Assembly (NCBI GenBank): GCA_036387315.1
Contig: DASVTY010000012.1
Location: 1,408-65,407 of the forward strand
Length of the DNA: 64,000 bases
DNA from: Pyrinomonadaceae bacterium
GTDB taxonomy: Bacteria; Acidobacteriota; Blastocatellia; Pyrinomonadales; Pyrinomonadaceae
Reading direction: 5' to 3'
Part shown: positions 1-64,000 of the stretch, piece by piece
Layout of the letters: each line of letters starts with the position of its first letter
How positions within the stretch are numbered: the stretch's first letter is position 1
Made by a program: the position numbers and the translations under genes
The notes under the pieces: generated by a model
What the model saw: only the letters and a program-made list of their open reading frames with translations
Database searches by the model: none
Told to the model about the DNA's origin: nothing

Positions 1-887
1 GCGTCCACGGAATTGCAATCGAAAAAGTGCATTTTCACGAAGTCGGCGCGATGGACGCGATTTTGGATGTCGTCGGGGCTTGCGTCGGTTTTGAAATGCT
101 CGGCGTCGAACGTTTCGTTTCTTCAAAATTAAATGTTGGCAGCGGCTTTGTCCGAATGGCGCACGGCAATTTTCCCATTCCGCCGCCCGCTGTCGTCGAA
201 TTATTAAAAGAAAAGCGCGCCCCCGTTTATTCGACTGAAATTACGGGCGAACTTTTAACGCCGACCGGCGCGGCGATAATTTCAACCGTTTGCGAAGAAT
301 TCGGCGTTCTTGACGATTTACAAATCGAAAAAACAGGCTACGGCGCAGGCTCGCGTGAATACAAAGATTTTCCAAACGTGCTCCGACTGATTTTTGGAGA
401 AACGAACAACGAACAACGAACAACGAACAACGAACAAATCGAAAAACTAACTTTGCTGGAAACGAATATTGACGATTTGTCGCCGGAGATTTCCGGGTTT
501 GTTTTGGAAAGAGCTTTTGCGGCGGGCGCTCTGGACGTTTGGTTCGCGCCGATTGTGATGAAAAAATCGCGCCCCGCCGTGCAGATTTCGATTTTGTGCC
601 GCCCGGCAGATAAAGAAAAGTTTTTACAATTATTATTTCGTGAAACTTCAACGCTCGGCGTGCGCGAAACCGAAATCAAACGCTACGCATTGCCGCGCGA
701 AACAGTTAGGGTTGAAACCGTTTTCGGCGCGATTGATGTCAAAGCTGCTAAATCAAACGGCAAAATTCTAAAAGCCGCGCCGGAATACGAACAATGTCGC
801 GCTGCCGCTCTCGAATTTGACGTTCCTTTGCGCGAAGTCGAGCGAGCGGCGTTAAAAGCATTTGAAGAAACGTTGGAAAACGGTTGA
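1..887 (+). CDS. larC: Nickel-insertion protein LarC (DUF111 family), 5' end cut by the window edge
   Basis: The frame of ORF 27..887 stays open back to the window start (..EKVHFHEVGAMDAILDVVGA..), a typical DUF111/LarC N-terminal motif. The rest of the sequence is also LarC-like. Confidence 0.8.
   Translation, partial: VHGIAIEKVHFHEVGAMDAILDVVGACVGFEMLGVERFVSSKLNVGSGFVRMAHGNFPIPPPAVVELLKEKRAPVYSTEITGELLTPTGAAIISTVCEEFGVLDDLQIEKTGYGAGSREYKDFPNVLRLIFGETNNEQRTTNNEQIEKLTLLETNIDDLSPEISGFVLERAFAAGALDVWFAPIVMKKSRPAVQISILCRPADKEKFLQLLFRETSTLGVRETEIKRYALPRETVRVETVFGAIDVKAAKSNGKILKAAPEYEQCRAAALEFDVPLREVERAALKAFEETLENG
401..435. repeat. Perfect tandem heptanucleotide repeat (AACGAAC)x5 inside the larC coding sequence
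   Basis: Read directly: aacgaac aacgaac aacgaac aacgaac aacgaac. It encodes ..ETNNEQRTTNNEQ.. in an inter-domain linker. Confidence 0.95.
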
Positions 888-956
888 TTGGCAGCGCGCT
901 GCGAAAGAAAATGAGAGTACAAGCTTTTCAGGTTTGTACTCTCGACGGCGATATAA

Positions 957-1313
957 TCATTCGCTTTTATTCGATTTTTTCTTCGGTTTGTCCTTTCCGT
1001 TGTCTTCGCTGTTATCGGAATCGCGTTTCTTGGCTTTCGGCTCGTCCTGATTGCTTTTCGGATCGGATTTGTCGGGGTCTGAATCTTTTGATTCTAAGCT
1101 CGATTCGCGCCGATTTTTGGCTTTTTCTTTTCCTTCGATTGTCCCTGATGTAGTTTTTTTGTTTTTATCGCCCTTTTTTGATTCGGCATTTCCGGTGTTT
1201 TCTTGATCGGCGTTTTCACCGATTCCGGTTGGGTTTATTAATTGTCCATTGACTTCGGTTGCTCCAGCGCTCACTTCATCTTTTCCGGTTATAGTTTTTG
1301 ATTTATCTGGCAT
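957..1313 (-). CDS. Hypothetical 118-aa highly charged low-complexity protein (K/D/E/S/N/G-rich)
   Basis: ORF on the same strand as, and 74 nt downstream of, the response regulator. A GGAG Shine-Dalgarno lies about 8 nt before the ATG. No recognisable domain. Confidence 0.45.
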   Translation of the reverse strand: MPDKSKTITGKDEVSAGATEVNGQLINPTGIGENADQENTGNAESKKGDKNKKTTSGTIEGKEKAKNRRESSLESKDSDPDKSDPKSNQDEPKAKKRDSDNSEDNGKDKPKKKSNKSE

Positions 1314-1387
1314 AAATTTAGCTCCACAAAATATTTTTCGTTTAAATTTATGATTTTGTGTCTGAAAATTTAGTACGCAGGCGTACT

Positions 1388-2071
1388 TTAGCCGGTAAAT
1401 TTATAGCCCAATCCGTGAACCGTGATGATATATTGCGGGCGGCGCGGATTCGGTTCGAGCTTTTGCCTGAGCCAGGCGATGTGAACGTCAACGGTTCGCG
1501 TCGTCGGCGTTGCATCGTAGCCCCAAACTTCGTCGAGCAATTCGTCTCTGGAAAGCATTTTGCCGCGATGCTCAATCAAATGCTGCAATAGTTTGAATTC
1601 CAAAGCTGACAGTTCAACGGGCAAATCGTCTTTTCTGACTTCGGCGCGGCGAAAATCAATTGAGATTGAGCCGAAATTGTAAGTTTCCGGTTGATTGTTC
1701 TGATTTTTTTGCGGCGAGCGGCGCAGGAGAGCTTCGATTCGGGCGAGCAATTCGAGAACTTCAAACGGCTTGGTCAAATAATCGTCCGCGCCGAGCTTTA
1801 ATCCGAGAACTTTGTCAATCGTTTCGCCGCGCGCCGTGAGCATTAAAATCGGCGTCGCAACGTTTTGACGGCGCAGATCACGGCACACATCGAGACCGTT
1901 TTTCTTCGGCAGCATTACGTCCAAAATGATTAAATCGAAATCGCCCGAAATCGCCCGACGCTCGCCGCTCTCGCCATCGGCGGCGGTTTCGACCGCAAAG
2001 CCTTCGCTTTCAAGCCGGTCGGTCAGCGTCAGAATTAATCCGGGTTCGTCTTCGACGAGTAAAACTTTCAA
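1388..2071 (-). CDS. OmpR/PhoB-family response regulator (receiver plus winged-helix domains)
   Basis: Receiver signature MKVLLVEDE..DLIILDVMLP..LTA..KPF. C-terminal trans_reg_C-like segment ..LSALEFKLLQHL..VWGY..RTVDVHI..LR.KL. Confidence 0.9.
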   Translation of the reverse strand: MKVLLVEDEPGLILTLTDRLESEGFAVETAADGESGERRAISGDFDLIILDVMLPKKNGLDVCRDLRRQNVATPILMLTARGETIDKVLGLKLGADDYLTKPFEVLELLARIEALLRRSPQKNQNNQPETYNFGSISIDFRRAEVRKDDLPVELSALEFKLLQHLIEHRGKMLSRDELLDEVWGYDATPTTRTVDVHIAWLRQKLEPNPRRPQYIITVHGLGYKFTG

Positions 2072-2125
2072 GTTTAAATTAAACGCGGAGATGCAGAGAC
2101 AGAGAGAAATAAATTGAAAAACAAT

Positions 2126-4075
2126 TTACAGAATTTCAGTTTTTAAAATCTCTTTGTCTATATGTCTCTGCGGTTCCTTTTCCGGCAAAGCGGCTGGAAT
2201 CTCGATTGTAAATCGGCTGCCTTTGCCCGTTTCGCTTTTGACTCGAATCTCGCCGCCGTGCGCTTCGATGATTTGTTTGACGAGACTTAAACCGAGTCCG
2301 TTTCCGTGAATTTGTTCGCTTACGGCTTTCCGTCCGCGATAAAACGGCTCGAATATTTGACGCAGCTCGCGCGGTTCGATTCCGAATCCTTTGTCCTCGA
2401 CCGAAATCGAAACGCGCCCGCGTTCCTGTCGCGCCGAAATTTTAATCCAGCGGCTGCCGTTGCTGTATTTCAGAGCGTTGCTGACGAGATTTTGAATTGA
2501 TTGTTTGAGCGCGTTCGGATCAGCCGAGATATTGGGCAAATCGGCGGTAATTTGTTTTTCAACCGTAAAATCTTTTTCTTCAATTACGGGCTGACAATCG
2601 GCTAAAACCGCTTCGATTAAAGTTGGAATGGAAACAATTTGAAAATCGTATTTTTTGCGGCGCGAGCGCGCTCCGGCAAATTCTAAAATCTGCTCAACCA
2701 TTTCCGTCAAACGATTTCCTTCGCGGCGCAGCAGTTTGCCGTATCGTTCGATTTGCTGCGGCGTGTTGACGATTCCGTCGGCTAGATTATCGCCCGCCGA
2801 ACAAATCACGGCGACCGGCGTGCGAAATTCGTGCGTTACCGAAGAAACGAAATCGAGCTGGCGCTGCGCCGCCCGCGTGGCGCGGTGCGCCGAAACAATC
2901 AGCAAAACGACGCTCGCGCCGAGCAAAGCGAGCATTCCAAAACTGATTCCGAGATTGTGCCAGCGGGTTTTATTGACAAAGCTTTCGAGCGAGCCGTCGG
3001 CGTGGCTGACTTTTAAAAGCCATCTGCCCGGCGATCCTTCTCTTGTGTAAGAAATCGTTTCTTTCTCTTCATTTCGTGAAAGTTGAAAATGCAAATCTCC
3101 GTTTGAATTTGTTCCTTTTAACCGGAGAGGCTGTTTTTCTCTTCTTTCGATTTTTGATTGAAAAACTATCGTACCTTCTTTTTTTGTTTGAACTCGCGGC
3201 AGCGGAGAGCTTAAAAGCAAAATATTTGACGAATCGGGACTGATTTCAAAAAATCCGGCAGCGGCGTCGGCTTTGGAAAAATCGAAATTTTCCTGCGATT
3301 GATAAATCGCCTTTTCCTTTTCATTGCCGTTAAAAATCGCAAACGCGAAATTTGAATCGGAAAAATGACGACGCGCCAGCTCTGGAATGACTTCGTTTTT
3401 GATAGCTTCCGAATTTAATTTAACAATAAGAAAATTGCCGCCGTTTATCTCGTGAGTTTTAATTGTTATGCGCTTTTCTTCGGGAACAATTTGATCTTTT
3501 CGCTCGAAAAAGGGAATCAGCAAAGCCGGAATTTCCGGGGCAACTGTATCGAAACTGCGAGTAAACGGCAGCGGAGCTTCGGATTTTGATTCGTCGTTGA
3601 TTTTATCGAGCAGCGGCTTTAATTCATCGTTCCATGAACCGGCGGAAAATTGTTTTTCCGCAACGTCGTATCGAGTTAACTGCCGCTCGCCGTTTTCGCT
3701 CTCTTTCGTGACGTAAATTTCCGAGACGAGCGCGGAAAACTGCGTTTGTTTTTGCCACAGCGCGTAACGCTCGGAAAGTTTGTCGGCATCTTCGGCGTCC
3801 TCCAAATCAAACTGAAACGCAAAAAACGCTTTGGTCATTTCCGCGTTAAAATCCTGCCCGAAACGCCGCGCATCGGTTTGCAGACGTGCCTGCATTCGTT
3901 CGCGCTCGGCTGTGCTGATTTCTCCTAGCCAGCGATATTGCAATGTCGCCAAAACTCCGAGCAGCACCGGCAGCAGCAAAGCCAGCAAAACGGTTAAAGA
4001 CAATTTGTCGCGCAGAAACTTCAACACAAAAAGAATCCTAGCACGAAAATTTCTCATTGAAATCTTGTAAAACAA
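2126..4075 (-). CDS. Membrane sensor histidine kinase (HisKA plus HATPase_c)
   Basis: H-box FVSSVTHEFRTPVAVI, N-box NLVSNALKYS, G-boxes DKGFGI and GNGLGLSLVKQI. N-terminal TM segment and large extracytoplasmic region. Sits immediately upstream of the regulator. The start codon is uncertain (M1 or M7). Confidence 0.85.
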   Translation of the reverse strand: MFYKISMRNFRARILFVLKFLRDKLSLTVLLALLLPVLLGVLATLQYRWLGEISTAERERMQARLQTDARRFGQDFNAEMTKAFFAFQFDLEDAEDADKLSERYALWQKQTQFSALVSEIYVTKESENGERQLTRYDVAEKQFSAGSWNDELKPLLDKINDESKSEAPLPFTRSFDTVAPEIPALLIPFFERKDQIVPEEKRITIKTHEINGGNFLIVKLNSEAIKNEVIPELARRHFSDSNFAFAIFNGNEKEKAIYQSQENFDFSKADAAAGFFEISPDSSNILLLSSPLPRVQTKKEGTIVFQSKIERREKQPLRLKGTNSNGDLHFQLSRNEEKETISYTREGSPGRWLLKVSHADGSLESFVNKTRWHNLGISFGMLALLGASVVLLIVSAHRATRAAQRQLDFVSSVTHEFRTPVAVICSAGDNLADGIVNTPQQIERYGKLLRREGNRLTEMVEQILEFAGARSRRKKYDFQIVSIPTLIEAVLADCQPVIEEKDFTVEKQITADLPNISADPNALKQSIQNLVSNALKYSNGSRWIKISARQERGRVSISVEDKGFGIEPRELRQIFEPFYRGRKAVSEQIHGNGLGLSLVKQIIEAHGGEIRVKSETGKGSRFTIEIPAALPEKEPQRHIDKEILKTEIL

Positions 4076-4199
4076 ACATTTTACATTCTTAACAAATTCT
4101 TTGCGAAGCCTTAACCTATTTATTATAAATTCGGGCGATGATGATTATCGAAAACGAGCAACAGGCTCGAAACCCTGGAAATCCTGAGAGGTAAAAAAA

Positions 4200-5237
4200 A
4201 TGAGGAAATTATTAGCTATTTGTTTGTGTTCGATGTTCGTCATCGGCGACGCGGCGATTTGCAGTTTGCAATCGGCGCAAGCGAGAGCTTCGCGCGACGA
4301 GCGCGCCGAAGCCGTTTTAAGACAAGCGCGCGAAGCGCTCGGCGGCAGCGCGGTGATTGACGCCGTGCAGAATTTATTAATCAACGGCAGAGCCAGTCAC
4401 AAAATTAAAACACCGGACGGTCAAGAGCATTCATTTGACGGAAACGTCGAGATGGCTCTAGAAACTTCGGGCAAACTACACAGAAACTTCAAAATCGGCG
4501 ACGAAGCTAATCTGGCAGCCGAATCGGGCAAAAAAGTCTTCGTCAGAAATCTCGAAGTATCTGTTCACAGAAAACCGGACGGCGCCGAGCCGGAAAAATT
4601 TCAAAAACGACTTGCCGGGCATGGCGACGAATTATCGAGACTTCTTTTCGGACTTTTGTTGAAAACGTCGCCGGGTTTGAATGCGATTTACAATTACGCG
4701 GGCGAAGGCAGCGTTGACGGAACTGCGGCGGATATTGTCGAAGCGAGCAGCGACAACGGTTTTGCCGTTAAACTTTATGTTGACAAAAACACGCATCTTC
4801 CGTTGATGATGAGCTATCGCGCAAACAAACCGGTGCGGTTCGTTATAAACCGCGAAGGCGCGGCGGGCACGGTCGAAAAAGATGTAATGGTTTTCCGGCA
4901 TACTTTACCGGAAGGCGAAAAAATCAGCGGCGACGGCGGAAATAGAATTATTATCCGCAAAAAAGACGAAAACGGAAACATTTCCGAAACCGTCAAAGCT
5001 GGCGAAGAAATGCCGCGCATCCAGCTTGAAGAAGCCGAATTTCAAGTGCGCTTTTCGGATTATCGCAGCGTCAACGGTTTGATGCTTCCGCACCGCATCG
5101 CTCAAACCGTCAACGGCGAAGCGGGCGAAACGATGACGATTGAAAGCTATCAAGTTAATGCTCAAAATCTGAGCGAAAAATTCAAGGAAACGGGCAGAGA
5201 AAATTTCACCTTTGTTCGCAAACCCGCCCAAAAATAA
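4200..5237 (+). CDS. Hypothetical secreted protein, 345 aa
   Basis: N-terminal signal-peptide-like segment MRKLLAICLCSMFVIGDAAICSLQSAQA. Followed by a strong terminator. No family recognised. Confidence 0.6.
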   Translation: MRKLLAICLCSMFVIGDAAICSLQSAQARASRDERAEAVLRQAREALGGSAVIDAVQNLLINGRASHKIKTPDGQEHSFDGNVEMALETSGKLHRNFKIGDEANLAAESGKKVFVRNLEVSVHRKPDGAEPEKFQKRLAGHGDELSRLLFGLLLKTSPGLNAIYNYAGEGSVDGTAADIVEASSDNGFAVKLYVDKNTHLPLMMSYRANKPVRFVINREGAAGTVEKDVMVFRHTLPEGEKISGDGGNRIIIRKKDENGNISETVKAGEEMPRIQLEEAEFQVRFSDYRSVNGLMLPHRIAQTVNGEAGETMTIESYQVNAQNLSEKFKETGRENFTFVRKPAQK

Positions 5238-5261
5238 GTCAAAATAAAACCCTCCAAAAGT

Positions 5262-5302
5262 AAAATCCCGCAAAGTTTGTAATTTAAACTTTGCGGGATT
5301 TT
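5262..5302. terminator. Rho-independent, potentially bidirectional terminator (17-bp perfect stem)
   Basis: aaaatcccgcaaagttt / gtaattt / aaactttgcgggatttt. A-run on the 5' side and T-run on the 3' side. Lies 25 nt after the stop at 5237. Confidence 0.75.
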
Positions 5303-5307
5303 CTTTG

Positions 5308-5500
5308 AGTCGCGGAGCGACTGTTTGAATTTAGCCGTGTCTTTTAAGCACGGAAAAAGTAGCGAAACAAATTACGTCGCGTCAGCGACGCTTGAATACA
5401 AAAACCTGGAGTCAGTCGTCGCTAACGCGACGCGCATATGCAATCTCTCTTAGCCGTGCCTTAAAAGACACGGCTAATTTCATAATGCCGCATACGCGGC
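5308..5500. repeat. Cluster of six small palindromes including two nested inverted pairs (REP/REPIN-like)
   Basis: Hairpins at 5308-5322, 5326-5353, 5375-5390, 5417-5432, 5450-5482 and 5487-5500. The 5326-5353 arm is the near-exact reverse complement of 5450-5482. The 5375-5390 arm is the reverse complement of 5417-5432 with one mismatch. Confidence 0.5.
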
Positions 5501-5547
5501 GGTTATGAATTGGCGGATTCTTCAAAATAAGAATGAGCTTTGAAAAA

Positions 5548-8307
5548 TCAAACAATTCTTTTCTGCAATTCGAGCATATAATCGCGCAATTGTTCGGCTG
5601 AAAAGTTTTCTACTTTTGTTTGCTTTAATTCTTCAATCAAAGTTTCGTTGGCGGTTTGAAACAAAGTCGTCTGCATCGCCATTCGACCGCGAGCGGCGCG
5701 TCTGACGGCGGAATTCAAACCGTTTGATTCGCTCTGCGGAGTTTGTTTTTGTTCGACGACATCCGCGAAAACATCAATTTCGTATCGTTCGAGCCGTTCC
5801 AAAACTTCGCGCGCGCGGGCGATAACTTCAGGCGGCAAACCGGCAAGCCGCGCCACCGCGATTCCGTAAGATTTTGTCGCCCTCCCGCATTCGAGCTTGT
5901 GTAAAAAAACGACTTCGCCGCCGCGTTCCGAAGCCGTAATTTGATAATTTTGCGAGCCGGGAAGACGTTCGGCTAATTCGGTAAGCTCGTGATAATGCGT
6001 GGCGAAAAGCGTTTTTGCGGCGTGTTCCGAAGAATCATGCAGAAATTCGGCGACCGACCAGGCGATTGAAAGCCCGTCGAATGTCGAAGTCCCGCGCCCG
6101 ATTTCATCGAGCAGAACGAGCGAGCGCGGCGTCGCATTGTGCAAAATCGCCGCCGTTTCGGTCATTTCGACCATAAAAGTCGAACGACCGGAGGCAAGAT
6201 CGTCAGACGCGCCGACTCGCGTCCAAACGCGGTCAACAATCGGCAATTTTGCCTGGCGAGCGGGAACGAAAGAGCCGATTTGCGCGAGAATTTGAATAAT
6301 CGCCGTTTGCCGCAAAACCGTAGATTTTCCGCCCATATTCGGTCCGGTGATAATCAGCAAACGGTCGGTCGAGTTATTCAAATACAAATCGTTCGGGACA
6401 AACGGCTCGCTTAAAAACGCTTCAACGACCGGGTGCCGCCCGTCTTTGATTTCGATTTCGTCACCGTCGTGCAAAACCGGGCGGACAAAATTTCGGCGCG
6501 AAGCCGTTTCCGACAAAGCCGCAAGCGAATCTAACGTCGCGAGCGCACGCGCAGTAGTTTGCAAATTTTTTGTTTCCTGCGCGACAGTTGCACGAATTTG
6601 TCCGAACAACTCAGTTTCGATTTCCAAAATTCTTTCTTCCGCGCCTAAAATTTTGCGTTCCCATTCTTTAAGCTGCGGCGTCGTGAAACGCTCGGCGTTA
6701 ACCAAAGTTTGACGCCGTTCGTAATCGTCAGGCACGCGCGATAAATTTGATTTTGAAATCTCGATAAAATAGCCGAAAACGTTATTGAATTTGACTCGCA
6801 GACTGGCGATTCCCGAACGGCGTTTTTCGTTTTCTTCAAACTGAGCGATGGTTTGTTTCGCGTCGCTGCTTAAATTTCTCAATTCATCAAGCTCTACATT
6901 AAATACGTCACGAATCGCGCCCCCATCGGAAATGTTCAAAGGCGGATTTTCCGAAATTGCGGTTCTGATTAAATCTTTGATTTCGGGTAATTCAAAAATA
7001 TTATCGTGAAGAACCTGAAGCAGAGAGCTGGATGCGTCCGATAACGACTTTTTGAGATTTGGAACTTGATTGAGCGAGCGCGATAGAGCGAGCAAATCGC
7101 GCGGCGTCGCAGTGTTCATATTAAGGCGTCCAATCAAACGCTCCAAATCCGAAATTTCTTTGAGCGAAACGCGCAATCGGTCGCGCAAAATCGAATCGCA
7201 TAATTCTTCGACAGCCGTTGCGCGAGCTTCGATTTCGCCGCGCCTGATCGAAGGACGCAAAAGCCACGATTTTAAAAGCCGCGAACCCATATTTGTGACG
7301 GTTTGGTCAATCACACCGAATAATGTGCGGCGTTTGTCCGAGCCGCTTTGCGGTTCGGCGATTTCGAGATTTCGGAGCGTCACGGCGTCCAAAATCATAA
7401 ACTCATTCGCCTCGAAATAATTGAGGTCGGCGATGTGCGCGGCTGCGGCGCGCTGTGTTTCTTGCACGTAGCGCAAGGCGGCTCCGGCGGCGCGGACAGC
7501 TTGCGTTTTTTCGGTCAAACCGTAACCGTCGAGCGATTGGACGGCGAAATGAGTTTTTAACAAACCTTCGCAATAATCGTCGAAAAACAGCCAATCATCG
7601 AGCGGCGTCAGCGTGGCGGAAAATCCGGTCTGCTCGTTTTTCGTCGGGAAAGGAACTACGTTGTCAATTTTGGATTTTGGATTTTGGATTTTGGATTCTT
7701 CACTTGATTTTTCGGCGATGTTTGAGGTTACAAAAGAATCCTTGATTAAAGCAGTCAGAGATTCCGGGTAGAGAATTTCGCGTGGAGCGAATGATTCTAT
7801 GTCGGCGCGGAGAGTTTTCCAACTGTCTTTGCCGCGACACTCGGTCGCGCGAAACTCGCCGGTGGATAAATCGAGAAACGCCGCGCCGAACGCTTCGCCC
7901 GCCCCGCAGACGGCGGCGAGATAAACCGAATCTTTGGTTTCGAGAAGCTGTTCGTCAATCGCAGTGCCGGGCGTGATAATGCGGGCGACTTCGCGGCGAA
8001 AGGTTTTTTTGTTCCCGACGCCTTCTTCAATTTGCTCGCAGACGGCGACGCGATAGCCTTTTCGGACGAGCTTGGCGATGTAGCCGACGGCGGCGTGATG
8101 CGGAATTCCGCACATCGGAATCGGGTTTCCGCGGTCTTTGCCGCGCGCCGTGAGAACGATTTCCATTTCGCGCGCGCCCGTTACGGCGTCGTCAAACAAC
8201 AGCTCGTAAAAATCGCCGCAGCGGAAAAACAAAATCGTGCCGGGAAATTTCTGTTTTAATTCGTGATATTGCCGAAGCATCGGCGTTCCGGGATTTGCAG
8301 CTTCCAT
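5548..8307 (-). CDS. mutS: DNA mismatch repair protein MutS
   Basis: 919 aa. N-terminal TPMLRQY..K..PG.ILFFR.GDFYE, Walker A GPNMGGKST and C-terminal region all match MutS. Confidence 0.95.
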   Translation of the reverse strand: MEAANPGTPMLRQYHELKQKFPGTILFFRCGDFYELLFDDAVTGAREMEIVLTARGKDRGNPIPMCGIPHHAAVGYIAKLVRKGYRVAVCEQIEEGVGNKKTFRREVARIITPGTAIDEQLLETKDSVYLAAVCGAGEAFGAAFLDLSTGEFRATECRGKDSWKTLRADIESFAPREILYPESLTALIKDSFVTSNIAEKSSEESKIQNPKSKIDNVVPFPTKNEQTGFSATLTPLDDWLFFDDYCEGLLKTHFAVQSLDGYGLTEKTQAVRAAGAALRYVQETQRAAAAHIADLNYFEANEFMILDAVTLRNLEIAEPQSGSDKRRTLFGVIDQTVTNMGSRLLKSWLLRPSIRRGEIEARATAVEELCDSILRDRLRVSLKEISDLERLIGRLNMNTATPRDLLALSRSLNQVPNLKKSLSDASSSLLQVLHDNIFELPEIKDLIRTAISENPPLNISDGGAIRDVFNVELDELRNLSSDAKQTIAQFEENEKRRSGIASLRVKFNNVFGYFIEISKSNLSRVPDDYERRQTLVNAERFTTPQLKEWERKILGAEERILEIETELFGQIRATVAQETKNLQTTARALATLDSLAALSETASRRNFVRPVLHDGDEIEIKDGRHPVVEAFLSEPFVPNDLYLNNSTDRLLIITGPNMGGKSTVLRQTAIIQILAQIGSFVPARQAKLPIVDRVWTRVGASDDLASGRSTFMVEMTETAAILHNATPRSLVLLDEIGRGTSTFDGLSIAWSVAEFLHDSSEHAAKTLFATHYHELTELAERLPGSQNYQITASERGGEVVFLHKLECGRATKSYGIAVARLAGLPPEVIARAREVLERLERYEIDVFADVVEQKQTPQSESNGLNSAVRRAARGRMAMQTTLFQTANETLIEELKQTKVENFSAEQLRDYMLELQKRIV
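7668..7697. repeat. Perfect tandem heptanucleotide repeat (TTTTGGA)x4 (TCCAAAA on the coding strand) inside mutS
   Basis: Read directly: ttttgga x4 followed by tt. It encodes ..ESKIQNPKSKI.. in a linker-like insertion after MutS domain I. Confidence 0.95.
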
Positions 8308-8512
8308 TTTCTTTTCGCTTTACGATTCTTAAAGATATAAGGTGATTGCAGGAATTCAAAATTTAGAATTGATTTGGCTGAAATGCAAGCGTCGGAAAGC
8401 GATTTTTATTGCTCCCGGTTTGCTTTAGGCGGTAAAATTACGGTATTTTTTAATACGCGCAGAGAAATTTCTCAACCGTTTAAACGCTCAATCCTAAAAA
8501 GAGGTAAATGCA

Positions 8513-9547
8513 ATGCTAAAAGCAGTCAGACAAATTTTAATCAGCACGTTATTGGTGTTCGGTATTTTTTCCGCCGCCGGTTTCGCGCAGGAAAAACCGT
8601 TAGCTCCGCAAACCGATTCAGGCAAAATAAATCCGGCGGTTTTAGGACGCGCCGAGCGGGACGAAAATGCGCGCAGATACCGAATCGGCGTCGGCGATGA
8701 GCTTATTATTCAGATTTTGAAATATCCGCAATATTCATCGCCCGTACCGCTGCGAGTTGATGAAAAAGGGGTTATTATTCTGCCGCGCATTGAGCAGCCG
8801 ATTAAAGCCGTTTGCAAAACCGAAAATGAATTGAGCGAAGAAATCGCCGGGTATTATAAAAAGTATCTGCGACAGCCATTTGTCAGTGTTTACGTAAAAG
8901 ATTATAAATCGCAGCCGGTTGCCGTAATGGGCGCAGTTGATAAAGCGGGAACGTTTTATATCAATCGCCAAATACGGCTGATTCAAGCCATTTCGCTCGC
9001 GGGCGGTCCGAACAAAGAAGCCGGTTCGAAAGTTCTGCTGGCGCGGATGGGCGATGTTGATTTATGTTCGATGCAAAATTCCGTTGTCGCAAACACAGCC
9101 GGAGAGGAAACTTTGAAAGGCAAGTTTTACACCTATAATCTGCGCCGCGTGATGGAAGGCGACGACACGGCAAATCCGTTGATTCAGCCGGGCGATATTG
9201 TTTCGATTCTCGAAGCCGACCGCGCCTACGTGATCGGAAACGTCAAAGAGCAGAAAACGATTTTGCTCAAAGAGCCGCGCACTTTGACGCAGGCGATTGC
9301 CGAAGCCGGAGGCGTCGAATCAGCCACGAAAATGAAAGAGATTTTTATTCTCAGACAAGACGAAAGCGGAAATAAAAGCCGCATTCCGTACAATATGCTG
9401 GCAATCAATTCGGGAAAACAGCAAGACCCTTTTTTGCTGCCGAACGATATTGTCGAAGTCCCGACCGACACCAAAAAATCTAATCTTGAGACTTTGAAAA
9501 AAGCATTTATCAACGGTTTGCCTGCGGTCATCCCGTTTTTATTCTAA
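8513..9547 (+). CDS. Polysaccharide export outer-membrane protein, Wza-like (Poly_export/SLBB)
   Basis: Signal peptide, then the YRIGVGDELIIQI.. motif and repeated SLBB-like segments (..V.V.G.V..PG.Y..). First gene of the EPS locus. Confidence 0.85.
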   Translation: MLKAVRQILISTLLVFGIFSAAGFAQEKPLAPQTDSGKINPAVLGRAERDENARRYRIGVGDELIIQILKYPQYSSPVPLRVDEKGVIILPRIEQPIKAVCKTENELSEEIAGYYKKYLRQPFVSVYVKDYKSQPVAVMGAVDKAGTFYINRQIRLIQAISLAGGPNKEAGSKVLLARMGDVDLCSMQNSVVANTAGEETLKGKFYTYNLRRVMEGDDTANPLIQPGDIVSILEADRAYVIGNVKEQKTILLKEPRTLTQAIAEAGGVESATKMKEIFILRQDESGNKSRIPYNMLAINSGKQQDPFLLPNDIVEVPTDTKKSNLETLKKAFINGLPAVIPFLF

Positions 9548-9587
9548 ATTTCATCAGTAAACTAATAGTTTTAGTCAGAGTAAGCTA

Positions 9588-11999
9588 ATGCAAGAACGCC
9601 GTGAAATCATTCCGACAATTCAGCCGGAAAAATCGGAGATACAACGTAACGCCATCGAAGTTAAGCTTCCGGCTGCCGCCGAGCCTTACCGGAATTATCG
9701 CGGAGCCGCCGCAGCCGAAGAAGGCATTCGCATTTTGGATTACTGGCGGGCGATTCGCAAACGTTTGTGGCTCGTTATCGGCATCGCGGTTTTGATGACG
9801 ACGTTGGCGGCGATTTATATGTCGCGCCGACCGGACGTTTACGAAGCGCATTCGCGCGTGCAGGTGGATCTTGAGCAGGTTAACCCCGATTTGGTCGCCA
9901 GCGACCGGCGCGCCCCCGTCGTTAGCGATCCGTCTTATTTCAACACGCAGCTTCAAAACTTAAACAGCCCGACTTTGCTGCGCCGTGTCGTCAAAGAACT
10001 CGATCTGGAGAACAACAAAGATTTTATGAACCCGAAATCGGAGGAATCGCGCTCGCCGCTCCGCTCGATTTTGCGTTCAATCGGTTTAGCCAGCCCGGAA
10101 AAGAAACGCGACTCAAACGCCGTTCCGGTTTCGACCAACACGCAGGCGGAAAACATCGAAGATATGGCAGAGGCGAAACGCCTCGCGCCGTTTGTTGACA
10201 CGCTACAGAGAAAATTGGTTATCGAGCCGGTGCGAGAAGTCCGCGCTGCGCAAAAAGAAACCCGTTTGATTAGCATCTCTTTTCAACATACAAATCCCGA
10301 TTTAGCGGCTCTGATTGTCAACGGCGTGGCTGCGACTTTTGTCAGAGCGAATCAGGAGAAGAGAACCGGCAAAAGCGGAGAAACCAGCAAGTTTTTGCAG
10401 GAACGAGTCGCCGAATTACAGGCGGAAGTCAAACGAGATCAAGAGCTGCTCGTTAAATTAAAACAAACCTCGAATATTTTAGAGTTTGAAAATGAAAAAA
10501 CTCTTGCCGGTGAACAGCTACAAGGCTTAAACAAGCAGCTTTTGGATGCCTCGAACCTTCGCAAGGCGACGGAAGCCGAATATAATGCCGCAAAACAACC
10601 GGAATCATTATTGGCGCTGACGGAAGACAGCGACGCGCGAAGAGTAATTGATGATTTGCAGCTTGAAATCGCGCGAACTCAAAAAGAAAGAGAACGCCTT
10701 CTGCTCGAATACACTCCGGAAGCGCCGGAAGTTCTGGAGAGGGATAAAGAAATCGAAACGCTGGGCAGAAAACTCGAAGATTACCGCAAACGCAATCAGG
10801 GTAATCTACTGCTCAATCTAAAAAGCCGATTTGAACGCGCACGTAATCAGGAAGCGAAAATAAAAGCCGAATTCGACCGTCAATACAATCTCGCGCAGGG
10901 ACAGAATAAAGCGGGAATTGACATTACTATTTTGCAGCAGCGGCTCGATAACAATAACAATCTGTTGAACAATTTGTTCAAACAACAACGCGAAAACGAT
11001 GTCCAAGCCGTCGGAACCGGAAACAACGTTTCGGTTGCAGATGTCGCCATCACGCCGGAAGACCCGATAGGACCGCGCCGTTTATTATCGGTCATGATGG
11101 CGTTTATGATGTCGCTCGTTTTCGGCTGCGGCTTGGCGCTGTTTCTCGAATATCTCGACGACACGGTGCGGACGACCGAAGATGTCGAAAACATCCTGCG
11201 GCTTCCCGCTCTGGCTGTTATTCCGACGATTGACACGGCTCAGAAACGCAAACTTTTGGCTGCGGGCGCGGGAGGTGAAAACCAAAACAATCCGGGACGT
11301 TCCGAATTGCTCATCAGCAACGATTCGCGCTCGGCTTTAGCCGAAGCATATCGCCAGCTTCGCACTTCGATTTTGCTTTCAACCGCCGGACACGCTCCGA
11401 AATCGCTTTTGGTGACATCGAGCGTTCCGAGCGAAGGCAAAACAACGACCGCCGTCAACACGGCTATCAGTCTGGCGCAAACCGGAGCCAAAGTTTTGAT
11501 TATTGACGCGGATATGCGCCGCCCGCGTCTGCACGGAATTTTTCAGGTTTCCAACGAACACGGTTTAAGCTCGATTTTGTCGAGCCAGATGGAAGAGGAC
11601 GAGATGCTGGATATTATTCAGCACGACGACGAATCGAATCTTTATCTGCTGCCGTCGGGCGCGGTTCCGCCGAATCCTGCGGAATTGATCGGTTCGGATC
11701 AAATGTCCCGGATGCTCAAAATTATGGAAGCGAATTTTACGCACGTCGTCGTAGATTCGCCGCCGATTGCGTCGTTTACCGACGGCGTTTTGATTTCGTC
11801 AATGGTTGACGGCGTTTTGCTCGTCGTTCATTCCGGCAAATCATCACGACAAGTTATCAAGCGCGCCCGTCAATTGCTCGGCGAAGTCGGGGCAAAACTG
11901 TTCGGCGTCGTTCTCAACAACGTCAATCTGCGCTCTCAGGATAATAATTATTATTATCAAAATTACTATAGCTCTTACTACAATCGAGACGAGGAATAA
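9588..11999 (+). CDS. Polysaccharide co-polymerase / BY-kinase, Wzc/GumC-like
   Basis: N-terminal Wzz-like TM plus long coiled coil. C-terminal P-loop domain with Walker A SEGKTTT, A' IIDADMRRP and B VVDSPP. C-terminal Tyr cluster NNYYYQNYYSSYY. Confidence 0.85.
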   Translation: MQERREIIPTIQPEKSEIQRNAIEVKLPAAAEPYRNYRGAAAAEEGIRILDYWRAIRKRLWLVIGIAVLMTTLAAIYMSRRPDVYEAHSRVQVDLEQVNPDLVASDRRAPVVSDPSYFNTQLQNLNSPTLLRRVVKELDLENNKDFMNPKSEESRSPLRSILRSIGLASPEKKRDSNAVPVSTNTQAENIEDMAEAKRLAPFVDTLQRKLVIEPVREVRAAQKETRLISISFQHTNPDLAALIVNGVAATFVRANQEKRTGKSGETSKFLQERVAELQAEVKRDQELLVKLKQTSNILEFENEKTLAGEQLQGLNKQLLDASNLRKATEAEYNAAKQPESLLALTEDSDARRVIDDLQLEIARTQKERERLLLEYTPEAPEVLERDKEIETLGRKLEDYRKRNQGNLLLNLKSRFERARNQEAKIKAEFDRQYNLAQGQNKAGIDITILQQRLDNNNNLLNNLFKQQRENDVQAVGTGNNVSVADVAITPEDPIGPRRLLSVMMAFMMSLVFGCGLALFLEYLDDTVRTTEDVENILRLPALAVIPTIDTAQKRKLLAAGAGGENQNNPGRSELLISNDSRSALAEAYRQLRTSILLSTAGHAPKSLLVTSSVPSEGKTTTAVNTAISLAQTGAKVLIIDADMRRPRLHGIFQVSNEHGLSSILSSQMEEDEMLDIIQHDDESNLYLLPSGAVPPNPAELIGSDQMSRMLKIMEANFTHVVVDSPPIASFTDGVLISSMVDGVLLVVHSGKSSRQVIKRARQLLGEVGAKLFGVVLNNVNLRSQDNNYYYQNYYSSYYNRDEE

Positions 12000-12001
12000 T
12001 T

Positions 12002-12067
12002 AATTACGAATTTCAAATTACGAATTACGAATCAAGGAGTTTAATTCGTAATTTGAAATTCGTAATT
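12002..12067. repeat. 25-bp perfect AT-rich inverted repeat with 16-nt loop, between wzc and the next gene
   Basis: aattacgaatttcaaattacgaatt (12002-12026) pairs perfectly with aattcgtaatttgaaattcgtaatt (12043-12067). The loop contains aaggag. It ends 8 nt before the ATG at 12076. Confidence 0.9.
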
Positions 12068-12075
12068 GAATTTTA

Positions 12076-13056
12076 ATGGCAGACGAAACGAAAAAAGTAT
12101 TGGTGACGGGCGCGGGCGGATTTATCGGCAGCCATCTGGTCACATATTTAAAAAATAAAGGATATTGGGTGCGCGGCGTTGATATTAAAGAACCGGAATT
12201 TTCCCGCTCGGACGCCGACGAATTTGAATTGCTCGATTTGCGTCGCTGGGATAATTGTTTGCAGGCGACGCGCGGCGTTGCGGAAGTTTACGCGCTCGCC
12301 GCCGATATGGGCGGAATGGGATTTATCTCAAACCATCACGCGCAGATTTTGCACAACAATTCGCTCATCAACCTTCACACGCTCGAAGCCGCCCGCGTGA
12401 ACAACGTAAAACGCTATCTTTACACATCGAGCGCCTGCATTTACCCCGAACATCTTCAGGAAGACGCGAACGTGACGCCTTTAAAAGAAGCGGACGCTTA
12501 TCCGGCAATGCCGCAGGACGCCTACGGCTGGGAAAAGCTCGTTACCGAACGACTCTGCACACATTATCGTGAAGATTACGGAATGGAAACCAGAATCGTG
12601 CGTTTTCATAACATTTTCGGCGAATTGGGAACCTGGGAAGGCGGGCGCGAAAAAGCTCCGGCGGCGATGTGCCGCAAAATCGCTTTTGCGAAATTGACCG
12701 GCAAAACCGAAATCGAAATTTGGGGCGACGGCGAACAGACGCGCTCGTTTTGCTACATTGACGATTGCGTCGAAGGCATTTATCGCCTGATGCGCTCAGA
12801 CTTTTTTGAGCCTTTAAATCTCGGTCAGGACCGGATGGTAACGATCAATCAGCTTGCGGATATTGTCGCCGAAATTGCGGGCGTCAAAATCTCGAAAAAG
12901 CACATTGACGGACCGATGGGCGTGCGCGGCAGAAATTCCGACAACACGAAATTGCGCGAAGTTCTCGATTGGGAACCGGCAATTTCGCTTGAAAACGGTT
13001 TGCGCGAGACTTATCGCTGGATTGAAGAACAAGTGCGAGCGCAATTGAAGGATTAA
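12076..13056 (+). CDS. GDP-mannose 3,5-epimerase-like SDR (NAD-dependent epimerase/dehydratase)
   Basis: GAGGFIGSH Rossmann motif. ..DEFELLDLR..NCL.......V..LAADMGGMGFI..NH.....NN..I....LEAAR.N.VKR..Y.SSACIYPE closely parallels plant/bacterial GME as I remember it. Confidence 0.75.
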   Translation: MADETKKVLVTGAGGFIGSHLVTYLKNKGYWVRGVDIKEPEFSRSDADEFELLDLRRWDNCLQATRGVAEVYALAADMGGMGFISNHHAQILHNNSLINLHTLEAARVNNVKRYLYTSSACIYPEHLQEDANVTPLKEADAYPAMPQDAYGWEKLVTERLCTHYREDYGMETRIVRFHNIFGELGTWEGGREKAPAAMCRKIAFAKLTGKTEIEIWGDGEQTRSFCYIDDCVEGIYRLMRSDFFEPLNLGQDRMVTINQLADIVAEIAGVKISKKHIDGPMGVRGRNSDNTKLREVLDWEPAISLENGLRETYRWIEEQVRAQLKD

Positions 13057-13100
13057 TTTTTACAGCCTGGATTTTATCTTTTTGAATTAACACTGCTTTT

Positions 13101-13937
13101 ATGAGCAATTTTGCAGATGTCGAAATAAATGCGGTGCGTGATTACTGGAATCGCCGCCCGTGCAATATTCGTCACTCGACCGCCGAGGTCGGGACGGAAG
13201 AATATTTTAATCAAGTCGAAGCCCGCAAATATTTTGTCGAGCCGCATATACCGGCTTTTGCCGAATTTGAGCGCTGGCGCGGCAAAAAAGTTCTGGAAAT
13301 CGGGTGCGGAATAGGCACGGACACGATGAATTTTGCGCGCGCCGGAGCTGAAGTGACGGCAATTGATTTGTCGAGTGAATCTTTAAAACTGGCGAAAAAA
13401 CGCGCCGAAGTTTTTAATTTGACCGACCGAATCCGTTTTTACGAAGCCAACGCCGAGCGGCTTTCGGATTTTATTCCGCCGGAAAAATACGATCTTGTTT
13501 ATTCATTTGGAGTAGTTCATCATTCGCCGAACCCGGAAAAAATCATCGAGCAGCTACGCGCGAATTTCGTTCACACGGGCAGCTCTTTGAAATTGATGGT
13601 TTATTACCGTTACGCCTGGAAGGTGCTGTGGATTTTGCTCACCGAAGGACGCGGGCAATTCTGGAAAATTGACGAACACATCGCCCGCAACTCCGAAGCG
13701 CAGACGGGCTGTCCGGTCACTTATTCATACACGAAAAAAACAATCAAAGATTTAATCGGCAACGGTTTTGAAGCCGAAGACATTTTTGTTGACCATATTT
13801 TTCCGTACAAAATCTCGGAATACGTCAAATATAATTACGTCAAAGAATGGTACTGGAAAATGTTGCCCGAAACGGTTTTTCGCGCAATGGAAAAACGTTT
13901 CGGCTGGCATTTATGCGTCACGGCGAAAGCTAAATAA
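13101..13937 (+). CDS. Class I SAM-dependent methyltransferase
   Basis: Motif I VLEIGCGIGTD, then acidic AIDLS and a motif post-II. 278 aa. Confidence 0.8.
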   Translation: MSNFADVEINAVRDYWNRRPCNIRHSTAEVGTEEYFNQVEARKYFVEPHIPAFAEFERWRGKKVLEIGCGIGTDTMNFARAGAEVTAIDLSSESLKLAKKRAEVFNLTDRIRFYEANAERLSDFIPPEKYDLVYSFGVVHHSPNPEKIIEQLRANFVHTGSSLKLMVYYRYAWKVLWILLTEGRGQFWKIDEHIARNSEAQTGCPVTYSYTKKTIKDLIGNGFEAEDIFVDHIFPYKISEYVKYNYVKEWYWKMLPETVFRAMEKRFGWHLCVTAKAK

Positions 13938-13965
13938 AATTTTATAATCAAGGATTTATTTGTAG

Positions 13966-15342
13966 ATGAAGTCGAGAATTTCGGTTATCGGTTTGGGGAA
14001 ACTGGGCGCGAGTATGGCGGGCGCGTTCGCTTCGCGCGGTTTTGAAGTCGTCGGCGTTGATGTCAACGAACGTTCCGTTAATCTTGTTAACGAAGGGCGA
14101 GCGCCGGTTCAGGAAACCGATTTGGATAAATACATCGAAGAAAACAAAGCCCGAATTCGCGCGACGACAAGCCACGAAGACGCGATTTTAAATTCCGATA
14201 TTTCTTTCGTCATCGTCCCGACTCCGAGCGATGAAAAAGGGGCTTTTTCACTGCAATATGCGGCTTGGGCTTTCAAAGAAATCGGCAAAGCTCTGAGAAA
14301 GAAAAACGGTTATCACAACATCGTATTAACTTCCACTGTTTTACCCGGCGCGACACGCTACGGTTTGCTGCCGATTTTGGAAAGAGAATCAGGTAAAAAA
14401 TGCGGCGCGGATTTCGGTTTGTGCTACAGCCCCGAATTTATCGCACTCGGCAGCGTGATCCGTGATTTTTTGAATCCCGATTTTCTACTTCTCGGCGAAT
14501 ATGACGAACGCGCCGGTAATCAACTCGAACAAATTTACAAGGAAACGATGTTCGGCAATCCGCCCTGCAAACGAATGAGTCTTGAAAACGCTGAACTGAC
14601 GAAAATCTCGGTCAACAGCTTTGTCACGACGAAAATCACTTTTGCCAATATGCTCGCCGATTTGTGCGAGCGAGTTCCGGGCGGAAACGTTGATGTCGTC
14701 ACTGACGCGCTCGGCGCTGACAAACGAATCGGACGAAGATATTTGACCGGCGCGCTCGGTTACGGCGGACCGTGTTTTCCGCGCGATAATGTAGCTTTGA
14801 GCTATATTGCGCGAGAAATGGGAACTCGTGCCGATATTTCCGAAACGACCGACAATTTTAATCGTTCGATGGCGGAAAAAATCGCAGAAAAGCTGCGCAC
14901 GGTCGTACAGGACGGGGTGACGACCGCGATTTTGGGTTTGGCTTATAAGCCGTTTTCGCACGTCGTCGAAGAATCGCAAGGCGTTTATCTTGCGAACGCT
15001 TTATCGCAAGCCGGCGCTCGCGTCGTAGCTTACGACCCGCTAGCAGGGGAATCGGCGAACGCCGAATTAAAAGGTAAAGTTCTGATTCTGGATTCGGCGA
15101 AAAAATGTCTGGAACAAGCCGAAATAGTTTTAATTACAACCGCCGATCCTGAATTTCAAACTTTGACTTATGCCGATTTTAATCCCGAATTCAGTAAAAT
15201 CACCGTAATTGATTTTTGGCGGATTTTGCGCGGCGAATTGCAAAATCGCCCGAACGTCGAATACGTTCCGGTCGGTTGCAGTACGAACGACGAAGAAAAT
15301 GCTGCGCGGCTGCGCGAATTGTGGCACGGCGAACGGTTTTAA
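13966..15342 (+). CDS. Nucleotide-sugar 6-dehydrogenase (UDP-glucose/GDP-mannose dehydrogenase family)
   Basis: N-terminal ISVIGLGKLG Rossmann motif, ..GGPCFPRD.. catalytic Cys motif, central and C-terminal UDPG_MGDP_dh-like regions. The substrate cannot be assigned from sequence alone. Confidence 0.85.
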   Translation: MKSRISVIGLGKLGASMAGAFASRGFEVVGVDVNERSVNLVNEGRAPVQETDLDKYIEENKARIRATTSHEDAILNSDISFVIVPTPSDEKGAFSLQYAAWAFKEIGKALRKKNGYHNIVLTSTVLPGATRYGLLPILERESGKKCGADFGLCYSPEFIALGSVIRDFLNPDFLLLGEYDERAGNQLEQIYKETMFGNPPCKRMSLENAELTKISVNSFVTTKITFANMLADLCERVPGGNVDVVTDALGADKRIGRRYLTGALGYGGPCFPRDNVALSYIAREMGTRADISETTDNFNRSMAEKIAEKLRTVVQDGVTTAILGLAYKPFSHVVEESQGVYLANALSQAGARVVAYDPLAGESANAELKGKVLILDSAKKCLEQAEIVLITTADPEFQTLTYADFNPEFSKITVIDFWRILRGELQNRPNVEYVPVGCSTNDEENAARLRELWHGERF

Positions 15343-15348
15343 ATTTAA

Positions 15349-15425
15349 AACCACAGATAAAACGGATTTCCCGCAGATGGTTGTTTTAGTCTGTCTTAAT
15401 CTGCTTGCGTCTGTGGTTCTTTTTT
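15349..15425 (+). terminator. Possible terminator/attenuator: 9-bp outer stem, inner 6-bp hairpin, T-run
   Basis: aaccacaga (15349-57) pairs with tctgtggtt (15410-18). Inner gcagat/atctgc pair. Followed by cttttttg running into the next start codon. Confidence 0.35.
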
Positions 15426-15426
15426 G

Positions 15427-16335
15427 ATGAGCGAAAAGAAAAAAGTCGAAATTGTTTTTCCTTGCTACAACCGCCGCGAGATAACTTTGCAATGTCTTCG
15501 CAGTCTGGCGCGGATTGATAAGACCGGCTTGGAAGTTCACATTGTCGTAGTTGACGATGGCAGCACGGACGGGACGAGCGATGCGATTCAACGCGAGTTT
15601 CCCGAAGTCGAAATTTTTGCGGGCGACGGCAATTTGTGGTTCACCGCCGGAACGAATCGCGGCATCGAAGCGGCTTTAAAGCATAAACCGGATTACGTTT
15701 TGTGCATCAACGACGACGAGATTTTCGATTCCCGATTTTTGCGTCGAATGGTTGACACCGCCGAAGCGAATCCGCGCTCCGTCATCGGCGCTCTGCTCGT
15801 TTTGTGGGACGATATGAAAACGGTTTTTCAGGTCGCTCCGCGCTGGAAAACCTTGCAGGGCGGTTGGCGTCATTATTATCAGCAAACCGTTCACACGGTG
15901 CCCGACAAACCGTTTGAAGTCGGTTTGATCGTCGGAAACTGCGTTTTAGTTCCGACGGAAGCAATTCGCGAATGCGGTTTGATGGACGAGCGAAATTTCG
16001 TCAATTTCGGCGACGCCGAATGGACGCCGCGAATGAGAAAGCGCGGGTGGCGATTGCTGCTCGAACCGCAAGCCCGCGTTTTTTGCCAACCGAACGTTCC
16101 GCCGAAATCCCTGCGGAATCATTCCTGGAAGGAGCTTTATCAAACGCTCTGGGCGGATCGGCGCAAATTGCAGAATCTGCGCGTCCAGTTTCGCTCGCTT
16201 TGGGTCGGCGCGCCGACAAAAGCCCACGCTGTTGCAGCTTTTACGGTTCACGTCGGGCGGCTCGGTTTGCAGTCAACCCGATTATGGCGCGAAAAACCGG
16301 ACAAAGAAAGAAGTCTCGCCGAAGATTACGCATAG
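15427..16335 (+). CDS. Glycosyltransferase family 2
   Basis: ..IVFPCYNR..VVVDDGSTDGT.. with a DDE-type motif (INDDE). ATG at 15427 preferred over the TTG at 15424. Confidence 0.8.
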   Translation: MSEKKKVEIVFPCYNRREITLQCLRSLARIDKTGLEVHIVVVDDGSTDGTSDAIQREFPEVEIFAGDGNLWFTAGTNRGIEAALKHKPDYVLCINDDEIFDSRFLRRMVDTAEANPRSVIGALLVLWDDMKTVFQVAPRWKTLQGGWRHYYQQTVHTVPDKPFEVGLIVGNCVLVPTEAIRECGLMDERNFVNFGDAEWTPRMRKRGWRLLLEPQARVFCQPNVPPKSLRNHSWKELYQTLWADRRKLQNLRVQFRSLWVGAPTKAHAVAAFTVHVGRLGLQSTRLWREKPDKERSLAEDYA

Positions 16336-16338
16336 AAA

Positions 16339-17655
16339 ATGTTTAAGCTTGGGAGCGCGGGCGAATCACCCGCAATCAGCGCCGAAAGGCGCGATCAGAT
16401 TTTTACCGAATCTTGCCGCAAAACAGATGCGGGCGAGGCGTTCGCGCTCCAATCAAAAGAAGTTTTATTCGTCTGGAATTACACCGAATGGGGCGGCGCG
16501 CAAATTTATTTTCTCGGAATTATGCGGTTTTTGCGCGAGATGAATGTTCGAGTAAGCGCCGTGATGCCGGAAGGAACGAGCGAAAAGCTGCTCCGTTATT
16601 TCGAGCGGGAAAACGTTGCGACAAATTTTTTTCCGGCGCGGATTGATGCGACCAAAGCCGCAAGCATACGGCACAAAATCGGGCGCAGATGGAATGATTT
16701 GCGCTGCCACTGGATTCTCGCGCGGCATTTGTCGGAATCGAATTTGGAAAACAAAATCGTCCATATCGAAGCCGCGCCCTGGAACGCGGCGAGCTTATTG
16801 TTTTTTCTGGCGCGTAAAACTCACGTTTTCGTCACGCTGCATATTTCGCAAACGGACGCGCCGACAATCCGCAATCGCTGGATTCGTTTGAAATATAAAT
16901 TGCTCTGCCGGTTGCCGAAATTTCATTTGCTCGCTTCAAATGAAGATATGCGAAAAAGTCTGCGCTGGTTTGTGGACGAAAAAATGCTCGCTTTGATTCC
17001 GGTTGCTTACACCGGAGTCAACACAAAAGAGATTAGCGGCGTTTTAGATTTGCCGCTCGAACGCGAAAAGCTCATTAAAAAATATAATTTGCCTGAAAAT
17101 CGCCTTCTGGTTTTTTCGCTCGGGAGCATTGTCGAGCGCAAAGGTTACAGAGTTTTGCTCGAAACTGCGCGGCAGTTAAAAAACGAAAATCTTTTTTTCG
17201 TTTGGGTTGGCGATGGCGAAAAGCTGGCGGAGATGCAAAAATTGATTATTGAATTCGGGCTTGAAGATTCGGTGAAAATCATTCGTCCTTCAGAAATCGG
17301 CGAAAACCGCGAAGATTTGCTGCGCCTGCTCAGAATTGCCGATGTTTTCGTTCATCCGTCATTCGCCGAAGGGCTTGCCGGAGCGATGCTCGAAGCGATG
17401 GCGCTTGAAGTTCCGGTTGTGGTTTCCCGAATCAACGCCCTGCCGGAAGCAGTCAAAAATATGGAAAACGGTTTGCTTGTTCGAGCCGGAGATGACGAAG
17501 GCTTTGCCAAAGCTATTTCTACATTGGCAAAAGATGAAAAATTGCGGCGGCATTTAGCTAAAAAAGGTCAGGAAACGGTTTTGAAAAATTTTACCGAAGA
17601 ACGCTGCGCCGAAGTGACGATTGATTTTTACGAAAAGTGCTTGAATACTTTGTAA
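16339..17655 (+). CDS. Glycosyltransferase family 4 (GT-B, Glycos_transf_1)
   Basis: C-terminal ..RKGY..L......L......F.WVGDG......FVHPS..EG...A.LEAMA...PVV.S signature. The N-terminal roughly 45 aa may be an over-extension. Confidence 0.8.
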   Translation: MFKLGSAGESPAISAERRDQIFTESCRKTDAGEAFALQSKEVLFVWNYTEWGGAQIYFLGIMRFLREMNVRVSAVMPEGTSEKLLRYFERENVATNFFPARIDATKAASIRHKIGRRWNDLRCHWILARHLSESNLENKIVHIEAAPWNAASLLFFLARKTHVFVTLHISQTDAPTIRNRWIRLKYKLLCRLPKFHLLASNEDMRKSLRWFVDEKMLALIPVAYTGVNTKEISGVLDLPLEREKLIKKYNLPENRLLVFSLGSIVERKGYRVLLETARQLKNENLFFVWVGDGEKLAEMQKLIIEFGLEDSVKIIRPSEIGENREDLLRLLRIADVFVHPSFAEGLAGAMLEAMALEVPVVVSRINALPEAVKNMENGLLVRAGDDEGFAKAISTLAKDEKLRRHLAKKGQETVLKNFTEERCAEVTIDFYEKCLNTL

Positions 17656-17692
17656 TTTAAAACGCGCGTTTTAACGGTTAGTTACAGAAATT

Positions 17693-18508
17693 ATGGTTTC
17701 AGTTGAGGAAAACATTTCCGAACAGGTTTTTGAAGAGATGTTAAATCGCTCGGATTTGCGGCTGTTCGAGAAAATTACGAGTCAGACCGATGAATTTGAC
17801 AAACGCTCGCTGCTTGCGTGCCAGCGCGCGGTCAGAAATCTTTTGGGGAAATACATTTATTTGGAAATCGGCTCTTATCTTGGCGGCAGCATTCAGCCGT
17901 TTTTGCTCGATTCGGCTTGCGAAACGATTTTTTCGCTTGATAAAAGACCGTTTTCACAACCGGACGAGCGCGGCGTTGATTTTGTTTATAAAAACAATTC
18001 AACGGCTAGAATGCTCGAAAATCTGAAACAAGTCGCGCCGCGTAATTTAGATAAGATCGTTTGCATTGACGGCGATGTCAGCGAAATTGATAAAACGAAA
18101 ATCACCCGAAAACCTGATTTGTGTTTTATTGACGGCGAGCATACGGACACGGCTTGCCAGCGCGATTTTCATTTTTGTCTTGAAGTAATGAACCGCGAGC
18201 GCGGCGCGATTGTTTTTCACGACGCGGGCGTTATTTATCATGGGTTGAAAGAAATCATCGAGTTTTTGGAGGCAAAGGAAATAAAATTTACGGCATACAA
18301 TCTGCCGCACGTAATGTTTGTCATTGAAATCGGTGATTTTTCGCTGCACCGCGAGCCGGAAATCAACCGGATGCTCGTTAATAATCACGTCGGTTATTTA
18401 TATTCTTTGCAGTCAAACGATTTTTATCGCTCGTTTGTCAATAAGCCGATTATCAGAAAATATCGCGAATTTCGCTCCTGGCTTGCGGGAAGCAACGTCA
18501 GCGAGTAA
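17693..18508 (+). CDS. Class I methyltransferase-like protein (Methyltransf_24/TylF-like)
   Basis: YLEIGSYLGGS glycine-rich motif and later ..CFIDGEHT.. motif typical of this MTase subgroup. Confidence 0.55.
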   Translation: MVSVEENISEQVFEEMLNRSDLRLFEKITSQTDEFDKRSLLACQRAVRNLLGKYIYLEIGSYLGGSIQPFLLDSACETIFSLDKRPFSQPDERGVDFVYKNNSTARMLENLKQVAPRNLDKIVCIDGDVSEIDKTKITRKPDLCFIDGEHTDTACQRDFHFCLEVMNRERGAIVFHDAGVIYHGLKEIIEFLEAKEIKFTAYNLPHVMFVIEIGDFSLHREPEINRMLVNNHVGYLYSLQSNDFYRSFVNKPIIRKYREFRSWLAGSNVSE

Positions 18509-18562
18509 TTGTCAAATGGAAAGTTAAATTCGCATAATATATGCGATGGGAGCAAGCGAATT

Positions 18563-19231
18563 ATGATTGCCGTTGAATCATTACAGGCGGAAAATCGCGT
18601 CGTCAAATCTGTTTTGCACGCTTTGGCTGAGGAAGGCTTGGTTACAGTCGTCGGCGAGGACGAAGAAGAGATGAGCGAAACGACTCTGCATTTTGAATTG
18701 GTAAATTATTTGTTCAACGCTCTCAAGCTGTTTTTCGCCGAGCGCGAAAACGTTTTCGTCGCTTCCAATCTGCGAATCTCATACGATCCGCAAAATCCGC
18801 TTAAATGGTTTGCGCCGGACGTTTTGGTTGCTTTCGAGACGGCGAACCGAGAGCGTTCGAGCTACGATTTAAAAACCGAAGGGCAAATGCCGCAGGTTGT
18901 CTTTGAAATCTCCAGCTCGCAAACAGCTTATAAAGATATGGGCGAGAAATATAATATTTACGCCCGGCTCGGAGTCGAAGAATATTATTTGCTCGACCCG
19001 GAGCGCAATCTGCTTCCCGACACGCTGATGGCTTATCAACGCAAAGGCGGTAAATTGCTGCCGGTGGAAATTCAAAACGGGCGCGTTTTCAGCCCGCAAC
19101 TCGGTTTGGAAATTGTGGACACCGGCGCTCAATTTCGACTTTTCGATTCAAAAAACAATGATTTCTTGCGCTCGCCAGAGGAAACAGCCGCCAGGCTTGC
19201 CGAGCTTGAAGCCTTACTCAAACAAAAATAA
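18563..19231 (+). CDS. Uma2-family (DUF820) putative restriction-type endonuclease
   Basis: ..H..L...L...L...F.......V.SN..I.Y.........APDV.V......R..Y......G..P..V.EI.S.....D...K...YA..GV.EY...DP. ATG at 18563 with a gggag SD is preferred over the TTG at 18509. Confidence 0.75.
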   Translation: MIAVESLQAENRVVKSVLHALAEEGLVTVVGEDEEEMSETTLHFELVNYLFNALKLFFAERENVFVASNLRISYDPQNPLKWFAPDVLVAFETANRERSSYDLKTEGQMPQVVFEISSSQTAYKDMGEKYNIYARLGVEEYYLLDPERNLLPDTLMAYQRKGGKLLPVEIQNGRVFSPQLGLEIVDTGAQFRLFDSKNNDFLRSPEETAARLAELEALLKQK

Positions 19232-19234
19232 TCA

Positions 19235-20014
19235 ATGGAAAACAGGCTCAAAACAGAAATCGCCGCGTTTGACGGAATTTGGCAGGGCGGTTATTACGAA
19301 GGCGACCCGCTCGAACCCGTCGCGCGCTCAAATTACGGGCAAATAGGTTATATGAGCATATTGCACGCGACTTATCTGCGCTGCATCAAGCCTTACGTCA
19401 AACCGGAAACCGTCGCACTCGAAATCGGCGCTGGGCGCGGAGCCTGGACTCGGTGTTTGCTGCCCGCAAAAGAAGTTTGGTGTTTGGACGCTTTGCCCGC
19501 CGAATACAATCGTTTTTGGGAATACATCGGCGACGCCGGAAACGCGCGTTATATTCAGGTCGAAGATTTCGAGTGCCGCGATTTGCCCGACAATCATTTC
19601 GATTATTTGTTTTCGTTCGGCTGTTTTTGTCATATTTCTTTTTACGGAATCGAAGAATACGCGAAAAATCTGTTTCCGAAATTAAAACCGGGCGCGAATT
19701 GTTTTTGGCTTGTCGCCGATTACGAGAAATATAATCGAGTGGTCAACAATCTGCCGCGCCACAGCATTTGGGCTGCCGCCGCGCCGACCGGCAGGCGTTA
19801 CGCGCCGTTTCGGAAATTGCTCGATTGGCTCAAGCAAGTTGATAAACCCGAACCGCTTGCGCCTGATATTGATGACGAACCGCGTTCGGGCAGATGGTAC
19901 AATGCCGGAACAAAGAGAACTTGTGAGATGCTCGAAAAACACGGCTACGAGATTGTTGACGAGGACGTGGGAACAATCGTGCGCGATCCGGTGATTCACT
20001 TTAGAAAGCCGTAA
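19235..20014 (+). CDS. Class I SAM-dependent methyltransferase
   Basis: Motif I ALEIGAGRGAWT and downstream FDYLFSFGCFCHI. Starts 4 nt after the Uma2 stop. Confidence 0.7.
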   Translation: MENRLKTEIAAFDGIWQGGYYEGDPLEPVARSNYGQIGYMSILHATYLRCIKPYVKPETVALEIGAGRGAWTRCLLPAKEVWCLDALPAEYNRFWEYIGDAGNARYIQVEDFECRDLPDNHFDYLFSFGCFCHISFYGIEEYAKNLFPKLKPGANCFWLVADYEKYNRVVNNLPRHSIWAAAAPTGRRYAPFRKLLDWLKQVDKPEPLAPDIDDEPRSGRWYNAGTKRTCEMLEKHGYEIVDEDVGTIVRDPVIHFRKP

Positions 20015-20035
20015 ATCTCACAAGAAATTTTGAAT

Positions 20036-20728
20036 ATGGGCAAGGAAAACGATTTGGAAAACGGCGATTTTCCGCTGGTTGACCGCGTAAAGTATCTGAA
20101 AGATGCGGTTCGCGGCAAAAAAGTGCTGCATCTTGGCTGCACCGATTATCCTTTTACAGAAAAAGTGATTGCCAACGAAATGCTTCTTCATTTCGAACTG
20201 GGGAAAATTGCAGGCGAGCTTTACGGGTTTGATTTCGATGAGCGCGGAATCGAGATTTTAAAAAATCACGGAACAAAAAATCTGTATCGCGCCGATCTGG
20301 AAAATTTGCGGGATGTTCCTTTGAACGAAACTTTCGATGTGATTATCGCGGGCGAAATGATCGAGCATTTATCAAATCCGGGATTGTTTTTGCGCGGCAT
20401 TCAGCGATTTATGAATCCGCAGACGAATCTCATCATTACCACCATCAACGCTTACTGCGGAATGCGAATGTTCACTTACGGTCTGCGCGGCAAAGGCGGA
20501 GCGCATGAGCCGGTTCACCCGGATCACGTCGCTTATTATTCGTTTTCGACTCTCAGAGTTTTGGTCGAGCGCCACGATTTGAAAGTCAAAAAATTCGCTT
20601 TTTACAACACCGGCGAGGAACATCGAAAGCTCGCGCCCTGGAAACAAAAGATCGCCAACGACATCAGCGTTCGCATCGCCCGCCAATGGGCTGACGGCAT
20701 TATCGCCGAGTGCGGTTTAAAAGGATGA
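20036..20728 (+). CDS. Class I SAM-dependent methyltransferase
   Basis: VLHLGCTDYP, ..FDVIIAGEMIEHLSNP. ATG at 20036 preferred over the TTG at 20030. Confidence 0.75.
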   Translation: MGKENDLENGDFPLVDRVKYLKDAVRGKKVLHLGCTDYPFTEKVIANEMLLHFELGKIAGELYGFDFDERGIEILKNHGTKNLYRADLENLRDVPLNETFDVIIAGEMIEHLSNPGLFLRGIQRFMNPQTNLIITTINAYCGMRMFTYGLRGKGGAHEPVHPDHVAYYSFSTLRVLVERHDLKVKKFAFYNTGEEHRKLAPWKQKIANDISVRIARQWADGIIAECGLKG

Positions 20729-22239
20729 ACAACAGCATTCCGCGCGGCGTCATTTTCGGTTTTCTGTCGTGGCTGCTGCCATGCGCGCTGACGTTTGTTG
20801 CGACGCCGATTGTCGTGAAGCATCTCGGCACGGCGGATTACGGAATTTATGTTCTGGTGCTGGGCGTCATCAGTTATACGTTCGCCTTTAATATCGGTCG
20901 CGCGATTATCAAATACGTCGCCGAATTTCATGCGACCAATCGTGACGACCGAATCAACGAAGTTTTATCGGCGACTCTGATTTTAAATTTATTGGTCGGC
21001 TCAATCGGCGCGGGGATTTTGCTGCTGCTGACAAACGATTTGGTGACCGGCATTTTACAAATCGAACCCGGTTTGCAGTCCAAAGCCGTTCCGTCATTGC
21101 AGCTCGGCGCTTTGACGCTCGCGTTGTGGATGATCGGGCAGATTTTCAGCTCGGTTTTACAGGCGCTCGGACGATTCGATTTGTTTTCGCAAATCACTTT
21201 TGCGATCAGCGGTCTGCAAACTCTCGGCAACGTCGCTCTGGCTTGGGCGGATTACAGCGTCGTCGTGCTGCTCTGGTGGAATTTGCTGACGATTGTTTTG
21301 AGCGGAATCGCTTTTTATTTTGCCGCGCGGCGTCTTTTACCCGGATTTCGCTTAGCTGTTGTTCCAAGCCGGGAAATTTTTCTGCTCGTTTGCAGATTTA
21401 GTTCCGGCGTCGTCGCATATCAAATAATCGGAAATATTCTGCTGATTTTCGAGCGCGCCTGGGTTACGCGCCAACTCGGAGCCGAGAGCTTGACGTTTTA
21501 CGTCGTGCCGATGATGCTGGCTTTTTACATTCATCATTTTGTCGCTAGTTTGACGCTGGTTCTTTTTCCTTTGACCAGCGAAGTCGCGGCGCAAGCCGAC
21601 AAAACGCGCCTTCTGACAATTTACGAGCGAACGACGAAATACATTTGTCTGCTGGTGGCGTTTGTCGCGGTCACGGCGATGACCGCGAGCAGAGAGTTTC
21701 TGAGTTTATGGCTCGGCGCCGAGTTTGCCGAGCGCTCGACCTGGATTTTTGTTTTTCATATTTTTACTTACAGCTTGATTGCCGTCGGAATTATCACCTG
21801 GCAAATGGCAGACGGTCTGGGTGTTCCGAAGCGAAACGTTTTTCTCTCGCTGTCGTGGATTTTAACCGCCGTTCCGCTGATGATTTGGCTCGAACCGCAA
21901 TTCGGCGCGATTGGCGTTGCCGCCGCTCGTTCGATCAGCGTTTTGAGCATTCCGGTTTCGATTTTTCTGATTGAAAAATATGCATTCGGCAGAAGCTTAA
22001 AGCGGTTTTGGGGCGAGAGCTTGTTGAAATTGTCAGCCGCCGGCGCGGTCTGCGCGGCAATCGAATATTTTGCTTTGATGAATTTGGCGCGCGGTTGGAG
22101 CGGTTTGATTTTGTCGGTTTTTATCGGTGCGATTGCTTTTTTCGCAGTCATTTTAGCAACCAGATATTTGACGGGCGAAGAAAGGCGCTGGTTTGAAAGT
22201 TTTATGAAACGAGCTGTTGCCGCTCGCGCGCGGGCGTAA
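20725..22239 (+). CDS. Wzx-type flippase (MOP/polysaccharide biosynthesis protein family)
   Basis: About 12-14 hydrophobic helices and a typical Polysacc_synt N-terminus. ATG at 20725 overlaps the previous stop (ATGA). Confidence 0.8.
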   Translation: MNNSIPRGVIFGFLSWLLPCALTFVATPIVVKHLGTADYGIYVLVLGVISYTFAFNIGRAIIKYVAEFHATNRDDRINEVLSATLILNLLVGSIGAGILLLLTNDLVTGILQIEPGLQSKAVPSLQLGALTLALWMIGQIFSSVLQALGRFDLFSQITFAISGLQTLGNVALAWADYSVVVLLWWNLLTIVLSGIAFYFAARRLLPGFRLAVVPSREIFLLVCRFSSGVVAYQIIGNILLIFERAWVTRQLGAESLTFYVVPMMLAFYIHHFVASLTLVLFPLTSEVAAQADKTRLLTIYERTTKYICLLVAFVAVTAMTASREFLSLWLGAEFAERSTWIFVFHIFTYSLIAVGIITWQMADGLGVPKRNVFLSLSWILTAVPLMIWLEPQFGAIGVAAARSISVLSIPVSIFLIEKYAFGRSLKRFWGESLLKLSAAGAVCAAIEYFALMNLARGWSGLILSVFIGAIAFFAVILATRYLTGEERRWFESFMKRAVAARARA

Positions 22240-22280
22240 ATTTTTATTGAAATTCAAAACAGGCTCAGAATCAAACAGGA

Positions 22281-22373
22281 CAAACTGTCAACTATCAACT
22301 ATAAACTGTCCGGCAAAGAGACAAAGGTTTTATGCGAGACAGTTTATAGTTGAAAGTTGACAGTTTATAGTTG
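22281..22373. repeat. Long (about 29-bp, 1 mismatch) inverted repeat built from repeated short words, about 27-nt loop
   Basis: aaactgtcaactatcaactataaactgtc (22282-22310) versus gacagtttatagttgaaagttgacagttt (22338-22366). The right arm carries a direct duplicate of gacagtttatagttg, extending to 22373. Confidence 0.85.
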
Positions 22374-22421
22374 CGGCAAATTCTTTTTGTGAATGTCCGG
22401 TTTTTAATTTAACGAAATCTC

Positions 22422-23990
22422 ATGAAATCCGGCTTCGACCAAAAAACCGCGTTTTGGCGCGATAAAATCGAAACGCGAGACCTGATATTTTTTATTATCG
22501 GCTGCGTTTTTATTTATCTGCATCTTTTCGCGCTCCCTGCGACGCCGATTTTTTACGAAGAAGACCATCTTTATTTTGTCCACGACGCCTGGCGAATGTA
22601 CGAAGGCGAAGCGATTTATAGAGATTTTTTTCAGTTGATGTTTCCCGGCGGGCAGGTTTTATATCTGCTCCTGTTTTACATTTTCGGCACGAAGTTTTGG
22701 CTCATCAACGCGGTGATTTTTCTTCAAGCCTCCGCCCACGTTTTGCTCGCTCTGGCAATTTCAAAACGTATTTTCGGCTCAAGCTGGTACGCATATTTGC
22801 CGCCGAGCCTGTATTTGTTTTTCGGATTCCGGTGGTTCGGAATTGACGGAACGCACCGTGTTTTAAGCCCGATTTTTATTTATCTGGCGATTTTTATCCT
22901 GCTCAAAAACAGAAACCTTAAAAGGCTTATTGTCGCTGGCGCATTGTGTGGCTTTGCCAGTTTTATCACTCAGCAGCGGGGCGTTCTGGCAGTCGGCGCA
23001 ATCGCGGTTTTTCTGCTTTATGAAGCCTTTAAAAACAGAAAACTTGGGAAAGACTTTCTTGTCGCCGAACTCGTTTTGCTGGTTTCATTCGGTTTAACTC
23101 TGACAATTTTAATTTTGCCTTTTATCATTTCTGCCGGACCGCAAACTTTTTTTGACTACACTTTTTTCTTTATCAGAAATTACGTTCAGGATTCGACCGG
23201 AAATTATCTTTCTTATTTCAACAACGTCAGGAAAATCTTCGAGCAGGGATTTTTATTTTCCGCCGTCACGATCTTTTACTGCGCTCTGATTCCGCTCGTT
23301 TATCTGATTTCATTTTTTTATCTGTGGCGGAAGAAGGACAATTCGGACATAAAAGCCAAAAGCGAGATTTTTTTGATTTCGCTCGTCGGATTGTTCCTGA
23401 CTTTGGGAACGTTTGCGCCGAATCCGTACAGATTTTTCCAAATCGCAATTCCGGCTTTGATCGTTTTGGTCTGGCTGATTTCTCAGCTTAAAATAAAATC
23501 CGAATCGGTAATTCGCGCTGCCGTCGCGGGGCTAATAATTTTGGGAATGGCACTGGCGTTTCGGCTGCAAACAAATTGGGAAAAAAATATTTTGGCGGCG
23601 CGCACCGGAAACATCGCGTTTCTTTCGCCGGTCGTTCTTGAGCGTTACAAATGGTTGTCGGAAAACACAGTAGAAAACGAATATGTTTTTGAAGTTTATC
23701 AATGCGCGGTTAATTTTGTTTTGCAATTAAGAAACCCGACACAAGTGACTTTTTTGTTAAATACGGGCTACACTCCCGTTTGGCAGGTAACACAATCAAT
23801 AGAAAATTTGGAGCGGAAAAAACCGAGATTCATTATCTGGGACGGAGCTTGGACGAGGGAATTGGAGACAATCGAAGAAGGCGAGCATTTGGGACCGCTT
23901 TATGATTATTTGCGGCAGAATTACGAGCTAAAAAAAGAGTTTACGCCTTACAACAATCGTGAAATGCAATTATGGGAAAGAAAACAATAA
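22422..23990 (+). CDS. Polytopic membrane protein, GT-C-like (ArnT/PMT-type) glycosyltransferase candidate
   Basis: 522 aa with more than 10 predicted TM helices. Acidic first loop (..YEEDHLYF..) and a soluble C-terminal domain. Family assignment is tentative. Confidence 0.45.
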   Translation: MKSGFDQKTAFWRDKIETRDLIFFIIGCVFIYLHLFALPATPIFYEEDHLYFVHDAWRMYEGEAIYRDFFQLMFPGGQVLYLLLFYIFGTKFWLINAVIFLQASAHVLLALAISKRIFGSSWYAYLPPSLYLFFGFRWFGIDGTHRVLSPIFIYLAIFILLKNRNLKRLIVAGALCGFASFITQQRGVLAVGAIAVFLLYEAFKNRKLGKDFLVAELVLLVSFGLTLTILILPFIISAGPQTFFDYTFFFIRNYVQDSTGNYLSYFNNVRKIFEQGFLFSAVTIFYCALIPLVYLISFFYLWRKKDNSDIKAKSEIFLISLVGLFLTLGTFAPNPYRFFQIAIPALIVLVWLISQLKIKSESVIRAAVAGLIILGMALAFRLQTNWEKNILAARTGNIAFLSPVVLERYKWLSENTVENEYVFEVYQCAVNFVLQLRNPTQVTFLLNTGYTPVWQVTQSIENLERKKPRFIIWDGAWTRELETIEEGEHLGPLYDYLRQNYELKKEFTPYNNREMQLWERKQ

Positions 23991-25198
23991 GCGAGCTGGG
24001 AATAGTCGAAGAAAAATTGGCGGCTTCTCAAAACGGAAAATCGGAGATTGAATTGTCGGTCGTAATGCCCTGTCTGAACGAAGCCGACACGCTGGAGGTT
24101 TGTCTGCAGAAAGCCGGTCGCGCGATGCGGGAACATGACATAAAAGGCGAAATCATTGTCGCCGATAACGGCAGCACCGACGGTTCAATCGAAATTGCCC
24201 AGCGAAACGGCGCGCGCGTCGTTCACGTCAAAGAAAAAGGCTACGGCAGTGCTTTGATGGGCGGAATCGAAGCCGCGCGCGGCAGATTCGTGATTATGGG
24301 CGATGCCGATGACAGCTACGATTTTCTCGAAATTCCGAAATTTGTCGAAAAGCTGCGCGAAAATTACGACCTCGTTCAGGGATGCCGCTTGCCTGGCGGC
24401 GGCGGACAGGTTTTGCCCGGAGCGATGCCTTTTCTGCACCGCTGGTGGGGAAATCCGATGTTTTCCAAAATGGTGCGGCTCTGGTTTAACGCGCCGATTA
24501 ACGACACTTACTGCGGACTTCGGGGTTTTACGAAAGCGCATTACAACAGTCTCAATCAACGTTGCACCGGAATGGAGTTTGCGACCGAAATGATTATCAA
24601 ATCGAGCCTGTTCAAGGCGCGAATCGCCGAAGTTCCGATTACTTTGCACCCGGACGGGCGAAAATCGCACCCACCGCATCTGAAAACTTTCCGCGACGGC
24701 TGGCGGACACTGCGCTTTTTTCTGATGTACAGCCCGCGCTGGCTGTTTCTCGTGCCGGGATTTTTGCTGATTCTTCTTGGCGCGGTCGGTTATTTTGTCG
24801 GTTTGACGGGAACTTCGGTCGGGCGTGTGACTTTCGGTTTGCATACGGTTTTGTTCGGCAGTTTGGCGATTTTGTGTGGATATCAATCAATTTTGTTCGC
24901 CATCTTCACCAAAACTTTCGCTATCAGCGAAGGACTGATGCCGGAAGACCCGCGATTAACCAGGTTTTTTGAAATCGCCAATCTTGAACGCGGTTTAATT
25001 CTGGCGGGCGGGGTTTTGTTGATCGGCTTGATTTTGCTGCTGATCGCCGTCAATCAATGGCGTTTAGCCGGTTTCGGCGTTTTGGATTATGCTTATACGA
25101 TGAGTTTCGTCATTCCCGGCTCGACGCTCGTCGCGCTGGGTTTTCAAACGATTCTTTCGGGATTTTTTGTGAGTATTTTGGGAATGAAGCGAAAATGA
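23972..25198 (+). CDS. GT2 polyprenyl-phosphate glycosyltransferase-like (GtrB/ArnC/Dpm1-like) with C-terminal TM helices
   Basis: ..SVVMPCLNE..IIVADNGSTDGS..GYG.A...G......G..IMGDADDSYD. Four hydrophobic C-terminal helices. Confidence 0.75.
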   Translation: MGKKTISELGIVEEKLAASQNGKSEIELSVVMPCLNEADTLEVCLQKAGRAMREHDIKGEIIVADNGSTDGSIEIAQRNGARVVHVKEKGYGSALMGGIEAARGRFVIMGDADDSYDFLEIPKFVEKLRENYDLVQGCRLPGGGGQVLPGAMPFLHRWWGNPMFSKMVRLWFNAPINDTYCGLRGFTKAHYNSLNQRCTGMEFATEMIIKSSLFKARIAEVPITLHPDGRKSHPPHLKTFRDGWRTLRFFLMYSPRWLFLVPGFLLILLGAVGYFVGLTGTSVGRVTFGLHTVLFGSLAILCGYQSILFAIFTKTFAISEGLMPEDPRLTRFFEIANLERGLILAGGVLLIGLILLLIAVNQWRLAGFGVLDYAYTMSFVIPGSTLVALGFQTILSGFFVSILGMKRK

Positions 25199-25890
25199 AA
25201 TTAACAGAATTGCGCGATACCTCAGAACTAACCGGAGAGCAGATTCAGGATTTTTGGGAGGAAGCCTACACCAGATTTGAAACGCCGGAGCAGGAAATCC
25301 GAAAATTTATTGGTCGGCTTAACACTCTCGGACAAGCCGAATGGCGGCGCGACGCGCAGATTGTTGATATTTTTAGCGGGCGTTGTAACGGAATCCGGGC
25401 TTTGGAACAACTCGGATTTACGAATTTGGAAGGCGTGGACATTTCGCCGAACCTGCTTTCGCAATACGACGGGACAGCCAGACTTTACACGGCGGATTGC
25501 CGCGATTTGCCGTTTTCGGACGAAAGCCGCGACATCATCATCGTGCAGGGCGGACTTCACCATTTGCCCGAATTACCGAAGGATTTAGATCGAACTTTAG
25601 GTGAAATTCGCCGCGTTTTGCGCCCCGACGGGCGTTTTGTGATGGTGGAGCCTTGGCAGACGCCTTTTTTGCAATTGATTCATTTTTTGAGCGAGCGGAA
25701 AACGGTTCGCGCCGTTTCAAATAAATTCGACGCTTTTGCTACAATGACGCATTACGAGCGTGACACTTATTTTCGCTGGCTCGGCAAATCCGGTGAAATT
25801 ACGGCTTTATTAAAGCGGCATTTTGACGAATTGTATCTGCGAAAAACGTTTGGAAAATTGTTTTTCGTGGGAAAAAAGCGAACGGTTTAA
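25195..25890 (+). CDS. Class I SAM-dependent methyltransferase
   Basis: Internal ATG at 25195 overlaps the upstream stop (ATGA). ..VDIFSGRCNG..VDIS..DIIIVQGGLHHL..LRPDGRFV. Confidence 0.75.
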   Translation: MKLTELRDTSELTGEQIQDFWEEAYTRFETPEQEIRKFIGRLNTLGQAEWRRDAQIVDIFSGRCNGIRALEQLGFTNLEGVDISPNLLSQYDGTARLYTADCRDLPFSDESRDIIIVQGGLHHLPELPKDLDRTLGEIRRVLRPDGRFVMVEPWQTPFLQLIHFLSERKTVRAVSNKFDAFATMTHYERDTYFRWLGKSGEITALLKRHFDELYLRKTFGKLFFVGKKRTV

Positions 25891-25938
25891 GCTACCGAGC
25901 TTGGTTTTCCGAATTAGAAAATCAAGTTTTGAAACATA

Positions 25939-27465
25939 ATGATTGAGACAACAAAAATAAACTTCTCGAAAGGGAAAATCGATTCGCGGTTCGCCTTTTT
26001 ATCGGCGGCGTTGATTTTGATGATCGGCGTTCCGGCGGCAGCCGTTTTGTGGTTTTTTTCGGACGAGGATTTTTGGCGCGGCGCATCGAATATGTATTTG
26101 CTGCCGTGGATTGCCGCAACCGCGCTTGTCGTGCTGTCTCCGACGGCTTATTTGCTTTATTACAAAAAATTCGACCTTTTCCATCCGCTCGTCCACGCGG
26201 CTTGGGCTTACTGGTTTCCGGCGTTTGTGATCGGCGGTTTGGTGATCGCTTCCGGGTTTCTTTACCCGTATCAAATGCTGTTGATAGCCGACCCGGAAAC
26301 CGATTTTAAGTGGACGTATATTTACATAATCCTCGGCTTTCTCGGATTGATTGCAGGATACTCGCTTCCGTTCGGAAAACGCTGGGGCGCTTACTTCAGC
26401 CATAAATTGCCCGCCTGGGATTGGCAACCCCGACAGGTTTTGCTGCCGGCGGTTGTTTTTCTCGGAATCGGGTTGTTTTTCTACGTCAGCGCGTTTCTTT
26501 CTGGCGTCGTCGGTTTTAGTACGATTGACGTTGCCGACGCTTTCGCTTCGTTAAATTTTATGCTCTCGCTGCTCTCGCTCGAAGCGGGATTTCTGGTGGC
26601 GATGTATGTTTTTAAATCCAAAAGAATTACGCCGCTGCATCTGCTCGCGTTTCTCGTCATCCTCATTATCGTCGTTTCCCGTTTGAGTCTCGGCGGCAAT
26701 CGGGGAACTTTGCTGATGATCGTTTGTTTGCTGGCAATGGCTTTTGTTTATTCGGGCAGAAAAATAAAGCTAATGCACGGGGCATTCTTTGGTGTGGTTG
26801 CAATTTTAGCCGTGCTCGGCGGAATGATTTACGGCACGACGTTTCGCAATCTGAAAGGAGCCGAAGAGCGCACCGGAATAGACGAGCAGCTTAAAATCGT
26901 CGAGCAAACATACGACGCGCTGACAACGCAAAAATCAGGCAAGGTTTTGGACGAAGCGTTTTACAATCTCGGCGAGAGAATTGACGGCGTTAGCTCGGTC
27001 GCCGTTGTTGTTTCAAATTATGAAAGACTAAAGCCGTTTGAAAGCGCGCACGGAATTGAAAACAACATCATCACCGAATTATGGACGATGTTTATTCCGC
27101 GTTTTCTGTGGACAAACAAGCCTTTGATTTATGACGCGCGCGCGTACAGCGATTTATATTTTAATTTCAGCGGAAACTCTTACGCGATGACACCGATTTC
27201 CGATTTGCTCAGAAATTTCGGACCCGTCGGAGTTCCGCTCGGATTGATGATCGTCGGTTTTTATCTGCGGTTTGTTTATGCGCTCTTGATCGAAGATCAA
27301 ACGGTCACCATCGGTCGCGCGACCGCTTATTATATGTTCGTCGGCGGTCTTAACTACGAAGGTTATTACACGATGGTTATCCTCTACGGCTGGCGCATTT
27401 TGTTGATTGTTTCCATCACTTTCATCATCACGGATTTCTTTTTAATCCGCAAAAAAAGCTTATAA
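25939..27465 (+). CDS. Polytopic membrane protein, candidate Wzy-type repeat-unit polymerase
   Basis: 508 aa with about 12 hydrophobic segments and a central soluble loop. The locus otherwise lacks a polymerase. The call rests on context more than on motifs. Confidence 0.5.
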   Translation: MIETTKINFSKGKIDSRFAFLSAALILMIGVPAAAVLWFFSDEDFWRGASNMYLLPWIAATALVVLSPTAYLLYYKKFDLFHPLVHAAWAYWFPAFVIGGLVIASGFLYPYQMLLIADPETDFKWTYIYIILGFLGLIAGYSLPFGKRWGAYFSHKLPAWDWQPRQVLLPAVVFLGIGLFFYVSAFLSGVVGFSTIDVADAFASLNFMLSLLSLEAGFLVAMYVFKSKRITPLHLLAFLVILIIVVSRLSLGGNRGTLLMIVCLLAMAFVYSGRKIKLMHGAFFGVVAILAVLGGMIYGTTFRNLKGAEERTGIDEQLKIVEQTYDALTTQKSGKVLDEAFYNLGERIDGVSSVAVVVSNYERLKPFESAHGIENNIITELWTMFIPRFLWTNKPLIYDARAYSDLYFNFSGNSYAMTPISDLLRNFGPVGVPLGLMIVGFYLRFVYALLIEDQTVTIGRATAYYMFVGGLNYEGYYTMVILYGWRILLIVSITFIITDFFLIRKKSL

Positions 27466-27474
27466 TTTGCCGAA

Positions 27475-28506
27475 ATGGAAACAATTGTATTCACCAACGG
27501 TTGTTTTGACATCCTGCACGCCGGTCACGTTGATTTGCTGACAAGAGCGCGCTCACTGGGAACAAAACTGATTGTCGGGATCAATTCAGATAACAGCGTC
27601 CGCCAAATCAAAGGCGCGCCCCGTCCGTTTGTATGCGAAGAGGGAAGAGCCGCCGTTTTGCGCGGTTTGCGAGCTGTTGACGAAGTAGTGATTTTCGACG
27701 AGCCGACGCCGAAAAGAATCATCGAGGAAATCAAACCCGACGTTTTGGTCAAAGGCGGCGATTGGAAACCGGAAGAAATAGTCGGGGCGGATTTTGTGCT
27801 TGCGCGAGGCGGCGAAGTTTATTCACTGCCTTTGTTAGACGGCTTTTCCACGACGGCTATTAGCGAAAAAATCATTAGGAAAACAAATCAGTCAGAACCC
27901 AAAGCTGCTGAAACATCTTTGCAAACAAGCGAGGCAAACATGGAGATTGCGCGGCATTCATTATCAGCCCACAAAGCGGTTTTCGATTTGTTGTTTGAAA
28001 ACGAAATTCCGGCAATCGTTCGTTCCGCCGAAATGATTGCGGCGGCTCTAAAATCCGGCAACAAAATTTTGCTTTGCGGAAACGGCGGGAGCGCGGCGGA
28101 CGCGCAGCATATTGCGGCGGAGTTTGTCGGGCGTTTTGAAAAAGAACGAAAAGGATTTCCCGCAATCGCTTTGACAACAGACACTTCCGCGCTCACGGCT
28201 CTCAGTAATGATTATGGTTTCGAGCGGGTTTTTGCCAGACAAGTCGAAGCATTTGCAAGGACGGGCGATGTTCTCATCGGAATCAGCACCAGCGGAAATT
28301 CCCCGAACGTTTTAGCCGCGATTATGACTGCTCGAAAAATCGGCTGTGCGACAATCTGTTTAACCGGAGCGAAGGGCAAAAAACTTGCAGGGCTTTGCGA
28401 TGCCGCAGTTATAGTTCCTTCGGAACGCACTTCGCGGATTCAGGAAGGACATTCGGCAATCGGGCATTTGTGGTGCGAAATCGCGGACAATATTTTAATC
28501 TCTTAA
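27475..28506 (+). CDS. Fusion protein: D-beta-D-heptose-1-phosphate adenylyltransferase (HldC/RfaE domain II) plus phosphoheptose isomerase (GmhA, SIS)
   Basis: N-terminus FTNGCFDILHAGHV..L..A...G..LIVG.NSD.S....KG..RP (cytidylyltransferase fold). C-terminus ..ILLCGNGGSAADAQH.AAE.VGRF..ER...PAIAL..D.S..TA..NDYG....F..Q.......GDVL.GISTSGNS.NV (GmhA). Confidence 0.85.
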   Translation: METIVFTNGCFDILHAGHVDLLTRARSLGTKLIVGINSDNSVRQIKGAPRPFVCEEGRAAVLRGLRAVDEVVIFDEPTPKRIIEEIKPDVLVKGGDWKPEEIVGADFVLARGGEVYSLPLLDGFSTTAISEKIIRKTNQSEPKAAETSLQTSEANMEIARHSLSAHKAVFDLLFENEIPAIVRSAEMIAAALKSGNKILLCGNGGSAADAQHIAAEFVGRFEKERKGFPAIALTTDTSALTALSNDYGFERVFARQVEAFARTGDVLIGISTSGNSPNVLAAIMTARKIGCATICLTGAKGKKLAGLCDAAVIVPSERTSRIQEGHSAIGHLWCEIADNILIS

Positions 28507-28526
28507 AAATTTATATCAATTACAAA

Positions 28527-29513
28527 GTGAATAAAAAGGCTTTAATAACAGGAATTACGGGACAAGACGGAAGCTATTTAGCGGAACATCTTCTTGATTT
28601 AGGATACGAAGTTCACGGACTCGTGCGGCGCGTCGCATTGGAAGACCCTGAACGCAGATTTACGCGAATCAGACATCTTCTCGACAGAGTGACGCTTCAC
28701 CCTGCGAGCTTGGAGAGCTATCCGAGCATTTTTCACATTGTCAGCAAATACGATTTTGACGAATGTTATCATCTGGCGGCTCAGAGCTTTGTCGCCGAAA
28801 GTTTTGCCGACGGATTTTCGACAATGAACACGAATATCAACGGCACGCATTATATGTTAGCCGCGTTGCGCGAGCTGCGCCCGAAATGTCGTTTTTATTT
28901 TGCCGGTTCAAGCGAAATGTTCGGCAAAGCGCAGGAAATACCGCAGCGCGAAGCCACGCCGTTTCATCCGCGCTCGCCCTACGGCATCAGCAAAGTCGCG
29001 GGTTTCGACCTGACGAGAAACTATCGCGAAGCCTATGAAATGTTTTGCTGTAGCGGAATTCTTTTTAATCATGAAGGTCCGCGTCGCGGTGTGGAATTTG
29101 TAACCAGAAAAATTACGACCGGAGTCGCCCGGATTAAATTAGGGATGGCGGCGGAATTACGTTTGGGAAATCTCGAAGCCAAACGCGATTGGGGACACGC
29201 GGCAGATTATGTTACGGCAATGCATCTGATGTTACAGCAGCCCGAACCCGACGATTATGTGGTCGCGTCCGGTGAAACTCATTCCGTGCGCGAATTTTGC
29301 GAGCTGGCTTTCGATTGTGCCGGGCTTGATTATCAAAAATACGTTCACATTGACGAACAGTATTATCGCCCGGCGGAAGTTGATTTGCTTATCGGGGATT
29401 CGACGAAAGCGCGGAACGTGCTCGGCTGGAAACCAAAATACACTTTTGAAGAATTGGTTAAAGAAATGGTCGAATCCGATTTGGAATCAATAGACGCGGG
29501 GCTGAATAAATAG
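28527..29513 (+). CDS. gmd: GDP-mannose 4,6-dehydratase
   Basis: KKALITGITGQDGSYLAEHLL..GYEVHG..RR..; ..SSEMFG......Q.E.TPF.PRSPYG.SK; ..GILFNHE.PRRG..FVTRKIT. GTG start at 28527 chosen because the upstream extension overlaps the previous gene. Confidence 0.9.
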   Translation: MNKKALITGITGQDGSYLAEHLLDLGYEVHGLVRRVALEDPERRFTRIRHLLDRVTLHPASLESYPSIFHIVSKYDFDECYHLAAQSFVAESFADGFSTMNTNINGTHYMLAALRELRPKCRFYFAGSSEMFGKAQEIPQREATPFHPRSPYGISKVAGFDLTRNYREAYEMFCCSGILFNHEGPRRGVEFVTRKITTGVARIKLGMAAELRLGNLEAKRDWGHAADYVTAMHLMLQQPEPDDYVVASGETHSVREFCELAFDCAGLDYQKYVHIDEQYYRPAEVDLLIGDSTKARNVLGWKPKYTFEELVKEMVESDLESIDAGLNK

Positions 29514-29522
29514 TTTTTGTTG

Positions 29523-30518
29523 ATGAAAGATTGGCGAAAAGTTTTCGAAAAATTTGCCGACGTTCGAGTTTTGATAATCGGCGACGTTATGCTCGACCGC
29601 TATTGGTGGGGAACCGTCTCGCGCATTTCGCCCGAAGCTCCCGTTCCGGTCGTTAAGCTGGAGAAAACCGAACTCAAAGCGGGCGGCGCGGCAAACGTGG
29701 CGGCAAACATTTCGAGCCTCGGCGCAACAAGCCTGCTCCTCGGCGTTACGGGCGAAGATGAATGCGGACGGGCTTTGCCGCAAATTTTGGAGCGGCACAA
29801 CGTAGGTGCAAAACATTTAATATCTTTCTCGAATCGTCCGACGACGACAAAAACCAGAATTGTCGCGCACAATCAGCACGTTGTCAGAATTGACGAAGAG
29901 CAGGCTGCGCCTCTCGACGCCCAACAAGCGCAAATTATTTGGCAAGCCGCCGATAAGCTTCTGCCCGAAGCCGATGTCGTCGTTTTGTCGGATTACGCCA
30001 AAGGTTGTTTGTGCGATTCGGTTCTTTCCAACGTAATCGAAACGGCGCGAAAATTGAAAAAGATTGTTCTGGTTGATCCGAAAGGCAAAAACTACGAGAA
30101 ATACAAAGGCGCGACTTTGCTGACGCCGAACAAATCGGAAGCCGCCGCAGCATCCGGCATTGATATAACGGATGAGCGAACAATCATCGAAGCCGGAAAC
30201 CGCCTGCTCGAAAATCTGCAAATAGAATCTCTGCTTATAACGCTCGGCGAAGAAGGGATGCGACTTTTCGAAAAAGGAAAGGATTCAAGACATTTTCCGG
30301 CGATGGCGCGCGCGGTTTACGATGTGACGGGCGCTGGCGATACTGTAATTGCCGCAATGGCTGTTGCGCTCGGCGCTTCGCTTGAGATGCCCGAAGCGGT
30401 GAAAATGGCAAACGCGGCGGCAGGTTTAGCCGTTGAAGAACTCGGAACGACTCCGGTCGGCGCGGCGGATTTAGCAAAAGCGCTGGAAAAGGGAACGGGA
30501 GATAACAGTGAAAAATGA
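29523..30518 (+). CDS. D-beta-D-heptose-7-phosphate kinase (HldA/RfaE domain I, PfkB family)
   Basis: ..VLIIGDVMLD.YWWG.V.RISPEAPVPVV......GGAANVA.N..SLG. C-terminal ..DVTGAGDTVIA... ATG at 29523. Confidence 0.85.
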   Translation: MKDWRKVFEKFADVRVLIIGDVMLDRYWWGTVSRISPEAPVPVVKLEKTELKAGGAANVAANISSLGATSLLLGVTGEDECGRALPQILERHNVGAKHLISFSNRPTTTKTRIVAHNQHVVRIDEEQAAPLDAQQAQIIWQAADKLLPEADVVVLSDYAKGCLCDSVLSNVIETARKLKKIVLVDPKGKNYEKYKGATLLTPNKSEAAAASGIDITDERTIIEAGNRLLENLQIESLLITLGEEGMRLFEKGKDSRHFPAMARAVYDVTGAGDTVIAAMAVALGASLEMPEAVKMANAAAGLAVEELGTTPVGAADLAKALEKGTGDNSEK

Positions 30519-31708
30519 GAAAAAAGAAGATTGCCGTTCTCGTTCCTGATTTATCGGTTCCGACCGGAATTTCGGTTGTTGCTAAATTTTTGTACGACGT
30601 TATAAACGACTCCGGTAAATACGACGCCGCCTTGATTTCGCTGGCTACATCCGCCACTGACGGAGACAGCGTAAAGCTCGTCAAACCTTCGAGCTGGTCG
30701 CGCGGAATTACCGTATCAAATCAACAATATGAAGGTGTTTTATACCGTCACGTCGGCGCAAATCTAACCGAGGTCGAGTTTCAACGCTATCGTCCGCGCA
30801 AAGCATTAAACTCAGTATTGCGCGGATATGATCTTGTTCAAGTTGTCGCAGGCAGCGCTCCCTGGTTGCTGGCGGCTAAGGATTTTGGCGGGCGCGTTGC
30901 GCTAAGTGTTTTTTCAAAGTCAAAAGTCGAGCGCGAATCAATGATCCGGCGAGCCAGACAACCCAGGAAAACCTGGTTAAAGCTGATGACGCAAATCAAC
31001 GCCGGATTGGAACAAAAAGCGTTTCAAAGAGCTGACACGATTTTTGTAAACAACATTTGGCTTAAAGATGAACTGGAAAAAACTTTTCCGGATAAAACAA
31101 TTTTTGCGCCGCCCGGAATTGATACTGATTTTTTTACGCCTGCTGCCGCTAAAACCGAAGATTATATTTTATCAGTCGGGCGTTTCGCAGACCCGCGCAA
31201 AAACGTGCGGATGCTTTTTCGCTCTTACAAGATTTTAATTGACCGCTTTCCCGAAGCTCCAAAGCTGGTTTTAGCGGGACAAACCGCGCCGAGCGATGAA
31301 GATATGGCGGAAGCGCGGCGGCTCGGAATTGTTGATAAGGTAGAAATTTTAACCTCGGTTTCCAAAGAGAGTCTGCGTGAGCTTTATCAAAACGCCGCGC
31401 TTTTTCTGCTGTCTTCGGACGAAGAAGGTTTCGGGCTGATAATTGCCGAAGCAATGGCTTGCGGTTTGGCGGTCGTTGCGACAAAGTGCGGCGGACCGGA
31501 AGTATTAATTTTGGAAAACGAAACAGGTTTTTTAACGCCCGTCGGTGATGCGGCGGCGCTTGCCGATAAAATCTCGCTTCTTTTGACAGACGCAAATTTG
31601 CGGAAAAAATTCGGGGCGGCGGGGCGTAAACGAGCGGCGGCAAATTTCTCGCAGTCTGCGACCGGAAAAATTTATCTCGAAAATTACGAGCGTTTATTGA
31701 GTTTGTGA
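30515..31708 (+). CDS. Glycosyltransferase family 4
   Basis: C-terminal ..SDEEGFGL.IAEAMACGL.VVAT..GGP.E. ATGA overlap with the upstream stop. Confidence 0.8.
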   Translation: MRKKKIAVLVPDLSVPTGISVVAKFLYDVINDSGKYDAALISLATSATDGDSVKLVKPSSWSRGITVSNQQYEGVLYRHVGANLTEVEFQRYRPRKALNSVLRGYDLVQVVAGSAPWLLAAKDFGGRVALSVFSKSKVERESMIRRARQPRKTWLKLMTQINAGLEQKAFQRADTIFVNNIWLKDELEKTFPDKTIFAPPGIDTDFFTPAAAKTEDYILSVGRFADPRKNVRMLFRSYKILIDRFPEAPKLVLAGQTAPSDEDMAEARRLGIVDKVEILTSVSKESLRELYQNAALFLLSSDEEGFGLIIAEAMACGLAVVATKCGGPEVLILENETGFLTPVGDAAALADKISLLLTDANLRKKFGAAGRKRAAANFSQSATGKIYLENYERLLSL

Positions 31709-32892
31709 AGGAAAGAAAGCCGAAAATTCTGATTTTGTCCGATTTTTATTTGCCCGGTTTTAAAAGCGGCGCTCTGAGAACGATTGCAAATATGGTTGAG
31801 CGAATGTCGGACGAGTTCGATTTTTGGATTCTGACCGGAAACCGCGACAGCGACGGCGACGGGAGCAGTTTTGCCGATGTTCGGTTAAATCAATGGCAGC
31901 CGGTCGGCAAAGCCACGGTTTTTTACGCCGCGCCCGACCGGCTTAATTTAAAAAATATCGGCAAAATCGTTGCGGAAGCCGCGCCGGATGCGGTTTATCT
32001 GAACAGTTTTTTTTCTGCTTTGACGGTTAAATTCTTGTTTTTGCGGCGGCTCGGCAAAATCGGCAAACTGCCGGTCATGCTGGCGCCGGAAGGCGAATTT
32101 TCAAAAGGAGCAATCGCTTTAAAAGTGCGTAAAAAAAAGTCCTTTCTGGCTCTAGCTCTAGGGTTTGGACTGTATAAAGATTTAATCTGGAAAGCCGTTA
32201 GCAGTGACGAAAAAGAAGACATTGTGAGAGAAATCGGCGAGCGAGGCGACATTTTAATCGCCGCCAATATGCCGCCGCGAACAATTCTCGAAAATTTTAA
32301 AATTGAATCTAAACCGCCGAAAAAAAGCGGCGAAGCGCGATTTGTTTTTCTGTCTCGGATCAGCCAGAAGAAAAATTTGAAATTTGCTTTAGAGCTTTTG
32401 AAAAACGTTTCCGGGCGTGCGACATTCGACATTTACGGCTCAATCGAGGATGAAAAATATTGGGCGGAGTGTGAAAAGCTGATTCAACGGTTGCCGGAAA
32501 CAGTTAAAGTAAATTTTCAAGGAGCGGTTTCTTACGAACAAGTTGCGGAAACGTTCGGAAAGTATCATTTTTTTCTTTTTCCGACACTCGGAGAAAATTT
32601 CGGTCACGTCGTGATCGAATCGTTAGCCGCCGGAACGCTTGTTGTTTTGAGCGACCAGACGCCCTGGCGCAATCTGGAAAAAGAAAATATCGGCTGGGAT
32701 TTAACCTTTGACGATGTTTCGATTTGGCGAAATGTCGTGCAGCGATGCGTGGAAATGTCTGAAACGGAATTTTACGAGATGGCTAATTCGGCGCGCGGTT
32801 TTGCAGTTAATTGGCTGGCTTCATCCGAAATCGAAACGGCAAATCGGCAGGTTTTAAGGCGCGCGGTTGAAACCTCGAATGTTAAAAAATAG
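31705..32892 (+). CDS. Glycosyltransferase family 4
   Basis: ..FVFLSRIS.KKN......LL........FDIYG....FLFPT.GENFG.V.IESLAAG. GTG start overlapping the previous stop. Confidence 0.75.
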   Translation: MKERKPKILILSDFYLPGFKSGALRTIANMVERMSDEFDFWILTGNRDSDGDGSSFADVRLNQWQPVGKATVFYAAPDRLNLKNIGKIVAEAAPDAVYLNSFFSALTVKFLFLRRLGKIGKLPVMLAPEGEFSKGAIALKVRKKKSFLALALGFGLYKDLIWKAVSSDEKEDIVREIGERGDILIAANMPPRTILENFKIESKPPKKSGEARFVFLSRISQKKNLKFALELLKNVSGRATFDIYGSIEDEKYWAECEKLIQRLPETVKVNFQGAVSYEQVAETFGKYHFFLFPTLGENFGHVVIESLAAGTLVVLSDQTPWRNLEKENIGWDLTFDDVSIWRNVVQRCVEMSETEFYEMANSARGFAVNWLASSEIETANRQVLRRAVETSNVKK

Positions 32893-33006
32893 CTTGAACT
32901 GTCGGCGCTTCGACGGTTCGAGCTTTACTGGAAGAAAACAGATTGAAGTTTTAATTATAAATGTGTTTCGGCTTTATATTATAGTCGGAAGAAATAAAAT
33001 CATTTT

Positions 33007-34107
33007 ATGAAAGTTTTGACGATTTTCGGAACGAGACCCGAAATTATTCGACTAAGTTTGGTGATGAGTCTGCTCGATCAGCACTCGCAGCATATTACGG
33101 TTCACACCGGGCAAAATTACGACGAAAGTCTGAGCGACGTTTTTTTGCGCGATTTGCAGGTTCGTACGCCCGATTATCATCTCGGCGTTCGTTCGTCGAG
33201 CTTCGGCGAACAAGTCGGACTGATTCTGTCGAAAACCGATGAGATTTTGGAAAAGGAAAAGCCGGAAAAAATTTTGATTCTGGGCGATACGAACAGCGCG
33301 CTGACCGCTATTGTCGCGGCGCGGCGCGGAATTCCGGTTTTTCATATGGAAGCGGGAAATCGCTGTTACGACGACCGCGTGCCGGAGGAGGTAAACCGGC
33401 GGATAATTGACCATTCGAGCCGGTTTTTGCTGCCTTATACCGAGCGCAGCAAGGAAAACCTCGTCCGCGAGGGAATCGAGCGCGACCGCATTTTTATTAC
33501 GGGAAATCCGATTAACGAAGTTCTCCTGAATTTTAACGAGCAAATCGAATCTTCGGCGGCGATGGAAAATCTGGGTGTCGGCAAATACGAATATTTTCTG
33601 GTCACGCTGCATCGCTCGGAAAACGTTGATCTGCCCGACCGTTTAGAGAAAATTCTGCGCGGTTTTCAGCTAGTCGCGGAAAAATTCAATAAGCCGATGC
33701 TGGTCAGTCTGCATCCGCGAACGGCGAGCAAATTGGAACAATTCGGGATAAAACCGAACACTGATAAAATCAAGCTCTTAAATCCGCTCGGATTTTTCGA
33801 TTTCGTCAAATTGGAGAAAAACGCGCTCGCGGTTTTAACCGATAGCGGGACGGTGCAGGAAGAATGCTCGATTTTCGGCGTTCCGAATGTGACCGTGCGC
33901 GATGTGACCGAACGACCGGAAACAATCGAAGCGGGCAGCAATATTTTGAGCGGAGCCGATTCGGAGCAAATTTTAAAAGCCGTCGAAATCGCCGTTTCGC
34001 AGCCCGCCGACTGGATTGCGCCGCGCGAATATACGGCGGAATCGGTTTCGCAAACGGTTCTTAAAATTATTTTGGGCTATAACAGCGTGCGAAAACATTT
34101 TTCGTAA
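33007..34107 (+). CDS. wecB: UDP-N-acetylglucosamine 2-epimerase (non-hydrolysing)
   Basis: MKVLTIFGTRPEIIRLS..GDTNS.L......A.....V.H.EAG.R......PEE.NR...D......TDSG..QEE. Confidence 0.9.
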   Translation: MKVLTIFGTRPEIIRLSLVMSLLDQHSQHITVHTGQNYDESLSDVFLRDLQVRTPDYHLGVRSSSFGEQVGLILSKTDEILEKEKPEKILILGDTNSALTAIVAARRGIPVFHMEAGNRCYDDRVPEEVNRRIIDHSSRFLLPYTERSKENLVREGIERDRIFITGNPINEVLLNFNEQIESSAAMENLGVGKYEYFLVTLHRSENVDLPDRLEKILRGFQLVAEKFNKPMLVSLHPRTASKLEQFGIKPNTDKIKLLNPLGFFDFVKLEKNALAVLTDSGTVQEECSIFGVPNVTVRDVTERPETIEAGSNILSGADSEQILKAVEIAVSQPADWIAPREYTAESVSQTVLKIILGYNSVRKHFS

Positions 34108-34173
34108 ACCGATTTAATTGGTAACAAATCCGGCTTTGTAGTATAACTATGTGTCTGTTTCAACAATTCAAAA

Positions 34174-35421
34174 ATGCGCGTCCTGATTTTCTCGCAATAT
34201 TATTATCCTGAGCCGATTCCGAAACCTCACGAATTGGCTGAGAAATTAGCCGATGACGGTCACGAAGTCTGCGTATTGACCGGGTATCCGCATTATCCGA
34301 CCGGAACGCTCACCAAAGGATACAAGCTCGGTTTGATGATGCGCGAAAAAATCGGAAAAATTCCGGTTCTCCGGCTTTTTGAAATGCCCTATCACAGCAC
34401 CAAGCCGTTTTTGAGAATGGTGAATTACTTGTCTTTTATGGTCAGCGCGCCGCTCGGCGCTTTTTTCACGCCGAAAGTTGACGTGATGTACGTCTGGCAT
34501 CCGCCGCTGACAATCGGGCTGGCGGCTTGGGCTATCTCGAAAATAAAGCGCGTGCCGTTTATTTACGATGTGCAGGATATTTGGGGGCATTTTACGGTTT
34601 TGTCGGGGATGGTCAAAGAAGGCAGCCTGACGATTAAAATAATTCGCAGACTGGAAAAATGGGTTTGCAGCCAAGCCGATCATTTGATTGTTCAAACCGA
34701 GGCAGGACGCGATTATTTCGTTGAGCGCGGAGTCAAAGAAGAGCGAATTGCGATTTTGCCGCATTGGATTGACGAACAGATGTTTGCCGAAGCCGGGAAC
34801 GCCGAGCGCGAACGGCTGAGACAGGAAATGAACTGGCAGGACGAGTTTATCGTTTTATTCGCCGGAAACCTGGGAATCGTTCAAGGTTTGGATTCGGTCG
34901 TTGAGGCTGCGAGACGCATTCCGAACGGAAAAGCCAGAATCGTTTTCGTTGGCGACGGAACCGATAAGCCGCGGCTGGAAAGAATAGCCGAGGAATTAAA
35001 AGTCGGCGACAAATTGCAATTCGTTGACCGCCAGCCGATTGAGCGAATGCCCGCCTTTATGGCGGCGGCGGACGCGCTTTTGATAAATTTAAAGAAAAGC
35101 GAGTTTACCAAATTCGTGATTCCGTCAAAAACGGTCGCCTATCTGGCGAGCGGAAAACCGATTTTAATGTCGGCGGGCGGCGCGTCGGAAGATTTAATCA
35201 GAGAAGCAGGCGCAGGTTTGACGGTCGAGCCGGACGATTCGGAAAAATTAGCGGAAGCGATTGACGAAATGTGTCGAATGTCGAAAGAAGAGCTAGGTAA
35301 GCTCGGAACGAACGGCAGAGATTTTTTGTTAAAATATCTGAGCAAGAATAAGGTAATTGCCGAATACGAAAATTTGATCAAAACGGTCGCCGAAAATCGC
35401 CGGAAAAAACGCGGAAACTAA
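34174..35421 (+). CDS. Glycosyltransferase family 4, WcaI/WbuB-like
   Basis: MRVLIFSQYYYPEP......LAE.L...GHEV.VLTG.P.YP.G. C-terminal Glycos_transf_1 signature. Last glycosyltransferase of the locus. Confidence 0.85.
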   Translation: MRVLIFSQYYYPEPIPKPHELAEKLADDGHEVCVLTGYPHYPTGTLTKGYKLGLMMREKIGKIPVLRLFEMPYHSTKPFLRMVNYLSFMVSAPLGAFFTPKVDVMYVWHPPLTIGLAAWAISKIKRVPFIYDVQDIWGHFTVLSGMVKEGSLTIKIIRRLEKWVCSQADHLIVQTEAGRDYFVERGVKEERIAILPHWIDEQMFAEAGNAERERLRQEMNWQDEFIVLFAGNLGIVQGLDSVVEAARRIPNGKARIVFVGDGTDKPRLERIAEELKVGDKLQFVDRQPIERMPAFMAAADALLINLKKSEFTKFVIPSKTVAYLASGKPILMSAGGASEDLIREAGAGLTVEPDDSEKLAEAIDEMCRMSKEELGKLGTNGRDFLLKYLSKNKVIAEYENLIKTVAENRRKKRGN

Positions 35422-35566
35422 GACGTGCGTTTGAGCCGTGAAAAGCTGTTTAATGAAAAAGACGATTGACGCGGCGTGATAAAAATGTTAGTTTTTCGGC
35501 AACAGACCGAAATTTATGTTATTTTTACGGTTTGAAGCGTTGTCGGGATAAAATCATCAGACGGTA

Positions 35567-36397
35567 ATGCAATTTATCGTGAGTCAAGATTTACCGTTTG
35601 GTTTTGCATTCAGCTCATACGGAGTTTCAATCGAAATTCGCACAAATCGGTTCGATTTATTAACCGAAATTGAAAATTTGCTGCCGCCCGCAAGCCGCAT
35701 CCTCTCAAGAGGAAAACCGATTGATTTTTTATTTGCGGTAATTTGGGACGATGAAAGAGAACGAATCAGCGAATTTTATCGCAATTCGGAGCAGCAGGCT
35801 TGCGACGGCGATTACTCGCAATCGCTGCATTTGATCGAAATCGCTTTGCGATTGACAGTCGCGGAATTTTCGCCGCATCTGGTTTTCGTTCACGCCGGAG
35901 CGGTCGCATTTGAAGATTCGGCTGTAATCGTTCCCGGAAGAAGCCGCGCAGGGAAAACGACATTGACCGCAGCTTTGGTGCAAAACGGGGCTGTTTATTA
36001 CTCGGACGAGTATGCGATCTTTGATGAATTCGGCTTTTTGCATCCGTTTCCGAAGCCGCTTTCCGTGAGAGAGCCTTGGGCGTTTGGAAAACAGATTGAT
36101 CAATCGGTTGAAACGTTCGGCGGGCGACAGGGAACAAAGCCGATTAAAGCGAAAGCAATCGTTGTGACCGAATATGAAAAGGATGCACGTTGGCAGCCGG
36201 AGCGATTGAGCAAGGGAGAAGGCGTTTTAGAACTGCTGGCAAACACGGTTTCGGCGCGGACGAATCCTCGGCTGGCATTAAAAATCTTGCCTCGCGCCGT
36301 AGAAAATGCTTTAATTTTGAAAGGTAAAAGAGGAGACGCCGAAGCGGTTTCCAAAGAAATTAAAAAAGTTTTGACAAAAAACGCGATTTTCGCTTGA
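35567..36397 (+). CDS. HPr-kinase C-terminal-domain-like P-loop protein (HprK-related kinase)
   Basis: ..VFVHAGAVAFEDSAVIVPGRSRAGKTTLTAALV..GA.YYSDEYA.. resembles the HprK catalytic core with Walker A GxxxxGKT (nt 35936-35959). 276 aa. Confidence 0.65.
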   Translation: MQFIVSQDLPFGFAFSSYGVSIEIRTNRFDLLTEIENLLPPASRILSRGKPIDFLFAVIWDDERERISEFYRNSEQQACDGDYSQSLHLIEIALRLTVAEFSPHLVFVHAGAVAFEDSAVIVPGRSRAGKTTLTAALVQNGAVYYSDEYAIFDEFGFLHPFPKPLSVREPWAFGKQIDQSVETFGGRQGTKPIKAKAIVVTEYEKDARWQPERLSKGEGVLELLANTVSARTNPRLALKILPRAVENALILKGKRGDAEAVSKEIKKVLTKNAIFA

Positions 36398-36456
36398 AAA
36401 AGTTCGATAAATAAACTAAAAACTATACTGCTTTTGATTGTTTGAGGAGGAAAAGA

Positions 36457-37002
36457 ATGCAAAATTTACAAAAACCGGTTGCTCGACACGAAGGACTGGT
36501 CGTTCAGGAAATGCCCGATGAAGTGTTGGTTTACGATTTAAACACAAATAAGGCTCACTGTTTAAATAAATCTGCCGCCGCTGTGTGGAAAAATTGTGAC
36601 GGCAGCAATTCAATTTCTGATATTGCCGCAATTCTAAAAAATGAATTTAAAACACCGGTCAGCGATGATTTTGTCTGGCTGGCAATCGATCAGCTCGGCA
36701 AAGATGAATTGCTCGAGCAAAAATTAACCGCACCTACCAATGGTTTAACGCGCCGCGAAGCTATGCGCCGCGTTGCGCTGGCTTCGTTGGTTGCTCTGCC
36801 GGTTGTCGCTTCATTGACCGCGCCGACTGCGGCACAAGCAGCCAGCGTTTGTTCGAACGCGGGCGCTGCCTGTACTTGTTCGAGCACTAACAACGGCGCT
36901 TTTGCTATAACTTGTCCCGGATCATTTACAGGATGCACCGGAGCTTGCGCTTGCAACAATATCCAACCGGGTTCAAATCAGGGAGTCTGTCAGCAAGCCT
37001 AA
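36457..37002 (+). CDS. PqqD/RRE-like domain fused to a Tat/Sec-signal-like hydrophobic segment and a 53-aa Cys-rich C-terminal peptide
   Basis: gaggagg SD 6 nt before the ATG at 36457. The N-terminal roughly 90 aa (..VVQEMPDEVLVYDLNTNKAHCLNKSAAAVW..CDG..S...I...L....) are PqqD-like. Then TRREAMRRVALASLVALPVVASLTAPTAAQA, then ASVCSNAGAACTCSSTNNGAFAITCPGSFTGCTGACACNNIQPGSNQGVCQQA. Confidence 0.7.
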   Translation: MQNLQKPVARHEGLVVQEMPDEVLVYDLNTNKAHCLNKSAAAVWKNCDGSNSISDIAAILKNEFKTPVSDDFVWLAIDQLGKDELLEQKLTAPTNGLTRREAMRRVALASLVALPVVASLTAPTAAQAASVCSNAGAACTCSSTNNGAFAITCPGSFTGCTGACACNNIQPGSNQGVCQQA

Positions 37003-37052
37003 TTTGAATTAAATTCTAAACAGCGTATGTTGTAAACGAATGCGCTGTTTTT

Positions 37053-37931
37053 ATGAGTAACGGTTCGCAGCAGGAAAATTTATTTCAATTGATGACGAAG
37101 GTGCAGGCGGAGAGAATCCGCCGCGCCTTCGTTTTTTTTCGTGAACACGAAATCGAGCCGGTTCTGATCAAAGGCTGGGCGATTGCGCGTTTTTATCCGA
37201 ACCCCCGCGAGCGTTTTTCCGCCGACATGGACTTGGCGGTTAATCCCGATGTTTTTCCAAAAGCGCTCGAATTAAAAAATCGTCATTTGAGCGGCAAATT
37301 GCCGATTGACCTTCATTGCGGTTTGGGGCAATTCGACAACCTTTCATTTGAAAATTTGTTTGAAAATTCCCGGCTCGTCGAATTGACTGACACAACAGTC
37401 CGGGTTTTGCGCCACGAAGACCATTTGCGCTTATTAGCGGTTCACTGGCTGCGCGACGGCGGTATTTTCAAGCAGCGTTTGTGGGATATTCATTATGGTT
37501 TGAAAAACCGCCCGGCGGATTTCGATTGGGACAGATTTTTAGAAACAAACGGCGAAAAGCGACGCAAATGGATTATCGCGGCAATTGCCGTCGCTCATCG
37601 CTACACCGACCTGAATGTTGAAGACACGCCGATAGCCGAAGAAGTGAAAAATCCCCGGCTGATTCCGAAATGGATGCTGCGAACGCTGGAAAAAGAATGG
37701 AACGATCCGATTAAGTTTATGCCGCTTGAACAAGTGATGAACGACCGGCGAGAAGTTTGGCGGCAGTTAAAAAAAAGATTTCCGCCCAACCCTTTGGTCG
37801 CTTCGCTTTACGCAAACGCGCCTTTAAACAATTTTCCCCGGCTGCCTTATCAAATTATTAATATTTTCCAACGAGTAATGCCTTCAATCAATCGAACGAA
37901 ATCGCAGCTTCAATCAAAAATAAAGAAATAG
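37053..37931 (+). CDS. Uncharacterised nucleotidyltransferase family protein (NTP_transf_5-like)
   Basis: ..EIEPVLIKGWAIARFYPNPRERFSADMDLAV.. matches the remembered KG-x-Y-x-R-x-D-x-DLLV pattern of this family. 292 aa. Confidence 0.6.
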   Translation: MSNGSQQENLFQLMTKVQAERIRRAFVFFREHEIEPVLIKGWAIARFYPNPRERFSADMDLAVNPDVFPKALELKNRHLSGKLPIDLHCGLGQFDNLSFENLFENSRLVELTDTTVRVLRHEDHLRLLAVHWLRDGGIFKQRLWDIHYGLKNRPADFDWDRFLETNGEKRRKWIIAAIAVAHRYTDLNVEDTPIAEEVKNPRLIPKWMLRTLEKEWNDPIKFMPLEQVMNDRREVWRQLKKRFPPNPLVASLYANAPLNNFPRLPYQIINIFQRVMPSINRTKSQLQSKIKK

Positions 37932-37959
37932 CTCACATTTCATAAACGTGGATACAAAG

Positions 37960-38038
37960 AATTAACAGGGATGAAAGGAATGAAGGGGATATTTCTTGTT
38001 ATTATCAATCCATTTCATCCTTTTCATCCCTGTTAATT
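37960..38038. terminator. 25-bp (2 mismatches) inverted repeat between convergent genes; likely terminator
   Basis: aattaacagggatgaaaggaatgaa (37960-37984) versus ttcatccttttcatccctgttaatt (38014-38038), followed by ttctgttttt. Confidence 0.6.
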
Positions 38039-38089
38039 TTCTGTTTTTCGTATTTCGACAAATTGAAATTTGCATTAGAAATACCGAAC

Positions 38090-38725
38090 TTAATTTCTTC
38101 GACTGAGATAATGATGCCAGATTATTCTGGCGGCGACGGCGCGCAGCGGTTTCCAAATTTCGCCGATTAACTCAAGCTCATCCGGGGTCGGGCGTTGTTC
38201 GAGATTTTTTACTTCCTGCGCGCCGACGATTAAACCCAAATCTCCGACGGGAAAAGCATCGGCACGGCACAGGCACATCAACAAATAAACGTCGGCAGTC
38301 CAACGCCCGATGCCTTTGAGCTTAATTAATTCTTTTTTTACGGCATCGTCGGATAAATTCTCCAAAGCCGTTAAATCCAAATCTCCGGAGACGATTGCCG
38401 ACGCGAGATTTCGGGTGTAAGCAATTTTCTGCCGACTGAAGCCGCACGATTTTAATTCATCATCGGAAAGCCGCAAAAACGATTCGGGCGTAAAACCTTC
38501 GCCGATTGCTCGTTTTAATTTTTCATAAGCCGCGCGCGCCGAAGCGAGCGAGACTTGTTGTTCGAGAACGATGTGGACGAGCGTCGGAAAACCCGCCGGT
38601 CGTATCCAAATCGGCGGCTCGCCGAAATTTTCGACCACGTTTCGCAAATCCCGGTCGCGGTCGCATAAAGCTCGGATAAAATCTTGATAATTTTCTTCGG
38701 TGATAATCAGAGTTTCGTTTTGCAT
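38090..38725 (-). CDS. DNA-3-methyladenine glycosylase II-like (AlkA family, HhH-GPD)
   Basis: ..EQQVSLASA......L.......F.P......L...GFS..K......LA......L; LKGIGRWTADVYL.. HhH motif, with a conserved Asp downstream. Confidence 0.8.
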   Translation of the reverse strand: MQNETLIITEENYQDFIRALCDRDRDLRNVVENFGEPPIWIRPAGFPTLVHIVLEQQVSLASARAAYEKLKRAIGEGFTPESFLRLSDDELKSCGFSRQKIAYTRNLASAIVSGDLDLTALENLSDDAVKKELIKLKGIGRWTADVYLLMCLCRADAFPVGDLGLIVGAQEVKNLEQRPTPDELELIGEIWKPLRAVAARIIWHHYLSRRN

Positions 38726-38859
38726 TTCTATTTACGATTTTAGCCAAAAAATGCAAAAATAATCCGCAATGAGCGAAAAAGAAAAAAAGAAAAAAGCCGA
38801 AGAAATAGAAAAGGCTCTGCGAAAAATGCGCGAGTTCAGCCGGAGAAAGGAGAAATTCG

Positions 38860-39195
38860 TTGCCGCTATCAGAAAAAGTCAGAATTGAGATTTACGTTCC
38901 CGACCGCGCCGAAGCCAATTACCAAAATCTCATGGACGCTTTCGCCGACGAATTTACCGAAGCGTTCGGCGGCGCGACCGTGCTACGCGGATTCGAGGGC
39001 AGATTTTTGTCCGCTTCGGGCGAAAAAGAAATTGAGAAAATGAATTTGGTTTACGCCGATCTGCCATTGAATTTGGCGGAATACCAAAATGAAATCGCCG
39101 TTTATCTCGTTGAAATCAAAGACGCCGCGCACGAAGTTTTAAATGAGGAATCAATCTTAGTGACGGCGCGAACAATTTTTCACGCCGAAAACTAA
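38860..39195 (+). CDS. Hypothetical protein, 111 aa
   Basis: TTG start preceded by an aaggag SD at 7-nt spacing. No family recognised. Confidence 0.5.
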   Translation: MPLSEKVRIEIYVPDRAEANYQNLMDAFADEFTEAFGGATVLRGFEGRFLSASGEKEIEKMNLVYADLPLNLAEYQNEIAVYLVEIKDAAHEVLNEESILVTARTIFHAEN

Positions 39196-39220
39196 TCCCG
39201 ACCCTTCGGCTTTAAGATAA

Positions 39221-40300
39221 TTAATCCTTTAAAACTTTAATTCGATTCGGCGGCATCCCGACCAGACAAACATCGCCGACGCTTAAGCCGATCAATCGAA
39301 TAACAAGTGCTTCGAGCTTTAAACCGTCAGCATCGAGCCGGATTCGGGTCGTCGCGCCGAAATGATTGATTTCTATAATTTCGGCTTTTAATAAATTATC
39401 TTCGGGAAATGCTGCTCCGAACGTGAGAATCAGATTTTCCGGGCGAATCATTAAAGTGACGATTTGGTTGATCGCGCCGAGCCTTTGTTTTTCGACGTTA
39501 TCAACAAACAGCCGATGATCGCCCTCGACTGTTTGAAATTCGGATAAAGCCTCTTTGTTTGAATTTAGCCGCGCCGCTCGAATCAAATTGTTTCTGCCGA
39601 CGAATGCGGCGACAGCCGCCGTTGCGGGATGAGCGTAAATTTCGATTGGCTTGCCAATTTGCGGAATTTCTCCATTTTCGAGGACGGCGGCGCGGTCGCA
39701 AAAAGCAAATGCTTCCTCCTGGTTTTGAGTTGCGTAAATGACGGTCGTATTTGATTCTTTAATCCAATCTTTGAGAACTTCGAGGGTTTTTTCCCGAAGC
39801 CCCGGATCAAGATTTGTGAGCGGAGCATCGAGCAGCAAAAGCTGCGGCGCGGACGCAATTACCAGCGCCAGCGCGACAATCTGCTTTTGCCCGCCAGACA
39901 ATTCATCTACACGGCGCGATTCGAAATCGGAGAGTTCAAATAAATTTAAAATATTGGCAATTTTTTGTTTGATTTCATCTTTTGAAATTTTGCGAGCTTT
40001 TAGATTGAGAGCAATGTTTTCCCCGACGCTGGAGCGCGGAGATAAAATGTCGCTATGAAAAATCGCGCCAAAACCGCGTTTTTCAGGCGTGAGACGAGTT
40101 ATCTCGCTGCCGCCGATTGAAATTGTCCCCGAATTGGGCGCGTCCAGTCCGGCAATTAAACGCAGCAAGGCGGATTTTCCAGAACCGGATGCGCCGAGCA
40201 GCCCGAAAATCTCGCCTTGCTCGATTTCGAGCGAAACGTCGCGCGTTATCCATATATCGCCGGAGCGCTTTGATAAATTTTCAAGTTTTAAAAAGGACAT
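39221..40300 (-). CDS. ABC-transporter ATP-binding protein of the PotA/MalK/CysA type with C-terminal TOBE-like domain; catalytic motifs degenerate
   Basis: Walker A GASGSGKS and signature LSGGQKQ are present. The Q-loop reads FGAIFHS (Q to H), Walker B reads LLLLDAP (catalytic E to A), and the H-loop reads YATQNQEEA (H to Q). Confidence 0.85.
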   Translation of the reverse strand: MSFLKLENLSKRSGDIWITRDVSLEIEQGEIFGLLGASGSGKSALLRLIAGLDAPNSGTISIGGSEITRLTPEKRGFGAIFHSDILSPRSSVGENIALNLKARKISKDEIKQKIANILNLFELSDFESRRVDELSGGQKQIVALALVIASAPQLLLLDAPLTNLDPGLREKTLEVLKDWIKESNTTVIYATQNQEEAFAFCDRAAVLENGEIPQIGKPIEIYAHPATAAVAAFVGRNNLIRAARLNSNKEALSEFQTVEGDHRLFVDNVEKQRLGAINQIVTLMIRPENLILTFGAAFPEDNLLKAEIIEINHFGATTRIRLDADGLKLEALVIRLIGLSVGDVCLVGMPPNRIKVLKD

Positions 40301-40532
40301 AAAGCAAAATCAACGAAGAAATTTAAAATCCTGCAACTATCCGTTTATCTTCGGCGTGTAAAACAAAAAGGTGCCGCCGAGCCATTTCGCCTGCAAGTTG
40401 AATCGGTAAATTTATAGAACTGAAAATAAATTTGATTGTTTCCAACATCAAATAAAAAAGATAGCATAGCGCGTGCGGCAAATGTTCGTTATAAAATTTG
40501 CATCTGAAAAGATGTTTGGAGGCGAGTTTCGG

Positions 40533-40808
40533 ATGGAAGACGAGAAAAAAAAGAGTTTAACCAGAAAAGTTGCGAGAGCGGGCGGCTGGCAGGTCGCCAA
40601 GCGTTTGATTAAGCCTTTGCCTTTTGTTGGAACGGCTTTAGCCATCGGTTTGACGGGCTATAGCATCAAGAAAAAAGGGTGGATCAGAGGCATCGCTCAC
40701 TCGGCTTTGGATGCGACGCCAATCGTCGGAACGGCGAAAAACGTCGTCGAGCTATTTACCGGCGATATAATCCCGGATAAGCCGGACTTAGAGGGGAAAA
40801 AACGATGA
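40533..40808 (+). CDS. Hypothetical small membrane protein
   Basis: ATG at 40533 after a ggagg. One or two hydrophobic segments (..LPFVGTALAIGLTGY..). ATGA-coupled to the next gene. Confidence 0.4.
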   Translation: MEDEKKKSLTRKVARAGGWQVAKRLIKPLPFVGTALAIGLTGYSIKKKGWIRGIAHSALDATPIVGTAKNVVELFTGDIIPDKPDLEGKKR

Positions 40809-41617
40809 AGATTTTTTCGGGGATTTTAACGTTAATAGTTTTGCTTGGAGCCTTTGTTTTTGCCGCCGAAGCGCAAACTCAGCGGCGGAAAAAAACAACC
40901 CGCCGCGCAAATAATACGACGATTAGACCGCAGTTGAATAATTCGGCGCAGATTATTGAGCCGGAAATCGTCAGCACGGCTGAAGAAATCGAAAATCAGG
41001 AAAACGGCGGGAAAATGATCGTCAATCCTTCGCCCGGAAGACGCGAAACGGGAAACGGAAAACAAACCGTTGCGCCAAATGCGAATCAATCAAACGCTTC
41101 GCGGAGCAGCGCGGCTTTACAGCTTGAAGTAAATACGCTGCGTGAGCAGGTAAAAGCTCTGCGCGAAAAAAGCGGCGTTGAAGATTTGGAAAAGCTCAGC
41201 GTCGCAGAAGAGCGGGCTGATAATTTCCGGCGAAAATTGGAAGAGACACTCGCGCGCGAATCGGACTTAAACGCCAAAATGCAGCAGCTTGAATATCAAG
41301 CGAGACCGGAAGCGATTCAACTCGATACAGCCGTTATCGGTTCGACGCGCCCCGAAGAAGTTCGCGAAACGCGCCGCAAAATACTTGAAGCAGAAAAAAC
41401 GCGGTTGCGCGAGCAAATTAATCAAGTGCAAATCACCCGCGCCAGGCTCGAAACAGCGATAGCCAACGCCGACTCGCTGGTGGAAAAATTACGCGCCCGC
41501 GTAGAAGCTGACCTCTACGTTACAGATTCGAAAACGATTAAATCTAAAGATGCCGGGCAAAAGCAGCCGGAAAGAACCGAGCCAACCGACGACGAAGATT
41601 CAAATCCGCCATTTTAA
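40805..41617 (+). CDS. Hypothetical secreted coiled-coil protein
   Basis: Signal peptide MKIFSGILTLIVLLGAFVFAAEA, a low-complexity N-terminal region, then a long heptad-like E/R/L/Q-rich segment. Confidence 0.55.
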   Translation: MKIFSGILTLIVLLGAFVFAAEAQTQRRKKTTRRANNTTIRPQLNNSAQIIEPEIVSTAEEIENQENGGKMIVNPSPGRRETGNGKQTVAPNANQSNASRSSAALQLEVNTLREQVKALREKSGVEDLEKLSVAEERADNFRRKLEETLARESDLNAKMQQLEYQARPEAIQLDTAVIGSTRPEEVRETRRKILEAEKTRLREQINQVQITRARLETAIANADSLVEKLRARVEADLYVTDSKTIKSKDAGQKQPERTEPTDDEDSNPPF

Positions 41618-41726
41618 AATTAATTTCACCTTTCGCATTAAGATTTAATGCGGTTCTTAATGAAATGCTTTAGCAGTTTTACTTTAAGAGTCGGAAAACC
41701 GACTCTTAAAGTTTTTTGTGAAAGAA

Positions 41727-43283
41727 TCAAAGCGGAATATTGCCGTGTTTTTTCGGCGGGTTGGCGTCTTTTTTATTTTGTAAAAGAATGAGCGCGCGAA
41801 TTAACTTAGGTCTGGTGAAAGCCGGTTCGATCACTTCGTCAACAAAACCACGCTCGGCGGCGATGTACGGATTGGCGAATTTATCTTCAAACTCGGAGAT
41901 TTTCTGTTTTCTGAAATCCTCGCCGTTTTCGGCGATTTCTTTTCTGAGCAAAACTCCAACCGCTCCTTCCGCTCCCATAACGGCGATCTCAGCAGTCGGG
42001 TAAGCGAAATTGATGTCCGTTCGGATATGTTTCGACGCCATCACGCAATACGCTCCGCCGTAGGCTTTGCGCGTGATGACCGTAATTTTCGGAACGGTCG
42101 CTTCGGCGAAAGCGTAAAGGAGCTTCGCGCCGTGGCGGATAATTCCGAAATGCTCTTGATTGACGCCGGGAAGAAAGCCGGGAACGTCTTCAAAAGTGAT
42201 TAGAGGAATGTTGAAACAATCGCAAAAGCGGACGAAACGCGCGGCTTTAACCGATGCGTCAATATCCAGGACGCCTGCTAAAAATGCCGGTTGATTTGCA
42301 ACGATGCCGACCGAAAAACCGCCCAGGCGCGCAAAACCGATGACGATGTTCGGGGCGTAATGCGTTTGAACTTCAAAAAAATAATTGTCGTCAACGACGG
42401 TATTGATAATGTCGCGAATGTCGTAAGGCTGATTCGATAATTCGGGAACGAGTTCATTTAATTTCGCGTCGGTTCTATTTGCGGGGTCGGCGGTCGGGAC
42501 GAACGGCGGGTCTTCCATATTGTTTAAAGGAATAAAAGACAACAGTTCGCGCGTTAAACGCAGGCAATGCTCGTCGTTGTCGGCGGCGAAATGCGCGACG
42601 CCCGATTTTTGATTGTGGGTCATCGCTCCGCCCAGCTCGTCTTTGGTGACATCTTCGTGCGTCACGGTTTTTATTACGTCCGGTCCCGTAATAAACATAT
42701 ACGAAGTGTCTTTGACCATGATGTTAAAATCGGTGATCGCCGGAGAATAAACCGCGCCGCCCGCGCACGGTCCCATAATGCAGGAAATCTGCGGAATCAC
42801 GCCGGAAGCCAGAGTGTTTCGCAGAAAAATATCCGCATAGCCGCCCAGAGAGACGACTCCTTCCTGAATCCGAGCGCCGCCGGAATCGTTTAAGCCGATT
42901 AAAGGAGCGCCCGTTTTCATCGCCATATCCATTATCTTGCAGATTTTTTCGGCGAAAGTTTCCGACAAAGAGCCGCCGAATATCGTGAAATCCTGCGCGA
43001 AAACGAACACGGGGCGCCCGTCAACCAAACCGTGCCCGGTGATAACGCCGTCGCCCAGAAACTTTTGTTTTTCGAGTCCGAAATCGTGCGAGCGATGAAC
43101 GACGAATTTGTCGAATTCTTCGAAAGTGCCTTCATCGAGAAAGAATTCGATCCGCTCGCGAGCGGTCATTTTTCCAGACGCTCTTTGTTTTTCAAGTCTT
43201 TTTTCTCCGCCGCCAAGCTCGGCTTCGCGGGATTTTTGTCGTAACAGCTCCAGTTTTGTCTTTGATTTTTGCTGCGGTGTCAT
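41727..43283 (-). CDS. Acyl-CoA carboxylase carboxyltransferase subunit (propionyl-CoA carboxylase beta / methylmalonyl-CoA carboxyltransferase 12S)
   Basis: ..GGGEKR...Q...GK.TARERI..L.D.G.F.E.D......GDGV.TG.G...GR.V.VFAQDFTV.GGS... Start moved to the ATG at 43283 because the longer ORF overlaps the upstream permease gene. Confidence 0.9.
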
Positions 43284-43341
43284 AAATTTCAAAAGTAATA
43301 TTCCTGCGATTTTATAACGAAAAAGAAAAAAAGCGACAATT

Positions 43342-44121
43342 TTAAACGACCATTCTCCGCCGCATAGAGCGCAAAGCCCATTCGGTAAAAATAAAAGCGA
43401 CCGTGAGCAGATAAACAAACTCAAAAATATGGCGCAGAGCGAAAGCGTTGTTCAAACAAGCCCGCGCCAAATCAATCGCGCTCGTAATCGGCAAAACGTA
43501 GGCGAACACTTGCAGCCAAACGGGCAGCATTTCAATCGGAAACCAGGCACCGGTCACAAAAATCATCGAAAAAAAGGCGGCGAAAAAAATGTTGAAATGG
43601 TCAATCTCAAAAATTCTGGCGGTTGTTCCGAGCGCCAGAGCGCCCAGGAAAAGCGAGCCGAGCAGCAACGGAACAAAAGCGAGCGGCGCGAGCAGGGAAG
43701 ACGCCGCGCCGAAAGCCCAGATGATTATTAAAATAAAAACGCAGTCAATCGCGGCTTTGGTCACGCCCCACAAAATTTCGCCGAAAGCGAGCGATTCGAC
43801 CGAAACCGGCGTAGCCAAAATCGCATCGTAAGTTGATTGATAAACCATCCGAAAATAAGCGCCGTAAGTCAATTCAAAAAGCGAGCGCATCAACACTGTA
43901 AAAGCCAAAACGCCCGCGCCGACGAACGAGAGATAACTCAAGCCTTCGACGGTGGAGGCGACCAGCGAACCGACGCCGAACCCGAATGCGAAAAATGTAA
44001 AAATCGGCTCGATAATCGGCGCCACCAGTTCAGTTTTCCACAAACGCCGATATACCAGCAGATTTCGCCGCCAGACCGCGTAAACGTCAAGCCGGTCAAT
44101 TTGTAAAAGCGCCAATCTCAA
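43342..44121 (-). CDS. ABC-2 type transporter permease
   Basis: 259 aa with six hydrophobic helices and an N-terminus ..VW.R....Y.R.W......P...P typical of NodJ/DrrB-like permeases. Confidence 0.8.
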
Positions 44122-44603
44122 GATTTAAAATCAAAAGGGAATTGCCTTTTTTCAATCAATTGAATTACTTCGCGCAAGCTCGCCTGCGCTTTTTCGATTG
44201 TTTCCGCCGGGTATTTATGTTTTGCAGCGTTTTCCTCGAACTCGTCCAAATCTAAGATTTGATAACCGAAATCCGGCGCAACCAAAACGTCTATATCCAA
44301 ATCAATGTAAGTCAAAACGTTTCCGCGCAGAACGGGCGGCAAATTGACGTTACAATAAAAATTTCGCAGCTCACCCTCCGGCTGGTGAAATCGAAAAACA
44401 TTGTACCAGCGATTTTTCCAATAAAACTCGTAAGAAACTGTGTTGGGTCTGATAACGCCGAGAAGCGGATGTTTTATTTCATCCGGGAAAATACCGACGA
44501 ACTCCCATAGCTCGTCGGTTTCGCCAATTAGAGAGCAATCCCAACTGCGATGAATCGAACTGTCGTATTTAAGTGCTTCGACTCTGATTTTTCGATTTTT
44601 CAT
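44118..44603 (-). CDS. DUF402 domain protein (FomD/Ntdp-like nucleoside di/triphosphatase family)
   Basis: ..K.DGS..R.W............W.NV.....G....FYCN...P........Y.DLDLDV.V.PD.....LD.DEF.. pattern. Confidence 0.7.
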   Translation of the reverse strand: MKNRKIRVEALKYDSSIHRSWDCSLIGETDELWEFVGIFPDEIKHPLLGVIRPNTVSYEFYWKNRWYNVFRFHQPEGELRNFYCNVNLPPVLRGNVLTYIDLDIDVLVAPDFGYQILDLDEFEENAAKHKYPAETIEKAQASLREVIQLIEKRQFPFDFKS

Positions 44604-44667
44604 TAACTATAAAATAGAGGAAACCCTTTATTTTGACTTATTAGACCGCAAACAGTTTTCAGCATTT

Positions 44668-45579
44668 CTAATTTTCCTCATTTTCGGTCAACTGCAAAAA
44701 AACGTCTTCCAGATTTGAAGGACGAACGATCATTTGCCGCGCATTGTAAAAAGACATTAAAGGCAGCAGCTTTTCAGCAGTTTCGGCAAAATATAAATGA
44801 GTCGAGCCGCGCGACGCAGCGCGGACGCCGTTTTCTGTCGTAAGCAAAGGAAAAGCGGCGGCTTCGCGCACTTCGAGCGCGTATTTCGACGCTTCTTTTT
44901 CGATTAACACTTGGGGAACTCCTTCGGCGACAATGCTGCCCTGCGATAAAACCAGAAGGCGCTGACAGAGCTTTTCGGCTTCGTCCATATAATGAGTCGA
45001 AAGCAGGATCGTCAGATTTTCCTCGCGCCGCAGTTCTTCGAGCTTTTCCCAAATCTCCTGCCGGACATTAGGATCAAGCCCTGTCGTCGGCTCGTCGAGC
45101 AGCAAAATCCGCGGGCGATGCAGCAGGGCGCGGGCGATCATCAGGCGTCGTTTCATTCCGCCTGATAATTCGTCAATCCTCGAACCGGAACGATTTCCGA
45201 GTCGGATAAAATCGAGCAATTCGTCAATCCGATTTTCGGTTACGGCGCTTTCCAAACGATAATAACCGGCATAAACCCGCAGATTTTCCCGAACGTTCAA
45301 ATCCGGGTCGAGATTGTTTTCCTGCGGAACAACGCCAATCAGACGGCGAATTCGGCGGTCTTCGATTTTAGCGTCAAAGCCCTCGATTCGTAATTCGCCG
45401 CTCGAAAGCGGCGAACGACAGGCGATCATCCGCATCGTGGTTGATTTTCCCGCCCCGTTGGGACCGAGAAGTGCAAACGTTTCTCCAGCCGAAACCGAAA
45501 ACGAAATGCCGTCAACGGCGCGGCGCTCGCCGAAAAGCTTGGTCAGATTTTCCGCTTCAATCGCTTTTGCTGCGGGCAT
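44668..45579 (-). CDS. ABC transporter ATP-binding protein (DrrA/NodI-like, ABC-2 subfamily)
   Basis: Walker [11 protein letters not shown]-loop GVVPQ, signature LSGGMKRRL, Walker [14 protein letters not shown]-loop [10 protein letters not shown]. Confidence 0.9.
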
Positions 45580-45592
45580 TGATTACATAATG

Positions 45593-45642
45593 ATAAAGGC
45601 ACAGAGCTTATTCTTTATATCTCACTCTCTCTGTGCCTTTAT
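45593..45642. terminator. 14-bp perfect inverted repeat downstream of the transaldolase gene
   Basis: ataaaggcacagag (45593-45606) pairs with ctctgtgcctttat (45629-45642). 22-nt loop. No clear U-tract on the minus strand. Confidence 0.4.
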
Positions 45643-45670
45643 TAATGTTTTAGCCGTAATGGCTATAACT

Positions 45671-46321
45671 TTAACCGCGTCCGCTTTTCTTCCAATCGGA
45701 CAAAAATTGTTCGACGCCGGCATCGGTCAAAGGATGTTTGACCAGTTGAAGAATTACTTTATAAGGAATCGTCGAGACGTGAGCGCCCATCCGCGCGGAT
45801 TCAACCAGATGCATCGGGCTGCGGATGCTCGCCGCGAGAACCTGTGTTTTCCAACTGTAATTGTTGTAAATCTCGACGATTTCCGCGATAAGCTGCAAAC
45901 CGTTGTGCGAAATGTCATCGAGTCTGCCGATAAAGGGCGAAATATAAGTCGCCCCGGCTTTCGCCGCCAGAATCGCTTGTGATGCTGAAAAACAAAGCGT
46001 GACGTTGACTTTAATGCCTTCTGAATCGAGCGCGCGGGTGGCTTTCAAACCATCGAGCGTGAGCGGGCATTTGACGACCACATTCGGCGCTATTTTCGCG
46101 TATTCACGTCCTTCGCGAATCATTCCTTCAGCGTCCAGGCTGGTTACTTCGGCGGAAACATCGCCGGGCGTGATTTGGCAAATCGCCGCGATATGTTCTT
46201 TGAAATCAACGCCCGCTTCTTTGGCAATAAGGCTGGGATTTGTCGTCACCCCGTCAATCAGCCCCATTTCGGCACATTCCCGAATTTCGTTTAAATTAGC
46301 CGTGTCAATAAAAAATTTCAT
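45671..46321 (-). CDS. Fructose-6-phosphate aldolase / short (type 3B) transaldolase
   Basis: [12 protein letters not shown].......[10 protein letters not shown]. Active-site region ..NV.VK.P.T..GL.A. 216 aa. Confidence 0.9.
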
Positions 46322-46334
46322 AAATCTTCCTCCG

Positions 46335-47111
46335 TTATTCTTCTGATTTTCTAACAGGATTGCTTAAAACGCCAATTCCTTCGATCTCAACTTCGACCGT
46401 CTCGCCGTCTTTTAATTGACCGACGCCGGAAGGCGTACCCGTCGCAATCATATCTCCGGGTAAAAGCGTCATCTGATGCGATATATAACGTATCAATTCG
46501 GGGACGGGAAACACCATTTGATTTGTGTTACCGTTTTGTCTGAGAGAGCCGTTGACGCGCACCTGTAGATTGATGTTCGACGGATTTAAATCGGTTTCCA
46601 CAAAAGTACCGACCGGACAAAATGTGTCGAAAGATTTGGCGCGGGTAAATTGAACGTCTTTTCGCTGTAAATCTCTGGCGGTTACATCATTCAAACAAGC
46701 GTAACCGAAGATGTAATCAAACGGATTTTCGTTTTCGCCGAGATTTTTGGCGATGCGTCCGATAACGACAGCGAGTTCTCCTTCATGTTCAACTTGTTTT
46801 GATTGAGGGGGAATAATAATTGGCTCTCCGCCGACAATGAGTGAAGTCGGGGCTTTGAGAAATAAAAGTGGTTCTTTTGGAACTTCGTTACCAAGCTCTC
46901 GAGCGTGTTCGGCGTAATTCCGCCCGACGCAAACAATTTTCGAAGGCGAGACAGGCGGCAAAAGACGTGCATCTGACAACCCAATCGCCGCACCAACCTG
47001 AAAATTACCGGCGAAAACGTCGCCCGCAGAAATCGGCTCAATCAGCTCATCAGTAAGAACGCCGAATTGCGGATCTTTTGAATTTTTGGAAATAAAACGA
47101 CATATTTTCAT
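46335..47111 (-). CDS. Fumarylacetoacetate hydrolase (FAH) family protein
   Basis: ..KI.CVGRNY..HA.E........P..F.K........I..P......[10 protein letters not shown].......D.TARD.Q....... ATG at 47111, since the longer ORF overlaps the upstream gene. Confidence 0.85.
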
Positions 47112-47115
47112 AAAT

Positions 47116-48291
47116 CTAAGGTACCAATTCGGAAACAATTTCCGAAGGCTGGCTCTGGTTTCCGGCTGAATCAACCGCCACAACATAATAATAATATCTT
47201 TGCCCCGATTCGACTTTTGTATCCTGATAGCTTGTCGCCAAAGCAGGAGCGTCGTTCAGTTTTTGCCAACGCTCAGGCAACATTTCAGGCGCAGTAGTCC
47301 TAAAAATATTGTAACCGATAACATCCGGTTCGGCGTTCGCGGCAAAAAATACTGATAGATTTCCCGGTGCGGCGGCAATGGTCAAACCTTCGGGGGGGCG
47401 CGGCGGAAAAATGTCTTTTGGGACGATTCTTGCTGTGTTTGAATCGCCGCTCTCGACTTGAATTCCATTGACACCGGCGGAAACAGCCCGAACAAAATAT
47501 TGGTATTCCTCACCGAATTTAAAATTTTTATCCTCAAAATCGGATGTGGAGAGCAGGGAAGCGTTGATCTGCGACGGTTTTTCGGTTTTATTAGATTTAC
47601 GGTAGAGGTTATAACCAAGGAGATTAACGGGTTTTGTGTCGTCAACATTTTCCAAAGGCGCCTGCCAGCGTAAATTGATTGATGTTTGAGAGACGATTGG
47701 TTCGACGAGCAGCGGCGGTTTGGCGGCGTTTGAGACAGGCTCGAAAAATATAAAATTTGAAAACGGCGATTTTTGATTTTCTCGATTGACAAAACGCACC
47801 GCATAACGCAAACGCCTCGTCTGTGCGGTGGGCGTGATAACGTCAAAAAAGACTGCTTCGGTTTCCGTCGGAACGTCGGATAATTGAATTGACCCGACCT
47901 GTGTGCTGCGCGAGGCAAATTCATCTTCGGTCAAAAACAAAGGCGAGCTGGTTGACTCGGCTAGTCTGAAAACGTCTATCTGCCGCGGTCGGGAACCGGC
48001 GTTATTGTATTTGAGCGGAATCGAAAGAGCGATTCTTGTTCCTTGCTGAGAAACAGTAAAACCCGCCTGATTAATTGGTCGCGAAGCGGCGGGCGGAAGC
48101 GGCGGGCGCCGCTTCCCGCATCCGTAATTTATTAGGAGCGTCAATACAATTAAAACGAGACACAAAAAGGAGGCGAAACCGGGATTTTTAAATCGTGTTT
48201 TTTTGTTTAAAGTATCGTTTGTTTTTAAGCGATTAAGATTAAGCGATGTCTTAACGGCTTTGGTCGCTTTTAATAATAGATTGATTTCCAT
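47116..48291 (-). CDS. Fibronectin type III domain-containing lipoprotein (hypothetical)
   Basis: Lipobox-like ..LTLLINYGC. The C-terminal FN3 signature ends ..YYYYVVAVDSAGNQS.PS. Start uncertain (48291 preferred over 48393, which would overlap the divergent gene). Confidence 0.55.
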   Translation of the reverse strand: MEINLLLKATKAVKTSLNLNRLKTNDTLNKKTRFKNPGFASFLCLVLIVLTLLINYGCGKRRPPLPPAASRPINQAGFTVSQQGTRIALSIPLKYNNAGSRPRQIDVFRLAESTSSPLFLTEDEFASRSTQVGSIQLSDVPTETEAVFFDVITPTAQTRRLRYAVRFVNRENQKSPFSNFIFFEPVSNAAKPPLLVEPIVSQTSINLRWQAPLENVDDTKPVNLLGYNLYRKSNKTEKPSQINASLLSTSDFEDKNFKFGEEYQYFVRAVSAGVNGIQVESGDSNTARIVPKDIFPPRPPEGLTIAAAPGNLSVFFAANAEPDVIGYNIFRTTAPEMLPERWQKLNDAPALATSYQDTKVESGQRYYYYVVAVDSAGNQSQPSEIVSELVP

Positions 48292-48384
48292 TGGACTTTG
48301 CGCGGTTCGGTAAATTGCCTTAAACTTTATTTGATGGTAATTCACAATTGTTGAATTTAAAACTTCGTTCAGCCTGGTTCCTTT

Positions 48385-49134
48385 ATGAATCACAAAAATA
48401 CCACAAATAAAAAGCCGCTGATCGGTATTTCAATGCGTTTCGGCATTTCCAACCGACATCTGCATCTGCCTTCCGATTATGCCGAAGCGATTGATTGTGC
48501 AGGCGGCGTCCCGGTTCATTTAAGTTTATTGCCTAACAAAGATTATCTTAAAAATGTCTTGAACCTGCTTGACGGAATTTTATTGCCCGGCGGCGGGGAT
48601 ATAGACCCGCTCAGATATGGAGAAGAACCGAAACCCGGCTTGGGCGCAGTTTCACCGCTGCGGGACGAAAATGATTTGATTTTATTAAAACTCGCCGAAG
48701 AAATGAACGTTCCGGTGCTCGGGATTTGTTACGGAATGCAGTTATTAAACGTTTTTCGGGGAGGCGGAATCATTCAGGATATTGAAAGGGAAAGACCGAA
48801 TTCATTGAATCATCAGCAAGGCGATCCGCGCGAGAGGCTTTCGCATTGGATTACCATCGCGGAAAGCAGTCTGCTCTTTGATTCGAAGCTAAAAAACAGA
48901 GTTTTAGTCAACAGCCATCACCACCAAGCCGTTTCTCAAATCGGCGAGAACCTTTTCGTCTCGGCAACGGCGACGGACGGCATCATTGAGGCAATCGAAG
49001 ATTCCCGCCCCGGAAGATTTAATTTGGGAGTTCAGTGGCATCCTGAAATTTGTTTCCGGTCCGATGAAATGTCCAAATCAATCTTCGATAAATTCGTCGC
49101 AGCAGCAGGTAAAGAACGCGGAAAAAACGTTTAG
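48385..49134 (+). CDS. Gamma-glutamyl-GABA hydrolase-like class I glutamine amidotransferase (peptidase C26)
   Basis: ..GILLPGGGDIDP..Y......GICYGMQLLNV..GG......HHQA......QWHPE. Confidence 0.85.
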   Translation: MNHKNTTNKKPLIGISMRFGISNRHLHLPSDYAEAIDCAGGVPVHLSLLPNKDYLKNVLNLLDGILLPGGGDIDPLRYGEEPKPGLGAVSPLRDENDLILLKLAEEMNVPVLGICYGMQLLNVFRGGGIIQDIERERPNSLNHQQGDPRERLSHWITIAESSLLFDSKLKNRVLVNSHHHQAVSQIGENLFVSATATDGIIEAIEDSRPGRFNLGVQWHPEICFRSDEMSKSIFDKFVAAAGKERGKNV

Positions 49135-49138
49135 TAAA

Positions 49139-50320
49139 ATGAAATCAGGAAAAAAAATACAATTGGGAATCGAGCGTCTTTTGGAAGACGAGTTATCGCT
49201 TTTAAAAAATGCCAGAGTCGGGCTTCTCTGCAATCAAGCGTCGGTCAATCATAGTTTTCATCATGCCGCAGACCTTTTATACCAAAAGGCGGAAATAAAT
49301 TTAACCGCTTTGTTCGGACCGCAGCACGGGATCAGAGGCGATGTTCAGGATAATATGATTGAAACCGGACATTCGATGGATTCGGCGACTGATTTGCCGG
49401 TTTACTCGCTTTATTCGGAGACGCGCGAGCCGACCGACGAGATGCTGGAGAATATTGATATTTTAGTGTGCGATTTACAGGATGTCGGGTGCCGGATTTA
49501 TACGTTCGTTTATACAATGGCGAATTGTATGAAAGTTGCCGGTCGGCTTGGAAAAAAGGTTATCGTTTGTGATCGCCCGAATCCGATTAACGGCATCTCA
49601 ATTGAAGGAAATGTTCTGGACCCGAATTGGGCTTCATTCGTCGGAATGTATCCGATTCCGGTGCGGCACGGATTGACAATAGGCGAGTTAGCATTGTTCT
49701 TTAAGGAATACTTTAACATCGAGTGCGAGCTTGAAATTGTCCCGATGCGGGGTTGGGAACGGCAATTGTGGCTTGATGAAACCGATGCTCCATGGGTTTT
49801 GCCGTCTCCGAATATGCCGACGGTCGATACCGCCGCGGTTTTCCCCGCGACGGTGTTTTTTGAAGGGACGCAGGTTTCTGAAGGGCGCGGAACGACCCGA
49901 CCGTTTGAGCTTGTCGGAGCGCCTTATATCAATTCGCAGCAATTTGCCGCAAAACTGAATTCTTTAAAGTTGCCGGGTGTTTATTTCAGAGCCGCCGAAT
50001 TTCAGCCGACGTTTCAAAAACACTCAGGCAAGACCTGCGGCGGCGTTCAGCTTCACGTTTTAGACAGAGAGACGTTTGAGCCGGTGCGCACCGGGATAGC
50101 TATGGTTAAAGCGATTGTTGAACTTTACGGAGAAGAGTTTAAATGGAAAAATCCTCCATACGAATATGTTTACGATAAAAATCCTTTTGACGTAATCAGC
50201 GGAACGGACGAGATCAGGCGAGCGATTGAAAATAAAACGTCAATTGAACAGTTAACCGCTTCCTGGCAGAATGATATTCAAGCGTATGTTGACCGAAGGG
50301 TACCTATTTTGTTGTATTAA
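49139..50320 (+). CDS. DUF1343 family protein (NamZ-like exo-beta-N-acetylmuramidase)
   Basis: ..VGLL.NQASV......FGP.HG.RG..Q......D......PVYSLY......D.L..DLQDVG.R.YT. ATG at 49139 after the upstream stop. Confidence 0.8.
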   Translation: MKSGKKIQLGIERLLEDELSLLKNARVGLLCNQASVNHSFHHAADLLYQKAEINLTALFGPQHGIRGDVQDNMIETGHSMDSATDLPVYSLYSETREPTDEMLENIDILVCDLQDVGCRIYTFVYTMANCMKVAGRLGKKVIVCDRPNPINGISIEGNVLDPNWASFVGMYPIPVRHGLTIGELALFFKEYFNIECELEIVPMRGWERQLWLDETDAPWVLPSPNMPTVDTAAVFPATVFFEGTQVSEGRGTTRPFELVGAPYINSQQFAAKLNSLKLPGVYFRAAEFQPTFQKHSGKTCGGVQLHVLDRETFEPVRTGIAMVKAIVELYGEEFKWKNPPYEYVYDKNPFDVISGTDEIRRAIENKTSIEQLTASWQNDIQAYVDRRVPILLY

Positions 50321-50432
50321 AGGTTTTACCTGGTTAATGAAGTCTCTTTAGGGTGTCGAATTAAGTGTTTTTCTTTTAAGGTTTTTGTTTTTGTGTCTCA
50401 GTTCTGACAGTTAAAGTTAAATGGGAGATCGG

Positions 50433-50828
50433 ATGAATTCAAGATTATTTGTTTATTGTGCCGCCGCCTGGGTCATTCCGGGTTTGGGGCATCTATTGTT
50501 AAAGCGCTGGGGGCGCGGATTATTAATTTGCGGGGCGGTCGTTTCCATGTTAATTGTGGGCTTGACGCTAAAAGGCGCTTTTTTGTTTCAGACCGGGGCG
50601 GAACAGGGGCTGATGATGCACCGTTTTCATCTTTTTTCGACCTTGGGAAACGGAGCGTTTTTTCTTTTTCAGTTTCTTTTAGGCGGAGGCGCAACTTTGC
50701 TGCAGATTCAGGACGCTCTGAAGACTCCGACTTTTGAATATGGCGTCAGATTTCTCGCCGCCGCCGGGTTGTTAAATTATCTTTCGATTTTGGATGTTGC
50801 AGACATAGCGCTGGGGAGAAAAGAATGA
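50433..50828 (+). CDS. Hypothetical membrane protein
   Basis: ggag SD before the ATG at 50433. ..PGLGHLLLKRWGRG.. motif followed by three or four hydrophobic helices. Confidence 0.5.
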   Translation: MNSRLFVYCAAAWVIPGLGHLLLKRWGRGLLICGAVVSMLIVGLTLKGAFLFQTGAEQGLMMHRFHLFSTLGNGAFFLFQFLLGGGATLLQIQDALKTPTFEYGVRFLAAAGLLNYLSILDVADIALGRKE

Positions 50829-50998
50829 CTCAATTTTTGCTTTTTATCGCCTTCGCTTTTTTTGTTGCCAGTGTTTTTGGGGCGGTGGCAAACGGCGGCA
50901 TTAAATCCAGAATCTTATACGCGACAAAAGTTTTTTGTGAATTTGTCGGCATCGGCTTGATTTTGGCTTGGATTTTCTACTTTCTGCCAAACAATTAA
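50825..50998 (+). CDS. Unlisted small ORF: 57-aa two-TM protein
   Basis: My own translation: MTQFLLFIAFAFFVASVFGAVANGGIKSRILYATKVFCEFVGIGLILAWIFYFLPNN. ATGA overlap with the upstream stop. Below the ORF-track size cutoff. Confidence 0.4.
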   Translation: MTQFLLFIAFAFFVASVFGAVANGGIKSRILYATKVFCEFVGIGLILAWIFYFLPNN

Positions 50999-51068
50999 GA
51001 ACTCGGCTCAATACTAAGTTCAGAGTCTCATCGGTGAATATTGTTCCCGACTTTTATTATTTTTCCCA

Positions 51069-51839
51069 GTGAAGATTCATCAAACGGAATGTTTATTTTT
51101 AAGAAGCTATCCGCTTTCGGAAGCGGATAAGATTGTTGCTTGTTTAACCCCGGATTACGGGATGATCAAGCTGGTGGTGAGAGGCGCTCGTAAAATCAAA
51201 AGCCGATTTAGCGGCAGCATCGAACCGTTCAGCGTCGGCGAAATCGCTTTTTATCGGCGTGAAGACGCCGAACTCGGAATTTTACGAAGCATCGAATTAA
51301 AACAATCCTATTTTCATCTCGCCAAAAACGTTAATTTGGTCGCCGCTCTGGCATATTTCGGAGAATTACTGGCGGAGTTTTCGCCCCCGCACGAACCGAA
51401 CGAAAATCTTTATCGAATGGCTCGCGCTTGTTTTAAAGCCGTTGCCGAAGCCGCAGACGATAAAAATAAAGTCGCCGCTGGGGTTTTGTATTTTGAATTG
51501 TGGATTTTGCGGCTCACCGGTTATCTGCCCTCAAGCACAGTCTGCGGAGAATGCCGACGCCGAATCGGGGCAAACGAGGGGATTGTTTGGTCTTCGGAAA
51601 ACCGCTTTTTATGCGATTTGTGCGCCGCAGGCATGCGCGGAATCGTTTTAACGCCTGACAAAGCCGTTCTGCTGCGCGCCGCACGTAGACTATCACCGCC
51701 GGAGTTTATCGCTCAATTCGCTTTTGAGCGTGAATTTTTGTCGCCGCTGTCGGCAATTACGCGTAAATTAATCAAACAGGTTTTACTACGCGAAATCGAA
51801 TATTGGAGCGAAAAGAATTGGGAATCGGGACAGCCGTAA
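51069..51839 (+). CDS. recO: DNA repair protein RecO
   Basis: OB-fold N-terminus ..LR.....E.D.I......G.......GA.K..SRF.G..EPF. C-terminal Cys4 motif CGEC..(x)..CDLC. GTG start. Confidence 0.85.
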   Translation: MKIHQTECLFLRSYPLSEADKIVACLTPDYGMIKLVVRGARKIKSRFSGSIEPFSVGEIAFYRREDAELGILRSIELKQSYFHLAKNVNLVAALAYFGELLAEFSPPHEPNENLYRMARACFKAVAEAADDKNKVAAGVLYFELWILRLTGYLPSSTVCGECRRRIGANEGIVWSSENRFLCDLCAAGMRGIVLTPDKAVLLRAARRLSPPEFIAQFAFEREFLSPLSAITRKLIKQVLLREIEYWSEKNWESGQP

Positions 51840-54133
51840 TCGAAAGGTACGTTTGGCGAACAATTGTTCCGTATTTTTTTCTCGCCTGGTTTTTGCTGAC
51901 CGCAATTTTGCTGCTCCAGCAAGCCAGCCGCTTCTCTGATGTTTTATTCGGCGCTCAAATACCTTCAAGCCTGATTTCGGAGCTTCTCGTCGCTCTTCTG
52001 CCCAACATTTTGGCTTTTACCAGCCCGATGGCTCTTTTTACGGGAGTAATGATCGGACTCGGGCAAATGCAGGGCGAGAGCGAATTGATCGCCATGCGCG
52101 CCGCCGGTGTCTCGAATTTTAAAATCCTCACGCCCGCTCTTCTGCTCGGATTCTTTCTGACGATTTTAACTCTTTATATCAATTTCGAGGGCGTTCCGAA
52201 ATCCGCGCAGCTCGTTCGCCAGGTGGGCGTCAAGGCTGCTCTGGCAAAGCTCGAATCGCCGCTCGAACCCGGCGTTTTTAACAATGAAATTCCCAAATAC
52301 GTAATTTACACGCGCGAAGGAAACCGCGAAAAAGGCGTTTGGGAGCGCGTCTTTATTCACGCCCGCGAAAAAAACGGGCAGGTTCGTTTAATCACCGCGA
52401 AAAGCGGAAAGATTGATTCGGCGGGGGAGCAATCGGAGCTTGTTTTGCAGGATGCGGTCGTCACAACTTTGGGCGACGGCAAACAGATTGCCCTGGAGCG
52501 TGTGAACACGCTGCGTGTGGCGCTGGAGATGGGACGGCGGCAGCTTTTGGATAAGCTTCAGAAAGCGGAGCGCGCGCCCGAAGAAATGGGACTAAATGAA
52601 CTGGCTGCTTTTGCGGGGCAAAAAGACGGTAAAGAAAAACGCGACGCCGAAGTTTTATGGCATCGCCGCGTTTCTTTGGCGGGTGCGCCGCTGGTCTTTG
52701 CTTTTTTGGGAGTCGCTTTAAGTTTGCGATACGCGCGGGGAGGGCGCGGGTTTAATGGAATTCTGGCGTTGCTGGTGCTGGTTTGTTATTACCTGATCTC
52801 GCTTTTCTTCGAGCAGATGTCCAGGACCGGGAGCGTTCCGGTTTTTCCGGGAAGCTGGACAGCCCCGGCTCTAGCTTTTTTGTTTTCGTTATGGCTGCTT
52901 TCAAAAGGCTTTCGGAAGAGTCGTTTTGCCTTTCCCGGTTTTAGGGCGATTGATTTGCCGTTTTTCCCGAGATTATTTTCGCGGTTGAGTACCGGCGGCT
53001 TCAAAAACAAGCCGAATATGAGTTTGCAATTTGCCATTTCGGGGTTATTGAACCGGGATATGATTGTTGATTTATTGAAATATTTCGCCTTCGCAACAGG
53101 CGGGTTGTTATTTCTTTATTTGATATTTACTTCTTTTGAGTTGTGGCGTTTTGCCGCCGCAGCTCCTTCAGGTTTTCAGATTTTAGGCAAATATCTGCTT
53201 TATATCTCGCCTATTGTCGTTTTTCAGGTCGCGCCTTCGGCGCTCCTTTTGGCGGTTTTGTTTGCTTACGGAATCAGAGCCAAAAGAAGCGAAGTTATTG
53301 CCTGGAGCGCCGCAGGTCAAAACGTATTTCGTTTGTTGATTCCGGCTTTTTTCATAAGCGGATTAATCGGTTGGGGGGCTTGGACGCTGCAGGAAAATGT
53401 ACTGCCGCAAACGAATAAGCGACAGGACATGCTGCGAGCGCAGTTAAAAGGCGGAGCGGCGGCTGTTTCGCAGGAAGGAAGATTTTGGTTTGCCGCGCCC
53501 GAGAAAATATATTCGTTCGTGACCGATAAAAATAACCAAACGAATCAGACCGCTGAACTCAGGGAAGTCGAGATTTATGATTTCGGAGACGGCGGTTTTC
53601 ATTTAAAGCGTTTGGTTCGTTCTCAACAGGGAAGCTGGGCGAACGGCAATATTCAATTGAACAAAATACAGCAAGTTAAGTGGGAGAATAATTTGGTCGA
53701 GGTTGAAAATAAAGATGAGATCCAAACCGAAGCAGTAGAAGAAGGCGTCGGAGAGTTGAGCTTGAGCGGTTCAAAATTTTTTTATGCGTCGTTGAGCGAT
53801 TTGAAAGAGCGCTTGAAAACGGCTGATTCCATTAGCGAGAAGCGGCGCTTGAGAGTGGCTTTGCAAAAGCATTTCACGTCCATCGTTTTACCGATCATCA
53901 TTGTTTTATTCAGCGCGCCTTTTGCGGTGACTTTCGGAAGAAGAGGGAACGGCGGGAAAGCCAATCTTTCGCTGGTTAATGTTTTCGGAATCTGGTTGGG
54001 GTTTATGGCTTTATCAGCTTTTTTTGAACAACTCGGATATTCGGGTTTTTTGACCGATTACATAGCTGTCTGGGCACCGATATTAATATTAACAAGCATC
54101 GGCGGTTATTTTCTGGCAAAGACCCCGAACTGA
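51803..54133 (+). CDS. Fused LptF-LptG-like LPS export permease (two YjgP/YjgQ domains in one 776-aa ORF)
   Basis: Both halves carry the family pattern: N-terminal TM bundle, ..SE..A..AAG.S.. motif (SELIAMRAAGVS and SEVIAWSAAGQN), periplasmic beta-jellyroll region and C-terminal TMs. The start is uncertain (37-nt overlap with recO). Confidence 0.8.
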   Translation: MERKELGIGTAVIERYVWRTIVPYFFLAWFLLTAILLLQQASRFSDVLFGAQIPSSLISELLVALLPNILAFTSPMALFTGVMIGLGQMQGESELIAMRAAGVSNFKILTPALLLGFFLTILTLYINFEGVPKSAQLVRQVGVKAALAKLESPLEPGVFNNEIPKYVIYTREGNREKGVWERVFIHAREKNGQVRLITAKSGKIDSAGEQSELVLQDAVVTTLGDGKQIALERVNTLRVALEMGRRQLLDKLQKAERAPEEMGLNELAAFAGQKDGKEKRDAEVLWHRRVSLAGAPLVFAFLGVALSLRYARGGRGFNGILALLVLVCYYLISLFFEQMSRTGSVPVFPGSWTAPALAFLFSLWLLSKGFRKSRFAFPGFRAIDLPFFPRLFSRLSTGGFKNKPNMSLQFAISGLLNRDMIVDLLKYFAFATGGLLFLYLIFTSFELWRFAAAAPSGFQILGKYLLYISPIVVFQVAPSALLLAVLFAYGIRAKRSEVIAWSAAGQNVFRLLIPAFFISGLIGWGAWTLQENVLPQTNKRQDMLRAQLKGGAAAVSQEGRFWFAAPEKIYSFVTDKNNQTNQTAELREVEIYDFGDGGFHLKRLVRSQQGSWANGNIQLNKIQQVKWENNLVEVENKDEIQTEAVEEGVGELSLSGSKFFYASLSDLKERLKTADSISEKRRLRVALQKHFTSIVLPIIIVLFSAPFAVTFGRRGNGGKANLSLVNVFGIWLGFMALSAFFEQLGYSGFLTDYIAVWAPILILTSIGGYFLAKTPN

Positions 54134-54185
54134 TAGAAGGCTTTCGCGTCTGATAACGTCTTGGGTTTCGGTGATTGTCAAATAA

Positions 54186-54215
54186 AAAAGGCGGCTGAAA
54201 AATAAGCCGCCTTTT
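54186..54215. terminator. Bidirectional rho-independent terminator between convergent lptFG and ahcY
   Basis: aaaaggcggc / tgaaaaataa / gccgcctttt. Flanked by an A-run and a T-run. Confidence 0.75.
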
Positions 54216-54242
54216 CAGTTTTCGTTTTTTTGCTTGTTTTGC

Positions 54243-55523
<1,281 letters not shown>

Positions 55524-55710
55524 TTACTTGTCTGAAAGAGCGGAATTTTGAAAGCGTTGAATCAATTGAATCAAAGGAAACCTGCTCAACGTTCAGAATT
55601 CCGCTTTTGTGGTTTATAGTCAAATTTACTTTTAATATTTCAACAGGGAATTTTAAGCTCGGAACTGGTTATCGAAGAACAAAATGCTGCGTCCGATAAT
55701 AAAGATTATG

Positions 55711-56604
55711 TCATGCCGAATCGTTTTGCTCTTCAATATTGTCCAAATCTTCCAAAACCTTTTTAATTGCACCTTTTAAATCGTTTATATTCGCCGGTTT
55801 TTTGAACTTGATTTCCAGTCTAAAGCTATGGTTAGCATCATTAAACTTAAAAACACGCAAAGGAAAATTTATATTCTTTCCGACGTTCAAAAACTCAAGC
55901 GATTCCGAGTCAGCTTTTATTAACCGCGACGTGACGAATTTTCCCGGTTGAGAGCCGTCGTTATTAGAGTTCTGTTTTTGCCCGAAGCTATTATTAATTT
56001 CCTCGAACATCTCCTCTTCGTCAAATTTCCTGGCAATCTTTAGAATCGCGGCTTTCGACGAAACACCCGCGATTAAGCACTTTTGCCTGACTGCCGGCGG
56101 AATTGACGCGATGGTTAGCGTCTCTGTAACAGAAGAACGGCTTTTGCTGAGCTTTTTCGCCAAATCTTCGTGCGTATATCTAAAACGCTCGCACAGAGAT
56201 TGGTACGCATCGGCTTCTTCCCAGACGGTTAAATCTTTACGCTGTAGATTTTCGATTAGGGCGATTTCGGCAATTTCCTGATCGCTAACATTCAGCTCTA
56301 TGCAAGGCACCTCAGTTAAACCGGCTATCTGAGACGCTCTCCAGCGGCGCTCTCCTGCAATAATCAGCCATTTCTCGGCACCTGCCAGCGGTTTCACCAA
56401 AAGCGGTTCAAGGACGCCCTTCTCCTTTATCGAAGCGACCAGCTCGCTTAAATCTCCCATTTCAACTCTCGGCTGTTCTGGGTTCGGCTCAATTTTCGCA
56501 ATTGGAATTATGCGTCCGATAAACTGATGGGATTTCGTTAATTCGTCCACGTAATGTGAGTCGTGACGCATTTTCAATCCTAACGGCAAGCCTTTTTTAG
56601 ACAC
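55711..56604 (-). CDS. parB: Chromosome partitioning protein ParB
   Basis: ..I.PNP.QPR......L.EL..SI...G.L.P..V......II.AGERRWRA...AGL..VP.......EIALIENLQR.DL. GTG at 56604 (..SKKGLPLGL..) overlaps the parA stop. The ATG at 56571 is an alternative start. Confidence 0.85.
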   Translation of the reverse strand: MSKKGLPLGLKMRHDSHYVDELTKSHQFIGRIIPIAKIEPNPEQPRVEMGDLSELVASIKEKGVLEPLLVKPLAGAEKWLIIAGERRWRASQIAGLTEVPCIELNVSDQEIAEIALIENLQRKDLTVWEEADAYQSLCERFRYTHEDLAKKLSKSRSSVTETLTIASIPPAVRQKCLIAGVSSKAAILKIARKFDEEEMFEEINNSFGQKQNSNNDGSQPGKFVTSRLIKADSESLEFLNVGKNINFPLRVFKFNDANHSFRLEIKFKKPANINDLKGAIKKVLEDLDNIEEQNDSA

Positions 56605-57352
56605 GTGCAAAGACCTCCTCGCATAGATGCAAATATTCGGTTGCTCCGGACGAATTCGGCGCATACGTAAAAATTGTTTCTTTATGTGCCGGAGATTCTT
56701 CGAGCCGGACGCTTCTCGTAATCACCGTCTCGAAAGTGCTGCTCCCGAAAACCTGACGAATATGGTTTTGCACTTCTCTGGAAAGCGTTGTTCTTCTGTC
56801 ATGCAAGGTAACCAGCACGCCGAGCAGTTTTAGATTAGGATTTGGTCTCGCTCGCACTTTTTCGATGGTTTCCAGCAGATCGTCCGTGCCCTCAAGAGCA
56901 AAATACGACGCTTGGATCGGTATCAAAATATGTGTCGCAGCGACCAAGGCGTTAATAGTTATCAGACCCAGCGTCGGCGGTGTGTCCAAAATTATCAAAT
57001 CATACTCTTTTTTTATTTGTTCAAGCCGGTCTTTAAATCTAAAAATAGCGTCAAAATCACCGACCAGCTTTGATTCGAGCTTAGCCAAATTAATTTTAGC
57101 CGGAATAATATCGAGGTTTTCAACTCCGGTCCGATATAGGGACTCCCTCCAGTCACCCTTATTATCAATCAAAAGGTCATATGTTGAATTCGAGACGGAC
57201 TCAACATTTAAAAAAGAAATGGAGCTATTACTTTGCGGGTCCAAATCACATAACAAAACTCTCTTCCCTTTAAGGGCGCACGCGGCTGACAGATTAATGG
57301 CTGTCGTAGTTTTCCCAACTCCGCCTTTTTGATTGGCAATTGCTATAATCAT
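56597..57352 (-). CDS. parA: Chromosome partitioning ATPase ParA/Soj
   Basis: MIIAIANQKGGVGKTTTAINLSA deviant Walker A; ..DLDPQ.N.S; ..IILDTPP. Confidence 0.9.
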   Translation of the reverse strand: MIIAIANQKGGVGKTTTAINLSAACALKGKRVLLCDLDPQSNSSISFLNVESVSNSTYDLLIDNKGDWRESLYRTGVENLDIIPAKINLAKLESKLVGDFDAIFRFKDRLEQIKKEYDLIILDTPPTLGLITINALVAATHILIPIQASYFALEGTDDLLETIEKVRARPNPNLKLLGVLVTLHDRRTTLSREVQNHIRQVFGSSTFETVITRSVRLEESPAHKETIFTYAPNSSGATEYLHLCEEVFARV

Positions 57353-57384
57353 CAGCTTTTTGTAATTCTAATCGAAATAGACGG

Positions 57385-57858
57385 TTATTCGCTGATCAAA
57401 TCAGGCCATTCTTCGCCCGTTACTTCTTCGCTCTCTTCGTCGCTGGAAACTAGATTTGATCCCGCCAGTCGAACGACTTCGGGTTTAACCCAAATTCCGC
57501 AGCTAAAACGAAGCGCCAGAGCGATTGCATCAGAGGGTCTGGCATCAATCGCCGTCAGACTTCCATCCTGTTGACGCATTTCAATCAAAGCAAAAAAAGT
57601 ATCGTTCCGCAACTCGGTAATAATGACCCTTTCAACCACAGCTCCCATTTGAGTAATTATATTTCTGAGCAAATCGTGAGTCATAGGGCGTTGAGGAACT
57701 GTTTTTTCAATTTCCAGAGCGATTGCGTTCGCTTCGAATGTTCCAACCCAGATAGGAATGACGGTTTCATCGGAAACCCCACGCAAGACAACAATCGGGG
57801 TACCGCTGTGAGGCTCCATAATCAACGCGCCAACTTTTACTTCAATATCGTTTTCCAT
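57385..57858 (-). CDS. Bifunctional nuclease family protein (DUF151/BFN)
   Basis: ..PIVVL......IPIWVG..EA.AIA.......RP.THDLL......I..L...TF.A.I......IDARPSDAIALALR. ATG at 57858. Confidence 0.8.
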   Translation of the reverse strand: MENDIEVKVGALIMEPHSGTPIVVLRGVSDETVIPIWVGTFEANAIALEIEKTVPQRPMTHDLLRNIITQMGAVVERVIITELRNDTFFALIEMRQQDGSLTAIDARPSDAIALALRFSCGIWVKPEVVRLAGSNLVSSDEESEEVTGEEWPDLISE

Positions 57859-57908
57859 CCGCAACCTCGAACAAATAATACAAAAACAAGATAGTATAAA
57901 TCCAATCG

Positions 57909-59282
57909 TCAAGACGCAATACGTCCGCGCAAAGAATTGACTTTTGCATCGGTTATAAAAACCTCAATGATTTGCCCGAGCTTTGTTTTGTCCGCCTCAA
58001 AATTTACCACTTTGTGGCAAGTCGTATGCCCGCTCAGATCGTCTTGTGACTTCGCGCTGAAACTCTCCGCTAAAACCCGAACCGTCTTTCCGATGTATTC
58101 TCTTGATTTCTCTTCCTGTATTCGCTTTTGCACCGATTCCAAGACTAAAAAACGCTCTCGCTTGATTTGAGCCGAAACGGAATCATCGAGGCGCGCGGAC
58201 GGCGTGCCGGGTCTCGGCGAATATTTAAAAAGATAAGCGCTGTCAAAGCGGCATTTTTCGTATAGCTCAATCGTTTCTCTAAAATCGACATCCGTCTCGC
58301 CGGGAAACCCGACAATTATATCAGTAGTCAAGGAGATTTGACGCGAGGAGTTTTGAATTGCTTCTACTTTTTTCAAATAATCAGCCGACGTATGACCGCG
58401 ACGCATCGCCCGAAGAATGCGGTCACTGCCCGACTGAACGGGCAAATGCACCCAATTGCAAAGATTTTCGCATTCGTTAATCGCCGAGACAATATCCGGG
58501 TGAAAATCTCTCGGAAAAGAAGTTGTAAATTTGATTCGTTCGATACCGGTTTCAGCAGCAGCCCGCAAAAGACGCGAAAAAGGCGTCGCGCCTCTAAATC
58601 CTTCCAACCCGGCGTCTGTCTTCGGACGATAGCTGTTTACGTTTTGACCGATTAAATGGACTTCTTTAACCCCGGCTTCTTTTAATCCTCTCAACTGATC
58701 CAGGATCTGTATTGGCGGCAGACTTTGTTCGCGTCCACGGGAAAAAGGCACAATACAATATGTGCAGAATTTGTTGCACCCTTCGATAATCGGCACAAAA
58801 GCCACATAATCCGAGCTTCTGTATTGATCTGCGACCGTCCAATCATAGTTGCCTTCCCTCTCGTCCAAATCAACGTTTTTTTCATCTTTTAAATTAATTC
58901 CATCAAGCATCTCTCCGATTCTTCCAACCGCTCGCGTTCCTAGAACAAAATCTATATTTGATGTTTTGCCAAACAGGTTTTCCCCTTCAAGCTGGGCGAC
59001 ACAGCCTAATACGCCAATTAATGGCTTCTCAGCTCGTCTTTTTTTGTCCGATAATTCTCCCACCCGGTTGAAAAGTTTTTGTTCTGCGCGCTCGCGAACC
59101 GAACAAGTATTGATAAGGACGATCTCGGCTTCGTTATCAGACCCGACCACCTGATACCCTGTTTGTTCCAATCTGGTTGCTACTCTCTCAGAATCGGAAA
59201 CGTTCATTTGACATCCGTGCGTCTCTATGTACACTTTCTTACGCTGGTGCCGTTTTTTTTCTCGGTCGTGTGAGTAATTCAT
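57909..59282 (-). CDS. miaB: tRNA-2-methylthio-N6-dimethylallyladenosine synthase MiaB
   Basis: UPF0004 N-terminus ..YIETHGCQMN..DSE, radical SAM motif CNKFCTYCIVP, C-terminal TRAM domain. Confidence 0.9.
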   Translation of the reverse strand: MNYSHDREKKRHQRKKVYIETHGCQMNVSDSERVATRLEQTGYQVVGSDNEAEIVLINTCSVRERAEQKLFNRVGELSDKKRRAEKPLIGVLGCVAQLEGENLFGKTSNIDFVLGTRAVGRIGEMLDGINLKDEKNVDLDEREGNYDWTVADQYRSSDYVAFVPIIEGCNKFCTYCIVPFSRGREQSLPPIQILDQLRGLKEAGVKEVHLIGQNVNSYRPKTDAGLEGFRGATPFSRLLRAAAETGIERIKFTTSFPRDFHPDIVSAINECENLCNWVHLPVQSGSDRILRAMRRGHTSADYLKKVEAIQNSSRQISLTTDIIVGFPGETDVDFRETIELYEKCRFDSAYLFKYSPRPGTPSARLDDSVSAQIKRERFLVLESVQKRIQEEKSREYIGKTVRVLAESFSAKSQDDLSGHTTCHKVVNFEADKTKLGQIIEVFITDAKVNSLRGRIAS

Positions 59283-59326
59283 AACTTTTTCTCAATAAAC
59301 AAATATTAATTTCAAAAATTTATCAA

Positions 59327-62300
59327 ATGCCTTCAAAAGATTTTGTCCATCTGCACGTTCACACAGATTACAGCATTCTGAAAAGCGCAAATCAAATTCC
59401 GGCGCTTGCGCGTCGCCTCAACGAACTGGAAATGAAAGCCTGTGCGATGACCGATTGCGGCAATTTGTACGGCGCGCTGTCGTTTTACTATAACATGAAG
59501 AAAAACGGCATTCAGCCGATCATCGGTTTCGAGGCTTATCTGACGCTCGGTTCCAGATTTGACAAAAGCGCCGCTCTCAAATCGGGCGAGCTGCCTTATT
59601 ACACTCTTGTTTTATTGGCGGAAAATCTGACCGGCTATTTTAATCTCGTCAGTTTGTCGTCAAAAGCTTTCACCGAAGGATTACATCACAAACCGAGAAT
59701 AGATTTCGATTTGCTCACGGCGCATAGTACCGGGATCATTTGTCTGACCTCCGGTGGGGACGGGGTTGTCAATCATTTTCTAAAACAAAATCGTTTTGAA
59801 GACGCATACAATTACGCAGCCAAACTTAAAGATGTATTCGGTCAAAACAATCTCTTTCTGGAAATTCAAGACCACAATCTCCCCGAAGAAAAAGCGATTC
59901 GCCAGCCCCTCGTTCAACTATCAAAAAAGCTGGATTTGGATTTAGTGGCAACCAATGATGTTTATTACCTCTCAGCAGACGACGCCAAAGCTCATGAAAT
60001 GATGCTCTGCATCGGCGCTGCCAAAACAATTCATGACGAGTCGCGTCCGAGACTCGGTTCCGAACAATTTTATCTCAAATCCGCAGAGGAAATGTGGCGT
60101 CTTTTCGGCGCGGAATTGCCCCAAAGTTTATCAAAAACAATTGAAATTTCCGAGCGCTGTAATTTTGCTCTGCCGAGCAGTGAAGATTCTTTTAATTTGC
60201 CGCTCTATCCGATACCTCTCGATTCAAACTGCGAAACTGCCGATGAATACTTTGAAAAAGTAGTGTGGGACGGCTTTAAAAAACGTCAGCAATCTGTTTG
60301 GGAGCCTTTGCAAAACGCCGGGAATTTAAAATACTCGATTGAAGAATACAAAAACAGAATCATTATCGAAACCGGCATTATCAGACGCATGGGTTTTCCA
60401 GGCTATTTTCTGATCGTTTGGGACTTCGTTCGCTTCGCCAAAGAAAACGATATTCCCGTCGGTCCCGGGCGCGGCTCGGCGGCTGGCTCTCTGGTCGCGT
60501 ATTGTCTGGAAATAACCGACGTTGATCCGATTCAATACGATCTGCTTTTCGAGCGTTTTCTCAACCCGGAGCGCGTCACAATGCCTGATATTGATATTGA
60601 TTTTTGTATTCGCGGGCGCGAGCGCGTTATCAAGCATGTGGTCAATCAATACGGGAGAAATTCGGTCTGCCAAATCGTCACTTTTGGAACTATGGCTTCC
60701 AAAGCCGTTATTAAGGATGTCGGCAGAGCTTTGAACATGCCTTATTCCGAGGTCGAGAAAATCGCCAAACTGATCCCGCCTCCAGTCCGGGGACGAAACG
60801 TCAGCATCACGCAAGCTCTCGAACAAGTCGAAGAACTAAAAACCGCCGTGGAAACAAATCCACAGGTAAAAGAGGTGATTGATCTGGCACGCCGCCTCGA
60901 AGGCTGTGCCAGACATACTTCGGTTCACGCAGCCGGCGTGGTCATTTCTCCCAAACCGCTTGACGAGCTGATTCCGGTTGCCCTGTCGGCTAAAGACGAG
61001 CTAACCACACAATTTGCGATGTCCGACCTGGAAAAAACCGGAATGCTTAAGATGGATTTCCTTGCCTTAACCACCTTAACGGTAATAAACGACTGCTTAA
61101 TCAGCATAAAGCAATCCATTAATAAGCAAATTGACTGGACGCAAACGCCCTTAAGCGATGAAGAAACAATGAAGATTTTTGCAGACGGCAGAACCGAAGC
61201 CATTTTTCAATTTGAATCCCCCGGAATGCAGGAAATCTGCCGCCGTTTAAAACCGAAAGGAATCGAAGATCTTGCCGCTCTCAACGCGCTCTATCGCCCC
61301 GGTCCTCTCGACGGCGGGATGGTTGACGATTTTATCAGCCGGCATCGCGGTCAAAAACAAGTTCGCTATCTCGTTCCGCAGATGAAAGAGATTTTAAATA
61401 ACACGCACGGAATTATCGTTTATCAGGAGCAAATTATGCAGCTCGCCCAAAATCTGGCGGGCTATTCGCTTGGCGAAGCCGATATGATGCGCCGCGCAAT
61501 GGGCAAAAAGAAGCGCGAAGAGATGGCAAAGCATCAGGAAAAATTTGTCAACGGCGCAACCGAACGCAATATCAAACGGGAAAAAGCGGAACAAATCTTC
61601 TCTCTGATGGCGCAGTTTGCCGATTACGGCTTTAACAAAAGCCACAGCGTCGCCTATGCCTACCTGGCTTTCCAAACAGCATATTTAAAAGCCCATTACC
61701 CGTCGCATTTTTACGCGGCGGTTCTCTCGCACGAAGCACAGGACACCGCAAAAATACAAAAGTATATTGCCGAATTGAAAACCGCCGCAATAGAGCTTTT
61801 GCCGCCCGACATCAACGAAAGCAATTCCGGTTTTACGCCCGTCCACAATGCGATTCGATTCGGCTTGAGCGCGATCAAAGGAATCGGAGAAGCGGCGATT
61901 CAAGAGATTATCAACGCCAGGCGGGAAAAACCGTTTTCATCATTTTTAGATTTTATTTCGAGAGCCTCAAGCTCGGTAAATCGCCGCAGCTTGAACAGCC
62001 TGATTTACTCCGGCGCCTTCGACTCTCTCAAAGACGATTCGTCTACAACAAATCATTGGCGCTCGAAACTGATTGCCGAAATTGAAACTTCAATATCAGT
62101 CGCACAAAAGGAGCGCAGCTCAAAGGAAAAAGGTCAAAACGCTCTTTTCGGAGCCGCAAATCAAGAAGTCAGTGAAATTAAAATCAAGGATTTTCCCGTT
62201 TTAACGGACAAAGAAATCTGGACGGCGGAAAAAGAAACGCTCGGCTTTTACTTAAGCAACCATCCTTTAAGCAAGCATGACGAACTGCTTAAGCAGCTTG

Positions 62301-62863
62301 AAGCGCAAAGCATTTTAAGTCTGACGCAAAACGCTTCATCCGACTCCGAGCAAAAACTCTGGATCGCCGGAATCATCAGCGAAGCGCAAGTCCGCTTAAG
62401 CAAAAAAGGAAACCGTTTTTCCATTTTTAAATTGGAAGATTATACAGGTTCGATTAAATGCCTGGCTTGGTCCGAAGCATTCGAGAGATATTCGCAGCTT
62501 CTCACAAACGACGAAATAATCTTTGCCGCCGGACATCTGGAAAGTGAAAACGAAACGAATTTTTCGTTTATTGTCGAAGAAATTTATAAATTTGAAGAAG
62601 CCCTGCCGGCGCGCGCCGATTCCCTCATCGTCAATCTGCCGCCCGTTGCGGAAAAAAATATTAACTTTTATGAAAGCCTGCTTGCCTTGCTAAACCGTAA
62701 TCGTGGAAAATGCGAAGTGTTTTTTGAAATGCCGATGCACAAAAACAATTGTTACCGCGTACGCCTCGGCGTCCACGGCTCTCTGCGAATACAGGGAAAT
62801 TATAATTTAGCCAAAGAACTGGAACTGCTCGGCTGCGTGGTTGAATGGCAAATCCGCAAGTAA
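59327..62863 (+). CDS. dnaE: DNA polymerase III alpha subunit
   Basis: PHP domain FVHLHVHTDYS, ..PGRGSAAGSLVAY.L.IT.VDP, ..MPDIDIDF, OB-fold C-terminus. 1178 aa. Confidence 0.95.
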   Translation: MPSKDFVHLHVHTDYSILKSANQIPALARRLNELEMKACAMTDCGNLYGALSFYYNMKKNGIQPIIGFEAYLTLGSRFDKSAALKSGELPYYTLVLLAENLTGYFNLVSLSSKAFTEGLHHKPRIDFDLLTAHSTGIICLTSGGDGVVNHFLKQNRFEDAYNYAAKLKDVFGQNNLFLEIQDHNLPEEKAIRQPLVQLSKKLDLDLVATNDVYYLSADDAKAHEMMLCIGAAKTIHDESRPRLGSEQFYLKSAEEMWRLFGAELPQSLSKTIEISERCNFALPSSEDSFNLPLYPIPLDSNCETADEYFEKVVWDGFKKRQQSVWEPLQNAGNLKYSIEEYKNRIIIETGIIRRMGFPGYFLIVWDFVRFAKENDIPVGPGRGSAAGSLVAYCLEITDVDPIQYDLLFERFLNPERVTMPDIDIDFCIRGRERVIKHVVNQYGRNSVCQIVTFGTMASKAVIKDVGRALNMPYSEVEKIAKLIPPPVRGRNVSITQALEQVEELKTAVETNPQVKEVIDLARRLEGCARHTSVHAAGVVISPKPLDELIPVALSAKDELTTQFAMSDLEKTGMLKMDFLALTTLTVINDCLISIKQSINKQIDWTQTPLSDEETMKIFADGRTEAIFQFESPGMQEICRRLKPKGIEDLAALNALYRPGPLDGGMVDDFISRHRGQKQVRYLVPQMKEILNNTHGIIVYQEQIMQLAQNLAGYSLGEADMMRRAMGKKKREEMAKHQEKFVNGATERNIKREKAEQIFSLMAQFADYGFNKSHSVAYAYLAFQTAYLKAHYPSHFYAAVLSHEAQDTAKIQKYIAELKTAAIELLPPDINESNSGFTPVHNAIRFGLSAIKGIGEAAIQEIINARREKPFSSFLDFISRASSSVNRRSLNSLIYSGAFDSLKDDSSTTNHWRSKLIAEIETSISVAQKERSSKEKGQNALFGAANQEVSEIKIKDFPVLTDKEIWTAEKETLGFYLSNHPLSKHDELLKQLEAQSILSLTQNASSDSEQKLWIAGIISEAQVRLSKKGNRFSIFKLEDYTGSIKCLAWSEAFERYSQLLTNDEIIFAAGHLESENETNFSFIVEEIYKFEEALPARADSLIVNLPPVAEKNINFYESLLALLNRNRGKCEVFFEMPMHKNNCYRVRLGVHGSLRIQGNYNLAKELELLGCVVEWQIRK

Positions 62864-62887
62864 TCGAAATATTTTTCGGAGGAAACA

Positions 62888-63721
62888 GTGCTGGAAAAAA
62901 CGAACGCAAAGAAAACCGCTTTTGAATGCGTACAGATCGCGCGCCATCCGGCTCGTCCTTATTCGCTCGATATTTTTGAAAACGTTTTTGACGATTTTCT
63001 CGAGCTGCACGGCGACCGGCGTTACGCTGAAGACCCGGCTCTGGTTTGCGGTCTGGCTCGCCTTGGAGACTTTGAAATTCTGGTCGCCGGACATCAAAAA
63101 GGACGCGATACCAAACAGAGACACCGCAGAAATTTCGGGATGCCGAAACCGGAAGGTTACCGAAAAGCTTTGCGATTGATGCAGATGGCAAACAAGTTTA
63201 ACCGCCCGGTAATCACTTTTATAGACACTCCCGGCGCTTATCCCGGAATTGACGCCGAAGAACGCGGACAAGCCGAAGCCATCGCTTTTAATTTGAAGGA
63301 AATGGCTGAATTGCGCTGCCCCATCGTGGCAGTCGTGATCGGCGAGGGCGGTTCGGGCGGCGCTCTGGCAATCGGTGTTGCCGACCGTGTGTTAATGATG
63401 CAAAACTCGATTTATTCGGTGATTTCACCCGAAGGCTGCGCGGCTATTTTATGGAAAGACGCAGCTCGCGCCGATCTCGCCGCCGAAAAGTTAAAACTGA
63501 CCGCCACGGATTTGCAGGCGCTCGGCGTGATTGATGAAATTATTCCCGAACCAAAGCACTGGGATTATAATTTGCTGGGCGACCGCGAAAATCAATTTAC
63601 GGTTGATTTTAAAAATGCTCTGCTCAAAGAAATAAATCTGCTCGTTTCGATGCCCGAAAATCAAAGAATGCAGCTTCGTTATCGGAAATTGCGCAAATAC
63701 GGCTTCTGGCATACTTTATAA
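62888..63721 (+). CDS. accA: Acetyl-CoA carboxylase carboxyltransferase alpha subunit
   Basis: ..ARHP.RPY.LD......F.EL.GDR...DD.A.V.G.ARL......GHQKGR.TK....[48 protein letters not shown] start. Shorter at the N-terminus than E. coli AccA. Confidence 0.9.
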
Positions 63722-63790
63722 AGAAGTCTCTTTTAAGAGCATTTTTAAACTGCATCTTTTTTGTTTTGCCAAAACCGTGTAAGATGTTTT

Positions 63791-63821
63791 CAGCGCCGCT
63801 TCAAAGGCGCTGATTGTTTTT
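63791..63821 (+). terminator. Probable rho-independent terminator after accA
   Basis: cagcgcc / gcttcaaa / ggcgctg, followed by attgttttt. Confidence 0.5.
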
Positions 63822-63905
63822 ACCGGCTGCTTCGATACCTGCCAACTTTCATTTCCGACTTCTTTCTTTTGTACAATGCTAATTGACGCTCAAAACTTAA
63901 ATCCG

Positions 63906-64000
63906 ATGGACTTCCCTGCTTTCTTTTTCGATCTTCTCTTTTTCATTTTCGGCGCCGTGATCGGCAGTTTTCTTAACGTTTTGATTCACCGCCTGCCGCG
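63906..64000 (+). CDS. Prepilin peptidase (A24 family), 3' end cut by the window edge
   Basis: My translation from the ATG at 63906: MDFPAFFFDLLFFIFGAVIGSFLNVLIHRLP.. This contains the GSFLNV.I.R.P N-terminal signature of PilD-type peptidases. Confidence 0.65.
   Translation, partial: MDFPAFFFDLLFFIFGAVIGSFLNVLIHRLP

Follow-up and report, generated by a model that had tools for sequence, protein, structure and literature searches.

What do three co-directional genes at the edge of a bacterial polysaccharide locus make, and on what substrate would their products act? The genes (35567-37931, + strand) lie in a 64,000-nucleotide stretch of DNA from a Pyrinomonadaceae bacterium, which we analysed as a whole and refer to as the window. 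They encode a P-loop kinase of the HprK/PEPCK fold (ORF1), a PqqD/RRE protein with a C-terminal extension (ORF2), and an NTP_transf_5 nucleotidyltransferase (NTase; ORF3).

Cassette layout and setting

The features discussed below are as follows:

8513..35421, +, co-directional polysaccharide locus of the Wzx/Wzy type (Pfam scans)
34174-35421, +, GT4/GT1 glycosyltransferase, final gene of the polysaccharide locus (Pfam)
35422..35566, +, intergenic gap of 145 nt between the glycosyltransferase and kinase genes
35567..36397, +, ORF1, 276 aa, P-loop kinase of the HprK/PEPCK fold (sub-threshold NCBIfam match, motifs, AlphaFold2/Foldseek)
36457..37002, +, ORF2, PqqD/RRE fusion, 181 aa from ATG (ORF listing, Pfam)
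36457..36741, +, ORF2 N-terminal RRE domain (Pfam PqqD, AlphaFold2, Foldseek)
36742..36840, +, twin-arginine, signal-like segment, ORF2 aa 96-128 (family conservation)
36841..37002, +, tail, ORF2 aa 129-181 and stop codon, putative core peptide (family variability)
37018..37050, +, hairpin and U-run directly 3' of the fusion gene, 2 nt ahead of the ORF3 start (folding)
37053..37931, +, ORF3, 292 aa, NTP_transf_5 (PF14907) nucleotidyltransferase-fold enzyme (Pfam, 64.9 bits)
37954..38044 (about), no strand, long inverted repeat closing the cassette, between ORF3 and the HhH-GPD glycosylase gene (folding)
38090-38725, -, HhH-GPD glycosylase gene, convergent with the cassette (Pfam)

According to Pfam, the polysaccharide locus contains Wza-like, Wzc-like, and Wzx-like genes, glycosyltransferases of GT families 1, 2, and 4, and methyltransferases, together with UDP-glucose dehydrogenase, nucleotide-heptose genes, and UDP-GlcNAc 2-epimerase; its left edge is MutS on the minus strand. 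A weak GT-C/PMT_2-like match (22422-23990) within the locus is below the gathering score. The coordinates bear out the 145-nt gap that the initial annotation had placed between the final glycosyltransferase and the co-directional trio. A search of this gap for a sigma-70-like promoter found none; its sole terminator-like site is weak and does not exceed the shuffle level, and its folding (z = -0.66) is not above that of shuffles. At the other end of the cassette, the strong hairpin claimed earlier is real by folding energy (-41.1 kcal/mol, z = -6.8; 0 of 200 shuffles as good).

We scanned the window ORFs at 27-48393 with Pfam; the large ORFs at 48.4-59.3 kb lie outside this range. Lasso cyclase, B2 protease, radical SAM, YcaO, and MsbA-type exporter are all missing from the scanned ORFs, so that the absences listed in the initial annotation hold over this range, and no pqq genes lie near the cassette. 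No separate small precursor ORF was found in the cassette, and none of its three proteins matched PADLOC anti-phage defence models at E <= 0.01.

The three encoded proteins

The earlier reading of ORF1 as HPr-kinase-like stands as to fold, motifs, and a sub-threshold profile match, whereas Pfam returned no match whatever, Hpr_kinase_C included. The P-loop GRSRAGKTT is present, and H109-x-G111, P-loop G129-K130, and S146-D147-E148 are invariant across the aligned kinase family; as read from this alignment, the catalytic motifs of ORF1 are intact. The NCBIfam model HprK_rel_A (TIGR04352) matches ORF1 with E = 1.3e-16 and 60.6 bits, against a cut-off of 200, over profile positions 11-160 of 280, and is the best NCBIfam match in 30 of 30 aligned kinase homologues (lowest E-value 1.5e-18); HprK_rel_B (TIGR04355) matches ORF1 with E = 0.011. 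The AlphaFold2 model of ORF1 (pLDDT 90.5) retrieves PEPCK and HPr kinase/phosphatase structures in Foldseek. ORF1 is the single match of the kinase family HMM in the whole window. This kinase family is without a Pfam model, and its members are annotated as 'hypothetical'.

ORF3, which contains KGWAIARFYPNPRERFSADMDL, scores 64.9 bits against NTP_transf_5 (gathering score 31.2), in agreement with the family first proposed for this 292-aa protein. PF14907 is carried by all listed ORF3 homologues. K40-G41, D58-x-D60, and D86-x-H88 are family-invariant, and the predicted catalytic motif is intact.

The start of ORF2 was placed by the ORF lister at TTG 36442 (186 aa) versus an ATG at 36457, behind GAGGAGG, from which the 181-aa length given initially is reached. 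The Pfam PqqD model matches ORF2 with 33.3 bits (gathering score 23.4) at aa 27-72 of the 186-aa ORF, that is, aa 22-67 of the 181-aa protein. In the AlphaFold2 model (RRE pLDDT ~90), strands at residues 14-18, 23-27, and 32-36 are followed by helices at 38-46, 53-64, and 70-82, and the top Foldseek matches of this domain are the lasso B1 RREs TbiB1 and FusB1 (target-normalised TM 0.73-0.76; best structure entries 5v1u, 5v1v, and 6jx3). As modelled, the N-terminal domain has the RRE (PqqD-like) fold, and the initial assignment of the second gene is thereby upheld. Mean pairwise identity of the RRE across the family is 0.69. The model of TIGR04353 (PqqD_rel_X) does not match the window's ORF2 at E <= 1, and 10 of 32 ORF2 relatives match it weakly (best E-value 0.0018). 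We rejected ORF2 as a genuine PQQ-biosynthesis PqqD: it scores 24.9 bits against TIGR03859 (cut-off 46), and pqq genes are not nearby.

Internal to ORF2, behind the 95-aa domain, lies a segment with the pattern [S/T]-R-R-[E/D]-[V/A]-[I/M/L]-[K/R]-[K/R], about 18 hydrophobic residues, Pro at -6, and A-x-A, with a signal-peptidase-I cut predicted behind Ala128 (AQA|AS). R-R, Pro(-6), and Ala(-1) occur in 193 of 193 sequences, and A, V, or I at -3 in 191 of 193. The segment has a mean pairwise identity of 0.66 and a pN/pS of 0-0.03, and AlphaFold2 predicts a helix at residues 99-120. Tat-signal models match it only weakly (10-16 of 32 family members, E >= 0.02). Typical Tat signals are less hydrophobic than this segment, whose hydrophobic region has a mean Kyte-Doolittle value of 2.07. 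Given this unusual hydrophobicity, and with no basic residue ahead of A-x-A, it may remain uncleaved as a signal anchor or be routed through Sec. The initial annotation called the cassette an orphan. Although a dedicated exporter and protease are indeed absent from the scanned ORFs, the signal-like segment and the invariant, predicted signal-peptidase-I site of ORF2 mean that both functions could be supplied by the general cell machinery.

The remainder of ORF2 is strikingly different: mean pairwise identity falls from 0.66-0.69 in the conserved front to 0.20 in the tail (0.12 without shared Cys), and pN/pS rises from at most 0.08 to 0.33-0.51. Tails are 21-174 aa long across the family and nearly devoid of charged residues; that of the window is uncharged, with 8 Cys and Ser at +2. 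Ser or Thr at +2/+3 occurs in 86-96 per cent of tails versus the expected ~38 per cent, and Ser at +2 in 100 of 135 diverse family members. The number of Cys is even in 191 of 193 and in 128 of 135 tails of two sequence sets. An even count points to disulfides rather than to thioether chemistry or to dehydration, one of the modifications that the initial annotation proposed to look for. One locus (L067) has two tandem copies of the fusion gene with differing tails, and the tail of another (L004) looks to have been swapped by recombination. One divergent locus additionally encodes a membrane protein of MauE plus thioredoxin-fold type.

The hairpin between ORF2 and ORF3 (-13.9 kcal/mol, z = -2.75) is a candidate attenuator or mRNA-stabilising element. 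A stable hairpin is predicted at this position in 45 of 60 distinct loci (75 per cent; median z -3.47), compared to 7 per cent of kinase-to-fusion gaps.

Spread of the family and its neighbourhoods

The initial annotation regarded the fusion as the novelty of this locus. It is instead the defining trait of a very large and as yet unnamed family, with 1670 search matches, 419 species-level genomes, and, at E <= 1e-30, 1185 cluster representatives (clustering at 50% identity), whose members combine a near-invariant RRE, the conserved twin-arginine signal-like segment, and a hypervariable tail. Among the best 80 members, nearly all are labelled Acidobacteriota. A fused tail, whose recurrence had been left as a question, is shared by the family.

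Of the 58 related loci whose two flanks each extend for 2.2 kb or more, 51 have both a kinase and an NTase gene flanking the fusion gene, the prevailing order being kinase-fusion-NTase. The trio that the initial annotation proposed to survey is thus not a chance grouping, since it recurs in the same order. The link to polysaccharide genes recurs as well: among 80 related loci, a UDP-GlcNAc 2-epimerase gene lies upstream of the cassette in 54, a GT1 gene in 61, and a WecA/WbpL-like transferase directly upstream of the kinase in 52. The synteny extends equally to downstream housekeeping genes (TsaB, RimI, SSB, AccA, and DnaE), for which reason the adjacency to polysaccharide genes could in large part reflect inherited gene order. 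Lasso cyclase and B2 protease are absent from the recurrent neighbour families of the 80 loci.

Several loci depart from this arrangement. The trio persists with altered flanks in the window clade (other downstream genes), in L009 (inverted polysaccharide block), and in L086 (different order and extra genes); polysaccharide adjacency is kept despite rearrangement in these three and in L083 and L085. The L083/L085 clade has the NTase without the kinase, L029 has two kinases, and the fusion gene stands alone in L063, L073, and L081. No partner lies in the available flank of L084 and L087, each of which ends close to the gene on one side.

A candidate peptide pathway and competing explanations

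We hypothesize, with a probability of roughly 50 per cent, that the cassette is an LPP-like (see below) RiPP pathway with a new architecture, RiPPs being ribosomally synthesised peptides with post-translational modifications. In this pathway, a cis-acting RRE would be combined with general export and signal peptidase in place of a dedicated protease and pump. RREs normally bind the leader in trans. Here, ORF2 would be the substrate, its N-terminal RRE docking ORF1 and ORF3 in cis in the cytoplasm, its twin-arginine signal-like segment standing in for the leader peptide, and its Cys-rich tail serving as the core. ORF1 would phosphorylate Ser/Thr at core position +2/+3, by analogy with LppK on Ser3 and with PsmK/PadeK. 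ORF3 would then extend the phosphate with a nucleotide-activated group, by analogy with the addition of hexose to phospho-Ser by PsmN, and the donor may be a sugar nucleotide from the adjoining polysaccharide locus. The tail would next pass the inner membrane via Tat or Sec/YidC, housekeeping signal peptidase I would cleave behind the invariant A-x-A, and the 6-8 Cys would oxidise to 3-4 disulfides. The product is probably an exported, Cys-rich peptide decorated on a phosphate, with a possible role as a bacteriocin-like, recognition, or envelope/EPS-associated peptide. The initial annotation had conceived of ORF2 as a precursor that carries its RRE in cis, together with an export module and a tail open to modification; architecture and conservation lead us to the same idea, as a prediction from sequence. 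The conserved front, the hypervariable tail, the tandem copies in L067, the apparent tail swap in L004, the 3' hairpin in 75 per cent of loci, and the lack of any separate small precursor ORF in the cassette count for a precursor-like ORF2. Against the pathway as a whole, some members of the wider family lack one or both enzymes (L083/L085 clade, orphans), and the AlphaFold2 monomer does not confidently bring the signal-like segment or the tail onto the RRE.

The same architecture would also suit a membrane-anchored adaptor or sensor that is not a substrate, with the signal-like segment as an uncleaved N-in/C-out anchor. The RRE would then recruit kinase and NTase at the inner membrane face, the Cys-rich knob would be periplasmic, and the cassette would regulate or tailor the polysaccharide by acting on another peptide, on a component of the polysaccharide machinery, or on a lipid-linked intermediate beside the WecA-like initiating transferase. 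The segment is quite hydrophobic and far more conserved than ordinary signal peptides (0.66, pN/pS ~0), the WecA/WbpL-like gene directly precedes the kinase in 52 of 80 loci, polysaccharide adjacency outlasts rearrangements (window clade, L009, L083, L085, L086), and orphan fusion copies occur without the enzymes. We nevertheless consider an anchor unlikely: the invariant Pro(-6) and Ala(-1) and the small -3 residue typify cleaved signals rather than anchors, a hypervariable, tandem-duplicated, recombination-swapped ectodomain is unexpected for a sensor or adaptor, the recurrent 3' hairpin suits a highly expressed structural or precursor gene, and the cassette holds no other candidate peptide substrate. 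The tail could, alternatively, be a periplasmic glycan acceptor or polysaccharide anchor, its exported Ser +2 (in an Ala/Pro/Ser-rich context) receiving, in O-linkage, a glycan that the neighbouring locus would build on undecaprenyl and that a Wzy_C/O-antigen-ligase-family or GT-C enzyme would transfer, with kinase and NTase preparatory or unrelated. The recurrent polysaccharide adjacency and the conserved Ser at +2 would fit, as would the Wzy_C-family genes that adjoin the fusion gene in three divergent loci, the weak GT-C/PMT_2-like match at 22422-23990, and the membership in PF04932 of PglL and PilO, which are protein O-oligosaccharyltransferases. This proposal appears improbable to us, given that Wzy_C is neither among the neighbours conserved in the 80 closest loci nor near the window's cassette, that the PMT_2 match is below the gathering score, and that the conservation of two cytoplasmic enzymes and an RRE would be left unexplained.

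That the cassette is a plain HPr-rel-A member or a decayed paeninodin-type lasso cluster is very improbable, even though HprK_rel_A is the best model for 30 of 30 kinases, HprK_rel_B also matches, and phosphorylated lasso peptides have the trio as their accessory set (PMC6993621). The kinase reaches 60.6 of 200 bits and is single, ORF2 has no TIGR04353 match at E <= 1, lasso cyclase and B2 protease are absent from both the scanned ORFs (27-48393) and the 80-locus neighbour families, and the locus has been kept stably in hundreds of genomes and is hence not a remnant. We find it scarcely credible that three functionally unrelated genes are adjacent through inherited order only. Gene order is broadly conserved, with TsaB, RimI, SSB, AccA, and DnaE syntenic downstream too, but the trio persists where flanks change (window clade, L009, L086), and pathways of another phylum that have been validated by experiment unite the same three kinds of protein (PMC6993621; PMC13381572).

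Returning to the RiPP reading, we tentatively propose a bolder form of it, which on present evidence is rather doubtful: a self-chaperoned, signal-peptide-led RiPP class, very abundant in soil Acidobacteriota, whose precursor has its RRE fused to a twin-arginine signal. The RRE would retain the signal or core in the cytoplasm until the kinase and the NTP_transf_5 enzyme have installed a phospho-linked, possibly glycan, group, for which the nearby polysaccharide pathway could supply the donor; general export and signal peptidase would then free a hypervariable, disulfide-knotted peptide. Should this be so, the maturation of a RiPP would be tied directly to general secretion. A tie to exopolysaccharide chemistry would also be possible, for instance through a glycan linked to or primed by a peptide.

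Comparison with known systems

TorD, DmsD, and NapD-type chaperones keep hold of twin-arginine signal peptides while the proteins mature in the cytoplasm. That a cis-fused RRE could hold the unusually conserved RR signal of ORF2 in a similar manner is purely hypothetical; only the concept is shared, with no sequence or fold relationship between these chaperones and ORF2, and no support comes from the AlphaFold2 monomer, which places neither the signal-like helix nor the tail against the RRE with confidence (pLDDT 48-58 at residues 91-130). Bufferin precursors contain Cys; cytoplasmic modification precedes their export and their cleavage by general signal peptidase, and the bufferin enzyme is an MNIO/DUF692 oxidase. 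Bufferin-type RiPPs, with DUF2282 precursors and DUF2063 RRE proteins, set a precedent for precursors that have a Sec-type signal peptide and an RRE protein as partner (PMC12710340). Their RRE thus resides on a partner protein and they use an oxidase, whereas the cassette has an RRE fused to the putative precursor, a kinase, and an NTase.

The HPr-rel-A system named in the initial annotation exists in NCBIfam (TIGR04352, TIGR04353, and TIGR04355), although the cassette proteins fail its cut-offs. It provides the nearest curated models for ORF1 and likewise combines an HprK-related kinase with a PqqD-family chaperone without known substrate. In contrast, the cassette has one kinase rather than two, ORF1 scores 60.6 bits versus 200, and ORF2 does not match TIGR04353. 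By these profile scores, the cassette is a relative of the HPr-rel-A system, not a member.

Phosphorylated lasso peptides have kinase, PqqD, and NTP_transf_5 as their tailoring set (PMC6993621), as the initial annotation had stated, and the trio is also the core of the LPPs (PMC13381572). Paeninodin/pseudomycoidin clusters share with the cassette an HprK-family kinase, a PqqD-type RRE (B1), and an NTP_transf_5-like enzyme (PMC6993621), and the ORF2 RRE is closest in fold to lasso B1 proteins (Foldseek). PsmN places one or two hexoses on the phosphate that PsmK installs on Ser (PMC6993621). Paeninodin-type clusters, however, have a lasso cyclase, B2 protease, and ABC exporter, all three absent from the scanned ORFs; their acceptor is a C-terminal Ser, whereas the candidate Ser of the cassette is near the core N-terminus; and the tails of 21-174 aa, predicted to be disulfide-bonded, are unlike lasso peptides.

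Likened by description, the closest characterised analogue of the cassette appears to be the system for linear polyphosphorylated peptides (LPPs) of Bacillota, which comprises a kinase, RRE, NTP-transferase, signal-peptidase-like protease, and exporter and occurs in capsule loci (Popov et al., Nat Commun 2026, PMC13381572). With a functional analogue this close already published, the cassette is less novel than the word 'undescribed' in the initial annotation implied. LPP clusters encode a dedicated SipW-like peptidase (LppS), an MsbA-like exporter (LppD), and an uncharacterised NTP-transferase (LppN), and the leader motif YxxPxVL resides on a separate precursor and is bound by a discrete RRE, LppB (PMC13381572). 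LppK polyphosphorylates Ser3 of a core freed by a signal-peptidase-type cut (PMC13381572). LppN, which the wording of that paper suggests is in the same Pfam family as ORF3 (PF14907), was inactive in heterologous tests (PMC13381572), so that the chemistry proposed for ORF3 has PsmN as its sole model.

The two systems differ in several respects. The LPP RRE is discrete, whereas that of the cassette is fused to the putative precursor; the place of the YxxPxVL leader is taken by the twin-arginine signal-like segment, and no LPP-type leader ([YW]xxPx[VLI]) was found in the cassette; neither LppS nor LppD has a counterpart among the scanned window genes (27-48393) or the conserved neighbour families; and the putative core of the cassette, unlike that of LPPs, is rich in Cys, which are even in number. 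LPPs are restricted to Bacillota according to their authors (PMC13381572), whereas the host phylum of the cassette is Acidobacteriota. Common to both are an HprK-like kinase, an RRE, and an NTP-transferase (the cassette's kinase being assigned by fold and motifs, and the LPP proteins by description), a precursor (putative in the cassette) that is conserved towards the N-terminus and highly variable towards the C-terminus, and a position within polysaccharide loci without a lasso cyclase. The core is freed by a signal-peptidase-type cut in LPPs and, by prediction, similarly in the cassette, and the LPP acceptor Ser at core position 3 finds its likeness in the candidate Ser/Thr at +2/+3 of the cassette tails.

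Gene content of the cassette and of its surroundings

The cassette follows a co-directional polysaccharide locus of the Wzx/Wzy type. ORF listing confirmed the three co-directional ORFs of the initial annotation, and the 145-nt gap and strong closing hairpin that it described were also recovered, the latter as an inverted repeat 3' of ORF3 (-41.1 kcal/mol, z = -6.8).

Features of the cassette and of the polysaccharide locus
8513-35421, + strand: co-directional Wzx/Wzy-type polysaccharide locus (Pfam scans)
34174-35421, + strand: last glycosyltransferase gene; a 145-nt gap separates it from the cassette
35567-36397, + strand: ORF1, kinase gene (276 aa; P-loop GRSRAGKTT)
36457-37002, + strand: ORF2, fusion gene (181 aa; GAGGAGG before the ATG; start at an upstream TTG in the mechanical ORF list)
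37018-37050, + strand: hairpin 3' of ORF2 (-13.9 kcal/mol, then U5)
37053-37931, + strand: ORF3, nucleotidyltransferase (NTase) gene (292 aa; KG...R...DMDL)

The polysaccharide locus, bounded on the left by MutS, encodes Wza-like, Wzc-like and Wzx-like proteins, glycosyltransferases (GT1, GT2 and GT4), several methyltransferases, UDP-glucose dehydrogenase, nucleotide-heptose enzymes and UDP-GlcNAc 2-epimerase. It has no recognizable initiating transferase gene of the WecA/WbpL type (PF00953), a result that does not extend specifically to the WbaP type, and no WecA-like gene turned up among the scanned ORFs of the window. A putative restriction endonuclease gene of the Uma2 family (18509-19231) sits amid its methyltransferase and glycosyltransferase genes. 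Two proteins of 522 and 508 aa (22422-23990 and 25939-27465) have no Pfam match above the gathering score and may be a Wzy polymerase or a GT-C enzyme; the former weakly resembles PMT_2/GT-C (22.4 bits, under the gathering score of 26.1). The genes at 27475-30518, encoding a cytidylyltransferase-like plus SIS protein, a member of the GDP-mannose-4,6-dehydratase family and a PfkB kinase, together suggest a nucleotide-activated (deoxy)heptose in the polysaccharide. On the 3' side of the cassette lie a convergent HhH-GPD glycosylase gene and then unrelated genes. Among the ORFs scanned (27-48393, with the large ORFs at 48.4-59.3 kb outside the scan), none encodes a lasso cyclase, B2 protease, radical SAM enzyme, YcaO enzyme, dedicated signal peptidase or MsbA-like exporter.

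At the level of models, the folds of the proteins were settled by structure prediction. ORF1 had been read as HprK-like; this holds for the fold, as its predicted structure (pLDDT 90.5, pTM 0.86) resembles PEP carboxykinases and HPr kinase/phosphatases in a structure search, but not for Pfam, where no model, Hpr_kinase_C included, matched even at E <= 10 (in a set without PF27840, which is a precomputed annotation on one ORF1 homolog). Among curated models, NCBIfam HprK_rel_A matches best (E = 1.3e-16), at 60.6 bits where the cut-off is 200, and the kinase family is annotated as 'hypothetical', without a Pfam model. Invariant across this family are H109-x-G111, G129-K130 of the P-loop and S146-D147-E148. 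We take S-D-E to be the counterpart of the metal-binding DD of PsmK, the pseudomycoidin kinase, and HprK/P presumably carries the same DD; both equivalences are our own reading of the motifs and not an alignment. In PsmK itself, the DD is D158/D159, at a site predicted to bind metal (PMC6993621).

The assignments of ORF2 to PqqD (33.3 bits; gathering score 23.4) and of ORF3 to NTP_transf_5 (64.9 bits; gathering score 31.2) were borne out by Pfam. The top PDB matches of the predicted N-terminal domain of ORF2 are the lasso-peptide RREs TbiB1 and FusB1 (target-normalized TM 0.73-0.76). K40-G41, D58-x-D60 and D86-x-H88 are invariant across the ORF3 family, so that the nucleotidyltransferase catalytic motif is intact. 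PDB sequence searches with all three proteins returned nothing significant, and the LppB and PbaB1 crystal structures mentioned in PMC13381572 were not among the matches. A known anti-phage defense system was rejected, as no PADLOC model matched any of the three proteins. Within the cassette, promoter and terminator signals are no more common than in shuffled sequences, and the gaps contain neither a separate small precursor ORF nor a leader motif of the type found in linear polyphosphorylated peptides (LPPs); a hidden separate precursor was rejected, the gaps being too short and free of ORFs.

Extent and anatomy of the fusion family

The central idea of the initial annotation, a peptide-maturation or signaling system built on the trio, is partly supported: the trio and the fusion stand, whereas membership in the HPr-rel-A system does not, and the fusion, wrongly taken there as particular to this locus, defines a very large, unnamed family. 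A word-indexed search retrieved 1670 ORF2 homologs, many of which cover >90 per cent of ORF2 at 50-60 per cent identity, the nearest coming from Pyrinomonadaceae MAGs. In a scan of one genome per species, relatives were found in 419 genomes; the best 80 of these are almost all labeled Acidobacteriota (Pyrinomonadaceae, Blastocatellia and Chloracidobacterium), the exceptions being L069, labeled Actinomycetota, and L067, labeled 'bacterium' only. Searched exhaustively with a profile, 1.84 billion cluster representatives yielded 7,932 matching proteins at E <= 1e-3; the stricter limit of E <= 1e-30 retained 1,185 (representatives of 50 per cent identity clusters), and the best 150 matches span the RRE into or through the signal-like segment.

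Regions of the fusion protein (mean pairwise identity; pN/pS)
(a) RRE: 0.69; 0.04-0.08, linker included
(b) short, variable linker: 0.27; pN/pS included in the RRE value
(c) signal-like segment: 0.66; 0-0.03
(d) tail of 17-174 aa: 0.20, or 0.12 without shared Cys; 0.33-0.51

The signal-like segment begins with [S/T]-R-R-[E/D]-[V/A]-[I/M/L]-[K/R]-[K/R] and continues through about 18 hydrophobic residues to Pro(-6)-x-x-[A/V]-x-Ala(-1); the R-R pair, Pro(-6) and Ala(-1) occur in 193/193 sequences. Given this motif pattern and weak matches to NCBIfam Tat-signal models in half of the aligned members, the segment resembles an internal twin-arginine signal that follows a folded domain and carries a signal-peptidase-I site. 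The idea that the RRE acts as a cis chaperone of the signal drew no structural support from the AlphaFold2 monomer of ORF2, in which the RRE makes no confident contact with the signal-like helix.

The tail is 17 per cent Cys and otherwise mostly Gly, Ala, Thr, Ser, Asn and Pro, with few charged (3.8 per cent) or aromatic (0.8 per cent) residues. An even number of tail Cys is found in 191 of the 193 close and 128 of the 135 diverse members, suggesting that disulfides form outside the cytoplasm. Given this even count and the lack of any such enzyme among the ORFs scanned, thioether or dehydration chemistry was rejected for the Cys/Ser-rich tail. The one strongly conserved non-Cys feature found in the tail is a Ser or Thr just past the predicted cut (AQA|ASVCS in ORF2): S/T occupies +2 or +3 in 86 and 96 per cent of the two sets, compared to approximately 38 per cent expected from composition, and Ser stands at +2 in 100 of the 135 diverse members.

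Synteny and variation of the trio

In 58 of the 80 loci, the fusion gene has 2.2 kb or more of flanking sequence on each side. Kinase and NTase genes are both adjacent and on the same strand in 51 of them; two have the kinase only, three the NTase only and two neither. The order is mostly kinase-fusion-NTase, with fusion-kinase-NTase in a minority. A stable hairpin lies directly 3' of the fusion gene in 45 of 60 distinct intergenic regions (median z -3.47), compared to 7 per cent of kinase-to-fusion gaps; such hairpins typically come after precursor or structural genes in peptide operons.

Most related loci have a co-directional upstream block of FnlA-like, RmlD-like, UDP-GlcNAc 2-epimerase, GT1 and NAD-epimerase genes, and a WecA/WbpL-like initiating transferase gene (PF00953) is directly 5' of the kinase gene in 52 of 80. 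Downstream are TsaB, RimI and DUF465, followed by BamB-like, SSB, AccA and DnaE; since these housekeeping genes show the same degree of synteny, inherited gene order may account for some of the polysaccharide adjacency. Yet the adjacency outlasts rearrangements: the clade of the window has lost the downstream synteny and kept the polysaccharide side, the polysaccharide block of locus L009 lies, inverted, on the opposite side of the trio, and the divergent loci L083, L085 and L086 are again beside WecA-like or Wzy_C genes. The DnaE-/AccA-like genes of the window (59327-63721) are approximately 21 kb from the cassette rather than the few kb downstream seen in most relatives, showing that the region downstream of the cassette has been rearranged in this clade.

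Tandem duplication of the fusion gene occurs. Locus L067 has two intact copies with different tails (1376-2576), and L081 a degenerate 121-aa copy ending inside the signal-like segment (7421-7786); L029 has two kinases. In locus L004, the genes flanking the fusion gene (7986-8564) are 95-99 per cent identical to those of the window, whereas the tail is strongly diverged (pS 0.56, compared to 0.12 in the RRE part), at non-synonymous sites too, which suggests that the tail alone was replaced by recombination.

Kinase and NTase are not universal partners in the wider family. The L083/L085 clade combines fusion and NTase with a Peptidase_C25 protein, without a kinase; this gingipain-family protein of about 1,000 aa, directly 3' of the NTase (L083:9636-12680, L085:9714-12836), may be an alternative processing enzyme. 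Locus L086 reads NTase, MauE plus thioredoxin-fold membrane protein, kinase, fusion and Wzy_C-family gene; the membrane protein (1694-3244; MauE/DoxX and two thioredoxin-fold domains), seen in this one locus only, is a plausible dedicated disulfide-forming partner of the Cys-rich tail. Three long-tail members (L081, L084 and L087) lack both enzymes within the available flank, which ends approximately 560 nt upstream of the fusion gene in L084 and 260 nt downstream in L087; L081, whose flanks are complete, is clearly an orphan. In L073, an orphan fusion gene (6483-7895) comes right after a run of small microcompartment shell-type genes (BMC and EutN/CcmL-like, by eye), a context unrelated to polysaccharide synthesis.

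Proposed mechanism and relation to known systems

Taking the observed architecture, selection pattern, synteny, intact catalytic motifs and hairpin after the gene together with the predicted steps, we give roughly even odds (about 0.5) to the reading, as a whole, that ORF2 is a precursor carrying its own recognition domain. The RRE would recruit the kinase and NTase in the cytoplasm, where the kinase would phosphorylate the Ser/Thr at +2/+3 and the phosphate would then receive from the NTase a nucleotide-activated group, plausibly a sugar. The tail would then be translocated, by Tat or Sec/YidC, signal peptidase I would cut after Ala128, and the Cys would pair into 3-4 disulfides. More speculatively, tails that are hypervariable, duplicated in tandem and swapped may reflect antagonism or recognition between strains, or a function at the cell surface or in the matrix.

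An uncleaved, membrane-anchored RRE adaptor that directs the enzymes to another target at the polysaccharide machinery is an unlikely competitor; in its favor, the hydrophobic region averages 2.07 on the Kyte-Doolittle scale, a high value for a Tat signal, and against it, the putative cleavage site beyond this region is invariant among the close members. Still less probable is a tail serving as a periplasmic glycan-acceptor peptide. We consider plain HPr-rel-A membership or a lasso remnant improbable: the HPr-rel-A system exists in NCBIfam (TIGR04352, TIGR04353 and TIGR04355) and is the source of the nearest kinase model for ORF1, yet tests of cassette membership were negative, and the lasso remnant was rejected because neither the scanned ORFs of the window nor the conserved neighbor families of the 80 loci include a cyclase or B2. 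PQQ biosynthesis was also rejected (no pqq genes; sub-threshold score). That the three genes are unrelated neighbors is hardly credible.

The family occurs in a soil phylum that ranks among the most abundant and the least cultured, and its size makes the cassette a worthwhile lead in an under-studied group. Should the mechanism prove right, the range of phospho(glyco)peptide RiPP chemistry, described in 2026 as limited to Bacillota, would take in a distant phylum, in an architecture that standard precursor-finding, cluster-boundary rules and RiPP mining would miss. Kinase/RRE/NTase sets adjoin polysaccharide loci in both phyla, so that the function of NTP_transf_5 and a possible link between peptide and exopolysaccharide become directly testable; the cassette offers a tractable route to that function and to the reason for the adjacency.

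We found no paper describing the acidobacterial fusion architecture, and nothing relevant on a link between HPr-rel-A and exosortase/PEP-CTERM. The triad is known as the accessory set of phosphorylated lasso peptides (PMC6993621). The C-terminal Ser of pseudomycoidin is phosphorylated by PsmK, and the phosphate is then extended with one or two hexoses by PsmN, an 'uncharacterised nucleotidyltransferase' (PMC6993621). LPPs were described in Bacillota by Popov et al. (May 2026; PMC13381572). Their clusters sit inside capsule loci and encode the precursor LppA, HprK-like kinase LppK, discrete RRE LppB, SipW-like signal peptidase LppS, MsbA-like exporter LppD and NTP-transferase LppN; LppK polyphosphorylates core Ser3 (AQS...), and cleavage is RRE-dependent and prefers the phosphorylated precursor (PMC13381572). 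According to the authors, neither LPPs nor paeninodins occur outside Bacillota, and what they do is not known (PMC13381572).

The cassette shares with LPPs the triad, the conserved-N/variable-C precursor logic, the polysaccharide context and a signal-peptidase-type junction (predicted in the cassette) with a conserved Ser after it. It differs in that the RRE is fused to the putative precursor, the apparent twin-arginine signal stands in place of the YxxP leader, no dedicated protease or exporter is encoded among the scanned ORFs and the putative core is rich in Cys. DUF2282/DUF2063 RiPPs, whose precursors have Sec signal peptides, provide a conceptual precedent. With a close functional analog already published, the cassette is not a new category of system; under the proposed mechanism, it would be a new architecture, with the RRE in cis and general secretion machinery replacing a dedicated protease and pump.

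Follow-up and report, generated by a model that had tools for sequence, protein, structure and literature searches.

A PqqD-like domain, an internal twin-arginine signal and a hypervariable cysteine-rich tail in one predicted bacterial pre-protein

Why would a bacterial protein have what looks like a complete signal peptide behind a folded domain? The question arises from a gene at 36457..37002 of a 64,000-nucleotide stretch of DNA from a Pyrinomonadaceae bacterium, which we will call the window. (All coordinates are those of the window, and all of the features that we describe are on the + strand.) The gene encodes 181 amino acids plus a stop codon, and the chain has three parts: a PqqD/RRE domain that resembles the B1 proteins of lasso peptide clusters, a 32-residue internal twin-arginine module, and a 53-residue tail with eight cysteines. 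A first-pass annotation had offered three readings of this arrangement: a membrane protein with a periplasmic tail, a precursor with an RRE in cis that is cleaved at AQA/A, or two nested products from one reading frame. Its open reading frame, the sequence at the junction of the module and the tail (...GLTRREAMRRVALASLVALPVVASLTAPTAAQA and then ASVC...QQA), the in-frame ATG at 36763, and the positions of the eight cysteines were all exactly right. Two details needed correction. The peptide that it placed at 36748 begins at 36742 (36748 is the Thr of TRRE), and the tail has 11 Ser/Thr and 7 Gly, instead of 13 and 8.

The start codon is ATG 36457, which is preceded by a Shine-Dalgarno sequence (GAGGAGG, 36444..36450, read directly from the sequence), so the protein has 181 amino acids. 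The TTG at 36442 is not the start codon. The nearest database protein, from a Pyrinomonadaceae MAG, is 98% identical and is named "PqqD family protein." Downstream of the stop codon and before the next gene's ATG, RNA folding finds a hairpin followed by U5 (37018..37050; dG = -13.9 kcal/mol, z-score = -2.75). This hairpin was not called by a simple terminator scan, and it is possibly an attenuator.

A profile search found 8,327 representatives of 50%-identity clusters at E <= 1e-3, and 1,236 at E <= 1e-30. We checked the three-part architecture in the best 150 of the 8,327 representatives. Every intact homologue that we examined (about 330) has this architecture, each time with a single open reading frame for both RRE and tail. 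The members of these clusters are named only "hypothetical protein" or "PqqD," and our literature search found no description of a protein with an RRE, a twin-arginine signal, and a Cys-rich tail. The family appears to be both very large and undescribed.

The first 95 residues (36457..36741) comprise the PqqD/RRE domain and a linker, and are predicted to be cytoplasmic. The RREs that are known are separate proteins or parts of enzymes, and they bind the leader peptide. As the first-pass annotation proposed, the domain is PqqD-like: residues 22-67 match PF05402 from Pfam with 33.4 bits, which is above the gathering cut-off of 23.4 bits. The AlphaFold2 model has strands at residues 14-18, 22-27, and 32-37 and helices at 38-46, 53-64, and 70-82, which is the winged-helix fold of RREs. 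The top matches from Foldseek are the lasso B1 RREs 5v1u and 5v1v (E = 1e-4, target TM-score of 0.72-0.74) and 6jx3, and PqqD (5sxy) is also among the top matches. The domain is 40% identical to BsfB1, a lasso B1 RRE partner of the kinase BsfK, across 47 amino acids. It evolves slowly, with dN of 0.009-0.03 and dN/dS of 0.03-0.07.

The gene is the second in a cassette of three, which lies at the end of a polysaccharide locus. The first gene (35567..36397) encodes a 276-aa P-loop kinase that is similar to HPr kinase. Its best match in NCBIfam is TIGR04352 (HprK_rel_A; E = 1.3e-16), at 60.6 bits. This is below the cut-off of 200 bits, so the kinase is not a member of TIGR04352. It does have the catalytic His, the P-loop (GxSGxGK[ST]), and the acidic pair of the HPr kinase superfamily. 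According to BLASTP, it is 32% identical to the lasso kinase BsfK over 73 amino acids across the catalytic core (His, GRSxAGK[ST], D[DE]), and its VHAG...PGRSRAGKTT...YSDE aligns to H148, G163, K169, S170, D186, and D187, which are listed as the catalytic residues of BsfK (PMC10368454). The third gene (37053..37931) encodes a 292-aa nucleotidyltransferase of the NTP_transf_5 family (PF14907; 64.9 bits vs. a gathering cut-off of 31.2). Of 89 loci, 75 have the kinase directly beside the RRE gene, and 77 have the nucleotidyltransferase beside it. Both enzymes are relatives of the tailoring enzymes of lasso peptides. (When we searched the PDB by sequence with the family's profile, the kinase, and the nucleotidyltransferase, we found only marginal or chance matches.) In the HPr-rel-A system as well, a kinase of the same superfamily (TIGR04352) is paired with a PqqD-family protein, but the window's RRE protein does not match that system's PqqD model at E <= 0.1. 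Our literature search found no paper on the HPr-rel-A system.

Some members of the family lack these neighbors. The kinase is absent near the RRE gene in L026, L035, L039, and L041, which have full-length flanks, and in L085, which is on a 1-kb contig. Neither enzyme is encoded nearby in L070, L082, or L086; in L090, neither is upstream, and the contig ends just downstream of the RRE gene. (For the distant classes, the gene context comes from a small number of individual loci, and several of these, such as L085, L087, and L089, are on contigs that are too short to be informative.) Since there are members without the kinase or without both enzymes, recruiting them cannot be the RRE's sole role.

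The internal signal module, LTRREAMRRVALASLVALPVVASLTAPTAAQA (residues 97-128, 36745..36840), has the same length throughout the family. It consists of a twin-arginine n-region, a 17-residue h-region with an invariant Pro, and a c-region of the form P-x-x-A-x-A. Across 323 unique sequences, the distance from the RR to the AxA is fixed, and R-30, R-29, P-14, and P-6 are 100% conserved (numbered from the predicted cleavage site). Other positions are nearly as constant: G-22 (93%), A-16 (91%), Val or Ile at -12 (99%), and A-1 (96%). The invariant arginines (R99 and R100, 36751..36756) are part of a Tat-like motif, [ST]-R-R-x-[VA]-[IL]-[KR], which is found in 198 of 205 sequences, and the invariant Pro (Pro115, 36799..36801) is midway along the h-region. 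From -23 to -1, the sequences have no charged residues, except for sporadic ones at -8, -5, -4, and -2, of which most are at -5. In a broad alignment, the module is more conserved than the core of the RRE, and its dN is about 0, as compared to a dS of 0.3-1.0. The very high conservation of the h-region exceeds what a generic signal peptide needs and could reflect a lasting role in the membrane.

This conservation bears on the idea of nested products, in which the gene would give the full-length protein and also a separate 79-aa pre-peptide that starts at the internal ATG (36763..36765; Met103, position -26). That ATG is in frame, and MRRVALASL...AQA followed by A would pass as a normal signal peptide. 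But as the first-pass annotation had itself remarked, there is no Shine-Dalgarno sequence before it (the upstream sequence is ...CGCGCCGCGAAGCT), and the ATG is not a conserved start: at this position, the family has Ile in 66% of sequences, Leu in 14%, Val in 10%, and Met in just 8%. The shorter product would lose the upstream R-30 and R-29 and the [ST]RRx[VA][IL] motif, and purifying selection (dN ~0) spans the whole module, including the part that is 5' of the ATG. With the RRE and the tail always in one open reading frame as well, nested products seem scarcely credible.

If the module is an export signal, as its sequence suggests, then the Tat pathway is more likely than Sec. The first-pass annotation had called the signal Tat/Sec-like, and the Tat motif is matched well. 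Besides the match to the S/T-R-R-x-F-L-K type of motif with its invariant RR, Ala, Ser, and Gly are abundant in the h-region, which is long and moderately hydrophobic (the mean Kyte-Doolittle score is 2.21, as compared to 2.65 for an ordinary Sec signal nearby), and the c-region has A-x-A, in many cases with a basic residue at -5. The differences from usual Tat signals are that this one is not N-terminal (it begins at residue 97, behind a folded domain) and that the cargo is tiny and Cys-rich, with no cofactor motif. Tat signals do include internal or uncleaved signal-anchors, such as those of Rieske proteins. None of the genome's Tat genes are within the window.

The module ends with A-Q-A (36832..36840), where we predict that signal peptidase I would cleave after Ala128. 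Across the family, position -3 is Ala (70%), Val (15%), Ile (4%), or Ser (3%), and position -1 is Ala (96%), Gly (2%), or Ser (1%). Between these small and neutral residues, position -2 is bulky (Leu, Met, Gln, or His). The invariant Pro at -6 is a helix breaker, as expected before a signal peptidase I site, and none of 332 sequences has Pro at +1. Gln is at +1 in 20% of the sequences. We also considered whether this could be the signal of a bacterial lipoprotein, and we rejected this idea. The window's sequence is A-S-V-C, and the lipobox ([LVI][ASTVI][GAS]C) does not allow Val at its -1 position. Across the family, only 56% of sequences have a Cys at +4 and 24% have one at +3, so there is no invariant lipobox Cys. 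Lipidation of the first Cys would also leave an odd number of cysteines, which speaks against a lipoprotein.

The predicted cleavage site is also where close relatives cease to be similar. The window's cassette and that of a close relative (L008) have 95-100% nucleotide identity, but the identity is only 63-68% in the stretch that begins exactly at the predicted +1 codon and runs through the gene's end. In the tail, dN is 0.29-0.42 and dN/dS is 0.12-0.42. We did not find any dN/dS above 1, so we did not see positive selection, and the raised dS of the tail fits better with the exchange of a segment than with selection on point mutations. Another locus (L092) has the same synteny as the window, yet its protein has an unrelated tail with 12 cysteines. 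The best explanation for these patterns is that the tail-coding segment diversifies or is swapped between strains, while the RRE and the signal are nearly fixed. We considered a diversity-generating retroelement as the source of the variation, and rejected it: there is no reverse transcriptase gene among the window's open reading frames that we scanned, and the differences include indels. Together, Pro at -6, Ala or Val at -3, Ala at -1, a bulky residue at -2, and a Pro-free +1 in about 330 diverged sequences, with divergence from the +1 codon onwards, make the cleaved precursor the best supported of the three readings in the first-pass annotation.

The chain could instead remain uncleaved. 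It would then be a single-pass membrane protein, N-in/C-out, with the RRE as an adaptor that holds both enzymes at the membrane, by the polysaccharide machinery. The hydrophobic segment would be a true transmembrane helix that packs on partner proteins, and the tail would be a disulfide-bonded ectodomain, variable because it is exposed at the surface. The hydrophobic segment and the c-region together have 23 residues, which is enough to cross the membrane; the segment is conserved beyond the core of the RRE; and G-22, A-16, and P-14 occur with small residues in a spacing that suits helix packing. The genomic setting fits as well, as the cassette is found at polysaccharide loci in several arrangements (in the window, in L003/L004, and in L088, where it is beside Wza/Wzc). 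On the other hand, a simple membrane anchor would not require P-6 to be invariant, nor would it require small residues at -3 and -1, variable bulky residues at -2, or a Pro-free +1. It also would not account for the sharp boundary at +1 or for the frequency of Gln there, which is typical of mature N-termini. We view an uncleaved protein as possible, though rather unlikely.

The topology also recalls one-component membrane regulators, which have a cytoplasmic winged-helix-like domain, one transmembrane segment, and a small ectodomain that contains cysteines. The protein might be a membrane-tethered regulator, similar to ToxR/CadC or to an anti-sigma factor, whose Cys-rich ectodomain senses redox state or a ligand and whose winged-helix RRE domain signals in response, which would control the polysaccharide genes. 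In some distant members of the family (L086 and L090), the neighbors do include an ECF sigma factor or a regulator of the OmpR type. However, the domain resembles peptide-binding RREs, not DNA-binding or anti-sigma domains, and the conserved partners are enzymes, not transcription factors. Also, a sensor domain is not normally swapped for an unrelated fold among close relatives. A regulator seems quite improbable.

This leaves the tail itself (36841..36999), which is the predicted mature peptide. Its cysteines are at tail positions 4, 11, 13, 25, 32, 36, 38, and 50 (C-6-C-1-C-11-C-6-C-3-C-1-C-11-C), with Ser at +2, and in an alignment of its subclass (20 sequences), all eight cysteines and Ser2 are invariant. 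AlphaFold2's model of the tail alone is a compact fold with beta strands (pLDDT = 93.6, pTM = 0.72). The tail has no match in Pfam, and when we compared the model to the PDB with Foldseek, we found no fold match (best E = 3). More broadly, the family's tails are hypervariable, with lengths of 25-118 amino acids and 215 patterns of Cys spacing. The first-pass annotation had proposed to compare the tail and its Cys pattern across orthologues. The tail is present in every orthologue, and the cysteines are invariant within subclasses, but the framework changes between subclasses. Ser or Thr is at +2 or +3 in 292 of 323 sequences, as compared to about 35% expected from the composition of the tails. 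Acidic residues are nearly absent from the family's tails (D 1.5%, E 0.7%), and the window's tail has none.

The number of cysteines is even in 323 of the 332 unique tails, and most of the nine exceptions look frameshifted. Such even counts suggest that the cysteines pair as disulfides and do not form thioethers. The first-pass annotation had suggested a lanthipeptide-like or other thioether chemistry. Such a peptide (lanthipeptide-, sactipeptide-, or ranthipeptide-like), or else a metal-binding one (similar to metallothioneins or bufferins), would suit the composition of the tail, in which Cys, Ser, Thr, and Gly are abundant and charged and aromatic residues are very scarce, and precursors of RiPPs with signal peptides and modified cysteines are known, such as the bufferins (PMC11626156). 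But even counts are predicted by disulfide pairing and not by thioethers or metal sites, and a confident, compact beta fold is predicted for the tail. Also, the window's open reading frames that we scanned include no gene for LanB/C/M, a radical-SAM enzyme, an MNIO enzyme, or DUF2063. Thioether or metal chemistry is disfavored, and we consider it very unlikely. The bufferins and the DUF2282 precursors, with their MNIO and DUF2063 RRE partners, do share some features with this family: a ribosomal peptide with cysteines, a general signal peptide, action outside the cytoplasm, and an RRE-type protein. In those systems, though, the signal is N-terminal, the RRE is a separate protein, and the cysteines are converted by the MNIO enzyme. 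Here, the signal is internal, the RRE is fused upstream of it, the window's scanned open reading frames include no MNIO gene, and the parity of the cysteines suggests disulfides.

The disulfide-rich toxins of animals are another point of comparison. Conotoxin superfamilies and knottins (from cone snails and spiders) have a conserved signal or pro region and a hypervariable Cys-rich mature peptide that begins at the processing site. They resemble this family in having even Cys counts and frameworks that are conserved within classes, and some of the family's tails have the C-C-CC-C-C framework (P0159, P0171, P0214, P0258, P0264, and P0269). The tail of P0159 weakly matches the conotoxin and knottin models in Pfam (E = 6e-4, below the threshold). 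When we scanned ten diverse tails against Pfam, we found nothing except for sub-threshold conotoxin/knottin matches for one knottin-like tail. These are bacterial proteins, however, and the likeness does not imply toxicity. The window's tail does not fit a knottin (inhibitor cystine knot): its own 8-Cys framework (C6C1C11C6C3C1C11C) is not C-C-CC-C-C, and it has no match in Pfam or the PDB.

The closest parallel may be with phosphorylated and phosphoglycosylated lasso peptides. The systems for paeninodin (PadeK), pseudomycoidin (PsmK/PsmN), and the Bradymonas peptide (BsfK/BsfB1/BsfN) have in common with the cassette a B1-like RRE of the discrete type, a peptide kinase that is homologous to HPr kinase, and a nucleotidyltransferase as neighbors. 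BsfK phosphorylates its core peptide at Ser3, a reaction that the RRE BsfB1 strongly stimulates (PMC10368454), and the nucleotidyltransferase of the pseudomycoidin cluster attaches hexoses to the phosphate (PMC8498205). The lasso leader's motif, YxxPxL, covers -17 to -12, with Pro at -14 (PMC10368454). The family's modules have Val or Ile at -17 (93%), Pro at -14 (100%), and Val or Ile at -12 (99%), which puts the invariant Pro in the same register; we noticed this match post hoc, and aliphatic residues are expected in h-regions. The conserved Ser/Thr at +2/+3 and the kinase's retained catalytic residues are further likenesses. The differences are extensive, however. The family's signal modules lack the Tyr(-17) and Thr(-2) of lasso leaders (which can also have Ile or Val at -2). 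To form its macrolactam, a lasso core has Gly, Ala, Ser, or Cys at position 1 and Asp or Glu at 7-9; here there is no Gly1 and no acidic residue at those positions. Substrate and RRE are in one chain, a hydrophobic twin-arginine signal that ends in a signal peptidase site takes the place of the leader, and the product would be a disulfide-rich domain of 25-118 amino acids instead of a lasso of 15-25. We found no B2 leader protease (transglutaminase-like) or C cyclase (asparagine-synthetase-like) among the window's open reading frames that we scanned or among the called genes of L001, L003, L004, L088, and L092, and there is no ABC exporter in the cassette. Given the lack of B2 and cyclase genes, and of any acidic residue in the window's tail that could form a macrolactam, we rejected a lasso peptide.

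Overall, our best explanation, which we favor at somewhat better than even confidence, is that the gene encodes a pre-protein with a recognition domain in cis and a tail that is exported, cleaved, rich in disulfides, and possibly phospho-modified at Ser +2/+3. The N-terminal RRE would remain in the cytoplasm, as a built-in domain for docking or for holding back the chain. It might bring in the kinase and the nucleotidyltransferase, or it might bind the leader-like segment of its own chain (the hydrophobic residue at -17, Pro at -14, and Val/Ile at -12). The conserved Ser/Thr at +2/+3 would possibly be phosphorylated by these enzymes, and a sugar or nucleotide would possibly be added next; the phosphorylation step is modeled on BsfK, which acts on the core's Ser3 with help from its RRE. 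The twin-arginine signal would then take the tail through the inner membrane, with Tat as a likelier route than Sec, signal peptidase I would cut after AQA, and the 53-aa tail would fold with four disulfides.

Some observations count against this explanation. A signal behind a folded domain (here, 95 amino acids) is unusual for both Sec and Tat, and the normal route for disulfide-rich peptides is Sec with Dsb enzymes, not Tat. Also, in AlphaFold2's model of the monomer, the signal segment is not docked onto the RRE, and the pLDDT is just 45-52 for residues 99-129.

A bolder proposal, which is speculative and on balance unlikely, is that the family is a large undescribed class of bacterial ribosomal peptides. 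The RRE would be fused in cis to its own substrate, and the twin-arginine signal would double as the leader that the RRE binds, which would keep the chain in the cytoplasm. A kinase and a nucleotidyltransferase of lasso origin would phospho-glycosylate Ser at +2/+3. Tat export of the modified peptide and cleavage by signal peptidase I would then release it, hypervariable and knotted by disulfides, to act on the cell surface or within the matrix of polysaccharide. If this is true, then the peptides might have roles in, for example, strain-specific competition, recognition, or the assembly of the matrix.

The family would also explain part of a gap in annotation: in a recent survey, 21% of PF05402 proteins exceeded the length of a discrete RRE and had no other annotation (PMC12710340). 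With thousands of cluster representatives at E <= 1e-3, and with hundreds of distinct disulfide frameworks (some of them knottin-like) among the members that we examined, the family is a rich source of bacterial mini-proteins, most of which come from uncultured Acidobacteriota of soil. The family connects lasso-type tailoring enzymes with polysaccharide loci, and it is a concrete case for asking if Tat serves natural modified peptides. An RRE that lies within the substrate's own chain, upstream of the export signal, would be a new way of coupling recognition, modification, and secretion.

An open reading frame at 36442-37002 (+) was confirmed in the window. Its start codon is likely the ATG at 36457, which lies eight bases past a GAGGAGG Shine-Dalgarno sequence and gives a protein of 181 amino acids. 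A PqqD domain (PF05402) scores above the Pfam threshold over residues 22-67, and a Kyte-Doolittle scan found a sole hydrophobic stretch, at about residues 101-132. The first-pass annotation had quoted the peptide that follows the PqqD-like domain, an in-frame ATG at 36763, and the positions of eight cysteines in the tail, all of which held up when we re-read the sequence; its counts of 13 Ser/Thr and 8 Gly in the tail should be 11 and 7.

In a full-length AlphaFold2 model (from a 95-sequence alignment), residues 14-82 adopt an RRE fold with three strands and three helices (pLDDT about 80). A helix at residues 99-113 and a low-confidence segment come next, and the tail is confidently modelled as beta-rich. 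Modelled alone, from 20 sequences, the tail has a pLDDT of 93.6 and a pTM of 0.72. The top structural matches of the N-terminal domain are structures of the lasso-peptide B1 RRE TbiB1 (5v1u/5v1v; E 1e-4, target TM-score 0.72-0.74). Another lasso B1 RRE, 6jx3, is among the best matches, and PqqD itself ranks after. The 53-residue tail had no match in Pfam and no fold match in the PDB. Within the RRE domain, which is predicted to be cytoplasmic, Cys35 (36559-36561) and Cys47 (36595-36597) lie in the motif AHCLN...WKxCDG; Cys47 is invariant and Cys35 is at least 90% conserved, whereas BsfB1 (the RRE of the Bradymonas bsf lasso-peptide cluster) and other discrete RREs lack both. The pair may constitute a redox site or bind a metal.

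A word-indexed search found 1,670 family proteins. An exhaustive profile search recovered 8,327 cluster representatives (clustered at 50% identity) with E ≤ 1e-3; at E ≤ 1e-30, the number was 1,236. In a pattern-limited scan of genomes, the genomes of 268 species contained the family; 80 loci were listed from that scan, and almost all of these are from Blastocatellia-type Acidobacteriota MAGs (Pyrinomonadaceae, Chloracidobacterium). The window is 98-99% identical to Pyrinomonadaceae MAGs. Every intact member that we examined has the RRE-signal-tail layout, and in databases the members go under the names "PqqD family protein" or "hypothetical." Some loci have two complete paralogues with different tails, either flanking the nucleotidyltransferase gene or in tandem (L001, at 8001-8480 and 9692-10174; L036; L075).

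The signal module is highly conserved. We computed residue frequencies from 323 unique sequences, and in all 323 the twin arginine and the A-x-A motif are separated by the same number of residues. Counting from the predicted signal peptidase I site AQA|A (Ala128 is -1 and Ala129 is +1), the arginines at -30 and -29 and the prolines at -14 and -6 are found in 100% of sequences, Val/Ile at -12 in 99%, Ala at -1 in 96%, Gly at -22 and Val/Ile at -17 in 93% each, Ala at -16 in 91%, Ser at -10 in 89%, and Ala at -7 in 86%. Position -3 is Ala (70%) or Val (15%), position -2 is bulky and variable, and none of 332 unique sequences has Pro at +1. In a broad alignment, column identity is higher for the signal module (0.51-0.59) than for the RRE core (0.48), and the tail has the lowest (0.27). 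As a Sec-signal contrast to the twin-arginine module, we used the 270-residue protein at 40805-41617 (+), whose signal (MKIFSGILTLIVLLGAFVFAAEA|Q) is of the ordinary Sec type and which also has a long region resembling a coiled coil. Cleavage at AQA|A is probable, and we lean slightly towards Tat rather than Sec as the export route.

Family tails range from 25 to 118 amino acids, with 215 distinct cysteine spacings. The number of cysteines is even (4 to 24) in 323 of 332 unique tails, and most of the nine odd ones show an evident frameshift or truncation. Cys, Gly, Ala, Thr, Ser, Asn, and Pro are abundant, and charged and aromatic residues are nearly absent. Some tails have the knottin framework C-C-CC-C-C, and one of these weakly matches conotoxin models. 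The window's tail is a duplicated C-xn-C-x-C-x11-C unit; in its subclass, all eight cysteines and the Ser at +2 are invariant. Very probably, the tail is extracytoplasmic and disulfide-bonded.

Between the window and close relatives, dN is 0.009-0.03 for the RRE, about 0 for the signal module (where dS is 0.3-1.0), and 0.29-0.42 for the tail. Compared to L008, a close relative, nucleotide identity is 95-100% across the cassette. It drops to 63-68% in the alignment windows from 36840 up to the gene's end, and is back at 98% in the intergenic sequence directly after the stop codon; the tail's dS is about eight times that of the RRE. The first tail codon is 36841. The sharp edge of the mosaic falls on the predicted +1 codon and marks a functional boundary between leader and core. 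The sharp drop in identity and the raised synonymous divergence suggest that tail segments are exchanged between lineages as well as mutated. In a related genome, the RRE gene (L092, 2583-3194) has an unrelated 75-residue, 12-Cys tail within the same gene order (Glycos_transf_4, kinase, RRE gene, NTP_transf_5, HhH-GPD glycosylase, and ABC ATPase).

Upstream of the RRE-tail gene is a P-loop protein (35567-36397) whose best NCBIfam match, HprK-related kinase A, is below the model's cut-off; downstream is an NTP_transf_5 nucleotidyltransferase (37053-37931). The kinase adjoins the RRE gene in 75 of 89 loci, and the nucleotidyltransferase does in 77 of 89. A subset of loci has the nucleotidyltransferase without the kinase, and two (L070 and L082) have neither. 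Two genes with long tails, of 14 and 18 cysteines (L086, 6001-6672, and L090, 6001-6729), have neither enzyme in their readable flanks. The neighbors are an ECF sigma factor and a Ser/Thr-kinase-WD40 protein in L086, and an OmpR-type TPR regulator with beta-helix and S74-peptidase proteins in L090, whose contig stops just downstream of the gene. In the window, a hairpin (37018-37050 (+); dG -13.9 kcal/mol, z-score -2.75), followed by U5, lies directly after the RRE-tail stop codon and ends two bases before the nucleotidyltransferase's ATG. A simple terminator scan did not call it. Possibly, it acts as an attenuator that tunes the ratio of precursor to enzyme, favoring expression of the precursor over that of the nucleotidyltransferase.

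Lasso-peptide tailoring enzymes include HPr-kinase homologs, which phosphorylate the precursor, and nucleotidyltransferases; that of pseudomycoidin puts hexoses onto the phosphate (PMC8498205). BsfK, from the bsf cluster, phosphorylates Ser3 of the core and is strongly stimulated by BsfB1, and the leader motif YxxPxL spans -17 to -12 (PMC10368454). We translated the published bsfB1 and bsfK genes and compared them to the window's proteins. The window's RRE is 40% identical to BsfB1 over 47 amino acids, and its kinase aligns with BsfK through the catalytic His, the P-loop, and the acidic pair. Like YxxPxL, the family's signal has its invariant Pro at -14, with Val/Ile at -17 and -12; this match in register, which we spotted post hoc, is suggestive. 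Also, 90% of sequences have Ser/Thr at +2 or +3, versus about 35% expected from composition. Modification of the RRE-tail protein by the neighboring enzymes is a tentative possibility. Binding of the RRE to its own signal segment is slightly more doubtful, and AlphaFold2 did not dock the segment onto the RRE. Among the window's ORFs that we scanned, there were no genes for a lasso protease, a lasso cyclase, or lanthipeptide, radical-SAM, or MNIO enzymes.

The cassette closes a 27-kb Wzx/Wzy-type polysaccharide locus (8513-35421, +), which encodes Wza, Wzc, epimerases, UDP-glucose dehydrogenase, several GT2/GT4 glycosyltransferases, a flippase-like protein, GDP-mannose dehydratase, a SIS and cytidylyltransferase protein, and a PfkB kinase. 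In other genomes, the cassette is beside Glycos_transf_4/GT4 genes or immediately before Wza/Wzc (L088). In the main rival explanation, which we consider less likely, the protein would stay uncleaved and serve as a bitopic adaptor at the polysaccharide machinery. SAM-methyltransferases are encoded by at least five separate genes of the locus, suggesting that its glycan is heavily methylated. A putative restriction endonuclease of the Uma2 family (18509-19231 (+)) sits mid-locus, between methyltransferase genes. A GT2 glycosyltransferase ORF (23972-25198 (+)) overlaps a methyltransferase ORF (25057-25890 (+)) by about 140 nt in a different frame; the true methyltransferase start codon probably lies further downstream.

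As a whole, we modestly favor a chain in which the RRE would remain in the cytoplasm, the twin-arginine signal would carry the tail across the membrane, signal peptidase I would cleave after Ala128, and four disulfides would form in the tail. Acting in cis, the RRE could dock the kinase and nucleotidyltransferase, bind its own leader-like segment, or do both, and Ser130 (+2) might be phospho-modified by these enzymes. Nested-gene, thioether, lipoprotein, and lasso readings were rejected or seem unlikely.

A 2025 survey of RREs listed long PF05402-only proteins as unexplored (PMC12710340). We found no description of an RRE with an internal twin-arginine signal and a Cys-rich core in the literature that we covered, which was incomplete, so an earlier description is possible. 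The individual parts are known, and their combination appears to be new: a single chain runs from an RRE through a near-invariant, internal twin-arginine signal to a hypervariable core rich in disulfides, and is encoded beside tailoring enzymes of the lasso type, without lasso machinery.
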